Below are positions 1 through 64,000 of a stretch of 64,000 nucleotides of DNA, one piece after another. How positions within the stretch are numbered: position 1 is the first letter of the stretch; each line of letters starts with the position of its first letter. Location: the NCBI GenBank assembly GCA_965655095.1, contig OZ296649.1, positions 105,710,001 to 105,774,000 on the forward strand, given 5' to 3'. Source of the DNA: Haplodiscus bocki (lineage: Eukaryota). The translations under genes were made by a program, and so were the position numbers. The notes below the pieces were generated by a model. The model saw nothing but the letters and a program-made list of their open reading frames with translations. It ran no database searches and was not told the origin of the DNA.

Positions 1-3000
1 TTCAGAATTTCGTGTGTAGTGGAACTTTTGGTACATTTTAGTCAGCAAAAAAAATTACCGCGGAATTTCTCGAATACCCTTCGTTTTTTTCACTTCAAAT
101 CAACTTTCAACTACTAATCTACTATGAATGAGTGCAGTTGGATAGATTTTGGGGACTTGAGATTTTATTGAAAACTTCTGTTCTTTGGTGCCTCAAAATC
201 AGTTGAGATTTGTCATTTTTGCGATTAATAGAGATGTTTTGCAATAATCAGATTTGTTGCTAGCATTTTTTTACCAATACGATATAATTTTTTTAAACCA
301 GTTTTCAAGTTGTGCCTTAGTATATCAAACATTAAGATTTTCGAGCGCTTTAAAGTTAATAAAAAATGAGGAGCTTTGCTTTTTTTCGGGAGGTTCTGGT
401 TTTTCTCCGAATCAGCTCCTATGCTACAACTTCATTCAAAAACAGTGGAATCATATGCTTCTACTTTTTTTAATCTTTGCTTTGGAAATGATTGATCTAT
501 TTTGATTGATTTTTATGCATGAAGAACTTTTCGGTTTCGATTTTGAGCCCCGCCTTTTGTGATTCCCCTCTCTATGGTGTACCAAAATTTTCGCGTCCGA
601 CAAATGATAAGTGCGATTTTTAACTGCTCAACTTGTTCAAATCATTTAGAATTTTGGTAAAGACCACAGCTTTCAGTGATATTAATAATTGACTGTTGTT
701 TCTCATACCGGAATGATTGATTTCGAACATCGAAGCCACAATATCAATTTTTATTTCACATTCTTACTGAAAGAAGTATGCGCATTGGAAACGGCTTATG
801 CCCGTTTGTTTACCTTTTCCAAAAATTTCGTTTTTTGCCGTCATCAGAGTAGTGACTTAGTGTACGCGATCAAAAACTACCTTTTTTGAGACATTAGGCC
901 GGTTGTCGTCTATTTTCGCTCTGTAAAAAATGAGTTTCTGAAATCAATAGCGTCTGCGAAGCTCATGTTTGTGATATTAAGATTTTGAATGAGATAGTGG
1001 GTTTTAGAGTTGTAAATTGTTCTCTTTCTGTGAAAATTAGGCTGTAAAATGACTTAACCTAAAAAGAGATCATTGAGAAATTTAATGTTTCCATAAGAGA
1101 CATCGTGACAACTTGTCTCACTTCGAGTTTCCGAACAAGTGCTTGATTGACAGCTAGTGCAGTTTTTTTGAATGTCAGTCTCGTCACATTTCATGGTTTC
1201 TAAGCGAGACCCCACAAGGGGTGGAAGCCCCACTTGCAAATTCAAACTGAAGTCGAAGGTGAGTAAAATTACAGGTTTAGTTTCTCAATCCAGAGGCGGA
1301 AGAACTGGAACGAATTTTGAATTTTACTATCGGGTACATAAGCTTCCGGACGTGATTTTAATTTGGCTGAACGTGCGATGGCATCGTTACCGTAATTCAG
1401 TTTTTTTTATGTGGAAACCGAAGGTATTTGATATTACAGGGATACCTCGTGACTTTTTTTCAGACGTTGTAGTTTGAAATGTTAACGCAGTAAAGTCAGG
1501 AACTGTGTCATAGCTTAAACTTAATATGTTACCGTATTGCTGCTACTGTAATGTCTAGTTGTATATTGCAGTTTGGATTTACCGCAACTCTCGATTATCA
1601 ATCGATTATCCGCTGTAAGCGTCAGATTTTCAGAATTGTTAAATTCTATACGTAACTGCAGTGGGGTAGAGGTATCCAACTTAAATTTAACGAGCCAGAC
1701 ATAAGCTGGGAAAGTGAAAGGGGGTATCGCGAACTTATCATCTTTTTAGGACATCGCAAATTTTTGATTCTACGAAGTACTTTCAGTCTTACTGGTTTTT
1801 CTCGCTTTTCCGCATGTTATTTTTTGACTTCGTCCGACATAAGGATCGTCGTGCGAAGCTTCGAAAATGATTTTTTTTTCTGAACGCAGCATGGTTCCGC
1901 TTTTTTTCGAAAACGTGTCGAGATATCTAATTTCTGTAGCCTGTGATCGCTCTGTGTATCTAGTAATTATGGATGAGCATATCTTTGTCTGTCAAAATTT
2001 CCTCCGATATTTCAACTGTAATGTGACAAGAAGTAAGGATAGATTGAATGAAAGTCTTCTTGAATTTTGTTCTTAGCAAGAGTCGAGGCAAACTCAAAAC
2101 TTCCATCCGAAAGTACTGCCATTGGACTTGGCCTTGTCAGACAGAGTCAAACCTGACGCTGACAGATTACTATGGATTGAAAATTGGCAATAAAACTGGA
2201 CAAAAAGTATCTTACCAATAATATCAGTTTCGAGCTTTATCAGTTTCCATTATCAGTTTCGAGACTTCTAAGAAATGATTTTGGTCTGAACGAACTCAAC
2301 TAAAAATGCTGGAAAGCAGAATAGCCTTTATGCAGGCAGGTACGGTAAATAGACACTCCATAACACTTCATTTTCCCCTGTAAAGGAATTTGAAGACAAA
2401 TTTTTACTGACGTATTGAATCAGGAAAACATTGATTGATGATTGATTTGATAGCTTTGATAGAATTGCAAAAACGATAGAACCATAATGGCACTAGTTTT
2501 CTTCTTGAAACAAAACTCAGCATTTCTCGACTCTTGTGGTAACTGAAGCGCTGATATTCTCTGAGTTTTTTTTACTTCGTAATCGTATGAAATATATACT
2601 TTTGCAACCATGACAATAAATGATCTCTCTCCCTGCGTGTGTGTGTGTGTGGCTGTACGGGAGGAACCATATGGACCATCGTAGTAGTGGTGAGAGCTGC
2701 CAAATGGAAAAATTGGATTTTTTGTTGTTCCTGAGTCATAATACTTCAAAAGTTTGAACCCCGGAATTTTTTGAATTCATTTTCCAATTTGCGGGAGGAA
2801 TAAGTATGTTTGAAAATGGTACCCTATGGTCATCCCAATTTTTACCAAAGTCCTATCCGGGTTGGGCGGCTATGTTTTTCCATACCAACTTTTAGATTTT
2901 TGTAGGAGTACCGTAAATGTCAGTAGGAGCTGAAGATTTTTGGCGTAAACAAAGCCGAACTTTTCTGTAATGCCCTGCTGTAGAAAATTTTGCGCACAGA

Positions 3001-3660
3001 AACTCGTCAGAAATTTCATTGTCTGTTTTTTGGAAAATTTTGGTTTATGCAAAGCCATGTGACGAATATTTTGTGTCTCTTAGGAACCGTGCTAATTAGA
3101 GGAGGCCGTCATGTATGCTTATGCGTCATACCTGAATTTCCATTAGCAAAGTCTGAAGAACTTCCTTGCGTACTTCTCTGGAGAATTTTTGTCCGATTGT
3201 GTCCATTTAGCAATACGTCGACGTCTCGCTGCGATGAGGTTCTGTGTAGTAGCAGTGAACAAATGTTGCACTTTCTCTGCGAATTGGTTGGACACGTATG
3301 GCCTGTTTCCTGCTTTTACCAATAGTTATCTTGATTTCTCGTGCGAAATTCATTTTTGTTATGTCGATTGTCTCCATGGCGATTAATGATTGTTTTCTGC
3401 GGAGTACTTAATGCTTGTGAAACAATTATAGACAATTCATTCCAAACAGCTGTATTTTCCATCACATGACAGTGAAAACAATACCCTCCGTGTTAAACTG
3501 CCAGCGGCAGCTTATTACCCTCTACGTTTTTCCCTGGCCATTTTCATCTCGCAGTAATTGAGTAATCACAGTTACAATGCGATTACAGTATAGTGTTGCT
3601 TCTCTCAGTACAGATCTGCACTGGGTCATTTTTTTGAAATCCTTTTTTTGCCGTTTTTTG

Positions 3661-4005
3661 TAATGTGGAAGGTGAGGTGAGGAAGACGGATTAATAAATG
3701 GGGCCGCTGAAGTGGATACTCAGTAAAATCTATCTTTTTCCGACGCGATTTTTTCATGAAGTGTTCATCAGACTGCATTGATCCACTTGCCGTTCGGCTT
3801 TTCGCAGGTCGGAGTATTTGCTGATAGCCAGATCCTAATGTGGAAGGTGAGGTGAGGAAGACGGATTAATAAATGGGGCCGCTGAAGTGGATACTCAGTA
3901 AAATCTATCTTTTTCCGACGCGATTTTTTCATCAAGTGTTCATCAGACTGCATTGATCCACTTGCCGTTCGGCTTTTCGCAGGTCGGAGTTTTTGCTGAT
4001 AGCCA
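3661..4005. repeat. Tandem duplication of a ~170-bp unit (period 175) immediately left of the Polinton
   Basis: 3661-3830 (taatgtggaaggtgagg...gctgatagcca) is repeated at 3836-4005 after a gatcc spacer, nearly identical. Confidence 0.95.
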
Positions 4006-4058
4006 AAAATCTCCATCTTCATACGTTTTACTAAAGAGGTCATTTTGCACTTGGAGGT
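3931..4058 (+). repeat. Left copy of the 128-bp direct duplication flanking the Polinton
   Basis: atcaagtgttcatcagac...cacttggaggt matches 19222-19349 with 4 mismatches. Confidence 0.95.
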
Positions 4059-4098
4059 AGAATATGGGGGGGGTTGCCGCACAACTTCATGGCTCCCT
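4056..4098 (+). repeat. Left terminal inverted repeat (short, imperfect)
   Basis: ggtagaatatg(g)n ttgccgcacaacttcatggctccct versus the reverse complement of the right end, agtagtatatgtt(g)n ttgctgcacaacttcatggctacct. Confidence 0.9.
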
Positions 4099-4270
4099 AA
4101 ACTTTATCAAATATTTATTCAATTTTCGAACCAGAAAGGTTATTAAAGATGCCCAGCACACCGATATGGTTATGCTACAGTCAGAACAATGTATACAATT
4201 GGACCTTACCAACATTGACTACTGACGTTTGGCAAATTTCTCGAAGAAAATCAGAACATCAAACAGGATA

Positions 4271-4364
4271 GGCAGTGTGGCACAAGTGCTTGAGCCTGCA
4301 GTTCTGACCTCAGAGTACCCCGATTCGAGGCCCGATCAAATCACTTGTATTACACTGCTATTTT
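4271..4364 (+). ncRNA. Putative Pol III small RNA (VA/vault-RNA-like architecture)
   Basis: A-box-like TGGCACAAGTG at +8 (4278), B-box-like GATTCGAGGCC (4322-4332, one mismatch), ~20-bp terminal stem pairing 4271-4293 with 4336-4359, then TTTT at 4361-4364. Confidence 0.55.
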
Positions 4365-4581
4365 GATGGAATTGTGTAACTAACCAATTTTTTGAGAGAA
4401 AGGAGTAAATTACGTTGGAGATGAAACATTGAAGATACTTTTGTTGCAGGTAATTGATACACAGACAGCCAACAGAATATGAATAGAAATGTCCGAATCT
4501 TTGCCATAAATCACACGAACATCGTCATACGTTTAAGAATTAAGACATCCTAAACAAGAAAGAACACATCCAATGAGAGGG

Positions 4582-4824
4582 CGTGGGAATTTTTTTTTAT
4601 CTCTAAAATAGGTTGGAGAGTTTGTGAAAAGCTCAGATAAACTACTCGATCAAATGTGGCAAAGTGACTGATTTATCACCATCCATTATCTAATAAGTCA
4701 TTTTCCCACCTGTTCTAACGTTATCAATGGCTCAGATTTAACTAAAGAAAGGTTATTATCTTTCAAAGTCCGCACAAGGTACTTTTTAAACGCAACTTGC
4801 CATTAGAGATCATTTTCAAAAATG
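4582..4824 (+). promoter_or_regulatory. Putative promoter/enhancer of the first Polinton ORF (GATA motif cluster plus two GTGGGAA sites)
   Basis: WGATAA motifs (either strand) at 4597, 4635, 4673, 4686, 4721, 4756; CGTGGGAA at 4582 and TTCCCAC at 4703; start context cattttcaaaaATG identical to 17560-17573. Confidence 0.35.
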
Positions 4825-5607
4825 TCATCAAGAAAAGATTGCTCCATTGAACGAATGCGCTACCTAATATACGAAACCAACGAGATACGAACACAAAAAA
4901 TGTGGCACTCAACAGATGAAGAAGTGCTAGAACCAGTGGCCAGAAAAGAATTCAATCCCTTGATGACAACACCCCACCTGGTCGAAAGTCTCAAAAAATT
5001 CCTCAAATGGGCAATCGATTTTTCAAACTTGGAGTTTTCAGTGGCTCTGCATTTGAGAAGTGAGCAAGACTGTGACCGTTCAGAAGAAGACATTTGTCAT
5101 GAATTCGGGTGAATGCACTATCACTTGATATTTTACAGCACTAAATTCCCGAAGACCATGGATAACATTGTAAAAAAACTTCAATTTGGCACTGAAAGAA
5201 ACAATGGGACCAGACAACAGATACAAAGTTGAAATGTTTTCCATGAGTAGTTTAGGATTCCGGAGGGAATTTTTGAGACGTTATTGACACATGGGACAAC
5301 AATACAGCCCTATTTGAGCGCAATTAACCAATCCAGCCTTAAGAGTAATATTGACTGCATTTGGGAAAAAAGTCAAACGGCAGCATCTACCTACAGCAGT
5401 ACATTCAAGGCAGGAGTGTTGGAACAACTCGAGCAGCTTGAAAAATCACCAAGTCAATTCAAGCACACGGTACCCGACTTAATCAACTTTTTGGCACAGA
5501 ACAACTACGGGACTTTCACGGCGACAGAACACAGTTCCATATTACGAGTTTCTATCGACGTGACGGATGCACAATGCAACTACGAGAATGCTTTCAAACA
5601 ATTGTAG
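4822..5607 (+). pseudogene. Polinton ORF of unknown function, disrupted
   Basis: Same-strand ORF fragments 4822-5112 and 5284-5607, good start context; no recognisable motif. Confidence 0.55.
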
Positions 5608-5715
5608 CAAAGAAACTTCACCACAAAACACCTTTAAATATATTGACGAAGACACCGTCCTTTATGAGCACTCGTTTAATGAAATTTTTGGATAGCAAAC
5701 AGTTGTGTTTTAATC

Positions 5716-6158
5716 ATGTATCTCGATTGTAATTTTATTGAGCAAGTAATTCAAAACTTTCTGCAAGCACAAACACTTTTCCCCAGCTATCCAACGAGCA
5801 AAAACGCTTTTATTTCGGTTTGTATTGTTATTGATCCCAATAAAGACTTGGAACTGATCAACTCTCAGTGTGAATACGGCGGATTGATAGGACCGGGAAT
5901 AGTGAACTAAATTCTCTTTTGAAAGGTTTCAAATTGTTTCGCCTTCACGCCGCATTCCATGATGCTTTTGGTTTCATGAAGCAGCAGTACAACTTAGGAC
6001 CAGGCTACGTCTACACTCTCGGAGAAAAGCCACTTTTTAAAAACAATTGCCTTCTCGGACACCTTACAGGACTGTCTTTTTGGATTCACTTCAAATATTG
6101 TAGGGCCAAAACTTATAGAAAGTTTGCACACTCAATACAATTTTCAGAACCAATATAA
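5716..6158 (+). pseudogene. Parvovirus-type phospholipase A2-like (PLA2X) protein, frameshifted
   Basis: YGGLIGPG Ca-loop-like motif followed, after a frameshift near 5910, by LHAAFHDAFG with the HD dyad; PLA2-like genes are known in adintoviruses. Confidence 0.6.
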
Positions 6159-6397
6159 ACTCTACCTCGAAATTGTCTACGAATCGTGTGCCTCCCAAAC
6201 AAACTATAGGGTAAGACATTTGACCCCACTCACATTGGACGAGCTTCTTCATTTGACAGAGGCATCAAAGATCATCTGTTCGACACTGCAGTACAATCAC
6301 CACTATCTTGCGCGATACAATTTTTCGAATGACCACCACCCATGAAAATGCAGTAAAAATGGAATAGATCAATCGGACAATGCCATCACTGTGACAC

Positions 6398-6640
6398 GTG
6401 GTAGCATTATTTTTGACAGCGCTGAAAACGAAAGACCTCCATGGCAAATCACATGCTGCTGCTTCGAGAGACAGTGAGAGATCACTTCTGGTATTGTTGC
6501 TACACTATGGAATAATACTGCTGGTTGTCTCTGCCAGCATTGTCTTTCTCTTCTTCAGCAACGAGAACAAAAGCAGCATAGCACTAGTTGCCATCATATC
6601 AGCGTGCTTTGGGTATATCATATTTTCGCCAAGGCAATGA
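6398..6640 (+). CDS. Small two-transmembrane protein
   Basis: Two hydrophobic stretches (LLVLLLHYGIILLVVSASIVFLFF; IALVAIISACFGYIIF); its stop overlaps the ATPase start (ATGA 6637-6640). True start uncertain. Confidence 0.6.
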   Translation: MVALFLTALKTKDLHGKSHAAASRDSERSLLVLLLHYGIILLVVSASIVFLFFSNENKSSIALVAIISACFGYIIFSPRQ

Positions 6641-7324
6641 ACAAAATCATTAGCACCGATCCCCATTGTTTTATGATGGTGGTGGGGCCCTCCGGCTCGG
6701 GCAAGACTCATCTGGTCTTGCAGTTATTGAAACAACATCGTGAAATTTTTAGACCAAATTTCGAACAATTTTTGTTTTTCTACAATCAATTTCAGCCAGT
6801 GTACCAAGACTTGCAAATTGCCTTAGGCGCTGAAGCGTTCCAGCTTTGTCAAGGAGTTGACTGGCTCATGCCAGACAAAGTCACGGCAACCTACAAAGAG
6901 ACTCTCTTGATATTCGACGACGTTTTTCAAGACGTTTGTGGATCGAAGGAATTTCTGATTCTAGCTATATCTGGACGTCATCAAAAACTACACATGTTAG
7001 TTCTTAAGCACAACTTGTATCAACAGTCACCCAACTCGAAAACGATAGACTTGAACGTATCAGAAATGCTACTACTCCGCAACCCAAGGGACACAAACCA
7101 AGTTGCGTTTGTCGCAACTGGGGTGTCGCGAATTATTGCTCAGTGCATATAAAAGAGCAACACAAGAGCAGTTTGGTTATTTGCTCATTGATCTAGATCC
7201 ACGTCTGAACGAGCACCTACGTCTATCTTCAAACATACTCTCCAAACCAGCCATCTTCTTTTGTAGCTCCAGCGATAAAGTGATACCTATAAATGATTCC
7301 TTCACAGCATTTAATTATAATTGA
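6637..7324 (+). pseudogene. A32/FtsK-like genome packaging ATPase, frameshift near 7105
   Basis: Walker A GPSGSGKT, Walker B LLIFDD, SGRH motif, RNPRD, C-terminal FGYLLIDL in the second frame. Confidence 0.93.
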
Positions 7325-7644
7325 AACAATTTCATCATTCAAACCTATCCTAAGGAAGCATTTTATTCTGCATTGCAGTTAAAATTTTCTGTAACTGCAT
7401 TTTCAACATTAAGGAAGGTCGAATCGAACTGAAAAACGTTAACTTAATGTCATTAAAGAAGAACAAACTTCTCATTGAGAAGCTCTGTTCGAACGGAATC
7501 AAGTTTTGTCCCAAAAGACAGTTACTCGTCTCAAAACAAGGAACCAGTCTGTTGCGTCTGCTGAATAGTTCAATCTTGCGATGCCTGAAGCTGCAATGCT
7601 ATGAGCAACAAAACAGCCAAGAGGTATGTACTTGTTCCCGCTGA
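7293..7644 (+). pseudogene. Conserved small basic Polinton protein following the ATPase ('GasderminX'-type), 5' part frameshifted
   Basis: Frame from 7381 reads KIFCNCIFNIKEGRIELKN...KKNKLLIEKLC...KRQLLVSKQG, matching the CEC..N...G.I.L...K.K..L..L...K..LL.Q.G pattern and the usual gene position. Confidence 0.65.
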
Positions 7645-8197
7645 CCTATATTACGCCCAAGAGCAACGGTTCACATTCGACAAACCTCCGGAAGAGAAAA
7701 GGATTAGACTTTCTGAACAGCAGCTGGAGCAAGAAATAGTCGAAGCAGACGAAACTGTTCAAGAGAAAACATTGGACGCAACAAATAAAACAACCCTACT
7801 CAATGTCCTCGATCGCCTGAAGCCGACAACTGAAACGCAACACACAAGTTCAGGATCAATTAGCATAAACACAAAAATACAATCGGTCATCACCAAACTG
7901 ATTGAGTTGGGTCTCAGCAGCAGCAAGTTGGAGCGATCGCGAATCATACTCCAAGCATTTTTCAAAAATTCAAAATTCTCATTCAATGAGCAGCTGGATA
8001 TACTGTTGGAGGGCAGTGCAACTCAAGAGAATCTCCTAACCTTTCTAAGTAACCTACAAGTACCAAACAAGAAACTGAGCGAAACTGCCTTGAATATTTT
8101 GTCATCATTGCAAGTTAGCAAGCATATAATAGCAAACGTCAGAGGAAAAGATGTCGCTCAGCAGTTCTCAACAGTCACATGGATTGATCGTTTCTGA
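7601..8197 (+). CDS. Conserved Polinton hypothetical protein (KRYVLVP N-terminus), 198 aa
   Basis: Intact ORF; N-terminal K.(M/Y)VLVP motif typical of the gene lying before the integrase. Confidence 0.7.
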   Translation: MSNKTAKRYVLVPADLYYAQEQRFTFDKPPEEKRIRLSEQQLEQEIVEADETVQEKTLDATNKTTLLNVLDRLKPTTETQHTSSGSISINTKIQSVITKLIELGLSSSKLERSRIILQAFFKNSKFSFNEQLDILLEGSATQENLLTFLSNLQVPNKKLSETALNILSSLQVSKHIIANVRGKDVAQQFSTVTWIDRF

Positions 8198-9375
8198 ACG
8201 TTGCTTACGCTGGCTGGCAGAATGTGTTAGAACACTGATGGTTCGCGCATGAGTCGAGACAAATCCGGGGCCTGCTCTGAAATGTCACTGTTGCTCGAAG
8301 CGTTTGGGAAAAAGTACCAAGAAAAACCCTACAGTATGGTGTCATGTGTGCGGCTGGGTGCATTTCAAATGCGGTGGCTTGAGCAGCCCAAATGATTATG
8401 AAAAATCACACAACTTTCGATGCACTTGGTGCGCAAAAAACACAACTTGTCGCAAACGCCGACCCTTCTTATTTGCGTTTAAAAAAAATCTATACCACAC
8501 CCAACAATAAAGCAGCTTTCGGCTCGCGACAAGCATTGATCAAGGCAGCACCAAAAGGAACAACGTGCAAACAAGTAGACAAATTTTTTAACAAAGCGAA
8601 ACCTACACAAAGTTTCGAGCTAGTCGAAACAATTTTTCGCGTTTAAAAATTCAGTCCTACCGTATCAATGAAATTTGGTCGGGTGATTTGGCGGACATGC
8701 ATCAGTTGGCGCGACAAAATGACGGAACAAAATTTCTGCTGGTTTTTGTCGACTGTCTCAGCCGTTTTCTGCGGGTAGAACCGATAGAAGGCAAGTCCTC
8801 TAGCCACACAAGAAGCGCTCTACAAAAGATGTTGAAAAACCGCCAGAAAAAAAATGGGTGGACAAGGGCAAAGAATTCAAAGGTGACTTCGCTCGGTTCT
8901 GCGCGGAAAAGGACATTGTCGTTTATAGCACACACAGTGAAATGAAGTCTTGTTTCGCCGAACGCTACATTAGGACATTGAAATCAATTTTGTTTAAATT
9001 CCTACACGAAAACGACACAAGTCGGTACATTGATCATCTCCAAAGCTTTGTCAGTCTCCTCAACTCCCGTCCCAACAGAACAACGAAGATCGCCCCAAAA
9101 AGTGTTACCATCCACGACGTTCCATACTTGGTGTCTCTGTCAACAATTGCAAACTCTGTTCGCAAAGCCCGATACAAAATTGGTGACACTGTTCGAATAC
9201 GGTTACGCGTCCCAACGTTCCACAAAGGCTACAAAATCCAATACACCGAAGAAGTTTTTGAAATTGTAGCAAATCCAACACTGAACCCACCGTCCTACAA
9301 CATCAAAGACAAAAGTGGTCAGATATTGAGGGCAATTTTTATGAGCCAGAATTAGTTTTGTTCCGCTGCAGTTAG
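8151..9375 (+). pseudogene. rve (DDE) integrase with N-terminal 2A-like leader and PHD finger; several frameshifts
   Basis: MSLSS...LMVRA*VETNPGP-ALKCHCC...WCHVCGWVHFKC...CTWC, then YTTPNNKAAFGS, WSGDLADM (D), VDKGKEF (D), FAERYIRTLK (E), YKIGDTVRI, FHKGY, FYEPEL; stop at 9373-9375. Confidence 0.92.
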
Positions 9376-9391
9376 GCAGCAGGCTCCTTCG

Positions 9392-10315
9392 ATGATGTCG
9401 GATACAACCACTTTTACAATCAACATAGTTTCCAATGGTTCCATGGGATTGTTTCCAACAAACACTATGGCTCAGTTCACTACCCTATTGCCGCAAAAGA
9501 TTAAACTATACGGAGGAGAGTGGGAGGTTGCATTGCTGGAAGCATCATGGCCAGCCAAAGTCAAAAACATTACAAACGCAGCCTTTACAGTCTGTCGATT
9601 TGATGCTGTCGCAAACAGAATAACTAGGCCGCAGCACAATCAATCAATACCAGACGGTTTTTATCCCACGACTGACAGTATCATGAGAAAATTATTGGAC
9701 GAAATATACGTCAATCGGCGTGATCACGACATCAGCATTGATCCGCCGCCGCCGCAGTCCGTATCGTGGCAAGTTGACCCGGTGACAGAGAAGCTACAGA
9801 TTCGTTTCAGCTGCCAGACACTTAAAGATCAATTTTTGCTCTTTTTCAAATCTGATGACCTCAGCAGTACATTGGGCATAACCGAAGTCATTCGCTGCAC
9901 GCTGAATGGCAGTGACGGAAACAAACAAGCGTCGACTCGCATAGCAGCGCAAGGTACCTACCCAGTAGATTTACAAGGCGGCCGCCACACAATGTTTTTG
10001 TACTGTGACTTGATTCAAAATGGAATTTTGGGAGACGCCCAAACGTCACTCCTGAGAGCCATCCCACTGGATACATCAACACGATCTGCCATTTGTTCGA
10101 AAACGTTCTATAAATTGCAATGGAAACCAATAAACAAGAAAAATTTTGAATCGATAACCATTACTCTGTGCGACGAGAGTGGACAGTTGATGCCTTTTGT
10201 AAGCGTAGGCCGAACTAACCTTACCCTAGCATTTCGACGCCGCAAATCATTCGCTCAACATTCAGGTTTCTGCGCAGTTGTTGCGAGCTTGTTTTGCTGC
10301 TCCGCCAACCGATAA
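9392..10315 (+). CDS. Minor capsid protein (penton-like single jelly roll)
   Basis: SNGSMGLFPTNT.AQFTTLLP..I.L.GGEWEVAL N-terminus and LYCDLI...GD...LLR.IP...I.I.L.DE.G C-terminus typical of Polinton minor capsid proteins; 3' end may be a read-through extension. Confidence 0.88.
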   Translation: MMSDTTTFTINIVSNGSMGLFPTNTMAQFTTLLPQKIKLYGGEWEVALLEASWPAKVKNITNAAFTVCRFDAVANRITRPQHNQSIPDGFYPTTDSIMRKLLDEIYVNRRDHDISIDPPPPQSVSWQVDPVTEKLQIRFSCQTLKDQFLLFFKSDDLSSTLGITEVIRCTLNGSDGNKQASTRIAAQGTYPVDLQGGRHTMFLYCDLIQNGILGDAQTSLLRAIPLDTSTRSAICSKTFYKLQWKPINKKNFESITITLCDESGQLMPFVSVGRTNLTLAFRRRKSFAQHSGFCAVVASLFCCSANR

Positions 10316-10317
10316 AA

Positions 10318-10811
10318 ATGGACATTTATTATGCATCTCAAATGGCTAGTACCTTTCAAGGTCCCACGAGACGGTTTGGTTCGGGCGCAGGAATCGGCGC
10401 TTTTGTTCTGCGAGTGGGGCTCACAGGAATGCCCTTGTTGAAAAAGTATGTGGGCCCGTTTGTGAAACAAGTCGGACAAAATGTGTTGGAGGCCGCTTTA
10501 CCTGAAGTTGTCAGTCTGATTCAAGGCAAAAAGAAGTTTAAAAGAACCGTTGAAGATGGCACAAAAAAGCGTTGGCAAAAACTCGCGCCACGGCAGGCAA
10601 CGCGCTGGCGGGCGGCGTGCTGGCGGGCGGCGGAGGGCCGTCAGGTCCCAGAAAATGGAAGCTCAATACAGATGGTGCTAGTTTGCCGCCGACGCCGAGT
10701 CGCCGCAGATCTGCCGCCGCCAAAGACCTAGTCATTTCTCACAAAACGAAGTCAAAGAGGAGTCGGGTTGACATTTTGGCCAACGTGAAATTCAATGGCA
10801 GCAGACAATAA
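10318..10811 (+). pseudogene. Core/membrane-active virion protein (YY..Q..F.G...G.G.G family) with basic tail; frameshift near 10570
   Basis: MDIYYASQ...FQGPTRRFGSGAGIG, amphipathic helix, then LAGG-VLAGG and an Arg/Lys-rich tail; lies between minor and major capsid genes. Confidence 0.75.
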
Positions 10812-12166
10812 AGATGAACGGCAATAGTCGGATTAGCAACAACTCTTCAGTTTCACGGAAGAGCAAGTGAGGTTGCAAACCCTGTTATTCACTGTGCTTT
10901 GGACTTTTTGGAACGATCATCAGTGTTGATAAACTACGAGGGCTCCCACGACCAAGAAGTTTTTCCTCAAAGAGGTTGCCGTTGGCCACAACTTGATTTT
11001 GTGGTCACGTCTGACAACCGAAATTTAATTGACCCAAACAAAATTATTTTGGATTTGGAATGTGCTATTTGTGAGGCGGACGGCAAAACAACCGCACAGG
11101 GTATGTCACCAGTGTGCTTCAGCAACAATACCCTCCATAGTTTATTCTCACACGCTGAGTTATTTTTGAATGGTATCCTGATTTCCTCAAGCAACAATGC
11201 TTACCATCATTCTGCTTTTGTCGAAACGGAATTGACTACGGACTTAAATGCCAAGGCGAAATGGGCCGAAACCCAAAGCTACCAATATCAAGCCGACAAA
11301 AGTAACGAAAAAAGTGTGAATGAGTGGAATGAGGAAATGATAAACAATGGGAAAAAGAACCAAAAACAAGCTGAAACTTAATGGGGCGCCGCACATTAGA
11401 CTTTTTTGAATGCGAAAAAGTATTATTGCCAGGGGTGACGCTCCATCTACGCCTACATAGGTCGAGGAGTGTTTTTGCACTGACGTCTGTGGCCACAAGT
11501 GAAGACAAGTTCGTGCCCGTGATTGAAAGGGCATCGTTGTTTGTGACGAAATTGATTGTTAAAGATTCTGTACGATTGTCGATAGAGAAGGCACCTCTGA
11601 ACACACCGGCACATTGCCCCTACATTGAAATGATGAACAAAAGTTTCATCATTCAAGCTGGTCAAAACAGTTTTGTCAAGGAGAACTTGTTTGGAACGGA
11701 CCCAGTTAGAAGACTCACTCTTTGCATGACAACGAACGAACAATTCCGCGGGAAAAGCAACATGGATGCATTCCACTATCAAACGTTTGGATTAGAGCGG
11801 CTAGAGATTACCGGCGGAAATGGTGTCCCAGTTCCTTGCACACCTCTCGACATGAGGAATGGAAGAATGAGAGCCTACTACAACTCAATTTGTTCTTTGG
11901 GCTTTGCAGCTGGCTCTGGAGGAAACGGCATACAGTTCAAAAACTTTGAGGCCCATTTTGTGCTGGTGTTCGACCTAACGTCTACGAGGGAGGCGTCAAA
12001 GAGCCTCACATTTTCCCCCGAGCTCACTGGAGACAGTCTCACATTGAAACTATCATTTAAACAAGCACTGGAAAAGACGGTTGAACTTTTGGTCATTGCC
12101 GAACGATTCAGTCAAACATTCATTGATTCGCAACGGAACGTTACCAAAAACTCACTACTTCAATAA
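10795..12166 (+). pseudogene. Major capsid protein (double jelly roll), frameshifted
   Basis: NNTLHSLFSHAELFLNG, Y...AFVETELT, KVLLPGVTLHLRL, FVLVFDLT, LKLSFKQAL...IDSQRNV motifs; frameshifts near 10825-10850 and 11375. Confidence 0.9.
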
Positions 12167-12179
12167 ATTGCTGCGGAGG

Positions 12180-12655
12180 ATGGACAATGTCACTTTGGAG
12201 CAATTTGCTCAGAGATGCAATCATTTGAGCGAAAAATTTTGTGGAGTGTGGAGCGCCGACAACTTTCCTGCAATGAAACAGGGAGATTCATTTCAAATAG
12301 TGAACACGGAACTGAGCTGTAGGCCTGGGCGACACTGGATCCTACTTTGCACACAAAAAGACTTTGCTCGACGTGGAAAAGCGGTCATTGTATTTGGGGA
12401 CAGTTTAGGGAAAAAACCAAAAACTTACAAAAAACTTTACTTGAGGCTACTTTGTTTGTATGACAAAATTATTGCTGTCAACCATCCTCTTCAGAGTCGT
12501 TTCTCCAACTGCTGTGGACTATATTGCATCTACCTTTCACATCGAATAACAAAAAGATTGCAAAAACATTGCCAAAGAGGATGGTTGATGAACTATCGCT
12601 GGTGCGTTTCATTAATCACCATTATAAGACTGATTATAGTTTTGAAGCTGTTTGA
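12180..12655 (+). pseudogene. Adenain-family maturation cysteine protease, frameshift near 12565
   Basis: F.GV.SAD, IVNT...PGRHW (His), DSLG (Asp), LQ....CCGLYC (Gln/Cys). Confidence 0.92.
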
Positions 12656-12665
12656 CTTGACTAAT

Positions 12666-13171
12666 TCAGTCTTCTTGGTTTTCCACATCCTGCTCCTCAA
12701 CCACGCTCAACTCGGTGTCGCCGTCATCGTAAGGATTAGTAGTAGAAATTGTAGTAGTAGAGTCATAACTGTCATCAGAATTAAAATTAGTATTTGGTCC
12801 GTGTTCCTCTTCGGCTTCACTAAGAATAAAAGGACATTTCGCTTGCGTACAACCGGCATCATCATCGCCAAATTTTGAAAGATTGTCAAAATCCACAATG
12901 TTGGATGATGACAATTCATCCTCATCGTCAGATCGCGGAATGAATCCAGGGCCTAAAAGGTGAAACGTAATCAAAACCAAAATCATGAGCAAAACGGCAA
13001 TACAAAAATTTGAAGCCGTACAGAATCTAGCAGAAGTTGACACAAGGGAAACAGTGTCCTGTTCGCTTTTTGCAGGTTCCTTATACGATGGTGATATATC
13101 AGGAGAAACTGTCGTCGTCGCGTCCAGATTGTCGTCAGAGCTTTCTGATTCCGTGCAAGCGCTGGGCAAAT
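12666..13171 (-). CDS. Acidic Ser/Thr-rich single-TM protein, probably a spliced 3' exon
   Basis: 167-codon open frame with TM FCIAVLLMILVLITFHLL, no ATG start, preceded on the minus strand by a pyrimidine tract and CAG (ttttctcgtctttttacag, 13190-13172). Confidence 0.55.
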
Positions 13172-13222
13172 CTGTAAAAAGACGAGAAAATTTGGAAAAA
13201 TTGCATATGCAATGATGAAATT

Positions 13223-16200
13223 TTATTGAGTATTCGTTTGGTTGAGGGAGTAATGACCGTGGGCAAGGGATTGAATTCCACCATCCAATAGAAAACGTTT
13301 GTCGTCGAATGCACTCAAAGCGGTTTTTTTATTCGAGTCACCATATTTTGATGCTGCTGAGACTGAATCTGAGCCACAGATCTTTCAATGTTGTTTTTTT
13401 CCGCCAGAATTTCAGTGAAGATATCGTGATGTGGAGTTTTTTTGACAACCTTTTGGATGCCTTTGGCGCTCTGTTTCAAACCCGTTTCAAGCTTGATACT
13501 TTAAAGTTTGGAACGAAGGCAGGTGCACTCAAGCATCACTCTTCCATTCTACTCGTCTTTCATTGTGAGAGGAACTTTTTTGTTGGTCGGGTCATATAAC
13601 TTGTGCGTTTTTGGATAATCAGACAGATCAAGCGAATTCTTGAAGGATTCCATGTCTGAGCACAAGTCTGTTTGAATACGCTATAAAAGGGAGTCGGTGT
13701 ATTTCTAAACAACTGTGAGGCTGCTTCCAAATCTTGGTTTCATTTCATTGTAATGGAAGTGGTACAGAAATATTTTGGATAAATCTAGTATTGCTGCTCC
13801 GACAGGTGTGGGCGTATTCCAGAAAATTGACGATTGCGTTAAGTTGACAGATACGAGAGTGTTGTGAGTAATTTGGAAGTTTAGAAAGTTGGGTTTGTGT
13901 GTGCACACCTTGGCCTCCATTGGAGTAGACAAGAACTTAGTTTGTCTACGGTTTCTCAGATTCTCCATTGTTTTGCCATAACAAGCGTTCGAGAGCAGTT
14001 TGAAAAAGTTTTTGTCAAAGTCAGTATGGGCATTTTTCCTCATTTCGGTATTTTTTGAATTATATGTTCCCAACCAACAGCTTTGATCAAACTGTAAAAC
14101 GCGATGCAGCTTGGTTACTGTTAAGCCTTGTTCGACATGAAACTTCAAGTTTCTAAAGTGGCAAACGTAGAAAAATTTATGAAAAAGAGTTTCGACAAGT
14201 TTCGCTAGCCCCGAAGTCGGGTACCCGAAAGATGTAGCATAGTCTGACAACCATCCACTTTTTACAATCAATTTTTCAGGAGCCAAAGGCAAATCGTTAT
14301 GAGAATCGTGTAAACTGCTTGGGTACTGCAGCTCAACTTCGACAAAGAAACCCACCCCACCAAAGGAGTCTGTATTCAAAATGTCATCGATTGTTAAGTC
14401 TGTTCTCCATTTATAATTACCCAATGGAAGAGGTTGTTGCATTGTTCCGGCATTTAAGGGGGTGACATCAAAAAAAGCGCCGTACACGGAAGGCTTGGAG
14501 GAATCGAAATTGGTCATTTATTTTTTGTTAGCTTTGAAGTGTCTCAAGGCACCGGTTCCACTGATACCGCCACGTGTACCTCGTTCACAAAAAAGAAGCA
14601 TGTCAATATCAGTCAAAAGTCCGAGTTCCACTTTAGTACTGATGAGCATTCCTTCCCAGCTGAAATTTTGAGCTGAATAGAAATGAGCAGGATCGAGTCG
14701 ATACTCTTTCAAGCCAACTCCGCGAAAAGCTTCGATGATATCTGCGAGAAGATACGCATCAAGAGTCAAATACAGGTCATGGTAGTCACCGAAGTTTTTG
14801 CACTCCATCAAATCGTATATTTCTTTTGCTTTTTCATATTGCTCTTCGGTAATATCAACATTCCCCGTTAGGCTATTTGTCCAAGAACTTCCATAGTCAG
14901 GGAACGGCGCATCAAACTTCTCAAAACTATCCAAACAGCTGTAAGGGAAGTAACCTTTCCCTCGAATTTTTTCAAAATTATCATCGCTCAGAGATGAAAT
15001 TTTTTTGCCGCAGGTACAGAAGTTTAGAAGTCGCCATTGTCTTTGCTAAACCTTCAAGACTTTGAGACATGAATTGAAAGCTGTCCAGAAACCTGATTTC
15101 GCGGTACAAAGGAACAACTCTCCCGTCTTTGCACGTGTACTGTGAAACTTTCATGCGAAGGCTGAAGGAGATATAAACCTCATCTGTGCGGCTGATGGCC
15201 GAAAGTTTCTCATCTGGCAACAAGATCAGTTGCTTTACAATGTGGTGAGCGTCATACATCGAGAGATTGTGGAAAAACACTGGAAGGAAGCGTTTAGTTC
15301 TTGCTTTGAGATTGCATTTCGAGTGAGCTACACCAATGATTTTTCCTGAAGAATGACAGTGATGAACAACTCGGCGGGCTTGAACCACTTCACCGCAGAT
15401 GCAACATTTTTCTCCGTTTGCTGCGTCAGTCATCTGCTTTTACTGTTGCGAGCTGATCACATCACTCAAATATCTGTATTTTTGAGTTTCCGAGTCACAC
15501 CACGCAAGCCACCTTCGAAGCCGATTCATCAGTTTACTGATGCAGTCTTTGCCACGATAGAGGGATTCTGCAACCACAGAGTTGGTTCGACAATCAACCA
15601 GAATAGCACCGTAGCTTGCGGGATATTGTTTTTCAATAATAACAGTCTTTTTCCCTTTTTTTATATCTGCTGGAACGTTTAGCGCTTCCAAGTCAGCATA
15701 CACAACAAACGGGCATTTTTGGGTTTTTTCCCAATTGTTGAACTTCAATTTTAAATCTTCGTTGGGTATAAGAATTCTCAATAGCTGGTTGTCCTCGCAC
15801 AGTCTGACATGATCACGGTACTTAACTTTGCCAATTGATTTCATACAATTAACACAAAATTTCGTTTGGGGACCTTTCATAGTTTTCCGCGGAGAACGGC
15901 ACAAGGTATGCATGAAATGTTGAAAATTTGTTATGAGACAATAATGAGAGTTAAGACCGTCTGTTAGCAGCAAGAGAAACACTTTTCGAATTTTGGATTC
16001 TACTTTACTTCGATGACAACATGTTAGGCTTTCCTTTTCATCAAAATTGAAAACTGTTATCGAAAGTTGGGTTTTATTCTCAAACTGTGCAATATCGCTT
16101 AAATTCATTGGCATGGCCGATTTGTCGAAAATAAGTCGATGGAATTTATCTTTGTACATGGATGGTCTCTCCCGATTTTGTCTACAGAGGTACAGAAAAG

Positions 16201-17001
16201 CCAGGATGCAGTAGATGAAGCAAAAATTGTCGAAGAGGTTTTTGATATTGAGGAGGCTGAGGCGTAAGCTGGAAAGTTTAGCAGGCGTTAGCAGGTAAGA
16301 ACTACCAGCAAGCGATTTGGTTTTACAAATCTTGATGTCCAAGCATATAAGCTTTTCAAGTACCCAACCTGAACCACCAGAGCAGAAAACGTTCAGCTGC
16401 CTTAAGACTTGGTCTACCAGTTCATCAAAATCTTCATCATCGATAGACTCCACTACACGCATTAAGAAAAATGAGGGGAAACGGTATCCGCATCCAAGGG
16501 TTTTGACAATTTAACTTGAAGACAAAGACCAACACGCGATATGCCTTGGTTAATTATTTCCCTATCAATGAGAGCGGCAATATTTGCACGGTTTTTCATG
16601 ACAAAAGACATCGGGTCAACATCCTTTTGTTGGACGTCCAGCTTCAAAATTTTGAAGTGAGGTTTAAGGGCTGAAACAACTTTTGAAACTTGTGGCACGG
16701 AGACCCAATTGGTTTCTTTTCTCACTCTTGAAGGAATGGAAGGGTGTTCGTGCGAAATATGATTTTGGAGACTTGATTCATTTCCATAAATTTTGGGACA
16801 TGCATTGCAGCGCATATTTTTGGAAAACTTATGAACATTGCGAAGGTGTCGTAATAAATTCTTCGAGGCAGTGAAACTACTATTACAATGCCCAGAGATG
16901 AATGTGCATAGCGCCGGCTCACGCCTATGAGTTTCCCGAATATGTGTAAATAGCCTTCGCTTGTTTGGGGATGAGAATGAGCAGTCAGGGCAGGGAAACA
17001 T
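13223..17001 (-). pseudogene. Protein-primed family B DNA polymerase with N-terminal C2H2 fingers, GSGW domain and endonuclease VII insertion
   Basis: C2H2 fingers (CPDC..H...H; CNAC..H...H), SGGSGW, VYADLE exo I, C.IC...HCH.SG...G.AH..CN EndoVII, FHNLS.YD, FLDS, KLLSNACYGK motif B, mutated motif C (*KYTDS), C-terminal DGGIQSLAHGHY; many frameshifts. Confidence 0.96.
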
Positions 17002-17570
17002 TTTGCAGAATACCTCAGTCAAACATCACAGGAAGCAAGAAAATGATGGGTGAAAACGTTTGATTGTGAAAAGATCGATATAAACATTCGCAACTCGGAA
17101 CTATTTTTCAAATAGAAATCTTTTTCTTTTTCACCCATCAAGAGATAGTTTATTGCTTTAAGTAACAGAGCTTGGCAGCTGTTCTTGGTAGATAAATGGG
17201 TCTCTAAAGGCTATTTAGTGGTTATTGACTAGTTGAACCTAAATCGAAATTCAGTCTTATCGAAGTTATATGCTTCATATATATCGAAAATGTTCACAAG
17301 ATCTGCCAAAATGTCTCAGGCGGGGCAAGCATTTGACACTATCAAGGGAAAAGCCGGGTCTCCTTTTCCATTTTGGGATTATGGACTGCCTCAGGGTAAT
17401 AAAATATATTGGTTTTGTTCTAACCGAAGTCAGGATAGGGCTAATCGCCTGTTCCGGTGAAGGTATATAAGTAGGTGCCATACTACAGCACGATTATTAG
17501 ATTGAACGATTTAAGTCATTTCAATAGAATCTATCAGCTCTCAATCCATCTACAGCCTACATTTTCAAAA

Positions 17571-18469
17571 ATGGACCGTTCTCTCGCAATTATTCTTCAC
17601 GAATCTCGAGAAGTCACCGTTCGTGAAATTGGCAACGAAGGCAACCCGGGGGAAATAAACATCAAAGTACTGAAGAAGAGAGTCGACGAATTTGGTGAAG
17701 CCGGTGGAGTCATTGGGATTGAGGGCACATTCCCTCAAATAGCGTTCACCAATTTGATGCGTATCAACTGGACGAAACTTTTCTTTTCAATGCTGGGAAT
17801 GTCTGAGGTGCCGGAGGACATGAAAGTTCCATCGCGGCCGGAGGATGATGTCGGTATCCGGAATGAATCCCGCAAAACATTGAAGACAATACTAGCAATG
17901 CAGAGGAAAGACTTTCGTAACTATAAGTGATATAGCATTCATCCTAATTTAAAGGAGTTTTATACTGAAGCTTCATCATTAGTTCAAGTATTGAATGAAT
18001 TGACTGTTTAGGGCACAGAACGGCATTTCGAGCGTCTGTCAATATGTTCAACAGCAACTGCCATACCAAGAAGTCGGTGTATGTGACCCTAAAAGCGTTC
18101 AAGTATTAAGCGGAATGGTCACAAGATACGAGAGTTGGGCAGGTCATCACTCTTCACCACTGCGAAATGATGAAACTTATACAAGAATACAATGCATACA
18201 TAGATGCGAGAGTGGCACGACTAGCAGAAGAGGATGCTGTGGATGAGAAAAGCGGCGGCGGCGACGGCCAAGAGGAGGAGGATGAAGAAAGGCCGATCGT
18301 TGTTTTTAAGCCGCCAGCAAAGAAACCAAGAAAGCCAACTGCGACCGCAACAACCAAGAGAATTACGAAAAAGGCACCGCTTAAACAGATAGAAAGCGTG
18401 GCGTCAAGCTCTACAGCCACTAACGTGCCACAAGAAACCCTGGAAATTACCCTTGACAGCGATGAATAA
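17571..18469 (+). pseudogene. Polinton ORF of unknown function divergent from pPolB, disrupted; acidic/basic low-complexity tail
   Basis: TATATAAG at 17464, cattttcaaaaATG at 17571, ORF fragments 17571-17930 and 18167-18469. Confidence 0.6.
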
Positions 18470-19169
18470 GATGGATTTATGAGATTATATAACTTTGAAG
18501 TTGGTTAATGGCCTATACATATATTCTCCATTTTACTTCAAATACTACCGACAATGAATTTATGAAGGAGAACAGTCTTTTTTCGGGCGAATGTATTCGA
18601 ATTAGCAAAAGTTAGTTGAAAATTTGAGAGAAAAGTGATTGAACTGAAACAGGATCGCGCAAAAATTAATGAGAACAAAAGTAGTATCTTATGGTCTCAA
18701 TTGGTTTCGATCGCCTGAAATGCAAAAGAGTTGAGTTTCAATTTGGTTTCAAAGCTGAAAATCGAATAAAAGATTCATTGGATGCGAAAATAAAACAGGC
18801 AGGAAAATTCAAAAGTTCAAAACCCTTTCCAATTTTGCTTTAGGAACGCGCCAACACTAGCGCGCCAAACCATTTGGTCCAGAATTCGCGACTTAAATGA
18901 AATCCCAGTGGAATAAACCACCAGGCTACAGGCACCATTGCTGTGAAATGAAACTAACCGATTACATATACAGCTCATCTGGGTAACGGCACCGTTTAAT
19001 AGTTCAACTGTATAAAGTAGAACAGCGTATAAATGAATATAAATGAACTGCAATCACAAAGAATATCTTTATGGCTTATGTAGCGGCTATATAATTTTTA
19101 GGTATTCACTCAGTATTTGATTTGTAATACTATATCGAGGACAAATGAAATGAAACACTAACGAAATTC

Positions 19170-19221
19170 AGGTAGCCATGAAGTTGTGCAGCAACCCCCC
19201 CCCCCCCCAACATATACTACT
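19170..19221 (-). repeat. Right terminal inverted repeat ending ...ACTACT
   Basis: Reverse complement begins AGTAGTATATG and matches the left TIR. Confidence 0.92.
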
Positions 19222-19349
19222 ATCAAGTGTTCATCAGACTGCATTGATCCACTTGCTGTTCGGCTTTTCGCAGGTCGGAGTATTTGCTGGTAGCCAAAAA
19301 TCTCCATCTTCATACGTTTTACTAAAGAGGTCATTTTGCCCTTGGAGGT
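19222..19349 (+). repeat. Right copy of the 128-bp flanking direct duplication
   Basis: Begins at the base immediately after the TIR; 124/128 identical to 3931-4058. Confidence 0.95.
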
Positions 19350-20802
19350 TTTGAATTTTAAAGCACAATGATGTTCACTGACGTATTTATTTTGAAGACT
19401 GTTGATTGGATGGCGACCTTCCGATAATAATGCAACTACTCGCAATTGAGTATGTTTGGTTAAAGTCAGGTGTTTCCATTTTATAATTCATGTGGATCAA
19501 GTGTATTAATATACTCAAATTTTTTGAAATTAGCAAATTGATGTCGACAGTGATTTCCTTGAACACCATTAGTCGATTAAGCTTCATTCCTAGACCCTAA
19601 CATGTTGCCAGGTTTGCAAAACTCTGATCTGCCTCTGTGGCAAGGGTTCTGACTACGGATGTGTTGGTATTTTTAGCGGACAGTGGACGACTGTACAAAA
19701 TTGCACGATTTTCCGTTCCTTCGTTTCGCGCTTGTGGGTACCTTGCATCTTAGTGTATTACCCCTTACAATAATACCTTTGCTATAGTTAATGGTGTATC
19801 TCTGCCACTCGGTTATCTGCCACGCTTTCCATTCTGAATTTTTTCTCTGATCGCGTTCGAAAGTGTAAATGGATTTATAACTCCTTATTGTTGAAAATAG
19901 CATAATTGAACTCGATGCAACTCGTGATTAGCCGCACCCTCGGTTATCCGCCAAAACTGTTGTCGCAAGAGTGGTAGCTGAAAATCGACAAATAACTTTA
20001 CTCCCTTCCAATAGACTGACTCATTTCTCTTAACTTTCCACGGTTGTTTTTGTCAAATGTTATGGTTGGAATGAAGCGATCCGCTGCTCAACCAAAAGCT
20101 TGTATTGTGTAGTTTGCGAAGAATTGAGGTCGTCTTTTATTATGACTCTTCCCCAAATGTCATATTTGATTTGGGACTTCAGTTGATTTGAAAATTCCTT
20201 CCACTTGCATCTTTTTCAAATTCGTTTTTCTCAGACTACTGATTGGATAACAGCCATTGAGTGCTCATTCAGAAGCCGGCATGAAAGAGAATCTGTGAAG
20301 CCGAGATTTCCCGTTTCGTACGTTTCTTGAATTGTAGTTTGAAAAGCGAAATTTTTGCTTGCGCTTCTGATAGTTTTATACCGGTTGGATTGTCGGCATC
20401 TAGAGCTCCTTCACAAAGCTGCCACATGGAGTATCAGCAAAGAAGCAGGCATGTTTGTCCCCTTTCGTAGTTTTCTTCCGTTTTCGATGAAATATTTTGA
20501 CTTGTTACTTTTGATTCAAATCTTTCACTAGCGTCTTCTCAGGTTTTTCGCAAAGCTACGGTTGGGATTGCAGCCATCCAGTGCTTATATAAAAGCCCTG
20601 AAGATGGAGTATCTACAGAGTGCTCAGGATGTTCTGTTTCCTGCTCACATAAAACACTTTACACTTTTCCTTTGAAATGAAGTTTTTATCGCTTTTTTTT
20701 CGCTTACGCGAAAGGGTATTATATCACAGTCTTCTGCGGACTTATTTTCCGATCCATTGACAACTCGCACTTTCTCCTAGGTTTTGACCAGAGGGAATAG
20801 AA

Positions 20803-20870
20803 AGTCGTAGGCTCGAACCTACGGCCTTTCGCACCGCAGTTGCATGTTTTACTGACTGTGCTTATTCCCT
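20803..20870 (-). mobile_element. tRNA-derived SINE head or tRNA pseudogene
   Basis: Minus strand has a degenerate A box (aagcacagtcag) and T-arm cgtaGGTTCGAGCCtacg; no complete cloverleaf. Confidence 0.5.
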
Positions 20871-21826
20871 CTTCAGAATCAGCTTTTTAAAAATATCAGC
20901 CGAATGATATATTATAGCGTTTCTTATTTCGTTTGCGCAGGTATTGCATAGCACAGTTTTGCTTCTGTTTCAAGTCGTTCTTCTCGTAGACTATCAGTTC
21001 GATTGCGGGCCATTCAACGCTCAATTTGAATCCTGAGAAGTAGGATTGCTTTTTTTACTTTTTCGTTTGAAGCATCTATGTAAATTTTGCTCAAATTTTA
21101 CAAGAATGAATTGAGGAAATTTTGTCGGTGGGCTCATATAGCTTCTGCCTTTTTCACTTTCTTGGGAGCTGTGTGCGAAGCGCAGGATCATTTTTCTGTA
21201 TAATATGAAAGTGACTGTCTATGTTGTCTCTAACGTACCGTGGAGTTCTTGTGTTTTTTCTTGTGGCTCGCTTTTTTGTGGCTAATTAATTCAATACACC
21301 TTGTGGCTGCAATTTTTGTTTTCAGAAATTTTGGCAATTTTCCGATGTTTGACTGTATAACTTTATCCGTCTATTTTTGTTGAATATTTGCTCTCTCTCG
21401 ACCGTTGAATTTTCTCTGTATTCAATGTTGACTCTTTTTGTTACTTTTTCGGGTAGTTTGCAGAAAGCCGAAAATTGATCTAAAAAAGTCAATTCAATCG
21501 CTTAGATGTTGGAGCCTCGAGAGGTGCTTATTTTATGATGCGTGCCATAAGAAAATAATCACATTTTTTCCCACGTTGACCGTTTCGAACGCCGTTTCAA
21601 ATTGGGGACGTAACTCTCTCAACCATCGACTCCAAATCGCAACGAAATATGCTTGTGCTCTTATGTCGCGCCTGCGGTGATCAATGTCGCTCTCAATGTG
21701 TCAGTGGTAAACATTTTTGTTACACAATGGAAAATGATTTGGTGTCAGTGCATCCAACTAGATTCATCAGATCTTGCAGAAGCGACGGAACGGGCATTGA
21801 CACTCTTTTCAACGAAGCAACATTTG

Positions 21827-24800
21827 GGTGTTAATATTTCATCTGTTAGGGGGTTATAGCATTACTCACAGCAGAATGAATTTTAGCCAATCACAGAACT
21901 TGTTTCCGCATGTTAAATTCTGGTGGCTACTACTGCTGGCGGAAGTAACAGAAAAGATCCTAGAAGTCGGTATTAAGTGGCTAATAGGGTTAGAATTGTC
22001 AATCAATATTATTTTCCCAAGCTTCATCAACGTTTTTTCACTAATGAGGATAGAATGCTCATGGTATTCCGCTATTGTTGGCCTCCGCTATTGGACTTGC
22101 GACTGCGTTTTCTGTAATTATTAAAGTACACTTATGGTGTTTACTGGCGTCAGTCAGCAAATCGGTTAATTGGGCAATCAAATAAATTATTTATGTACAG
22201 TTTCTGCCCTAGAGTCACATATCTCAGATTAAAAGATAAAAAAAGTTTGAATTGCTCAGAACTGAAGTATCTACTTCCGATGGGTCGCGTGAGACATTCG
22301 ATGTAAACTTTAAGGGTTCTGTTTTCTATTTTAGTCGCCGATCAATGATGCCGCCTATCAGGGTTTTTTTCTCGTAAAGCAACAGACTCACTTTCGAATC
22401 GATCCAATTTCAAAATAAGTAGTATTATAAGGGGGGGTGTAGTGCCAATTTGACTCCTCAGGCAGCTTTTGCACAAATGAGAAAGTTTTGCAGTATATTG
22501 ACAGCTTAAGGAAAAGTAAAACCACAAAAGCGAACCTGAATTAGATTGGACAGCTAAATGCAATTTTTGACTGCCAAACCGAAAATTTTCTAAATCAAAA
22601 GTTCAAAGTACAATTTCAACCGAAACTGAATTTTGTTGACTAAGTACACAGTAAGTGAACCAACTGTCAAAATTCGTTGATGTTGCAAGTTTTCCACTTA
22701 AATATGACTGTTCCACAAATTTTCTCTGGAATAGTTTTGACATCTGTTTGCGAGCTATCCAATATTTGACAAAAACTTCTACATTGACAGCAGAAATCAT
22801 AGAAGTTTTTGGGAAAAAAACATCTTTAATTCGAAAAACCCAAGTTTGGTACGTTTTGAGATTTCTTACTATCTCAGTCGCATTCTACGGACAAAAAAAT
22901 TCAAACTGAGAACCGGACACTACCGTCACGTCAGACATTATCAATTGGCAAAAACATGAAACGATCAATTTCAGCGATTTGAGTGGATGATTTTCATTCC
23001 ATATTTAAATTTTGACGGAAAAAAGTCTGAATGAGTCCAAAAACCACGTTGTGCAACACCTGATCGTTAGCCGTACAATGCCAACAAACCAAAAGACATT
23101 TTGAAGAGCCGTGATTCAGCAAACTTACATGAGAAGAGATAGTTTTCAAACTCCTACCTCACTAAAACATTTGATTCATAACTCGGCCAGTCCAAAACCC
23201 TACTGCAAAACATTTAAATGACAGTTTGACAATGCTCAAAATCCAAAAACTTTGAAAAGTTCGAACTGAAATTAGGGTTACCCAACCAAAAGCAACTGTT
23301 TAGTGGACAAGTGTGGGTGAGTCCAAAAGCAAATTCGAAACGAATTAAACGTTAGTGTCAGAACGCCTGAAATCAAAAGACTCTGAAATAACCGTTTTTT
23401 CATAAACTCACATCAAAAAGTTGCATTTACGACTCTCAACTTGATAAAAAACAGTTGTGGGCTAGTCCAAAAACTGCAAAACGATTCAAATTCGAACTCA
23501 AAAAAACTTAAATTGCATTGAGTTAGGAAATCCCAAATTCAATCGGGAACGATTAAACGTTATAAATAAAACGGAAAAAATGAAAGTCTGTCGGAAAATG
23601 TCTTGCTTTGCAAAATCATGTCAAAAGGGTTGAGCTCTACCAGCATCTAGACATTTGATTTACAAGTGGAGTAGGGAAGCCATCTTCTGAAAAAATTATA
23701 CACAACGCTCAATGTCGACGACCAAAAGGGTTGTTGAAAAGCAGAATGTTTTTCCATTTCACATCAGAAACGCGTTTTTAGACACTTAAATTATCTAACA
23801 AAATATTTCATGCGTTTGACTTAACGAGTTTAAAACTACATTGGAAGACAACCGAGCGTGGGTATCACATTACATGAAACCGAAACACTCTCTAAAATTG
23901 TCGTGTTTTTGCAAACTCAGTGACAAATGGTGGCTTCAGTCTCCGGATTTGTAGTGAACTATTGGACAGCCTTGTACATTCTCTGAAGCATTTTCGAAGC
24001 AAGTAAAACTGACTACTATATGACGAAAAGCAAAAACTGCCGTGCTTTTGATAATTCATCTCAAAAAGTTTTTCTACACCTTCGGCCTCAACTAAACAAG
24101 TACGTAAAAGATTAACGAATACTGGTAACCCCGAAGCCATATTGGAAAACAATTGACCGTTAGCCTCATAATATATAACACCGAAGTCACTGCAGAAAAC
24201 GCCATGCTTTGGGAAAATCCCAACCAAGAAGCTGCTCCTAATCGTCTGAACTAAACTAAACTTTTGATGTACAGCCTTACAAAAGGCCGAAAAAGTACAC
24301 TGAAAGCAATGAAATAATACTCTTGATTTACGGAAACAAGTGCGTCTGAAAATGCCCTTCTTTCGCAAATTGACTTCAAGAGGTTGTTCTAGATCCCTGT
24401 CCTTACGTAAACAATTGACCTACCAGTCTGAATGAGTCCACAAACCATATTGGGAAAAAATGAGCACAATTCCGAGAACTCCGAAAAGTGAAGTCCCGGA
24501 GAAGCTGCAATTTCAATTTCACGTGAAAGGTAATTTGAATTGAATCAATTGTTTGTTGTACTAGTCGGGGTGAGCTCGAAACCATGTTTGATAAACTAAC
24601 GTTAGTCCGACGCTACTTTCAACTGAAAGTCTTTCTCACAATGCCACACTTCTCAGTTTTCAGGGAGAAAGCTGCAGTCATGCGAGTACACTAAAAAATT
24701 ATGGTAAAGTCACGGGCGTGTCGGAAAACTACGTTGGGAAAACAATTAGACGAAAATTAGGCATCAACTTGAACAAGATGATTTTCTGAAAAAAAAATGC

Positions 24801-26352
24801 GATTTCAGGAAATAGACGTTAAAACTTTCGATTCAAACTTCGAAACATATTTGAAATAAAGTACTGTATTCTCGATCGACCCCGAACAGTGCAAAGACAG
24901 CAATGAAAGGTAAGTTTCACCTGGGCTAAAAGCATGTAGCTAAAAGAGTTTCCGGAAAGTCAATTCTGTTGCAAACTTACACCAAAATTATGTGTCATGT
25001 TTCCAAACTATAATAAGGTGTATTGTGCAGATGTTCAGGATTTCAACAAACAGTGAAACTTCACTGCAAACTGCTGATTCGATTGGGAATTGCTTTTGTT
25101 TTGAAACGACATCAAAAATGGTGACTGTAGTTTCCCGTTATCAACAGAAAAGCTGATATACAAAACTGTGCGAGTTCGGAAAGAAGATTTCAAACAGCAA
25201 AATGAAATTCTGACTCAACCAACTCTTGTTAAGAACTCTGTTCTTGCAAAAGTTTTGACCATCGAACCGTAAAAGTTGGAATTGATGTTTGCATCTAAAA
25301 ACACAAGAGTACAAATTCGATCCATATCGATTCCATTTTCGCGCAAATACCTGAGTTTTTCGGCAAAGTCTCATTGTAATCACGACAGCAATCTCAGCAA
25401 AGTACCATATATGTGGAAAGAATCCAACAAAACGTTTTTATTCAGCTTTTATAACAAAAAACTTGGGCAAAAGTTCTTTATACGAAGCAGTTTGACAGCA
25501 TTTATGAGCAACCAAAGTCCCAACACCATTGGAGTGTGAAAATAAAGTGCGTGAGAATAGTGTTCAGTACTGTTGCCACAAAAGCCAGCTCCAGTTTCAT
25601 TTTCATCAGTGGATTAATCGATGAAACACAAATGTATGATCCTAACGTGAAACGTTCACTTGATTTGAGTGAATACAAGAAACAGCACTGTCTAAACTTT
25701 CAAAAGTTCACCCAAACTGTTTCCAGTTACACATCAAAATATTCAAATATTCAGTTTGAATAAAGGGTCCGCAAATGTCAGTTCAAAATTTGGAAATGTT
25801 GATGCTTTGAAACAAAATACTGAGAATGATTATGAACAGTTATCGTCAGCATATCAGTTTTCAAAGTGTTTTTCGGCTTGTCTCTAAATTCACTTCAGTA
25901 TTCCACATCAAAGAGCATCAAAATAAAGGGCAGACATGAAGTTCTTGGTGCTGAATAGCGATTCGGGGCAAAAAATTTTAAAAATTGACTTCGAGAAACC
26001 ATATTTCAAAAATCATGAAAATTCCCGCTCCATTTAAACCGTTGCATTTTGATATTATGCGTTGAATATTTGTCTGGATAGTCGACTCAGCAAAATTTCA
26101 GGACTCACTTGGGACAATGAACACCGTGCACGTTTCCGTTTGCTTTCTGCTTTCCAATACCAAGAGAAGAGAGGCTTCTTGATCCTGTTTAAGGGTTGAA
26201 GTCCGCAGTGCTTTCCGAACTGAGAAGGTCCTCAAACGTTCAAAAGGTAGTGCACTTCAGAGGGTGACAAAGGGCGATGCAAATTTTAAGCAAGGCAGCG
26301 AGTGGATCTCGTAACTCTTAGTTTGCAACGCTTTTTGCCAATCTCTCAACTA
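21827..26352 (-). repeat. Left arm of a ~4.5-kb inverted duplication (runs into the N gap)
   Basis: Reverse complement of 27737-32222; mirrored ORFs in the track (e.g. 22655 + vs 31141 -, 25536 + vs 28327 -). Confidence 0.95.
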
Positions 26353-26552
26353 NNNNNNNNNNNNNNNNNNNNNNNNNNNNNNNNNNNNNNNNNNNNNNNN
26401 NNNNNNNNNNNNNNNNNNNNNNNNNNNNNNNNNNNNNNNNNNNNNNNNNNNNNNNNNNNNNNNNNNNNNNNNNNNNNNNNNNNNNNNNNNNNNNNNNNNN
26501 NNNNNNNNNNNNNNNNNNNNNNNNNNNNNNNNNNNNNNNNNNNNNNNNNNNN
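26353..26552. other. Assembly gap (200 N)
   Basis: Run of n characters. Confidence 1.
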
Positions 26553-26599
26553 CACCCTTGAGCGACCTCAAACTGAATGGTTTCAAGTAGATGCTGAGC

Positions 26600-29500
26600 C
26601 TTCTGTCGATACCGGGGAGAAACAACTGTTGAATGCCGCGTGAATATTCTATGGTGAAAAATGCCACCTTCGGCAAACGCAGGAACAAATTTCTACCTTT
26701 GAATACAATCTGCAGTAGGCCAAAAAACGTTTGTTCTTTTTGTAGAAGTTCTTTCATCGGTACGAAATAATCCGGATGAATTGTTTCTGAAAATCTTTGT
26801 ATCCACATTTGGGCGAATTTGGCAGGTTTTCACTTGCCATAAAATCGTAAAGTTTTCAGAAAGACATCGACTGAGCGAATCTTCATTCCAATGTTTTGAT
26901 CCAATCAAAAATTACGTCATTCGAGCGTTTGGAAAATTTTGTGCCAACGCCTCCACTTCTTTGCTTACTCGAGCCTCTACCTGATTTCGTTTAAGTCCTG
27001 TCTTGAATTTTCAACTCGAGCCTTGTGCAGAGTCTTTGATGTTTGCAGAGCCTTGTTCAGAAACAAACATGGCACAGTACCGATCCTCAATCCGACTCAT
27101 CTTGTAAGGGTACTGTCAGGGAGTGTGGCATATCAGCATGACAAAAAAGTTAAATCAAGCAATCGCTCTTTCCGAATTTGCTTAGTTGCTGAAGTTTTCC
27201 CGCATAACAACAACCGTGAAAACGACAAAAAATATTTGTGAAACTCAAGTGATTTCGAGGAGCCTCGATCATTTTGATTAAGGGACATTTTTGTAGGCGT
27301 AAGCACTTTTGCTTTACTATCTACTTAGTTTCAAGGCAACAAAATCATCTCGGACCAAAAGCAAGGAACAGTGACTCAAACTCTGTACAGCCTATTAGAT
27401 GGCTGGCTTGAGAAGATCCCTTAAGGCCAGAGTCTTTAACTTGGGCTCGGTTAGGTCCCCACAATATCTGCTCATTTTGTTTCTCCCCAGAGTTGAAAGC
27501 CGGAGACATGAATCAGAAGTTACTGAAAAACACAACCAGCGTCTGCAGTAAAAAACTCCAGTGTTCCGTTTTAATTTTTCCTCACTGAGTTCAACAAGAA
27601 GTTTGGTTTTTTTTCAAAAAATTGAAATCATAGAACACACCTACCACAAAGAAGTTAGAAGGGCAGAACGAGGCTAAAGTTTATCTTTAATTGTGGTAGT
27701 TGTGGAAGACTGCTCATTCTTTTCTTCAAGGTACTATAGTTGAGAGATTGGCAAAAAGCGTTGCAAACTAAGAGTTACGAGATCCACTCGCTGCCTTGCT
27801 TAAAATTTGCATCGCCCTTTGTCACCCTCTGAAGTGCACTACCTTTTGAACGTTTGAGGACCTTCTCAGTTCGGAAAGCACTGCGGACTTCAACCCTTAA
27901 ACAGGATCAAGAAGCCTCTCTTCTCTTGGTATTGGAAAGCAGAAAGCAAACGGAAACGTGCACGGTGTTCATTGTCCCAAGTGAGTCCTGAAATTTTGCT
28001 GAGTCGACTATCCAGACAAATATTCAACGCATAATATCAAAATGCAACGGTTTAAATGGAGCGGGAATTTTCATGATTTTTGAAATATGGTTTCTCGAAG
28101 TCATTTTTTAAATTTTTTATGCCCTGAATCGCTATTCAGCACCAAGAACTTCATGTCTGCCCTGTATTTTGATGCTCTTTGATGTGGAATACTGAAGTGA
28201 ATTTAGAGACAAGCCGAAAAACACTTTGAAAACTGATATGCTGACGATAACTGTTCATAATCATTCTCAGTATTTTGTTTCAAAGCATCAACATTTCCAA
28301 ATTTTGAACTGACATTTGTGGACCCTTTATTCAAACTGAATATTTGAATAATTTGATGTGTAACTGGAAACAGTTTGGGTGAACTTTTGAAAGTTTAGAC
28401 AGTGCTGTTTCTTGTATTCACTCAAATCAAGTGAACGTTTCACGTTAGGATCATACATTTGTGTTTCATCGATTAATCCACTGATGAAAATGAAACTGGA
28501 GCTGGCTTTTGTGGCAACAGTACTGAACACTATTCTCACGCACTTTATTTTCACACTCCAATGGTGTTGGGACTTTGGTTGCTCATAAATGCTGTCAAAC
28601 TGCTTCGTATAAAGAACTTTTGCCCAAGTTTTTTGTTATAAAAGCTGAATAAAAACGTTTTGTTGGATTCTTTCCACATATATGGTACTTTGCTGAGATT
28701 GCTGTCGTGATTACAATGAGACTTTGCCGAAAAACTCAGGTATTTGCGCGAAAATGGAATCTATATGGATCGAATTTGTACTCTTGTGTTTTTAGATGCA
28801 AACATCAATTCCAACTTTTATGGTTCGATGGTCAAAACTTTTGCAAGAACAGAGTTCTGAACAAGAGTTGGTTGAGTCAGAATTTCATTTTGCTGTTTGA
28901 AATCTTCTTTCCGAACTCGCACAGTTTTGTACATCAGCTTTTCTGCTGATAACGGGAGACTACAGCCACCATTTTTGATGTCGTTTTAAAACAAAAGCAC
29001 TTCCCAATCAATTCAGCAGATTGTGGTGAAGTTTCCCTGTTTTCAAACTGTTTGTTGATTTCCTGACCACCTGCACAATACACGTTATTATAGTTAGGAA
29101 ACATACCTAACTGCTTTTAGCTCAGGTGAAACTTACCTTTGATTGCTATCTTTGCACTGTTCGGAATCGATCGAGAATACAGTACTTTCTTTCAAATATG
29201 TTTCGATGTTTGAATGGAAAGTTTTAACGTCTATTTCCTGACATCGCATTTTTTTTCAGAAAATCATCTTGTTCAAGTTGATGCCTAATTTTCGTCTAAT
29301 TGTTTTCCCAACGTAGTTTTCTGACACGCCCGTGACTTTAACGTAATTTTTTAGTGTACTCGCATGACTGTAGCTTTTTTTCCTGAAAACCGAGAAGTGT
29401 GGCATTTTGAGAAAGACTTTCAGTTCAAAGTAGCGTGGGACTAACGTTAGTTTTTCAAACATGGTTTCGAGCTCACCCCGACTAGTACAACAAACAATTG

Positions 29501-31600
29501 ATTCATTTCAAATTACTTTTCACGTGAAATTGAAATTGCAGCTTTTCCGGGACTTCACTTTTCGGAGTTCTCGGAATTGTGCTCATTTTTTCCCAATATG
29601 TTTTGTGGACTCCTTCAGACTGGTAGGTCAATTGTTTACGTAAGGACACGGATCTAGAACAACCTCTTGAAGTCAATTTGCGAAAGAAGGGCATTTTCAG
29701 ACGCACTTGTTTCCGTAAATCAAGAGTATTATTTCATTGCTTTCAGTGTAATTTTTCGGCCTTTTGTAAGGCTGTACATCAAAAGTTTAGTTTAGTTCAG
29801 ACGATTAGGAGCATCTTCCTGGTTGGGATTTTCCCAAAGCATGGCGTTTTCTGAAGTGACTTCGGTGCTATATATTAGGAGGCAAACGGTCAATTGTTTT
29901 CCAATATGGCTTCGGGGTTACCAGTATTCGTTAATCTTTTACGTACTTGTTTAGTTGAGGCCGAAGGTGTGGAAAAACTTTTTGAGATGAATCATCAAAA
30001 GCACGGCAGTTTTTGCTTTTCGTCATATAGTAGTCAGTTTTACTTGCTTCAAAAATGCTTCAGAGAATGTACAAGGCTATCCAATAGTTCACTACAATTC
30101 CGGGCACTGAAGCCACCATTTGTCACTGAGTTTGCAAAAACACGACAATTTTAGAGAGTGTTTCGGTTTCATGTAATGTGATACCCACGCTCGGTTGTCT
30201 TCCAATGTAGTTTTAAACTCGTTAAGTCTAATGCTCGAAATTTTTTGTTCGATAATTTAAGTGTCTAAAATCGCGTTTTTGATGTGAATTGGAAAAACAT
30301 TCCGCTTTCCAACAACTCTTTTGTTCATCGACATTAAGCGTTGTGTTTATTTTTCTCAAAAGATGGTTTCCCCACTCCACAAGACTTGTATATCAAATGT
30401 CTGGCTGCTGGTCCAGCTTAATTTTTTGACATGATTTTGCAAAGCAAGACATTTTCCGCCAGACTTTCATTTTTTCCGTTTTATTTATAACGTTTAATCG
30501 TTCCCGATTGAATTTGGGATTTCCTAACTCAATGCAATTTAAGTTTTTTTGAGTTCGAATTTGAATCGTTTTGCAGTTTTTGGACTAGCCCACAACTGTT
30601 TTTTATCAAGTTGAGAGTCGTAAATGCAACTTTTTGATGTGAGTTTATGAAAAAACGGTTATTTCAGAGTCTTTTGGTTTCAGGCGTTCTGACACTAACG
30701 TTTAATTCGTTTCGAATTTGCTTTTGGACTCACCCACACTTGTCCACTAAACAGTTGCTTTTGGTTGGGTAACCCTAATTTCAGTTCGAACTTTTCAAAG
30801 TTTTTGGATTTTGAGCATTGTCAAACTGTCATTTAAATGTTTTGCAGTAGGGTTTTGGACTGGCCGAGTTATGAATCAAATGTTTTAGTGAGGTAGGAGT
30901 TTGAAAACTATCTCTTCTCATGTAAGTTTCCTGAATCACGGCTCTTCAAAATGTCTTTTGGTTTGTTGGCATTGTACGGCTAACGATCAGGTGTTGCAAA
31001 ACGTGGTTTTTGGACTCATTCAGACTTTTTTCCGTCAAAATTTAAATATGGAATGAAAATCATCCACTCAAATCGCTGAAATTGATCGTTTCATGTTTTT
31101 GCCAATTGATAATGTCTGACGTGACGGTAGTGTCCGGTTCTCAGTTTGAATTTTTTTGTCCGTAGAATGCGACTGAGATAGTAAGAAATCTCAAAACGTA
31201 CCAAACTTGGGTTTTTCGAATTAAAGATGTTTTTTTCCCAAAAACTTCTATGATTTCTGCTGTCAATGTAGAAGTTTTTGTCAAATATTGGATAGCTCGC
31301 AAACAGATGTCAAAACTATTCCAGAGAAAATTTGTGGAACAGTCATATTTAAGTGGAAAACTTGCAACATCAACGAATTTTGACAGTTGGTTCACTTACT
31401 GTGTACTTAGTCAACAAAATTCAGTTTCGGTTGAAATTGTACTTTGAACTTTTGATTTAGAAAATTTTCGGTTTGGCAGTCAAAAATTGCATTTAGCTGT
31501 CCAATCTAATTCAGGTTCGCTTTTGTGGTTTTACTTTTCCTTAAGCTGTCAATATACTGCAAAACTTTCTCATTTGTGCAAAAGCTGCCTGAGGAGTCAA
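26600..31600 (+). pseudogene. Heavily decayed leucine-rich-repeat protein gene (mirrored on the minus strand of the left arm)
   Basis: LRR-like fragments: RVLNKSWLSQNFI (28851), REIEIAAFPGLH (29523), DL/NNLLKSICERRAFSD (29651), LQFLD/AHNCF (30571); ~140-bp periodic ttttggact motifs at 30577-31017. Boundaries approximate. Confidence 0.45.
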
Positions 31601-32222
31601 ATTGGCACTACACCCCCCCTTATAATACTACTTATTTTGAAATTGGATCGATTCGAAAGTGAGTCTGTTGTTTTACGAGAAAAAAACCCTGATAGGCGGC
31701 ATCATTGATCGGCGACTAAAATAGAAAACAGAACCCTTAAAGTTTACATCGAATGTCTCACGCGACCCATCGGAAGTAGATACTTCAGTTCTGAGCAATT
31801 CAAACTTTTTTTATCTTTTAATCTGAGATATGTGACTCTAGGGCAGAAACTGTACATAAATAATTTATTTGATTGCCCAATTAACCGATTTGCTGACTGA
31901 CGCCAGTAAACACCATAAGTGTACTTTAATAATTACAGAAAACGCAGTCGCAAGTCCAATAGCGGAGGCCAACAATAGCGGAATACCATGAGCATTCTAT
32001 CCTCATTAGTGAAAAAACGTTGATGAAGCTTGGGAAAATAATATTGATTGACAATTCTAACCCTATTAGCCACTTAATACTGACTTCTAGGATCTTTTCT
32101 GTTACTTCCGCCAGCAGTTGTAGCCACCAGAATTTAACATGCGGAAACAAGTTCTGTGATTGGCTAAAATTCATTCTGCCGTGAGTAATGCTATCCCCCC
32201 TAACAGATGAAATATTGACACC
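27737..32222 (+). repeat. Right arm of the inverted duplication
   Basis: tagttgagagattggcaa...aatattgacacc is the reverse complement of the left arm. Confidence 0.95.
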
Positions 32223-32834
32223 TAAAACACTAAACGGTACCACCTACAAAGTTTTTCGATACTGTGATACTAAATTTTTGACAAAATCGTCATAGCCCCG
32301 CATTGATTCACCAAAAATTTTTAGAAGCCAGAGGGTGTTTCAACACAAAAGTCTCCCCTGTGACAAATTTTTTCACAAAAAAATGATATCTCTTTTATCT
32401 TTTAGGCATACCTTCCCGAAAAACGCTTCTAAAATGTTCAAAATACCCTTCCTACGCGAACACGATTTTCAAAAAACCAAAGTTTTTGCCCCCTCGATAA
32501 TCTGTCACTACTAAATGCACCATTTTTAGCAACTTTTGGTGGAAACGAGTGGTACTAGACTTCCTTTCGGTTTATAGATACTAAAGGGAGAAAAACTTTT
32601 CAATGCATCAAAGCCTCCCCCTTCAAGTATTTTGAGCATTAGGGGCGGCGCTGACTCTGGCCATTCTTCTTGGCTTGCTTCTTCTTTTCAATGCTCATGC
32701 GGGATAATTTAGACGGACTTTAACTTTCCATGAGGAATGGCTTGTAACTGGGTCGGTTGGTTTAGGTTGACATGTGGTTTAACATAGATAGAACTTATGT
32801 ATAACAAAGCTGGTTAACTCTGATTTATTTATAG

Positions 32835-33433
32835 GTTGAGATCAAAGGTCACATGACTGATACCAGTACGAGGTACATCGACTGTATGAACTTGCCCCAA
32901 TGTGCTGAGACGTTTGAAATCAACTATCCCAGCATGGCGTTTCTCTGTCTCACTTTATACGAAGAGTTATCCAAGTCGAGAAAGTTTTCTGCCGACTTTG
33001 TCCTTCCTGTTTGTTCAATCGCGGCCGGAACAAAAGTAGTGCCTCTTTTGGGACCTAGTTCTTGTGTGGCTGTCATCAGTTTAGAGGCTAAACCGCGTGC
33101 AAGTGAAAAGAACAAACAACGTAGAAAAAGTTTCCTCGGTTTCGGCAAAGGCTCCTGTAAGAAACGGCACAACACTTCCGACCAGCTAGCCCAGAGAAAA
33201 GAGTTGTCGTGGTGTGAAACTCGACGCAGATTCAAGTTGGGGCACCGGAATACATCAACTCCCAATCTCACTAGTGGAAGAGAAGGCCCAACTTCTGTTT
33301 TTAGCGACGGGCTTGCCTCCAGTCCAAACGATTTGTACGAGTCGCATTGTGCTACTGTCGCCTATAGTTCAGTGCATCGAAATATATACGAAGATGAATT
33401 CATGACGCAGGCTGGAATCGCTTCCAAGAAAAG
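32835..33433 (+). CDS. Penultimate coding exon of a host phosphoinositide phospholipase C-like gene (C-terminal half of the C2 domain)
   Basis: Acceptor ttatttatag|GTT, donor AAG|gtaatc; VEIKGH..D...P...ETFEI.YPSMAFL.L.LYE...DFVLPV.SI.AG.KVVPL matches the PLC C2 pattern VEI.G...D...ETF....PELAFLRF...LP...L..GYRHVPL. Confidence 0.75.
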
Positions 33434-35385
33434 GTAATCTGACTAACTAGGAACCGTCACATGTGCGTACATAGGTTTTGTACCAGAGCAATTCTTCCAT
33501 CGAAAGTACAGTAAGGTTTTCCGATCTTTTTCTGTTGAAAAATTAGTGAAAATTTTCGACTTCATGGGATCTTGGCTCAAACCAATTTCGGAGTCAGAAA
33601 CATTCGGCTTATTAGCTGGTACTTTCGAGTCCTGTCTTTCCTACAGTACCCCTCGCACCTATCAGCAAGCAGTACTTAAGAGATCTGATGATCGTATATG
33701 ACTTCGTACTCAAAGGTAAATCCGTCGAGGAATGTTTCCACCAGCCGAGAGTTTGTCCTGAAGTTGAAGTTTTTTTGCCCAAAATTACAAAATAAGTCAA
33801 GGCATGCACAGTGTGTCTCGCACTTTACCAAACCTGAGAACAGTTTTCAATAGTGAATTTCGCTGATGAAAAGCAGGGTCATCGCTAAATAGGGAAAAAG
33901 CAATTTAGCTGCAGATTATGGATCGTACTAAGGTAAGTTATTTTTTAAGATGTCAACTGCTAACATAAAGTCGCAAGACATTGTGATTTTCAATTATTCA
34001 AACTTGATATTCGCAATTTCTCATGCCAAGAATTCAGAAAACTGATGATCAAATTTGCTAATAGATCTCTTTAAATATCCAAATCGAAGGCCATAAGATA
34101 CTATAGGTATCTAGTTAACCTTGTTTTTCCAGATTTCTGCTTCCTTTACCGTGATGTTCAGTCATCACGTACGCTAGTATTACATGCGCTAGTACACTGC
34201 TTCCAGTGATGTCTACGGCCTAATTTTACCACATGGTAAACCTATTCGCAGTGCTGGAAGGTAAATTGAGATTTTTCTAACCCATTTTTCGGTGATTGCA
34301 TTTCTTTCCTCTATTCTTTCATCAATTGCAGTGTTTCAGGCAATTGAGGCAAAGTTTTTTCGTAGCCTGAAACGAAAGATCCTGAAGCATTTTCTCAATT
34401 ATTTCCCATCAAATTTTCAGACTGGATAAAATTTTTTTAGGCATTAGGAGAAACTGAGTGACCATAGCTTTCATTTTTCTTCTTCGCATTTTCGTAAACG
34501 TCTTCGTGACTGACCTAAAGGGCGAGGCTGATCGCCAAGGAACCGGAATGGTGCCTGCTTATTTACCTTTTTCTTTTGTGTTTATGATCTAGCCCTTCCG
34601 CCCAGCTAACGAGAGCGTCACTGTTTGCTCTTAGATTTCAACTACTGTTTGTAGTGGCAGCTTAGATTCAAGTATTTAGTATCCTAGATTCAAATATTCC
34701 TAATCCCTTCATAATTTTGCATAATTTTCCCGCTTTTTCAATATATCGACCATTTCTCTTGTGTAGAGTTCCTTGGTTGCTGAAGCGTTGAAAAAGTGCA
34801 ATCTATTCAAATAGTTGAAATTGACCAGTTGTAGTCGATGCTTTGGTAAAGAAAAGTGTCGATTGTTTTACGGATGATTTTCTTTCCTGAGGTTTTGTTC
34901 GAACAGATTTACTCCCCGTTAGTTTTTTTCGTTCCCGTTTTTGCTAGGGAGCTATATTTTGCAAAACACTAAGGGGTAGCTTCTAGAAGGTTTTTCGGTA
35001 CCAAGACTAAGTTTTCTGACTGAAATCGTGATCGCCTTCCTTTTTTTTTATATGAAACAAATGGTTTTGGGAAGGCAGACACAAAACTTTTTTCGAAATA
35101 CCTCCATATCATTTTTCTGAAAACACATCAAAAACTCCCCAGTTTTGATCAAAAAAACACATCAAAAGCTCCTCGTTGCGGCTACTTTTGGAGGAGCTAA
35201 GTATCCGCCAAACCTTGACAAAACTACGGCTACGACGTTTCTTTTAACTCCTCTGGGAAAACGCCGTGATGGTCTGTTTTCAACTGCTGCGTCATATCGT
35301 ATAGTGTGAAAAAGATGTTTTCGTTATAGTTGAATGTTTTTTCTCTATTTCTTCTTGGATCGGGTCGATCCAGTGCTCCTAAAAT

Positions 35386-36190
35386 TACTCGCTGCCGGAA
35401 ACTTCTGGCAACAAGCCGGCATCATCTGTATTCAATTTTTGTTACGAAATTCCGTATAACTTAGAAAACGTCTTCGATTTCTCAACCCTAAGTTATAATC
35501 GATGGACTCATTCCGATCAAAAGTCATGAAAACCAGTCATGAATGATAGAAAACGTCTTCGATTTCTCAACCCTATCATTCATGACTGGTTTTCATGACT
35601 TTTGATCGGAATGAGTCCATCGATTGCTAATTGGACTACTCGCTGCCGGGAGCTTCTGGCAAAAAGCCGGGATGGTCACTCGTTAGCTCTTTTTGCTTAA
35701 TTTCGTTTGACTTGCTTTTGCAGAATCTAAGATGTTCTTTATCTCTCGTTAAGTGTTTTTTATGATTTCTGTTTGAGATGGGTCCATCTGGCGTTGGTGC
35801 AACTACTCGCTGCTGAGAGCTTCTGGCGAAAAATTGGAATATTGTATTTCCACTTTTCTTTGAGATACCATTTAACTTGTGTTCGAAAAATTGAGGTGTT
35901 TCTGTCATTCGGTTGAAGTGTCTTTCAAAATTGTGTTCGGATTGTGTCCATTCAGTGCTGACACAACCCTTTCGCTGCCTGTAACTTCTAATGAACAGCC
36001 GGGATTGTGTTCTTTCAACTTTTGCGCGAAATTTTTTAACTGGGGCTCGAAAAATTGAACAGGTTTCTCCTCTGTCGTTCTTCGAAGGTGTGTTTCTTGA
36101 ATTGATGAAAGTAGTATCACAGTTACCATAACACCAACGATATTGTCGATTCATGGCTAAATTGACTTATCGCTGCCCGGAGCATCCATG
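35386..36190. repeat. Degenerate dispersed/tandem repeats (tcgctgcc..gagcttctggc core)
   Basis: Related motifs near 35387, 35638, 35805, 35972 and 36170, the middle three spaced ~167 bp. Confidence 0.6.
35497..35625. repeat. Perfect 53-bp inverted repeat with 23-nt loop
   Basis: 35497-35549 is the exact reverse complement of 35573-35625; the loop region is duplicated at 35462-35490. Confidence 0.95.
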
Positions 36191-39100
36191 GATTTCTCCC
36201 ATCTCATTCACAGTTTGATTGCTAATGATTAGGGGTTATTCAGAGTCGGAGTTGCCCTATTCATCGTTTTTTTAGTCAATTATCTGGACATTTACTGTGA
36301 AAATTAACAGTTTTTTCTTGCATTTGAAGATATTTTCTTGGAATGTACTGTTTTTTTCGTCAAAAGTGTTCTCGGTTGATAATTTTTACTTTTCGCTTCT
36401 TGCGGGTGCATTAACCAAAAAATTTTAACTACCAACAGAATCTCTTGAGTTAGTTTTCAGATGTACTGCATTTTCAGTGTCACAACTTTGCTGGTTTTCG
36501 GTAGTTCTGGTGTAACCAGTACGTTGAAGGTTTTTCAATGACATTCCGCTGGAGTGGTCTTGTGTCGTGAGTGTTCGCGAAGCACAGTCTCACTTCTGCG
36601 TTTAAGTTCATTTACCTCACACCCTACCTATCTGACAATTTTTTTCTTCAGACATGGCCTATCTACGATGTTTTTGGACATGTTTTTGATCGGCTTTCTG
36701 CGAAACAGCTTAGGGAATTCGTCCATTTTTCAAGATCTATCAAGTTTGAATTCCTATTTCTTCTCGCCGATGTCATCAATGATCTATTTTTTGCATAAGC
36801 ATAACACAGGGATACGAATCCATCAATGAATTTTGGTTGCGGTTCGAAAATTTCGAACAACTTTCGAATTGGATGAATTTTGAATTTTTTGTTGGCAAGT
36901 TTGTAGATCTCTTTCACTTATAAGTTGTATATCCCGGTATCCAAGTTTCAGATCAGCTTTTTGTTGCATCGGAATTACATGGAGACTCCAATCTCTTTGA
37001 TTGCGGTGTTTAGCGTTTTCGATTGCTTATTCGACAAAAAATTGTTGAATCGAGTTGTTGAGAACGTAATTCGTCAAAATTCAGTCCTAAATCTCGAAAT
37101 GTGAGTCGCGAAATCACATAAATTTTCGCTGAGCGTACCAGGGTGGCACCATTCTACACAATACTTTTTTGTTATGCCCTCCTAAGAGCATGACTGGATG
37201 GCGCCAATGTATCATTAATAATTTTTGGTTGGGGTCTACTGAAACCTGGCGATGAAATTTATACATTCATCATCCTCGAATCACCCAATTTATGCCCAGA
37301 CTCCTCCTCTCTAGACATGATATAAAATGGTTGCTGTCCGAAATTTTTCCTACTCAAGATCGTTTTGTCCATTTTGACGAAACTTTTTTTATCTTCGGAC
37401 GTAGACTTTCAACTCCAGTATATCTTGTTAAGAAGTAGCGAAATTACTCAAAAATAGTGGTATTAAATTACGATCCGATTTTTTATTTGTTTTGTTAAAT
37501 CCACCTGTCTCTCGATTTGGCCGGCAATTGAGACATTTTGGAATTTCCTTGTTCTGGCACTCGGGTCTTCAAAGTGTGTCAATCTCAGTTGAGGGGAAGC
37601 CTGGGCTGTTTGGCTCTAGTCAGTTTTTCTTCTAGAAATCTGAAAATCAAGTTTTTTTGAGAATAATTTTTCTTTGTCAACCTTCCCCTCCGTGTTCCAA
37701 GTGCTTCTTTCTCTACATAGTAATATCGCTGAAAGTTTTCAGTGATTTGTTATTTTTTATATGGCTTCTGTTTGTTTTTTATTGGTATTGCGCGGAAAAA
37801 TTCAATAGTGGGCTATGTTCTACGAAATTTTCTGTTGAAATTGTCGTAGCTTATAGTTTTGTGCTCGATTGACCAATTCTTTTTGAACGAGAGAATAAGT
37901 TGTTTATTTATTTTGTAATTTTTTCCGCTGGAAGAAAGTTCGTTTGTCTGTGCCCTGAAACAACTAGTCTCAAAAGTGCATGCGAAGGGCCTTTCTTAAT
38001 TCATATGCTTCAGTATTTGAGCCCTTTAGAGGGCCGTTTTTGTTGAATTGCGCGGGGCTGCAGATAAGAGACATCATGATTTGTCGGGATTTTAGGAAAA
38101 GGAAAATTGATTGACGTCATTTAAGCTTTCTTTTAATTACGTACTTCTTTCGAAAATGATTTCTCTCATTTCGTCAAAAGCTACCCTTATTATGCGTGTT
38201 AAGCAACAAACAGAGGGCTGACAGTCGGAACTTTTTACTGTTAGTAAATGTTAATGGAGGTATGGGAAAATTTTTCTTCAAAAAATTCAGTACCTGGGTT
38301 TTCGCAGAAAAAAAATTGCTAGATGAAAGGCTGCTTCGGGAAAATTTTTGGTTATCGACATGGGGGAGGTGTGCATTTACGTGGCAATCAAAGGGTTGTC
38401 GATGATATTAGACATAGATTGAATGTGGCCGTAAAATCCTTCGCTGTTATTGTGCACTAAATCTAAAGGTCAACTTTTGCACTTTCCAGCTGTGCAATTT
38501 TTTAAACATTCGTACTGAAAGGAAGAATATGTATTAAAACCAGCTCATGCCCTGTTTTTCAACCTTGTTTTTATTTTTGACGTTGTCAAAGAGTCTAGTG
38601 GTGTAGTTAACGAAGTTGGTTGGTACTTGTTTATTTTTGCATTCTAAACATCCTTTTTTCAAAACATTGGTCTGAAAAATGGACAACAACGTCTTAAAAG
38701 GTCATGTTTGACATAACAATATTTTGTTTATCGGAAAATTATTAGGAACTTTTTCATTTTGAACTTGCATATTATGTGTGAATTTCATAAATATTAGACT
38801 GTAAAATGGTGAAACCTGGAAAGACATGATTGACAGTTCAGATGTTCAAAAACGAGTCACTGTAACGGGTACCTGTCTCATTTCGTCCCAGTCTAGAACC
38901 AATGAGCACTTCTGTTTTTCGTTTGCTTTAAAGTGACTAAGAAACTAACGCAACAGTTTGATGGTTAGGAAACTTAGAACTGATTGCTATGGTCAACTAG
39001 CTAACTGGCCATTGAACTGATTGTTCGCTGAGACGATTTTAGATAGTTTCTAAGATTAAATGCTGAGAGTGATTCGGTCACGTGAAAAGTGCTAACAAGT

Positions 39101-39970
39101 AGCTGAAGTCACAGACACGTGTGATGCTATTTCATTGAACAGCACAATCGGTTAATTGAGCGGTTGGCTAATTGTACGCCACTTGATATGGTGTATACGA
39201 AGGCCCGGCGCTAAGCAGAAGGACAAATAAAATAAAATTTTCAAAATTGAGACAATGAGTGAAAAAGGAATGAAAACGATTGAATACCCGAATTTAATTA
39301 ATTGGCTACTGCTTGACTCACAAAATAATTCCAAACTCATTCGGCTCGGGATATTCCTACAGTTTATTCTGCTTTTTGGTCACTCTGCCACAAACACTAT
39401 CTGATGGATAGTGAGGCATTCGGATAACATCAATGTTCGGTAGTTGTTATGAATTGAAACCAGGGCACGTATTACGGTCAAGGAGTCTGTTTTTTCGATT
39501 TTAAAGTGCTCGTTTGGTTAATTGAACCTATTTTTGTGCCTCTTTTAATCAATTGAATTTGAATGCCATTCAGAGCTTTTCGGAAAGTCCCGGAAAAGAG
39601 AACTTTTGTCGTTTCGATAAATTTTTAGTTATCGTTGTCGATGACTGGCGGCAAAAGAAGCTATTTTCGAAGTACAACTTATTTGTCACTGATGATAAAA
39701 TCCATTCGAGTACGGATACTTTTAAACAATGCGTTTCCGGAAATTTCAATTACCGCCTAATAAGGTTTTGATGATATTCATTTCTTCTGAAATGTCTGTA
39801 TTTCTGACCTATTTTTGGTAAATTTGAGTGTTTTGAGCCCGTATTTTCGGTAAATTGGCATATGAGAGCTGTATGTAGTGAAACTCTTTCGCAGATAATC
39901 CGCTTCCCTGAGTGAAACCTTTCTGATTTCTAGCCGTTAGGCTCAATTAACGGATGTTTACAATGGGCAG

Positions 39971-40952
39971 CAGTGGCGTCTAGAAATTTCTGAACGGGGG
40001 GGGCGGAAAACAATTTTCAAGCATTAAGTAAATTTCAAACGTCGATTTTTAACAGCAAACTTAGAAATTATAACATCAGAGTCTATCTTCATGTCACTGT
40101 GGATATAGGCTAAAGCTAAGGCGCTGACACGTTCTTCCGTCATGGTTGATCGCAAATATGTTTTCAAAAGTTTGAGTGCTGAAAAAGACCGTTCGGCTTC
40201 AGCAACTGATGCTGCAATTGTGGCAAAAATTCGCAGCAGTGCATCAATCCCTGGCATAAATGTGGCATTTGATGCTTCTAAACATTCTGAAATTGTTTTT
40301 GGCATTTCGTCAATTTCTGTGTTTGCCCTTTTTTGACCATAAAATGAAGTGCTTATCTGCTGTTGATATGGTCTGACGATTTAAGACTTGTGAGATGTCG
40401 TATATCGGGTTTTCATTGGCGGTAGATACTGCTGCACTACTGCTATGCGTTGGTGCAGCAGCTGTCTGTGACGGCCCGGGAGGGTTGCGGTCCTCTTGGG
40501 TAGCCTCGGGTTCGGGCTGACTCGTACTGGTGACATCTGACTGCTTAGGACGCTTCTTGAAGAAGTTTGAAATCGATACCGTGTTAATTCGTTTCGACAT
40601 GTCATCTGAAATATGCCGCACAGTCATACATGCACGCTAAATGTATTCGTTGATGACGCAAATGCACTCAGAAAGACGCCTCACATGTCAAAACGACGTT
40701 AGCACAATATCTGTTCTCACAACCAATCACGTCACAGCCGCGTAGCAACGTGCCGCGCCTTGCTTTGCCATGCATCGCGACCGAATACGAGCTATAGTGC
40801 ACGCCTTTGAAGCCAAGTTCACCTTAACATTTACGCACGTGCTCAATTTGACCAAATTCGGGTGTTAAATTGATATATTACCCGATATATTTTGCCACTG
40901 AACGGGGGGGGGGGGGGCGGTCGCCCACCGCCCCCCCTTAAAGACGCCACTG
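39971..40952 (-). mobile_element. Internally deleted non-autonomous hAT DNA transposon
   Basis: 11-bp TIR CAGTGGCGTCT/AGACGCCACTG, perfect 8-bp TSD ATGGGCAG (39963-39970, 40953-40960). Confidence 0.95.
40024..40627 (-). pseudogene. hAT transposase remnant: N-terminus joined out of frame to the C-terminal dimerisation domain
   Basis: SVAEAERSFSALKLLKTYLRSTMTEER...LAL..IH is the hAT C-terminal dimerisation motif; the catalytic core is missing. Confidence 0.9.
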
Positions 40953-41299
40953 ATGGGCAGTTATAGTCCAAGTGCCTATTTTATCGACCTCTCCTCGAGT
41001 ATAATTAACCCACTCCGTTTTGGTGCATGAACGAAAAAATGACGAGACTAACAATAGTGGTTTTAATTCGGTGAACTCCTGAGCAAAAACTAGCGTTTTT
41101 GAAGCCAAAAACTAGTTGTTATACGGTGAAATCCGTTGATCCGGTTGCATAACCGTAGTGCGACCGAATTGTCCTTGAGAACTAATTTTGGAAACTTGTT
41201 AATTTGTTTGTTTAAACTCGAACCTTGCATACCATTAAAACTGAAAATCAATTAACAGTAGAATTAGAAACTCAGAACACAACTCTTTTCATTGATTTT

Positions 41300-42890
41300 C
41301 TGTAGAATAGAACATGGCGCAGTAAGCAGGATCCGAAGCAAGACATCAAATAACATGAGGCGATTACGGAACTGAGCCGGACAAAAACAAAGTCGACAAG
41401 GTATTAAACTATACAACAGATAGTTTCTACCGAAAAGAAACAAATGCAACTCATGAGATTTTTTTGAGCGAAACAATCAAGCACAGAAATGCCTGAAAAT
41501 CATTGGATAGTATAATGGAATTAGAAAAAGAATGAGATATTCCGGATTTTCGCACAGATTTACTCATGTCAAAATTTGTAGCACCAATTACCGACAAGGA
41601 ATTACGGTAACATATACCGGAAAATATTGATCCAGAAAGGCAGAGCGAAATTGCAGATGTTCTAACACACCAAATCGGAATGAAAATCACGGATGTCCAG
41701 CCGGAGAATTAGATAAGTTGAAGAAATTACGGAACCCGAAGAGGCCGACAAATCGATAAACTTTATTATTGAAAAAATCGACGTCACCAACCGAAGAAAT
41801 CATTACCATGACAATGAAAATGGACGGAACAGAAAAAATTATCGTAGATACCGGGTCCCAGCTTACAATTTTACCACCGGACAAAGAAATAATAACAAGG
41901 AAATATTACCGATGATTAGAAAGTATCAAGACGTCAGTAAGAACGAAGTGAAATTTCTTGGAAAAATTACGGTAGAAGCAGATAACAAAGGAATTAGAAA
42001 GATGCACATGCTTGTTAGCGAACGAGAAGATATGAAGCCATTGCATGCTATGGATTGGCGACCAGAATTCAATTGGACGATACGAAATTTTGAAAGAGCG
42101 ACGAGTGGAACCGACCAATTAGAAAACAAAATTTTAAATATTTTGAAAAGCTCTTCAAAACGAACCGAACAATGAAACATACCGAAATTAAAATACAATT
42201 AGAAAAGGGGCCACCCACCCAGGAAACAAGAAGCGGGACCTATACCATACCACTTACTTAATTGCGTCGAAAAACAAATAAACTAATGAACTCCTGGCAT
42301 TTAAAGAATACATTTTGGTTCCTATCTGCAGTTGTCATAACCGTGAAACTGGATGAATCAGTAGAATTTGCATTGGATTTGAGAAAACTAAAAGACAGCT
42401 GCATGTAATTGGGACAATATATGCCGAATGTGGAAGAACTATTGAATCAAATATCCACCGAATTAAAGGTACAGAATGAACCACTATGGATATCGAAATT
42501 AGATCTTGAGTACGCATATGGCCAATTAGAACTGTCCGAAAAAACAAGCAAACAATGTAATTTTGCATTTACCGGGAGAAATTTGAATGGATGTTACATA
42601 AATAAACGAGGGTTCTCCATTCTATCCGACGTTCCGACAATATTTCTAGAGAAGTCGCCCAAACATTGAATGGTAACAAGGTGGAATAAAGAAAAACACC
42701 ATAACTATTTACAATACTACAGAAACTTCACGAAGTCGTTTATAGAGCAAGCGAGAAAGGGTCCATTTTGCTTTTTAAGGAAACAACCTGATTGGGACAT
42801 GTTATCAACGAAGAGGGAATAAAACCGAATAAAGAAAAGGTTAAAGCTATTTTGCAATTTAAATCACCTGCATCAACTATGTTGAAAAAA
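41300..42890 (+). mobile_element. Decayed Ty3/Gypsy LTR retrotransposon internal fragment (gag remnant, protease, RT)
   Basis: IIVDTGSQLTILP aspartic protease (~41840), MPNVEELLNQIS...WISKLDLEYAYGQLELSE RT motif, LGHVINEEGIKPNKEKVKAI; many stops; no LTRs recognised. Confidence 0.85.
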
Positions 42891-43233
42891 CTTAAACTAA
42901 ATTTCTAACGTTATAGGCGAGATTGATAGCCAAATAATTGTATCTGAAACTTTTTCTTTCTTTCGGTGGTGAAAAACCTGAAAAATAGTCAAAAGCAGAG
43001 TATGTCTCAAAATACTATTAGGGCGGAGTTGATTTGCTTGAAACAAGTGTACTTTTGTATAAAGTTTAGGAAAACGTAGCTTTTGCTGGGATGCAAACCC
43101 GCTACCTGTCGATTTGGTAGGTTTTTTAAAAAGTTATTTTGAAAAAATTGGGTACGCAGTTCCAATTTTCTTTCGAAAATTCGTCGATATTTGCTTTAGT
43201 TTGCGGTATAAATTTTAAAAATGATGTAACCTA

Positions 43234-43285
43234 TACCGGGGCTCGAACCCGCGACCTGTGCCTTATAAACCCACTGAGCCATATA
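43234..43285 (-). mobile_element. tRNA-derived SINE head
   Basis: Minus strand TGGCTCAGTGG (A box) ... GGTTCGAGCCC (B box) with shortened spacing. Confidence 0.6.
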
Positions 43286-43739
43286 AAATGTAAATAACGC
43301 AACAATGCACACTCATTGAAGTTGCATCGATTCAATGAGTCTGTTGTCGAACAAAAAGAAATTTAAAAAGCCACAGTAATAGTCAGCATTCGTACTGAAG
43401 TAAAACGCCGAATAAAAACGCTAATAAAATCTTATGAAAAATCGAAGAAACTTATCCTCCTCCTGTTTTCTCCTAAAATTGTCGTGCTTTGAGAAACTGG
43501 TTTCCTAAATTGCTTAATTTATACTAAGGAGTTCACTTAATCAAAGCAGTACTGTAGAAATTGAATCCTTGGAAGAGATTAAAACTACCTACTAATGTTT
43601 TTGGTAGTGAAAAGTCTCGCTGAGTAAAAAATTGAAGTTAATTTATCCCTCAACTGGACGCTCATCCGGTTGTGTGTAAACTCGCTTTTGCTTCTAGTTG
43701 AAATGTTTTTTAATATCATTGCGACCTTTTGTATTTTAG

Positions 43740-45108
43740 GTCATCTGTGCACGACTTGGCGATGTCCTCAATAGCCAACTTATTCGGAGCATCTCAAAAA
43801 GTTACGACTTTTAATAACATCAATAGACCTTACTGTCCTTCTTCGCTGCGCACTAATGCAAATTACGCGTCATCGGCAATCAATGCAGTTTCTAACTTTG
43901 CCTCTACTCCTTGCGATCAGAGGGCGAACTCAACTTATGCTGCAACGAGACCTATGGGTTTGGGTTTGTCTCATACCGAGCTGAGAGCTCATTTATTCGA
44001 TGACTGTTATTCTCCGCCCATCTATGACGTTCCCCTAGACGAGCCTCTTCAGCAATACTCGCAGTCATGCCACAACTCTCCGCTTCATAAGACCACTTTA
44101 GGAAACAGTCATCCTTATGACCATTTAGTGCCTGAAGCTTTGGCAAACGAACAACTCTTCTCTGGATACAGCCAAGCTTCGCCCATGATAGAAAGTAGCA
44201 GTGATCTCGACAGATCTTCATGCGTATTTCAGGAAGGAAACTCTTGCAACATAGAAAGTAAAAAACCTAAACCGCTTCAAAAACAAGAAAATGTGACCAT
44301 CAATGATATGAATTTCAAAGATTCACTGTCTTCTCGAAACTCCAACAACAGTCTTTTGTCTTCGACGCGACCTTATAAAAAGATGATGAATGGACCGCCT
44401 AGTTCTTCAACTGGACAAGCTTCGGGTATCAGGTCGCAGAATTGCGACTCTAGATGGTCTGCACATAGAAACAGCGGCGGAGTGAGGAGGGAACCCAAAA
44501 GTGTAATACGGGGCAGGGCTTCTAGTTTATCAGACAATGACTGCTTCTCAAGTGACGAAGATGAGCTTCAATGTTATTCACCCGTCTCGAAACAAAGTGC
44601 TACTGAAATGGCAGAATCAAATCCGGATAAAATTGAGAATGATCTGAACCTGTCAAATCTGGCGGCCGAAATCGAAGAAGAGTTTGGGTCTGCAAATAGC
44701 GATCAAAGGGTTGTCTCCGAAGATGAAAAAACATTGGGGTCAGAAGGAAAGTTGCCAGATGAGAATGCAGAAGATCTATGGAAGCAGCAAAATTCGGAAC
44801 GACAATCAAATCGACCCGTTTTTTATGATCGGACAAAACCGGTTGCAAATCAGCTTTCTGCTGTTAGAGAGCCCATTGGTAGCAGGAAAACTTCAGCACC
44901 TAACGAAAGAGACAAAAGTTACCAAAGATCAAAACCATCAGCTATCAAAAAACGGTTTCCTCAGAGGGCTGACTCATACGCAGGGCATGTTTCTCCTATT
45001 TTAGATGACAGGTTTGATAAACGTACGAGTGTCGAAAACGTGAACAGGTCTGCTTTGGGCAATTCTAACAATTCTGATCAATTTTATTATCAAACTACTA
45101 TGGTATAA
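43740..45108 (+). CDS. Terminal coding exon of the PLC-like host gene; Ser-rich disordered tail ending in PDZ-binding motif TTMV
   Basis: Acceptor ttttgtattttag|G; phase matches the donor at 33433 (AG|G = Arg); ~455 codons open without stops. Confidence 0.8.
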
Positions 45109-46317
45109 TTATGGTATGAATGCCATCTATCGCAAACTAAATTTTGCATTCATTTTGTAGTTGATTTGTGCAACCTAAAAGGTTATGAATTTTCTAGAAT
45201 TGAAAAATGTAGAATTATTTATTTGAACTGAATTTTGAAAATTTTGATGTTGCCTCTTCACTACGTCCGATGATTCTCGTCTCATAATTTTCAACTTGAA
45301 TTTTCGATCACGCTATCACACGTCATACGGAATCAGGGAATTTCTCCAATGATTGTTACGTTTCTTGATCAATGACGATGTAATCTTTGAGCCTGTCGCT
45401 AGTGTTGCCACTGTAACTGAACCCTAACTATAAATGATTATAGCTTCAAATGGAATCGAATCAAATTTCCGCTAAATGAAACTGCGACTGAGAAAAAGTT
45501 CATTTGACCCAACTGAAATTGAACTTCGATAAATAAGACAGTCGAGGCAATTTTTCAGGAGGCGCCTAATCTCAAAGTTTACTCTTCCTGTTCGCTTTAT
45601 CCTTTTTCGTTTTTTTTCTAATGCAGGTTCTGATAAAATCTTGCCGAGCTACTTCACGCGTGGTTTATATCTAGCAACCTTGTTGTCTGAGTTTTTTTCT
45701 ATCAATAATTTTTTTCACCTCGAGACATTATGTCCGTTAAATTCTATTTTAAAGTAGTCGACTTAGCATGCAAGTTTTAAATACTACATACATGCATGCG
45801 CCTTTTTTTCAAACAAAAAAAATGCAAATTCATACACCGTGTATGGAAAATTCTCGCCAATTTTCCAGGCTACATGGGAAATTTTTACAAAACTTCCTTG
45901 CAACATCCAATTTTTTTTCATTTTTTAAATTTTTTCTTCGCAAAATTTTGACAAAAGTTATATTCTCAATATTTTTATACACTACTTCACCTAAGGAAAG
46001 TGGTACTAGCTGTTTGTACCCTCTCCACAAACAGTCAGAAAAAAACAATCTCTGTACCAAATATTGACGAAAGTTAATAACTATAGAGGAGATGTATGGT
46101 CTCAATTTGGTAATACTAGTTTTCACCGTCAACCATTTTATTTCAGTCTTTTCTGAGATTTGGTGTTTCGATCAAAAATTTTTTCATTGAATGCTAAATT
46201 GTCCTATTTTTACCTAATGAGAAATATCTGTTGCATTTGAAAACTTTCAGGCGGCACAATGGAAAATCCGAAAAATGAATAAATTATCTTGGTTGTCTTT
46301 GGTATCATAATTAAATA

Positions 46318-46380
46318 CAGTGGATTCAGCTTATAACTTCATCGCCTATAGCGTCAAGCCGTGTATAACGTCGTAGTTTC
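46318..46380 (+). mobile_element. Possible Tc1/pogo-type terminal sequence
   Basis: TA|CAGTGGATTCAGCTTATAAC with tataac/tatagc sub-repeats; partner TIR not found. Confidence 0.3.
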
Positions 46381-47754
46381 ACCGCCGTGCGGGGGTAAAA
46401 ATTAGTTAGTCCTAGACTGACGTTATTTTTGGTTTTTACTACACTATTAAACATACTCATAAAATATGTAGTATCTTCAGTTTGAATCGATTGTATGGTT
46501 TATCTTCTACAGTTGTTTATTTTTATGCAATAATTGGCTGAAAAAGCAAGCAGCAAACTTTTTAGTTCTTTCAACCTTACAAAACTCCTTTCTGATTAAC
46601 TCCAGTTAAAATTGTGAAATAAATGATTAAAGATTTTGGGCTAGCGAATGATCATCCCCTTAGCACCGCTTATAAAATACATTATTTCGGGGAAAAATTA
46701 TAACATGAATAAAATGGCAGCAATTAAGTCCCGAAATCTCTATGATTTGCATTCCTAAATTGGTTCCGACGATTTTTGCTCATCTGGGTAGAGCATCAAA
46801 TGAATAAGCGCACGTTCCATTTTTGTGATCAATTGTTTCACTTTTATGATTTTCCTATCAAGAAGAATCAATCTGCTTTCAAAATTTGATCACAAACTCA
46901 AATGAGTGGAATTTGTAGCCCCGTTTCATTAACATAACCCCCCGCCCCCAACATTTCTCAAATGTCGGCAACTTTAAGTCGGACCACTTTTCTAATTACA
47001 TTTGTACTCTGGGTAGAAACTTTAGGGTACTGGAAAAATATCTTGGTTCTGGTTTTCGTAGCTGGCGCTATAAGCGTTCCAGGTCATTTTTCGATGTGGT
47101 GAAACCGGTGGAGCGAATGACACCGAGCTTCATTGCAAATGTTCATAAACGAAAAGTATAGAGAAATGGGCGTATAGTAGTATAGTGATTTGTATGGTTT
47201 GCAACTGGTCCCAGGATTTATGCAATCCTTCAATGCGTGAAAATTCACCCCGAGACGCACAGGATACAATTTCAGGTTGTCTGGCTGTGCACATTTCAAG
47301 TGTTTGGTTATATAGCGCACTAGCTGAGGTTACAATGACCCTGTTAACGGGAGCTAAACCACACATCGCGTCCTCACTAACTGCGCTATGTAGCAAAACA
47401 GAAGAACTGTTTATGGTGTTATCAAAACACTAGATACGCAAGCGGCACTGCTATAAAAGAAATAAACTTGAAAAACCACTTGGAGTGGGAAAAGCGGAAA
47501 CACGAAAGATCTTAGGTACTACCTGGAAATATAGAATTTTAGAAAATTACAATTTGTCTGAGACAATTTTGATTCTCGCAAAAAGTGGCTGTCTCAAGTG
47601 AAAGGAATTTCAAGTACCACATATATCGATCAACAACAAGTCAGAGGTTGCTTAACATCATTCTAAGCCGAAACTTTGCGAAATCACGCTCATCTCTCCA
47701 AGTTGATTTAGAAAACTAACCCAGCTTCAAAAAAATCAATCATCTATCACAAAC

Positions 47755-48492
47755 ATGGAAGTGACACTACTTCTGAACGGACGACTTTACAATCTTGAGG
47801 AAAGTCACAACGAAGTGCCAGAGCTGATCACCATCTTAACCGGCGAGGAATCTGATGAAGTCATAGACAATTTCTCGGATGGCCAAGCGAACGCTAAGTC
47901 TGTAAGTACCAATAAATCCATTCTTTTCTGAAAAATTACCAAGAGTGAAATTTTGAACTGGGAGGCGATGGGAGATAACACTGAGGGCAATTAGACACAG
48001 AACTCTCGAAAAGTACTTGCTATTAAAAGAATGAAATTATGTTCTAGGAGAAAACAGAGGAAACTTTGAATTGCAGCCTCTCTACAAAATAAAGAACAAG
48101 GGGAGCCAACCTCGAGTCTGCTAGCAACCGATTGCTACGGCAACCGATGAAGATGGTTTCTACCGCTTTGCCGAAGTTGAAAGGCCGGCGCACAAATGGG
48201 CGGAGGAGGCACCAAAATCGAAGGCACTAGCCCCTAAGCAAATTCTGTCGGTGTCAACGTTACATCAGAACTTGGAGGCGGTTTGCAAACCTTTCGATGG
48301 AAAAAACGCGGGGACAACTGTGGTTCTGAATCCTGCTTCGGCGGATATGGTATACATGCCTACCCCCTTGCTAGAAAAATGCTCCTGATCACCGGCATCA
48401 GAGACTGTGACATCGAAATATATGGGAGAGAAGGTGACCATATCAACATGGCCAAGGCAATTGATGAAGCATTGCGTAACCTCACTTTTTAA
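47755..48492 (+). pseudogene. Highly divergent, intronless ribosomal protein uS5-like gene
   Basis: FELQPLYK...RVC*QPIATATDEDG...FDGKNAGTTVVLNPA/(frameshift)GYGIHAYPLARKMLLITGIRDCDIEIYG...INMAKAIDEAL aligns by eye with uS5 (PVQK..RFKAFVAIGD.NG...GKCGSV.VRLIPAPRGTGIV.APV.KKLL.MAGIDDC....G....NFAKATFDAI). Start uncertain. Confidence 0.65.
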
Positions 48493-49042
48493 ATTGAACT
48501 CTTGATTTATTTTATTTCTGTGTTTCATTTATTGTATTTTTGTAAATAATTCATTTTTTGATGTTGTTTTTCATCCTTCAGAGCTCTCTAGATGAGCATA
48601 AATGGTCATCCTCAGTGATGTGTGCGGAACCCCACACTCTCAGACTATTTCATCCCAGGGGCTCGTATACCGGCTCTGAAAAAAATGAGTGATATGTATG
48701 GCTCGAAATAACTTCCAAATTAAAAGACTTTCAAGATTATTTCCGCAGATAATTTTGAGCTTTTCGATATCGTCTTTTTTCATAGCGATTATTTAACGGT
48801 TTTTTGGGCAGCCTTTTTGTACGGTACTTTTATGACGACCATTTCCATTAGGTCCCTTTTTGACAGCGAAATTTTTGACGGCGTTTTGGGCAGCATTTTT
48901 GTACGGGACTTTTTTGACGAGCATTTCGCGAGACAACGAACAATGTATTGAAAAACTAACAGAGAAGACAGGCAGGATCCCAGAGAAAGTTTAATCACTG
49001 TCGCTAGGTATCAATACAACACGTCCTCGTTTATTTAAAGGC

Positions 49043-52000
49043 TCAAAAAGAAAGCGAGCGAGGTATTTCATCCTGTGAACTATAGTTTTGATTTGCAGAA
49101 TCAGAGTCAAAACTTTCCCATGAACTTTCGACTTCCTCCGCTTCGTCATCAGTTGAAGGATTCTGCCGCCTATGTTGAGAATAGTCTATCATATCTGCAT
49201 CAAAATCCGCTAGACGCTCCAACGCACTTTCTGAAATGATACGTTGATCAAATCCGGCAAAGAAAAAAATTTCATTTGAATAAGGGGACGAGGTGATAAA
49301 CACATCAACTCTGATAGAATCCTCCGCTCCTTCGAAATGCATTGAAGAAGGCACTGTTGCTGGTACACGTTGAAATGTCTGATAAATCTTGGCTAATTCG
49401 ACGACGAAATATTAGAATTCTTCGTCAAAGTTTCCTCCGGCTCACCGAATTCACCGGAGTCATTTTCCTCCGCAACGGCTCTCAAAACCGGGATATCACG
49501 AATTTCGAAATGTCCAAAAGGCAAACAACTTATTCCATCATCTAGACTGAATTTTTTATCATCGAAGGCAGATATGGAGATTTTATTGTTTTGGATTATA
49601 TTGAGATCATGTTTCACCGAGCCTATTCTGACATTAACTGAGCGCACGACAGCTCCCTTGTTCAAAATTAATTTGTACATCTGACGAATTGAGGAAGTTA
49701 GCAAAGTGGCAAACACTTTTGGTTGACATTTTTTGCTTGTCTTTATCAACTATACACTACATCTTTGCTTTCAAACTAACAAACCGCCTAAAAACGCTTT
49801 CACATCTCATCCGTAAAGTTTCTGCTGATCATTTTTTTGTGGAGTAATTAAGAGGATGATTAGCAGGGTTGTTTGAAAAAAAAATTAAATTGTTTCGAAA
49901 AGTCGTGTCCCATGACTCTGTAAAATTCTCGCGCTGTATCTCATGGAGCGGAGAATCAGGCAGAGAAAGTTTTCAAACGCAGCTTTCATCACGTACCGAA
50001 ACAAAAAGAACGATTAAGAAAAAATACCACTCTTACAAAATGATTGCGAAGAAACATTCCGATACCATTGATTGCAAGAAAGATACAAATTTTAGTTTTT
50101 TTAGAAGAAACTAAAGGAAACTGACTTCAATGGAAGTAGATGTGATACTTTGCGAAGTCCAAAACACAAGCACGGTCAATAGTTGGGGTGCCCAGAAATT
50201 GTGGCCTTTGCGAGGAGTAATAGTGACGAGATTTTCACAATTTTAAACGGATTTAACAAGACTTTTTTCTGAGTTTCCAAAACTCGTTCTCGAGTTCGTT
50301 GTAACTTGACGTCAACTTGGTTGCATTTTTTCGAGTTTTTCCGTAGCAAGGAAAATTCATCATTTTGTAGAATGATTCTTGAATTTTTTTTTGATTTTGA
50401 GCACATTTCGGTATTCAAAGTTATATACAGTTTCATCCATTTATCTTGGGTAAATATTGAGATACGATAAACTTGAGAAACTTTCATTCCAACTGTTACA
50501 TACTACTTTAGGGTGTCTGATGTACAGTAAAATTTTTCTGGCTCAATGTATTCACAAGTTTATTTGACCGACATTCGTTTTTCCCATGTTTTTTAAAAGC
50601 GACAACTGAGGATCAGAGAGCATTTCGTCATCATTTTTCTCTTTTCTCGGCACTGAGAGAAAGTTCATGTAAACTATGGAGAGAATCGGGAAACTTAATC
50701 AACTGCGAGGAAAGCCAGCGGTAAGATCATTTGAGGTGTTCAAGATTGGGTCCAACAACATTTTGTAAGCCAGATAAAATTTTTGTCAATGGTAGAGGAA
50801 AATTCTCCATATCCCCACCATATAAGTTGTTGCCGTCTACCATTAGACCGATATTTTTACCTTTCATTTAGTCAAAAGTTCTAAATCGTTATTCTTTGTG
50901 GCAGGTAGTTTGGAGAGATAAAAGCAACGCCACCTGTGATGAAATTTTTGGCAATTTTTCGATATTATCGATCTGTAAGAAGCTGCACATAAGCAATATT
51001 AACTTTAAAAGATCAATCGCCAGCGAGATGAGAACATGTGTAATAATGTGCACTGTCTAATCAATAAAATGAGTAGGTAATTTTCCGGAATGACTGAAAA
51101 ACAAGCCAACACGAGAGTATCTGTCAAGAGGTAGAGTTTATGATATTCTCCAAGTTTTCACATTTAAACGCATCAAACACTTTCTGCGCGTGGAGAAGAT
51201 TGAGGTGATTGACACTTTCCCACTTTGCAGAGCTGAAAAACTGACGATGAAATGGCAGTGGCCCAAAACTTTTTCAATTTCTGCCATTGGAAAGTCACAC
51301 AGACAGCACAAGGAGCTATCAAGCAATGGATCGAAATTTTTGAAGATTGCATAATGTTCCAAAGTATCTACAAATGTTTCCATACAGTTTTCCGATCGCT
51401 CAATCTTTACGAACGCCGGTTTTGGATTGTCGAGTTCAATAACTTCTGAACAAAAACCACACGGCTGACGAAATTGAATAACCTCTGATCAGCTGTAGTT
51501 GACGTTGTTTTGGCAAGAGGCTTTATCAAGGATTTAAAATCAATTTAACTCACGAAAGATGCGTACCGTTTCGACTCTTTGATGAATTCAAAACTTTTCA
51601 TTATTTGGCTTTTCGATATGGCGTTGGTAAATTTCTTCACGTGAGCAAATGTGGAAGTACTTCCGCAACATTCAACATGGAGCGGAGAACTTGCTGTCTT
51701 TTCCTACTAACAAAATTTAGAGACCTTTAATAAGAAAACAAACAATGATGAGTTTGTCCATCAGTGAGGAGAAGCAGACCTTTTGTAAACCGGCAGTTTT
51801 TTTTGAGAGAATAGGAGGTATCAAGCAATTGTCTTGGAACAAAAAAAACGCTTGAACTTTGTCAGTTCTTCGAATCTTGGTAAACTGTTGAAACCTATAT
51901 GCATTACAAACTCTCCCACCGGTTCACGGGCTAACAAATTTTAAGCTTTTCATATGTTGGGACTGGAGCGCAAACGCATAGAGTCATTTTCGTGGAGACT

Positions 52001-52900
52001 CTGTCCAAATTTAAACTGCCAAGCAGCCATGAAACAATATAAGAAACAATCATTGTCACCGCGTTTTCTGATGCTGAGGAGACAATTCAAATTTTCGGTA
52101 AATGACGTAATGATCTCATTTCAACTCCGTCCATTTTCTGCAATCTTAACCCACTTCCCTTAAAAGTGAAAGTGAATCAATTTGACATCATCTGATCAAA
52201 CGATCATGAGAAAAGTTTCTTCTGAAAAACGTTCACCACGCAAAACCATTTCCATTTCGGAGTTGACGTAACTAGTTAGCTCTTTTGCGTCTTGTTCATC
52301 AACGCAGGCTTTTCACCTACAAAACTGGAGGAGAGATGATTTTCGAGGCTAAGCATTGACGCTTTCATCAACATCTTCATTCACGAAGGGATTCACTTGT
52401 ACGACCTTAAATTGTAGGAAGTCAAGATGATCTTTAGACTACCGGAAAAAAGATTGAACTGATCCGATTAGAGCAGTATCGTTAGATTGTTAGGTTTTTG
52501 TTCCGGAAGCTTTTGAGAACTGGACACAGAAGGTGAAGAATGAACATGTTCAAGGTGTTCATTGGATTTTGAGAAAGATAAAATTTATTGCATTAGAGGC
52601 AGAAATTGGCTTGCTCAGTTTTATGCATTTCTTGTTCATGTTATTCCTTGAGGTATCAAAAAGAGCTTTTGATATCACATCCAGTGGATTTTTTCTGCAT
52701 GTTTCAGGTACTTGTGGATATGCCTCAAGTGACGATTGAGACTTTGAAGGTTTGGGAACGATTTTTCGCTTAACTTGCAGGTATAAAATTATGATGGCCA
52801 TTTGGTCACCAGAAAAATAAAGATTGCAAGATTTTCAGTCGAACAAAATTTTGTTTACAAGCTCCTATCATGAAGGAAGCTCACAATGTTTTACAGAACG
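49043..52900 (-). pseudogene. Second Polinton pPolB (different family, more decayed)
   Basis: NKISISAFDDKKFSLDDGISCLPFGH C-terminus, MVDGNNLYGG motif A (~50815-50845), CCLCD...LGHCH EndoVII, KGSGL domain, zinc-finger remnants near 52700-52800. Confidence 0.9.
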
Positions 52901-55900
52901 TTTAGGGCTTCGTACAGATAACACGTGCTATCTACGCTAATCTCAAGTTTCAAAAATATGACTAGGCAGCGCTGTCGGCGCAACTTTAAACTCGGGAGCG
53001 TACAGCTACTGTTTTATCAAGTCCATTTGTCCTACAGGAGGTTTTAGTCGAGTGTAACAAACCTGGTTTTTCTTGCATAAAAGCAAGAACGTGACAACGC
53101 ACGTGCCTTTTGTCTAGGCAAAACAAATAAAACAATGGACAAAATTAGCTGAAATCCATGAAAAAAGACCTCGCTCAAGGGTAATTTTTGATAACAAAAC
53201 GCTTTTCACAAAATAATTCTAACTTCCCTGGATGAGCTGTCGGTTCCAGGCCAAAAAAAATAAATTGATTCAAGAGTGAAACATATCAACATCAACCCAA
53301 AAAAAAAACAAAATATTAAGTACGGAGATGTCTTGTTAAAAAAACAATACCAAATAGGAGGAATCTGAATTCTCCAAACTGTATTGAGAAAACGTATCCG
53401 GTTAGACTGATTTACAAGCCAGTCTCAAGGATCACATGATCTTTTTTTTGAGACGAGAAGAATAATCAACCAATTTTTTTGGAACATGAAAACACTCGCT
53501 TGTGTTTTGTTTAGTTTTTCGAATCTTGCTACCTCGTTGAACCCCATAGGTAATACAAAATCCCCCATCGATTGACGAGCCAATAGATTTGAAGGCGTAT
53601 GTATGTAACGGCTAGTGCACAAAAGCCAGGTTTCTTTTTCATGGAGACTGTCGATATTTGAAGTGCCAAGTAGTTATGAAACAATATAAAAAGCAATTTT
53701 TGTCATCAACTTTGATGTTGAGGAACAATTCAAACTTCTCTCTAGGGCTGATGGTAGAGCTGAGTAGGACGATCCCATTATCGGCAAATGACAAAATGAT
53801 CGCATTCCAACTCCGTCCACTTTCTGCAAAATCAACCCACTTCCTTTAAAAGTGAAAGTGAATCAAATTGACAGCATCTGATCAAGCAATCGTGAGAAAA
53901 ATTTCTTCTGAAAGACCTTCACCAAGCAAAACCATTTCCATTTCGGAGTTGACGTAACTAGTTAATTCTTTTGCGTCTTGTTCATCAACGCAGGCTTTTC
54001 GAATATAAAACTGGGGGAGAGTTGATTTTTTCGAGGCTAAGCATTGACGTTTTCATTAAAATCTTCATACACGAAGGGATTCATTTGTAAGACCTTAAAT
54101 TGTAGGAACTCAAAATGATCTTTAGAATTCCGGAAGAAAGATTGAACTGTTCTGTTTAGAACAAGCCTGTTAGATTTTTGCTCAGGAAGGTTTCGAGAAC
54201 TGGACACAGAAGGTGAAGATTGAACATCTTCAAGGTGTTCATTGGATTTTGAGAGAAAGATGAAAAATTTTTGCAATAGAAGCAGAAATTTGCTTGGTCA
54301 GTTTTATGCAATTCTTGTATATGTTATTTCTTGAGGTATCAAAAAGATCTTTTGATATCACATCCAGCACATTTTTTCTGCATGTTTAAGGTACCGTCTT
54401 TGTGGATATGCCTCGAGTGACGTTTGAGGTTTTGATGGTTTGCGAAAGACTTTTCGCTTAACTTGCAAGTATAAAATTATGATGGCCAGTTGGTCACCAG
54501 AAAAATAAAGATTGCAAGATTATCAGTCCAACAAAATTTTGTTTACAAGCTCTTATCATAAAGGAAGCTCGCAATGTTTTACAGAACGTTTACGGCTTCG
54601 CAAAGATAAAACCTGCTATCTACGCTAATCTCAAGTTTCAAAAATATGATTAGGCAGCGCTGTTGGCGCAACTCTAAACGGGGGAGCTTACAAGTACTGT
54701 TTTATCTAGGCCATTTACCCAACAGGATGTATTAGTCGAGTGTAACAAACCGGGTTTTTCTTAGATAAAAGCAAAAACGTGACAACGCACGCGCCCTTTT
54801 GTCTAGACAAATCAAATGAAACCGAATGGAAAAAATTAGCTGAAATCCAGGAAAGAAGACCTCCCTTCAGGGTAATTTTTGATAACAAAACGCTAATCAC
54901 AAAAAAAACTTCTAAATTCCTTGGATGAGCTGTCGATTCCCCAACAAACATAATAAACTGCTTCAAAAGTAAAACTTCAACATGATCCCAGAAAAACAAA
55001 ATATTAGGTACGGAGATGTCTTGCTTAAAAAACAATCCCAAATAGGAGGAATCTGAATTCTCCAAACTGTATTGAGAAAAAGTATCCGGTTAAACTGAAT
55101 AACAAGCCAGTCTCAAGGATCAGATGATCTTTTTTCGAGACGAGAAGAATAATCAACCAATTGTTTTGGAACATGAAAACACTCGATTGTGTTTTGTTCA
55201 GTTTTTCGAATCTTGGCAGCTCAATGAACCCCATAGGCAATACAATATCGCCCACCGATTGATGAGCCAATAGATTCGAAGGCTTATGTATGTAGGGGCT
55301 AGTGCACAAACGCCAGGATTCTTTTTCTTGGAGACTGTCCATATTTGAAGTGCCAAGTAGTTATGAAACAATATAAAAAACCAATTTTTATCATCAACTT
55401 TGATGTTGAGGAGACAATTCAAACTTCTTTGTAGGGCTGATGGTAGAGCTAAGTAGGACGATCCCACTATTGGCAAATGACAAAATGATCGCATTCCAAT
55501 TCCGTCCATTTTCTGCAATATCAACCCACTTCCTTTAAAAGTGAAAGTGAATCAAATTGACAGCTTCTGATCAAGCAATCGTGAGAAAAAGTTCTCAAAG
55601 ACTTTCACCATGCAAAACCATTTCCAATTCGGAGTTGACGTAACTAGTTGATTCTTTTGCGTCTTGTTCATCAACGCAGGCTTTTCGACCATAAAACTGG
55701 AGGAAAGTTGATTTTTTCGAGGCTAAGCATTGACGCTTTCATTAACATCGTCATTCACGAAGGGGATTCAATTTACGACCTTAAATGGTAGGAAGTCAAA
55801 ATGATCTTTAAATTATCGGAAGAAAGATTGAATTGCTACGTTTAGAACAGGATTGTTAGGCTTTTGTTCAAGAAGGTTTCGAGAACTGGACACAGAAATT

Positions 55901-58900
55901 GAAGAATCAACTTCTTCAAGGTGTTCATTAGATTTTGAGAGAAAGATAAAATTTTTTGCAATGGAGGCAGAATTTTGCTTGCTCAGTTTCAGACCTCGCT
56001 CAACGGCAATTTTTAATAAAAAAACGCTAATCACAGAAAAAAATTCTGAATTCCCTGGATGAGCTGTCGGTTCCACGCCAAACAAAATAAATTGATTTAT
56101 TAGCAAAACATATCAACATCATCCCAGAAAAACAAAAATTTAAGTCCGGAGATGTCTTGCTCAAAAAAACAATCCCAAATAGGAGGAATCTGAATTCTCC
56201 AAACTGTATTGAGAAAACGTATCCGGTTAAACTGAATAACAAGCCAGTCTCAAGGATCAGATGATCTTTTTTTGACACGAGAAGAATAATCAACCAATTG
56301 TTTTGGAACATGAAAACACTCGCTTGTGTTTTGTTTAGTTTTGCGAATCCTGCTACCTCGTTGAAACCCATAGGCAATACAAAATCCCCCAACGATTGAT
56401 GAGCCAATAGATTCGATGGCTTATGTATGTAGGGGCTAGTGCACAAACGCCAGGATTCTTTCTCATGGAGACTGTCCATATTTGAAGTGCCAAGTAGTTA
56501 TGAAACAATATAAAAAACCAGTTTTTGTCATCAACTTTGATGTTGAGAAGACAATTCAAACTCCTTTGTAGGGCTGATGGTAGAGCTAAGTAGGACGATC
56601 CCATTATCGGCAAATGACAAGATGATCGCATTTCAACTCCGTCCATTTTCTGCAGAGTCAACCCACTTCCTTTAAAAGTGAAAGTGAATCAAATTGACAG
56701 AATCTGATCAAGCAATCGTGAGAAAAATTTCTTCTGAAAGACTTTCAGCATGCAAAACCATTTCCATTTCGGAATTGACGTAACTAGTTAATTCTTTTGC
56801 GTCTTGTCCATCAACGCAGGCTTTTCGACTACAAAACTGGAGGAGAGTTGATTTTTTTTGAAGCTAAGCATTGAAGTTTTCATGAACATCCTCATTCACG
56901 AAGGGATTCACTTGTCCGACCTTAAATTGTAGGAAGTCAAAATGATCTTTGGATTACCGGAAGAAAGATTGAATTGCTCCGTTCAGAACAGGATTGTTAG
57001 GTTTTTGTTCATGAAGGTTTCCAGAACTGGACACAGAACTTGAAGAATCAACATCTTCAAGGTGTTCATTGGATTTTGAGAGAAAGATGAAATTTTTTGC
57101 AATGGAGGCAGAACTTTGCTTGCTCAGTTTCAGACCTCGCTCAAGGGTAGTTTTTAATAACGAAACGCTAATCACAGAAAAAAATTCTGAATTCCCTGGA
57201 TGAGCTGTCGGTTCCACGCCAAACAAAATAAATTGATTTTTTAGTAAAACATATCAATATCATCCCAGAAAAACAAAAATTTAAGTATGGAGATGTCTTG
57301 CTCAAAAAAAACAATCCCAAATAGGAGGAATCTGAATTCTCCAAACTGTATTGAGAAGAAGTATCCGGTTAAACTGAATAACAAACCAGTCACAAAGATC
57401 AGATGATCTTTTTTGAGACGAGAAGAAGAATCAACCAATTGTTTTGGAAAATGAAAACATTACCTTGTTTAGTTTTTCGAATCTTGCTATCACGTTAAAA
57501 CCCATAGGCATTACAAAGTCTCCCGCCGATTGATGAGCCAATAGATTTGAAGGTTTATATATGAAAGGGCTAGTGCACAAACGCCAGGTATATTTTTCAT
57601 GGAGACTGTCCATATTTGAAGTGCCAAGCAGTTATGAAACAATATAAAATGCCCTTTTTTTCATCAAGTTTGATGTTGAGGAGACAATTCAAACATTGTA
57701 GTGCTGATGGTAGAGCTAAGTAGGACGATCCCATGATCGGCCAATGACAAAATGATCGCATTTCAACTCCATCCATTTTCTGCAAAATCAACCCACTTCC
57801 TTTAAAAGTGAAAGTGAATCAAATTGACAGCATCTGATCAAGCAATCGTGAGAAAAATTTCTTCTGAAAGACCTTCACCAAGCAAAACCATTTCCATTTC
57901 GGAGTTGACGTAACTAGTTAATTCTTTTGCGTCTTGTTCATCAACGCAGGCTTTTCGAATATAAAACTGGGGGAGAGTTGATTTTTTCGAGGCTAAGCAT
58001 TGACGTTTTCATTAAAATCTTCATACACGAAGGGATTCATTTGTAAGACCTTAAATTGTAGGAACTCAAAATGATCTTTAGATTACCGGTAGAAAGATTG
58101 AACTGTTCTGTTTAGAACAAGCTTGTTAGATTTTTGCTCAGGAAGGTTTCGAGAACTGGACACAGAAGTTGAAGAATGAACATCTTGAAGGTGTTCATTG
58201 GATTTTGAGAGAAATATAAAAATTTTTGCATGGGAGGCAGAATTTTGCTTGCTCAGTTTCATGCAATTCTTGTATATGTTATTTATTGAGTTATCAAGAA
58301 GAGCTTTTGATATCACATCCAGTGCATTTTTTCCGCATGTTTAAGGTATCGTCTTTGTGGATATGCCTCAAGTGACGTTTGAGATTTTGAAGGTTTGCGA
58401 AAGACTTTTCGCTCAACTTGCAAGTATAATTTTCTCATGGCCAGTTGGGCACCAGAAAAAAAAATTGCAAGATTTTCAGTCGAACGAAATTTTGTTTTCA
58501 ATCTCTTATCATGAAGGAAGCTCACAATGTTTTACAGAACGTTTACAGCTTCGTAAAGATAACACGTGCTACGTACGCTATTCTCAAATTTCAACAATAT
58601 GATAAGGCAGCGCTGTCGGCGCAACTTTAAACTCGGCAGCGTACAGCTACTGTTTTATCAAGGCCATTTATCCAACAGGAGGTATTAGCCGAAAGTAACA
58701 AACCTGGTTTTTTTAGATAAAAGCAAGAATGTGACAACGCACGTGCCCTTTGTCTAGGCAAAACAAATAAAACCTAATGGACAAAAGTAGCTGAAATCCA
58801 GGAAAAAAGACCTCGCTCAAGGGTAATATTTAATAGCAAAACGCTAATCACAGAAAAAAATTCCCTATTTCCCTGGATGAGCTGTCGGTTCCACGCCAAA

Positions 58901-61900
58901 CAAAATAAATTGATTCAATAGTAAAACATATCAACATCATCCCAGAAAAACAAAAATTTAAGTACGGAGATGTCTTGCTCAAAAAAACAGTCCCAAATAG
59001 GAGGAATCTGAATTCTCCAAACTGCATCGAGAATATATATCCGGTTAATCTGTATAACGAGTCAGTCTCAAGTACCAGATGATCTTTTTTTTTGAGACGA
59101 GAAAAAGAATAAACCAATTGTTTTGGAACATGAGAACATTACCTTGTTTAGTTTTTCGAATCTTGCTGTCACGTTAAAAGCCATAGGCATTACAAAGTCT
59201 CCCGCCGATTGATGAGCCAATAGATTCGAAGGTTTATATATGAAATGGCAAGTGCACAAAGGCCAGGTACCTTTTTCATGGAGACTGTCCATATTTGAAG
59301 TGCCCAGCAGTTATGAAACAATATAAAAAGCAATTACTGTCATCAAGATTTTTAATGTTGAGGAGACAATTCATTTTTTGAAGGTCTGATGATAGAGCTA
59401 AGTAGGACGATCCCATGATCCGCAAATGACAAAATGATCGCATTTCAACTCCGTCCACTTTTTGCAATATCAATTCACTTCCTTTAAAAGTGACATTGAA
59501 TCAACTTGACACCATCTGATCAAGAATCGTGAGAAATTTTTCTTCTGAAAGACTTTCACCATGCAAAACCATTTCCATTTCGGAGTTGACGTAACTAGTT
59601 AATTCTTTTGCGTCTTGTTCATAAACGCAGGCTTTTCGAATACAAAACTGGAGGAGAGTTGATTTTTTTGAAGCTAAGCATTGAAGTTTTCATGAACATC
59701 CTCATTCACGAAGGGATTCACTTGTGCGACCTTAAATTGTAGGAAGTCAAAATGATCTTTGGATTACCGGGAGAAAGATTGAACTGTTCCATTTAGAGCA
59801 GGATTGTTAGGTTTTTGTTCAGGAAGGTTTCGAGAACTGGACAAAGAAGGTGAAGAATGAACATCTTCAAAGTGTTCATTGGATTTTGAGAGAAAGATAA
59901 AATTTAGTGCAATAGAGGCAGAATTTTGCTTGCTCAGTTTTCTGCAGTTCTTGTATATGTTATTTCTTGAGGTTTCAAGAAGAGCTTTTGATGTCACGTC
60001 GAGTGCATTTTTTCAGAGTGTTTAAGGTATCATCTTTGTGGATATGCCTCAAGTGACGATTGAGATTTTGAAGGTTTGCGAACGACTTTCGGCTCAACTT
60101 CTAAGTATAATTTTAGGATGGCCAGTTGGTCACCAGAAAAATAAAGGTTGCAGGATTCTCAGTTGAACAAAATTTTGTTTACAAGCTCTTATCATGAAGG
60201 AAGCTCACAATTTTCTACAGAACGCTTACGGCGTCGCAAAGATAACACGTGCTATCTACACTAATTTCAGGTATCAAAAAAAAACGATTAGACAGCGCTG
60301 TCGGCGCAACCTTAAACGCGGGAGCGTACAACTACTGTTTTGTCTAGGCCATTTATCTAACAGCAGATAATGGTCGACTGTAACAAACATTGTTTGTCAT
60401 AGATAAAAGCAAGAAAGTGACAACGCACGTGGCCTTTGTGTAGACAAAATAAATAAAACGGAATAGACAAACTTAGCTGAATGTCAGGAAAAAAGACCTA
60501 CGTCAAGGGTAATTTTCAAAAACTAAATGTTAATCACAGAAAAAAATTTATAGTCTCTGGATGAGCTGTCGATCCCAAGCCAAACAAAATAAATTGATTC
60601 AGTAGTAAAACATATCAACATCATCCCAGAAAAACAAAAATTTAAGTACGGAGATGTCTTGCTCAAAAAAAAATCCCAAACAGGAAGAATTTGAGTTCTC
60701 CAAATTGCATTGAGAAGAAGTATCCGGCTACAGTGAATAACAAGTCAGTCGCAGAGATCAAATGATTTTTTTTGAGACGAGAAGAGGAATCAACCAATTG
60801 TTTTGGAACATGAGAACTTCGCTTTAGTCTTGTTTAGTTTTTCGAATCCTGTAATCTCGTTGAAACCCATAGGCATTACAAAATCTCCCACCGGTTGATG
60901 AGCCAAAAGACTCGAAGGTTTATTTATCTAAGGGCTAATGCACAAACGCCAGGTGTTTCTTTTGATGGAGACTCCATATTTGAAGTGCCAAACAGTTATG
61001 AAACAATATAAAAAGCAGTTTTTGTCATCATGTTTTTGGATGTTGAGGAGACAATTCAAATTTTGTAGGGTTGATGGTAGAGCTGAGAAGGACGACCCCT
61101 TGACCGGCAAATGACAAAATGATCGCATTTTAACTCCATCCATTTTCTGCAATCTTAACCCACTTCCCTGAAAAGTGAAAGTCAATCAACTTGACATCAT
61201 CTGATCAAGCGATCGTGAGAAAAATTTCTTCTGAAAGACTTCTACAATGCAGAACTTTTTCCATTTCGGAGTTGACGTAACTAGTTAGCTTTTTTTCGTC
61301 TTGTTCAACAACGCAGTCTTTTGGACTACAAAACTGGAGGAGGGTTGATTTTTTCGAGGCTGAGCATTGACGCTTTCATTAACATCTTCATTCACGAAGG
61401 GATTCATCTGTACGACCTCAAATTGTAGGAAGCCAAAATGACCTTTAGATTACAGGAAGAAAGATTAAACTGTTCCGTTTAGAGCAAGATTGTTAGGTTT
61501 TTGTTCGGGAAGGTTTCGAGAACTGGACACAGAAGGTGAAGAATGAACATCTTCAAGGTGTTCATTGCATTTTGAGGGAAAGATAAATTTTAGTGCAAAA
61601 GAGGCAGAAGTTTGCTGGCTTAGTTTTATGCATTTTTTGTATATGTTAGTTCTTGAGGTTTCAAGAAGAGCTTTTGATATCACATCGAGTGCATTTTTTC
61701 TGCATGTTTAAGGTATCAACTTTGTGGATAGGCCTAAAGTGACGATTGAGATTTTGGAGGTTTGAGAACGCCTTTTCGCTTGAGTTGCAAATATAAATAA
61801 ATGATGGCCAATTGGTCATTAAAAAAACTGTAGGATTCTCAGTCGAACAAAATTTTTTTTACAAGCTATTATCATGAAGGAAGCTCATATTTTTTTTACA

Positions 61901-64000
61901 GAACGTTCACGGCGTCGTAAATGTAACACGTGCTATCTACGCAAATCTGAAGTATCGGAAAAATGATTAGGCAGCGCTGTCGGCGCAACATTAAACGCGA
62001 GAGCGTACAACTACTATTTTGTGTAGGCCTTTTTTCCAACAGCAGTTTATAGTCGAGTGTAACAAACTTGGTTTTTCCTAGATAAAAACAAGAACGTGAC
62101 AACGCACGTGCCCTTTGTCTAGTCAAAATCAATAAAACGGAATAGACAAATTTTATCGGGAAGCCAAGAAAAAAGACCTTCGTCAAAAGTAATATTTAGT
62201 AACAAAACGCTAATCACAGAAAAAAAATTATATTCTCTGTTTGAGCTGTCCATCCCACGCCAAAGAAAAAAAATTGATTCACGAAAAAATATATCAATAT
62301 CATCCGAGCGAGAGATACAAAATTTTAGGTACGGAGATGTTCTCCCTAAAAAAACAATCCTAAATAGAAGGAATTTGAGTTCTCCAAATTGCATTGAGAA
62401 GAAGTATCCGGCTAAACTGAAAAACAAGTCAGTCTCAACGATCAAATGATTTCTTTTTTGAGACGAGAAGAGGAATCAACTAATTGTTTTGGAACATGAG
62501 AAATCGCTGGAGTCTTGTTTAGTTTTTCGAATCCTGCAATCTCGTTGAAACACATAGGCATTACAAAGTCTCCCACCGGTTGATGAGCCAAAAGATTCGA
62601 AGGTTTATTTATCTAAGGGCTAATGCACAAACGCCAGGTGTTTCTTTTGATGGAGACTCCATATTTGAAGTGCCAAACAGTTATGAAACAATATAAAAAG
62701 CAGTTTTTGTCATCATGTTTTTGGATGTTGAGGAGACAATTCAAATTTTGTAGGGTTGATGGTAGAGCTGAGAAGGACGACCCCTTGACCGGCAAATGAC
62801 AAAATGATCGCATTTTAACTCCATCCATTTTCTGCAATCTTAACCCACTTCCCTGAAAAGTGAAAGTCAATCAACTTGACATCATCTGATCAAGCGATCG
62901 TGAGAAAAATTTCTTCTGAAAGACTTCTACAATGCAGAACTTTTTCCATTTCGGAGTTGACGTAACTAGTTAGCTTTTTTTCGTCTTGTTCAACAACGCA
63001 GTCTTTTGGACTACAAAACTGGAGGAGGGTTGATTTTTTCGAGGCTGAGCATTGACGCTTTCATTAACATCTTCATTCACGAAGGGATTCATCTGTACGA
63101 CCTCAAATTGTAGGAAGCCAAAATGACCTTTAGATTACAGGAAGAAAGATTAAACTGTTCCGTTTAGAGCAAGATTGTTAGGTTTTTGTTCGGGAAGGTT
63201 TCGAGAACTGGACACAGAAGGTGAAGAATGAACATCTTCAAGGTGTTCATTGCATTTTGAGGGAAAGATAAATTTTAGTGCAAAAGAGGCAGAAGTTTGC
63301 TGGCTTAGTTTTATGCATTTTTTGTATATGTTAGTTCTTGAGGTTTCAAGAAGAGCTTTTGATATCACATCGAGTGCATTTTTTCTGCATGTTTAAGGTA
63401 TCAACTTTGTGGATAGGCCTAAAATGACGATTGAGATTTTGGAGGTTTGAGAACGCCTTTTCGCTTGAGTTGCAAATATAAATAAATGATGGCCAATTGG
63501 TCATTAAAAAAACTGTAGGATTCTCAGTCGAACAAAATTTTTTTTACAAGCTATTATCATGAAGGAAGCTCATATTTTTTTACAGAACGTTCACGGCGTC
63601 GTAAATGTAACACGTGCTATCTACGCAAATCTGAAGTATCGGAAAAATGATTAGGCAGCGCTGTCGGCGCAACATTAAACGCGAGAGCGTACAACTACTA
63701 TTTTGTGTAGGCCTTTTTTCCAACAGCAGTTTATAGTCGAGTGTAACAAACTTGGTTTTTCCTAGATAAAAACAAGAACGTGACAACGCACGTGCCCTTT
63801 GTCTAGTCAAAATCAATAAAACGGAATAGACAAATTTTATCGGGAAGCCAAGAAAAAAGACCTTCGTCAAAAGTAATATTTAGTAACAAAACGCTAATCA
63901 CAGAAAAAAAAATTATATTCTCTGTTTGAGCTGTCCATCCCACGCCAAAGAAAAAAAATTGATTCACGAAAAAATATATCAATATCATCCGAGCGAGAGA
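51790..64000 (-). repeat. Tandem array of at least 8 copies of the pPolB 5' region (unit ~1685 bp; two ~1135-bp deletion variants)
   Basis: Marker acccacttcc..aaaagtg at 52149, 53835, 55524, 56661, 57791, 59473, 61158, 62843 (spacings 1686, 1689, 1137, 1130, 1682, 1685, 1685); continues past the window end. Confidence 0.95.

What the first reader, a model, noticed from the sequence alone, without database searches (positions are those of the whole stretch)
4271..4364. VA-RNA/vault-RNA-like Pol III hairpin gene inside the Polinton
Seen: a G-start ~94-nt unit with an A-box-like sequence starting exactly at +8, a B-box-like GATTCGAGGCCCG, 5' and 3' ends pairing over ~20 bp (GGCAGTGT/ACACTGCT, ACAAGTG/CACTTGT, TTGA/TCAA, with G-U pairs) and TTTT directly after the stem; no tRNA cloverleaf. 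Known: adenovirus VA RNAs and vault RNAs have this internal-promoter, terminal-stem, U-run layout; VA RNAs antagonise PKR and Dicer/RNAi; Polintons are related to adenoviruses. Inference: this family may encode its own small decoy/anti-RNAi RNA or pre-miRNA, which I am not aware of being described for Polintons. Caveat: the B box has a mismatch at the conserved G.
Basis: partly seen in the sequence, partly recalled or inferred. Interest (0 to 1): 0.8.

Follow-up and report, generated by a model that had tools for sequence, protein, structure and literature searches.

The report
Small hairpin-RNA gene in Polinton ends
Several distantly related families of virus-like jumping genes (Polintons) in one animal genome carry, just inside one end, a roughly 100-base unit laid out like a small hairpin-RNA gene read by RNA polymerase III, which suggests that they make their own small RNA as adenoviruses do, although no transcript has been seen.

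Summary
Window 4271-4364 lies 215 nt inside the left end of a decayed Polinton (4056-19221). It has a G start, a full A box at +8, a B-box-like motif with one mismatch, a 21-bp interrupted terminal helix, one free A and TTTT (fold z about -3). It is a fixed part of Polinton ends, not a SINE or MITE. Homologues sit 180-293 nt inside the left end of families A, B, D and E and inside non-coding palindromes with Polinton termini, while flanks between families are at shuffled-level identity. In 20 loci picked by protein rather than by the unit, 14 of the 18 with a left end passed a layout scan. Eight of these (families G, H) have the same layout in different letters, with compensated terminal pairs. 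It is neither a vault RNA nor a VA RNA by Rfam. Against: no expression data, weak folding in B and C, weak or absent B boxes in A, G and H, and no unit in family F. Best reading: a Polinton-borne, tRNA-like Pol III hairpin RNA that acts through shape, most likely as a small-RNA-pathway decoy. Function is inferred.

The parts
4271..4364 (+). Candidate Pol III hairpin-RNA gene, 94 nt, from G1 to the U-run
   Evidence: only hit of the layout scan in the window on either strand
4271..4288 (+). 5' arm of the terminal helix; the most conserved part (72-93% identical between families over nt 1-30)
   Evidence: partly inflated because B, C, D and L094 were found with an 18-nt pattern from this arm
4278..4288 (+). 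A box at +8, 11 of 11 to TRGYNNARNNG
   Evidence: sequence; consensus from PMC12498455; exact in 18 of 22 A, 35 of 36 B, 9 of 9 C
4294..4297 (+). Inner helix, 5' side (pairs with 4328-4331)
   Evidence: paired cells 0.98 young A, 0.94 B, 0.69 C; one two-sided change, in family D
4323..4331 (+). B-box-like motif, 8 of 9 to GWTCRANNC, 34 nt after the A box
   Evidence: full match in 0 of 22 A, 31 of 36 B, 5 of 9 C, 6 of 7 young E
4334..4342 (+). Second B-box-like site, 9 of 9, seen only in family A
   Evidence: 9 of 22 A copies, 0 in B, C, D or L094
4342..4359 (+). 3' arm of the terminal helix; sequence varies between families while the register is kept
4361..4364 (+). T4 run (Pol III terminator-like) after one unpaired A
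   Evidence: T4 in 16 of 22 A, 35 of 36 B, 1 of 9 C; 7 of 7 young E
4056..4125 (+). Left terminal inverted repeat of the Polinton; the unit lies outside it
   Evidence: (I9); no unit seen in the last 525 nt of the right end (read by eye)
4056..19221 (.). Host Polinton (family A), with genes broken by stops and frameshifts
6478..7152 (+). Packaging-ATPase-like ORF (Pox_A32)
   Evidence: PF04665, 25.2 bits against cut-off 22.8
8592..9355 (+). Retroviral-type integrase, in two frames
   Evidence: rve E 7e-6, below the curated cut-off
13705..15439 (-). Protein-primed-type DNA polymerase B, in pieces
   Evidence: DNA_pol_B_2, 31.5 bits against cut-off 25.8
19143..19221 (-). Right terminal inverted repeat

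Best explanation
The unit is a small gene that this group of Polintons carries 200-420 nt inside the left end. It has tRNA geometry: a 7-bp acceptor-like stem, an A box at +8, often one free base, then a U-run. Host TFIIIC and Pol III would read it from the internal boxes and stop at the U-run, giving a 94-106-nt RNA. Its two ends close a long interrupted helix with a short 3' U tail around a variable apex. Families keep this shape and layout while changing the letters, so the RNA most likely works through its shape, as an abundant substrate or decoy for host double-stranded-RNA handling (export, Dicer, Argonaute loading), blunting small-RNA defence against the element as adenovirus VA RNA does. 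Shown: layout, position, spread, kept pairing register, lower substitution rate than flanks. Inferred: transcription (I put it near 0.7 for active ancestors), tRNA origin, decoy action.
For: (1) Position is fixed. A terminus lies 180-241 nt upstream in 18 of 22 A copies and 222-293 nt upstream in 36 of 36 B copies, and 238-246 nt upstream in 7 of 7 young E copies. (2) A and B proteins are only about 23-65% identical and flanks between families are at 0.47-0.60 against 0.52-0.53 shuffled, but unit nt 1-30 is 0.72-0.93 (young versus old A not counted as between families). (3) The 17 outer pairs of the window fold are paired in 0.94 (young A), 0.86 (old A), 0.75 (B), 0.76 (D) and 0.61 (C) of cells against at most 0.60 for slid registers. 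Young E gives 0.83 over 21 register pairs against at most 0.46. (4) Unbiased set: of 20 loci picked by a Polinton protein, 18 have a left end and 14 pass the layout scan, all on the + strand. Shuffled DNA gave 9 hits in 2.48 Mb. (5) G and H units are not alignable to A, B or E (z 0.4-2.6) yet fold with z -3.2 to -5.8 (0 of 100 shuffles in each of 9 copies). They use different paired letters at terminal positions 4, 5 and 7. The T4 lies only on the + side. (6) Substitution rates in A (picked by a 300-nt search) are 0.13, 0.24, 0.20 and 0.16 across the unit against 0.24-0.32 in flanks. In B they are 0.025-0.062 against 0.069-0.114. (7) Non-coding palindromes with Polinton termini keep the unit and a second, divergent unit with an 11 of 11 A box, a 9-bp closing stem and T4. 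(8) Precedent: VA RNAs are Pol III hairpins with internal A and B boxes whose terminal stems bind Dicer (PMC2777419 passages).
Against: No transcript evidence exists. B boxes are imperfect: 0 of 22 A copies have the full core at the main site, and no full core was found on either strand in the first 900 nt of the 11 G, H and I ends scanned, whereas 6 of 6 host vault RNAs have it. B and C fold no better than shuffles overall (mean z +0.1 and -0.3). The end-to-end duplex beats shuffles at p<=0.05 in 20 of 36 B, 2 of 8 old A and 0 of 9 C. Among non-Watson-Crick pairs, A-C mismatches are about as common as G-U pairs, so the pairs do not favour RNA over DNA. G copies have a T4 inside the unit (3 of 3). 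T4 is at the short end of host terminators (5 of 6 vault genes end in T5-T6). Only 1 of 9 C copies has T4 (7 of 9 have T3). The most abundant family, F, lacks it in about 11 kb of left end in 3 copies. The two I copies and two D copies fail the layout scan. Whether the host has PKR, or a Dicer pathway that targets Polintons, was not tested.
Confidence: 0.5

Rival explanations
1. The unit works in cis as a tRNA-gene-like chromatin barrier or open-chromatin seed. TFIIIC and Pol III bound near the end shield the first Polinton promoter from silencing, and any RNA is a by-product.
For: It always lies between the terminus and the first genes. tRNA genes and TFIIIC sites act as barriers in yeast (PMC7990762 passages). 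Family F, which lacks the unit, has a full B box in a tRNA-T-arm-like stretch in its terminal repeat in 3 of 3 copies.
Against: A barrier rests on the B box, which is the weakest conserved part. It does not need a long end-to-end helix, yet that helix is kept with changed letters.
Confidence: 0.2
2. The unit is a BLV-type Pol III pre-miRNA whose 5' strand acts by sequence. In families A-E, unit nt 1-10 equals miR-34-5p nt 2-11, so a start at the A at -1 would give a miR-34 seed mimic.
For: 10 of 10 match to the snail and fly miR-34-5p row in PMC7328434. A at -1 in 18 of 22 A and 35 of 36 B. Position 3 keeps C in B, C, D and E although it faces an A. BLV makes pre-miRNAs from type-2 promoters (PMC4378190 passages).
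Against: G and H have unrelated 5' ends. No host miR-34 was confirmed: no Rfam hit over cut-off, 0 hits, 12 three-mismatch hits against 27 control, and 1 doubtful hairpin among 20 of 26 gapped-pattern hits folded. Host tRNA-Leu genes begin with nearly the same letters, which could explain the match. B folds weakly for a pre-miRNA.
Confidence: 0.12
3. The unit is a DNA-level inverted repeat (paired protein sites, or a single-strand hairpin) used in replication, packaging or integration, and the Pol III look is incidental.
For: In G, H and I the two arms are near-mirror copies of one 8-nt motif. Both strands fold equally. There is no G-U excess. Non-coding palindromes that must be moved in trans keep it.
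Against: G start, A box exactly at +8, a 7-bp closing stem and a one-sided T4 recur in unrelated letters. In the palindromes it lies 3.4-4.8 kb from the nearest terminus. It was not seen at the window's right end.
Confidence: 0.13
4. It is a neutral relic of an old tRNA-derived SINE or MITE insertion that was simply inherited.
For: The 5' 27 nt resemble host tRNA-Leu (z 1.7-5.1 over four Leu genes and seven units). Many copies are decayed.
Against: No free-standing copy was seen. Of 60 new loci from the pattern search, 42 were B-type, 7 C, 2 D, 1 E and 8 chance 18-mers. The unit outlasts its flanks and the layout recurs in G and H.
Confidence: 0.04

Closest known systems
Adenovirus VA RNA I/II
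   Same: Internal A and B boxes, hairpin with terminal stem, U-run, carried by a related kind of DNA virus (PMC2777419 and PMC4378190 passages; the Polinton-adenovirus kinship is recalled).
   Different: 94-106 nt rather than about 160. No Rfam match. No conserved apical or central domain (apical pairs 0.21-0.59 outside young A). It sits next to the terminus. Expression and function are not shown.
Bovine leukaemia virus Pol III pre-miRNAs
   Same: Type-2 promoter with the A box inside the 5' arm, ends set by start and U-run, degenerate boxes tolerated.
   Different: Here the B-like motif lies inside the hairpin, not past the terminator. There is one unit rather than a cluster, the stem is more interrupted, and the carrier is a DNA element.
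Vault RNA (Rfam RF00006)
   Same: About 100 nt, closing stem, internal boxes, U-run. The host has six such genes.
   Different: No match to the model. The 5' part is not alike to three host vault RNAs (z -0.2 to 2.1). The A box is at +8 rather than +9/+10, and the B box is weaker.
Murine gammaherpesvirus 68 tRNA-pre-miRNA chimeras (TMERs)
   Same: Virus-borne Pol III RNA of tRNA-like build (PMC4378190 passage).
   Different: No cloverleaf here and no separate downstream hairpins.
tRNA-Leu (host CAG/AAG genes)
   Same: A box at +8, 7-bp closing stem, one free base. About 20 of 27 5' letters are shared with A-E units.
   Different: No anticodon or T arm. The 3' part is mostly not alike (z mostly below 2.5). 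Only Leu, Arg, Thr and Lys were compared.

Membership tests
Type-2 Pol III gene | A box TRGYNNARNNG near the 5' end | tested here: met
   11 of 11 at +8 in the window; 18 of 22 A, 35 of 36 B, 9 of 9 C; young E, G and H differ at one position
Type-2 Pol III gene | B box core GWTCRANNC 30-60 nt after the A box | tested here: inconclusive
   window 8 of 9 at 34 nt plus a 9 of 9 site 11 nt further on; full in 31 of 36 B, 6 of 7 young E, 5 of 9 C; 0 of 22 A at the main site; none in G, H, I
Type-2 Pol III gene | Run of four or more T at the 3' end | tested here: met
   window 4361-4364; 16 of 22 A, 35 of 36 B, 7 of 7 young E, 9 of 9 G/H; but 1 of 9 C
Type-2 Pol III gene | Pol III-dependent transcript | not testable with these tools
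   no RNA holder listed; the runs laid were contigs
Adenovirus VA RNA | Match to the Rfam VA model | tested here: not met
   no VA hit at E<=10 in 4100-4500, nor in the loci scanned
Adenovirus VA RNA | About 160 nt with conserved apical stem and central domain | tested here: not met
   94-106 nt; apical region not conserved; the domain names are recalled, the length is from PMC4378190
Adenovirus VA RNA | PKR inhibition or Dicer squelching | not testable with these tools
   needs bench work
Vault RNA (RF00006) | Score over the family cut-off | tested here: not met
   no hit at the unit, while six host genes score 39-51 bits
Vault RNA (RF00006) | Association with vault particles | not testable with these tools
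   needs bench work
tRNA | Cloverleaf with anticodon and T arms | tested here: not met
   ARAGORN and Rfam find none
tRNA-derived SINE or MITE | Dispersed free-standing copies with tails or target duplications | tested here: not met
   every true homologue among the loci fetched lies in a Polinton-like end, a Polinton-ended palindrome or arrays and fragments of these; 167 two-mismatch hits were not listed and not examined
miR-34 family | Seed identity in a processed 22-nt RNA | tested here: inconclusive
   letters match, processing unknown, no match to RF00456, host miR-34 not confirmed
Polinton/Maverick (the carrier) | Terminal inverted repeats, polymerase B, integrase, packaging ATPase | tested here: met
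   the integrase hit is below the curated cut-off; capsid and protease ORFs gave no Pfam hit

The most novel reading that the evidence does not exclude
Animal Polintons commonly encode their own Pol III hairpin RNAs, kept by structure across families and hoarded by their non-coding palindromic parasites. These RNAs are working counterparts, and possibly a source, of adenovirus VA RNA and suppress host small-RNA defence.
Probability: 0.3. Interest if true: 0.9.

Novelty: new variant of a known kind. Interest (0 to 1): 0.72.

Why it matters
Virus-made Pol III RNAs are described from adenoviruses, gammaherpesviruses and some retroviruses (PMC4378190 passages). Six full-text searches joining Polinton, Maverick, adintovirus or polintovirus with Pol III, VA RNA, B box, vault or small-RNA terms listed no paper whose title or abstract start describes one in a Polinton. 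Searches returned nothing. I read none of the listed Polinton papers, and subscription journals and supplements were not searched. If transcribed, this gives Polintons a first RNA-based counter-defence candidate and a testable lead on the origin of VA RNA. It also gives a simple layout rule (G start, A box at +8, closing stem, U-run, within 500 nt of the left end) that can be run over any Polinton library.

Tried and rejected
Expression: no RNA holder listed, which is no evidence either way. Two runs laid on 3900-5400 were contigs covering nearly the whole stretch and say nothing on RNA. Vault ancestry: rejected. Whole-length tRNA-Leu homology: the z of 5.8 came from a gene picked by a pattern resembling the unit, and chance 15-mer hits scored as high, so only a 5' resemblance is kept. 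Host-gene origin of the C1 53.1-Mb tandem array: it proved to be a piece of the C palindromes. Outside relatives: 49 viral-contig hits to a 15-mer were chance, there was no phage match, and no viral contig encoded a relative of the ORF at 11375-12163. The metagenome scan gave 2 hits, one chance and one family-B end (L213) that adds no evolutionary depth. The protein search gave 29 unnamed relatives. A tree of a 78-column protein did not resolve whether A, B and E form a clade. My first linking of L094 to genes in L116 was dropped because those group with family F. I first scored G, H and I as lacking the unit and reversed this. The Rfam mir-34 hit L169 is an unrelated AT-rich palindrome. Earlier-finding look-ups by place and sequence were empty. 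Rows dropped: L021, L060, L078 and L083 (insertions); L021 from the pair table; L013, L019, L021 and L068 from its rate table; L068; L248, L008 and L011 from the pair table.

Full report
Observation. The unit is at window 4271-4364 as described. It has a G start, an A box at +8 matching TRGYNNARNNG at 11 of 11, and a B-like motif at 4323-4331 matching GWTCRANNC at 8 of 9 (both consensus strings from passages of PMC12498455). A second 9 of 9 site lies at 4334-4342. The ends pair over 21 bp plus a 4-bp inner helix, followed by one free A and TTTT. It folds at -32.3 kcal/mol, z -3.0, with 3 of 200 shuffles as good. No tRNA or Rfam family matches.

Context. The carrier is a decayed Polinton at 4056-19221 with short terminal inverted repeats and ATPase, integrase and polymerase B remnants. 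The unit begins 215 nt inside the left end, outside the repeat and upstream of the first ORFs, on the same strand. It was not seen in the last 525 nt of the right end.

Copies. A 300-nt search gave 33 matches, of which 22 are family-A left ends. An 18-nt pattern gave 267 hits against 61 control, and the first 100 were listed. All but one of the listed places fall in loci I fetched. The 167 unlisted hits were not examined. Of 60 new loci, 42 were a second Polinton family (B and older relatives), 7 were group C, 2 were D, 1 was E and 8 were chance. B proteins are about 23-65% identical to A, and the B unit lies 222-293 nt from the terminus in 36 of 36 copies. Group C units lie inside repeats with no match to A or B proteins that form palindromes with arms up to 7.2 kb. 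In 3 of 5 examined these end in Polinton termini on both sides (one side decayed in one of them), in one case the first 223 nt of family B. C has 426 candidates, 40 scored, and the C1 tandem array derives from it. No free-standing SINE-like copy was seen.

Conservation. Between families, flanks are at 0.47-0.60 identity against 0.52-0.53 shuffled, while unit nt 1-30 is at 0.72-0.93. This is partly built in, because B, C, D and L094 were found with that arm. The apex (nt 31-50) is at background. The 17 outer pairs of the window fold are paired in 0.94, 0.86, 0.75, 0.76 and 0.61 of cells in young A, old A, B, D and C, against at most 0.60 when slid. Within A and B the substitution rate is lower in most of the unit than in flanks. 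Against this, 0 of 36 B and 0 of 9 C copies fold at z <= -2, and the end-to-end duplex is significant in 11 of 13 young A, 20 of 36 B, 2 of 8 old A and 0 of 9 C. The full B core is in 31 of 36 B, 5 of 9 C and 0 of 22 A at the main site.

Unbiased test. I picked 20 further loci by a small Polinton protein, choosing unseen classes from 150 scored hits. Eighteen have a left end. Seven (young E) carry a homologue 238-246 nt in, with a full B core in 6 of 7, fold z -1.6 to -3.5, and a duplex better than at least 98 of 100 shuffles in 7 of 7. The other 11 (G, H, I) showed no sequence match, but all have an inverted pair of an A-box-like motif 380-505 nt in. In G and H this is the same layout in other letters: G start, A-like box at +8, a 7-bp closing stem continued through the box, zero or one free base, TTTT, 100-106 nt, z -3.2 to -5.8. 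Terminal positions 4, 5 and 7 hold different complementary pairs from A, B and E. A layout scan, tuned after seeing these, passed 14 of the 18 ends, the window unit alone in 64 kb, and 3 of 3 B loci. It failed 2 I, 2 D, one deleted E and one G copy, and gave 9 hits in 2.48 Mb of shuffled DNA. It also found a second, divergent 119-nt unit in a C palindrome, with relatives in the 6 other C loci checked, of varying integrity. Whether G and H are homologous to A-E or convergent is open (z 0.4-2.6; tree unresolved). G, H and I have no full B core, and G has an internal T4. Family F (5805-7966 protein candidates, not all F) lacks the unit in 3 left ends, though its terminal repeat holds a full B box on the other strand.

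Origin. The host has six true vault RNAs and the unit is not one of them. Its geometry is that of a tRNA, and its first 27 nt resemble host tRNA-Leu more than Arg, Thr or Lys. The 3' part mostly does not, and only four isotypes were at hand. Unit nt 1-10 in A-E equals miR-34-5p nt 2-11 (one table row of PMC7328434). No host miR-34 was confirmed, and G and H do not share it.

Mechanism. Shown: layout, place, spread, kept register. Inferred: Pol III transcription from the internal boxes to the U-run, giving an RNA whose conserved trait is a long closing helix with a short U tail. Shape is kept while letters change, so I favour a decoy or substrate role towards host double-stranded-RNA handling, as reported for VA RNA terminal stems and Dicer (passages of PMC2777419; PMC4378190). 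Confidence is 0.5. Rivals are a tRNA-gene-like barrier (0.2; passages of PMC7990762), a DNA-level inverted repeat (0.13), a seed-acting pre-miRNA (0.12) and a neutral relic (0.04). There is no expression evidence either way.

Literature and earlier notes. Searches listed no paper describing such a gene in Polintons. I saw listings and abstract starts only, and supplements and most subscription journals were not covered. I saw passages of PMC2777419, PMC12498455, PMC4378190, PMC7990762, PMC5694971 (shrimp miR-34 antiviral; not relied on) and PMC7328434. Four unchecked notes of this scan report similar units in Polintons of other genomes. They are leads, not support.

Verdict. This is a real, conserved feature. 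It is laid out like VA RNA but is not a member of the VA or vault families. It is a new variant of a known kind, with interest 0.72.

Noticed in passing
L041:1501-1626, L044:1501-1633, L045:1501-1636 (G000 C10, C4, C1): Three of six host vault-RNA hits carry a whole tRNA-like cloverleaf inside their central loop (tRNA model 45, 58.4 and 36.8 bits nested in vault hits).
   Followed up: no
L098, L099, L100 and flanks (G000 C1 105.1, 122.8, 126.1 Mb): Non-coding palindromic elements of about 10-15 kb whose ends are Polinton termini (family B in one, family I type in two). They look like non-autonomous passengers with borrowed ends, 426 candidates for the unit region.
   Followed up: partly
L099:6784-6902 (+) and its mirror: A second Pol III-like unit in the palindromes, 119 nt, about 475 nt upstream of the first and divergent: 11 of 11 A box at +8, 9-bp closing stem, T4, -46 kcal/mol.
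   Followed up: partly
L220:8500-8620, L221:8455-8570, L222 about 8510 (- strand): Family F terminal repeat holds a tRNA-T-arm-like stretch with a full B box and a T-run downstream; no significant fold.
   Followed up: partly
window 3931-4058 and 19222-19349: The Polinton is flanked by a 128-bp direct repeat with 4 differences instead of a short target duplication, and the left flank has a further tandem copy of about 170 bp.
   Followed up: partly
window 21823-32226: A 10.4-kb palindrome with arms 92-99% alike; 1.8 kb of it is 74% alike to the arm of one C palindrome, but its ends differ.
   Followed up: partly
window about 51800-64000: Tandem array with a unit of about 1685 bp and two shorter 1135-bp units.
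   Followed up: no
L055, L092; G000 C1 53.11-53.15 Mb, C12 53.57-53.60 Mb, C11 58.55-58.58 Mb: Tandem arrays built from family-B left ends (3.3 and 1.84 kb periods) or from C-element pieces, each repeat carrying the unit.
   Followed up: partly
L230 about 1500-1555: A hairpin beginning with a miR-34-type seed, present twice in the assembly; poor pairing at the seed and no Rfam score.
   Followed up: partly
L114:350-620 and L214-L222: Family F Polintons are larger, with more than 11 kb left of the shared small gene, an inner terminus-like copy, and what reads by eye as a short cysteine-rich EGF-like frame.
   Followed up: no

Follow-up and report, generated by a model that had tools for sequence, protein, structure and literature searches.

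The window, by which we mean the whole 64,000-nucleotide stretch analysed, is G000:C2:105,710,001-105,774,000 in a genome of 1.5 Gb. It contains a copy of a gene derived from the ribosomal protein uS5 (47755..48492, + strand), which lies a short way inward from the left TIR of a Polinton and is convergent with the polymerase gene pPolB. The features of this element are as follows.

47176..47241, + strand: left TIR of the Polinton, 66 bp, starting AGTAGT; 83–92% identical to the far-end TIRs of six related elements
47755..47901, + strand: predicted exon 1, 49 codons, acidic, with an ATG and an in-frame GT donor
47902..48047, + strand: predicted phase-0 GT–AG intron, 146 nt, from the alignment of 13 copies
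48048..48492, + strand: exon 2, the uS5 two-domain core, pseudogenised; identified by Pfam, a Polinton-uS5 profile and trees
48590..48930, no strand assigned: region from uS5 to pPolB, made up of the conserved downstream segment and a decayed repeat spacer; from blastn to relatives
49043..52516, − strand: pPolB pseudogene, convergent with uS5; six pieces found by tblastn with a young pPolB, 33–57% identity
51797..64000, − strand: tandem array of the 5′ part of the window pPolB, period ~1685 bp, running past the window

An initial annotation of this DNA reported no TIR; the left TIR is nevertheless present at 47176, the position at which similarity among relatives of the element starts. The 60 kb beyond the window yielded no matching right TIR for this copy, because the 5′ part of pPolB has been amplified into the array (26 unit matches across the window and the next 60 kb), and no retroviral-like integrase was found for the window's own copy. 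The uS5 stop codon (48490–48492) and the convergent pPolB stop (49043–49045) are separated by 550 bp, as the initial annotation had estimated. In the young element L132 the spacer between the two genes holds a 27-bp repeat in 42 copies (L132:7111–8251, TRF), which is open in several frames on both strands; TRF finds no such repeat in the window. Assembly gaps lie directly past pPolB in two other element copies.

Tandem arrays of Polinton fragments recur in the assembly (window 51797–64000, C1:78.23–78.30 Mb, C7:38.83–38.90 Mb, C2:36.55–36.58 Mb and C6:2.24–2.31 Mb), and uS5 is present in four of them. The window and C1 arrays have a common period of ~1685 bp, yet comprise different parts of the element, with units unmatched by blastn. 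The window also holds a separate Polinton of another family (4066–19202), with 60-bp imperfect TIRs (77% complementary) and ATPase, integrase, capsid-like, protease-like and pPolB genes; no uS5 was detectable in it by searches that included the Polinton-uS5 profile. Directly to the left of its TIR is a 175-bp tandem duplication (3661–4005, 98%). A long inverted repeat at 21823–32226, with arms of ~4.5 kb that are 92–99% complementary and a gap of 200 N (26353–26552) between them, may be a foldback element or an assembly artefact. A serine-rich ORF of 464 codons (43714–45108, + strand) has no Pfam match; it was considered as part of the uS5 Polinton and dropped, as it lies outside the TIR.

Identity, structure and decay of the uS5 gene

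The Ribosomal_S5_C model (PF03719) matches residues 197–243 of the window frame with 26.6 bits, against a cut-off of 21.5. For the window frames themselves, the profile check proposed in the initial annotation was borne out for the C-terminal domain: the broken window frames alone miss the threshold of the N-domain model Ribosomal_S5 (PF00333), and their best match in a PDB search has E=0.35. In a young relative of the gene both domains pass (PF00333, 28.9 bits versus 27.1; PF03719, 37.8 versus 21.5), and when a profile was made from the uS5 proteins of other Polintons, with the window copy left out, it matched the window at 48071–48346 (36.9 bits) and 48343–48486 (31.0 bits). The uS5 motifs DEDG, GK, VVLNPA, GYGIHA, GIRDC and NMAKAIDEAL are spread over two frames; five occur as the initial annotation wrote them, and the sixth is one residue longer than stated there.

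That annotation described an intronless, lightly disrupted uS5-like gene spanning 47755..48492. The assignment to uS5 stands on the profiles, with the core starting at about 48048 rather than at 47755, and 'intronless' is probably wrong. Among 13 aligned copies (the window and 12 relatives), a GT donor at 47902 is in register in 12, and the TAG acceptor at 48045–48047 is in register in 8, with an AG one base off in 3 more. The interval between them is the most diverged part of the gene in this alignment and has no codon pattern (divergence of 0.29, 0.30 and 0.31 at the three codon positions). The corresponding values are 0.23, 0.23 and 0.29 in exon 1, 0.25, 0.22 and 0.27 in the first part of exon 2 and a flat 0.24, 0.24 and 0.25 in its last part. 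Given the conserved donor and acceptor and the flat, high divergence, we read 47902–48047 as a phase-0 intron, predicted to separate the acidic exon 1 from the uS5 core. The TAG at 48045, once counted as a lesion, was dropped from that list, being common to the relatives and likely to be the splice acceptor.

A similar acidic peptide ending at an in-frame GTAAGT donor occurs in the I and J lineages, and the acidic first exon is found in the W/I/J allele group; alleles A, B, D and E have a Met start at the core, and in allele C the first exon is probably very short. Window exon 1 contains a hydrophobic-then-acidic stretch, matched by a regular expression, that resembles a SUMO-interacting motif (SIM-like). 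The window copy is dead. Its core is broken by a stop at 48122 and by two frameshifts, one near 48069 and the other near 48341, so that 'lightly disrupted' describes the core well enough; it describes less well a copy as old as this one, which is 68–82% identical to its 12 nearest relatives.

Linkage to Polintons across the genome

Genome searches returned at least 40 DNA matches, at least 93 PF03719 matches and at least 150 and at least 136 protein matches, counts that are inflated by arrays. With arrays and duplicates collapsed, three cellular loci removed and lower-ranked matches left out, the retrieved loci comprise 49 sites of the type found in the window (type 1). A Polinton terminus or pPolB adjoins 48 of the 49; the remaining site (L014) has the conserved downstream segment only. 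Complete elements are ~15.6–19.3 kb in length and carry the uS5 gene between paired TIRs. After the first TIR come uS5, the repeat spacer, pPolB and two unknown ORFs, then the protease-like, major-capsid-like and penton-like genes, and finally integrase, ATPase, a further unknown ORF and the second TIR. Among 13 TIR pairs, 6-bp TSDs are perfect in 7, agree at 5 of 6 bases in 3 and are unrecognisable in 3. The co-occurrence with pPolB inside TIRs that the initial annotation had put forward as a check was thus found, in complete elements bounded by TSDs.

In relatives, pPolB (PF03175, 54.2 bits) and, in a complete element, the integrase (PF00665, 34.8 bits) score above the Pfam cut-offs, and the ATPase falls just under (Pox_A32, 20.8 bits versus 22.8). 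The protease-like gene is so called because it resembles an ORF that itself matches Peptidase_C5 weakly; the major and minor (penton-like) capsid genes, which have no Pfam match, are presumed to be such from motifs and gene order. The N terminus of pPolB has three C2H2 zinc-finger-like units. In all four young copies (L067, L071, L132 and L136) pPolB is divided, at one common position, between a long ORF and a short one, which suggests an intron or programmed recoding, and the C terminus of the L132 protein has, after a basic NLS-like run, a hydrophobic-then-acidic stretch that resembles a SUMO-interacting motif. A 2.4-kb mini-element (L129, G000 C6:88,601,818–88,604,222) is bounded by a TIR at either end and has a 6-bp TSD; it carries an open uS5 frame of allele B and is without core genes.

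Ten further elements were sampled by capsid similarity: five of a related family (G) with intact arms, two of other families and three gapped or truncated. No uS5 was detected in any of the ten, the three gapped or truncated ones included, and the terminal arms of all five G-family elements are without it. Related Polintons persist without uS5, and the gene is therefore dispensable. In one element of the uS5-less family (L233), the terminal arm encodes, ~250–750 bp inside the TIR, Cys-rich repeats that we take to be like LDL-receptor class A modules.

Contigs from four sequencing runs cross the host RPS2 intron unspliced; these runs are therefore DNA and uninformative on expression. In them, 17–19 contigs on the B arm continue into different flanks at the TIR end.

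Origin and relatives

All 27 type-1 rows, including the window, fall into one clade (support 97). This clade lies on the eukaryotic cytosolic side, apart from bacterial-type uS5 (SH-aLRT 98), in a tree in which 8 bacterial rows stand in for the mitochondrial type and no full uS5m row is included. The best 60 PDB matches of Polinton uS5 are all eukaryotic 40S chains. A second, more distant uS5 type, found through database proteins, has 6 sites in this genome, of which 4 are convergent with pPolB, one follows other Polinton genes and one is without a marker. In an archaea-rooted tree the two types join each other (99/96), with cellular eukaryotic uS5 as their sister, a position that could be a long-branch effect. 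Grouping of Polinton uS5 with the canonical RPS2 of acoels was rejected (AU p=0.016); grouping with an acoel RPS2 paralogue was not (p=0.17). The comparison with host uS5 proposed in the initial annotation thus gave a single cytosolic-side clade that does not nest in canonical RPS2. An archaeal origin was also considered and dropped, as the GSW and TVPF motifs look convergent in the trees.

The canonical host RPS2 (L031), in which one intron was seen, is 90% identical to database protein P0010, whose cluster includes the uS5 of Convolutriloba macropyga, which makes an acoel a likely host; an exon elsewhere in the host genome (L032) is, we presume, MRPS5-like. A divergent, intron-bearing cellular RPS2 paralogue (L033, G000 C2:105.18 Mb) is 66% identical to database protein P0164, and its lineage is a candidate donor of the Polinton gene.

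Some database relatives are without a close match in this genome (P0154, at most 40%; P0292, at most 39%), which implies that the Polinton uS5 family is not limited to this assembly. Other divergent uS5 proteins occur in multiple copies on long ENA contigs (P0157/P0215 and the clusters of P0183 and P0320–P0328); since P0157 and P0292 fall with the Polinton clade in the tree, these may represent further element-borne families. Pattern searches, which reach close relatives only, found no relative in IMG/VR (with four queries for uS5 and one for a capsid protein), in JGI metagenomes (one query) or among INPHARED phages (one query). Among the viral structures of BFVD there was no uS5-like fold match at E≤0.001, and a search of Rfam gave no match.

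Protein fold and retained residues

The model of a young allele (pLDDT 82.9) has a TM score of 0.82–0.83 to eukaryotic 40S uS5, with an rmsd of 1.4–1.6 Å over 158 columns, and the Polinton protein is predicted to have the two-domain uS5 fold; the alignment used for the model included host RPS2, so the predicted fold is not independent of the homology. The alleles are basic (pI 9.0–11.6) and are without the eukaryote-specific N-terminal region (76 residues) and C-terminal tail: none of 21 Polinton rows has more than two identities to host residues 1–75 or more than one to the C-tail, and the DNA upstream of the core in the alleles examined holds no exon for an N-terminal extension. In host uS5, residues 1–75 contain the PDCD2/Tsr4 site and the RG region methylated by PRMT3 (PMC10216425), and the yeast N-terminal segment binds a chaperone needed for efficient incorporation (PMC10377357).

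We counted a core position as eukaryote-invariant when 90% or more of the cellular eukaryotic rows agree at it. Across the 21 Polinton rows, 25 of these are kept, among them structural Gly, Pro and Ala residues, K83, R96, R98, W145 and K186, and 27 are lost, including Q90, Q95, E121, V122, K134, R141, Y144 and H153. An R-x-R strand is retained, with host R96 in 14 of 19 rows and R98 in 16 of 19. These correspond to yeast R95 and R97, which with K99 form an internal import signal (PMC10377357); the K99 position is K or R in 11 of the 19.

Resemblance to cellular eukaryotic uS5/RPS2 covers both domains, the predicted fold, the R-x-R strand and the PAP-G-G and G-x-x-D motifs. The Polinton protein differs in having no RG-rich or FxxxFG N terminus, no W-x-P-x-T-K-L-G helical region and no C-tail, in its diverged entry-channel hairpin and helix surfaces, and, in some alleles, in loop insertions.

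Selection and exchange of alleles

Codon models gave an omega of 0.083–0.098 for four young rows and 0.23–0.25 for 15 rows, values that are rough since uS5 synonymous sites are saturated. In all seven bootstrapped between-allele pairs pS exceeds pN with intervals above zero, whereas this holds in neither of the two bootstrapped within-allele pairs of old copies. Within alleles, the dN/dS of old copies is 0.83–1.15 in five pairs and 0.60 and 0.32 in two others. Judged by these ratios, old copies within an allele decay neutrally, and the comparisons between alleles show divergence under purifying selection; young copies of three alleles have open frames. The dN/dS analysis proposed in the initial annotation thus pointed to constraint. 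That annotation inferred a long-diverged uS5 homologue carried by a Polinton, and the gene indeed lies inside elements with TIRs and TSDs, forms one clade and has evolved under purifying selection. We consider it highly probable that the uS5-derived gene is functional Polinton cargo.

The young elements A, B and C have core proteins that are mostly 93–99% identical and uS5 proteins that are only 38–40% identical. Five core genes have a dS of 0.055–0.078, whereas uS5 synonymous sites are saturated (pS 0.82); the uS5 alleles must thus be much more ancient than the backbones on which they sit. In a quick pPolB tree, 17 of 17 type-1 carriers fall into one clade (SH-aLRT 99), with A, B and C almost identical. 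A and B have matching DNA in their first 279 bp (88%); the similarity then stops and resumes at about base 1500. The uS5-side TIR of B elements differs from the far TIR (59–60 of 66 bases agree), whereas the TIRs of A elements agree (65 of 66). The simplest reading of old alleles on young backbones, as we infer it, is exchange of terminal arms. An ancestral Polinton would long ago have captured a cytosolic uS5 gene; the terminal arm, comprising the TIR and uS5, would since have been swapped by recombination between about base 280 and the repeat spacer; and the alleles may have persisted through conflict with the host or between elements.

Possible functions

Our preferred explanation, which we put forward tentatively as a real but unsettled prospect, is that the Polinton protein is a nuclear, extra-ribosomal decoy of host uS5. 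A basic, tail-less protein would enter the nucleus by means of the retained internal import strand. Having no chaperone or methylation sites, it would compete for the uS5 site on pre-40S rRNA or for partners that bind uS5, and this competition might damp or redirect the host supply of 40S subunits while the element replicates. The retention of the R-x-R import determinants together with loss of the PDCD2/Tsr4 and PRMT3 regions, the C-tail and the 27 invariant core positions speaks for such a decoy, as does the basic pI, and the acidic SIM-like exon of the W/I/J alleles would fit a nuclear role. Against it, the same conserved residues suit any RNA-binding role, the gene is dispensable in that related Polintons persist without it, and bacterial uS5 is also without the tails and yet functions in ribosomes (PMC10216425).

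A wider proposal is possible, although doubtful as a whole: that a lineage of integrating animal DNA viruses has made of a core 40S protein a hypervariable effector, acting at the mRNA entry channel by entering the host's small subunit or blocking it, with an ancient pool of alleles kept by swapping of terminal arms, as at a receptor-binding or incompatibility locus. If true, this would be the first ribosome-targeting arms-race gene in a Polinton.

The protein might instead replace host uS5 in the 40S subunit and shift start-site choice or decoding accuracy towards element mRNAs. Both domains and the geometry between them are predicted to be intact, and uS5, which forms part of the wall of the mRNA entry channel, has an effect on fidelity (PMC10216425). 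Mistranslation increases when human A226 is exchanged for a bulky residue, and V, I or T stands at the equivalent position in 19 of the 20 Polinton rows; however, bacterial rows often have I or V there too. The phage proteins bS21 and bL12 enter ribosomes (PMC6375957), and a customisation of this kind has been proposed for bS21. We nevertheless think replacement unlikely: the Polinton protein has other residues at 27 eukaryote-invariant core positions, it is without the C-tail and without the N-terminal part through which, in yeast, a chaperone is recruited for efficient incorporation (PMC10377357), and the known viral ribosomal proteins are late-binding and exchangeable (PMC6375957, PMC11499249).

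Equally, we would not expect the protein to be a general binder of double-stranded or structured RNA that shields element transcripts, such as those of the convergent uS5 and pPolB genes, from small-RNA silencing, with no link to the ribosome. The uS5 N-domain is dsRBD-like (PMC10216425), the protein has a basic pI and kept arginines, uS5 and pPolB are convergent, and tolerance of 60% divergence agrees with binding that is independent of sequence. However, the C-terminal S5 domain, needless in a plain double-stranded RNA binder, is conserved as strongly as the N-domain, and viral structures in BFVD offer no uS5-like fold at the threshold given above.

Binding to the N-terminal C2H2 zinc fingers of pPolB, as host uS5 binds PRMT3 and ZNF277, would make the protein a partner of the replicase. 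The three zinc-finger-like units with which pPolB starts, and the need of PRMT3 and ZNF277 for their zinc fingers in uS5 binding (PMC10216425), make this conceivable, but it is very improbable, because fingers that are 93–100% identical accompany alleles that are only 38–40% identical and because Polintons without uS5 carry the fingers too. That the gene is a neutral passenger, a hitch-hiking host RPS2 retrocopy or pseudogene without function, can hardly be maintained: most of the old copies, like the one in the window, are indeed broken, old copies have within-allele dN/dS of 0.8–1.15 and some Polintons are without uS5, but three alleles have young open frames, pS far exceeds pN between alleles (omega ~0.1), splice sites are conserved and there is no nesting with host RPS2 (AU p=0.016).

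Significance and comparison with known systems

Ribosomal proteins are rare in eukaryotic viruses, being known from a few giant viruses (eL40 and S27a) and, as an antisense fragment, from one retrovirus. With a uS5 under selection in a small animal virus that integrates, the range of viral ribosomal proteins would come to include a core 40S protein, and their carriers Polintons. The allele series, at ~40% identity with the same predicted fold, is material for asking which surfaces of uS5 matter off the ribosome, which bears on the biology of PRMT3, ZNF277 and PDCD2, and the probable swapping of arms would display Polinton recombination directly in an animal germline.

Among the top-ranked papers of our literature searches, which covered few subscription papers, none describes a Polinton with a ribosomal protein or a eukaryotic virus with uS5. 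The main texts searched mention no ribosomal protein among Polinton/Maverick accessory genes, and PMC12849515 has no match to antiviral terms. Supplementary Table 2 of PMC6375957 comprises ten further phage ribosomal proteins, which could include uS5, and a review in J Virol refers to several ribosomal protein homologues in giant viruses.

The elements resemble Polintons/Mavericks (Polintoviricetes; adintovirus-like, PMC8502044), with pPolB, an rve integrase, an A32-like ATPase, capsid-like and protease-like genes, AGT-type TIRs and 6-bp TSDs. Virus-encoded ribosomal proteins include phage bS21 and bL12 (PMC6375957), giant-virus eL40 (PMC11499249) and eL40 and S27a (PMC13595923), and the antisense eS30 of FBR murine sarcoma virus. 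Polinton uS5 is like them in being a host-derived gene in a viral genome under purifying selection. It differs in that the protein, uS5, is large and belongs to the core of the 40S body, that its carrier is an integrating animal virus of 15–19 kb, and that it shares only ~35–45% identity with the host's own protein, has lost the tails and occurs as many exchanged alleles. A parallel in layout is the cargo of nematode Mavericks (WASP proteases as well as KRMA kinases; 10.1101/2022.07.12.499685), which likewise occupies a variable slot of low conservation by one TIR and consists of host-derived, sometimes intron-bearing genes, with a modularity ascribed there to recombination between elements. 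Here, by contrast, the slot lies beside the 3′ end of pPolB and is filled by diverged alleles of one gene, which encodes a protein of the translation machinery.
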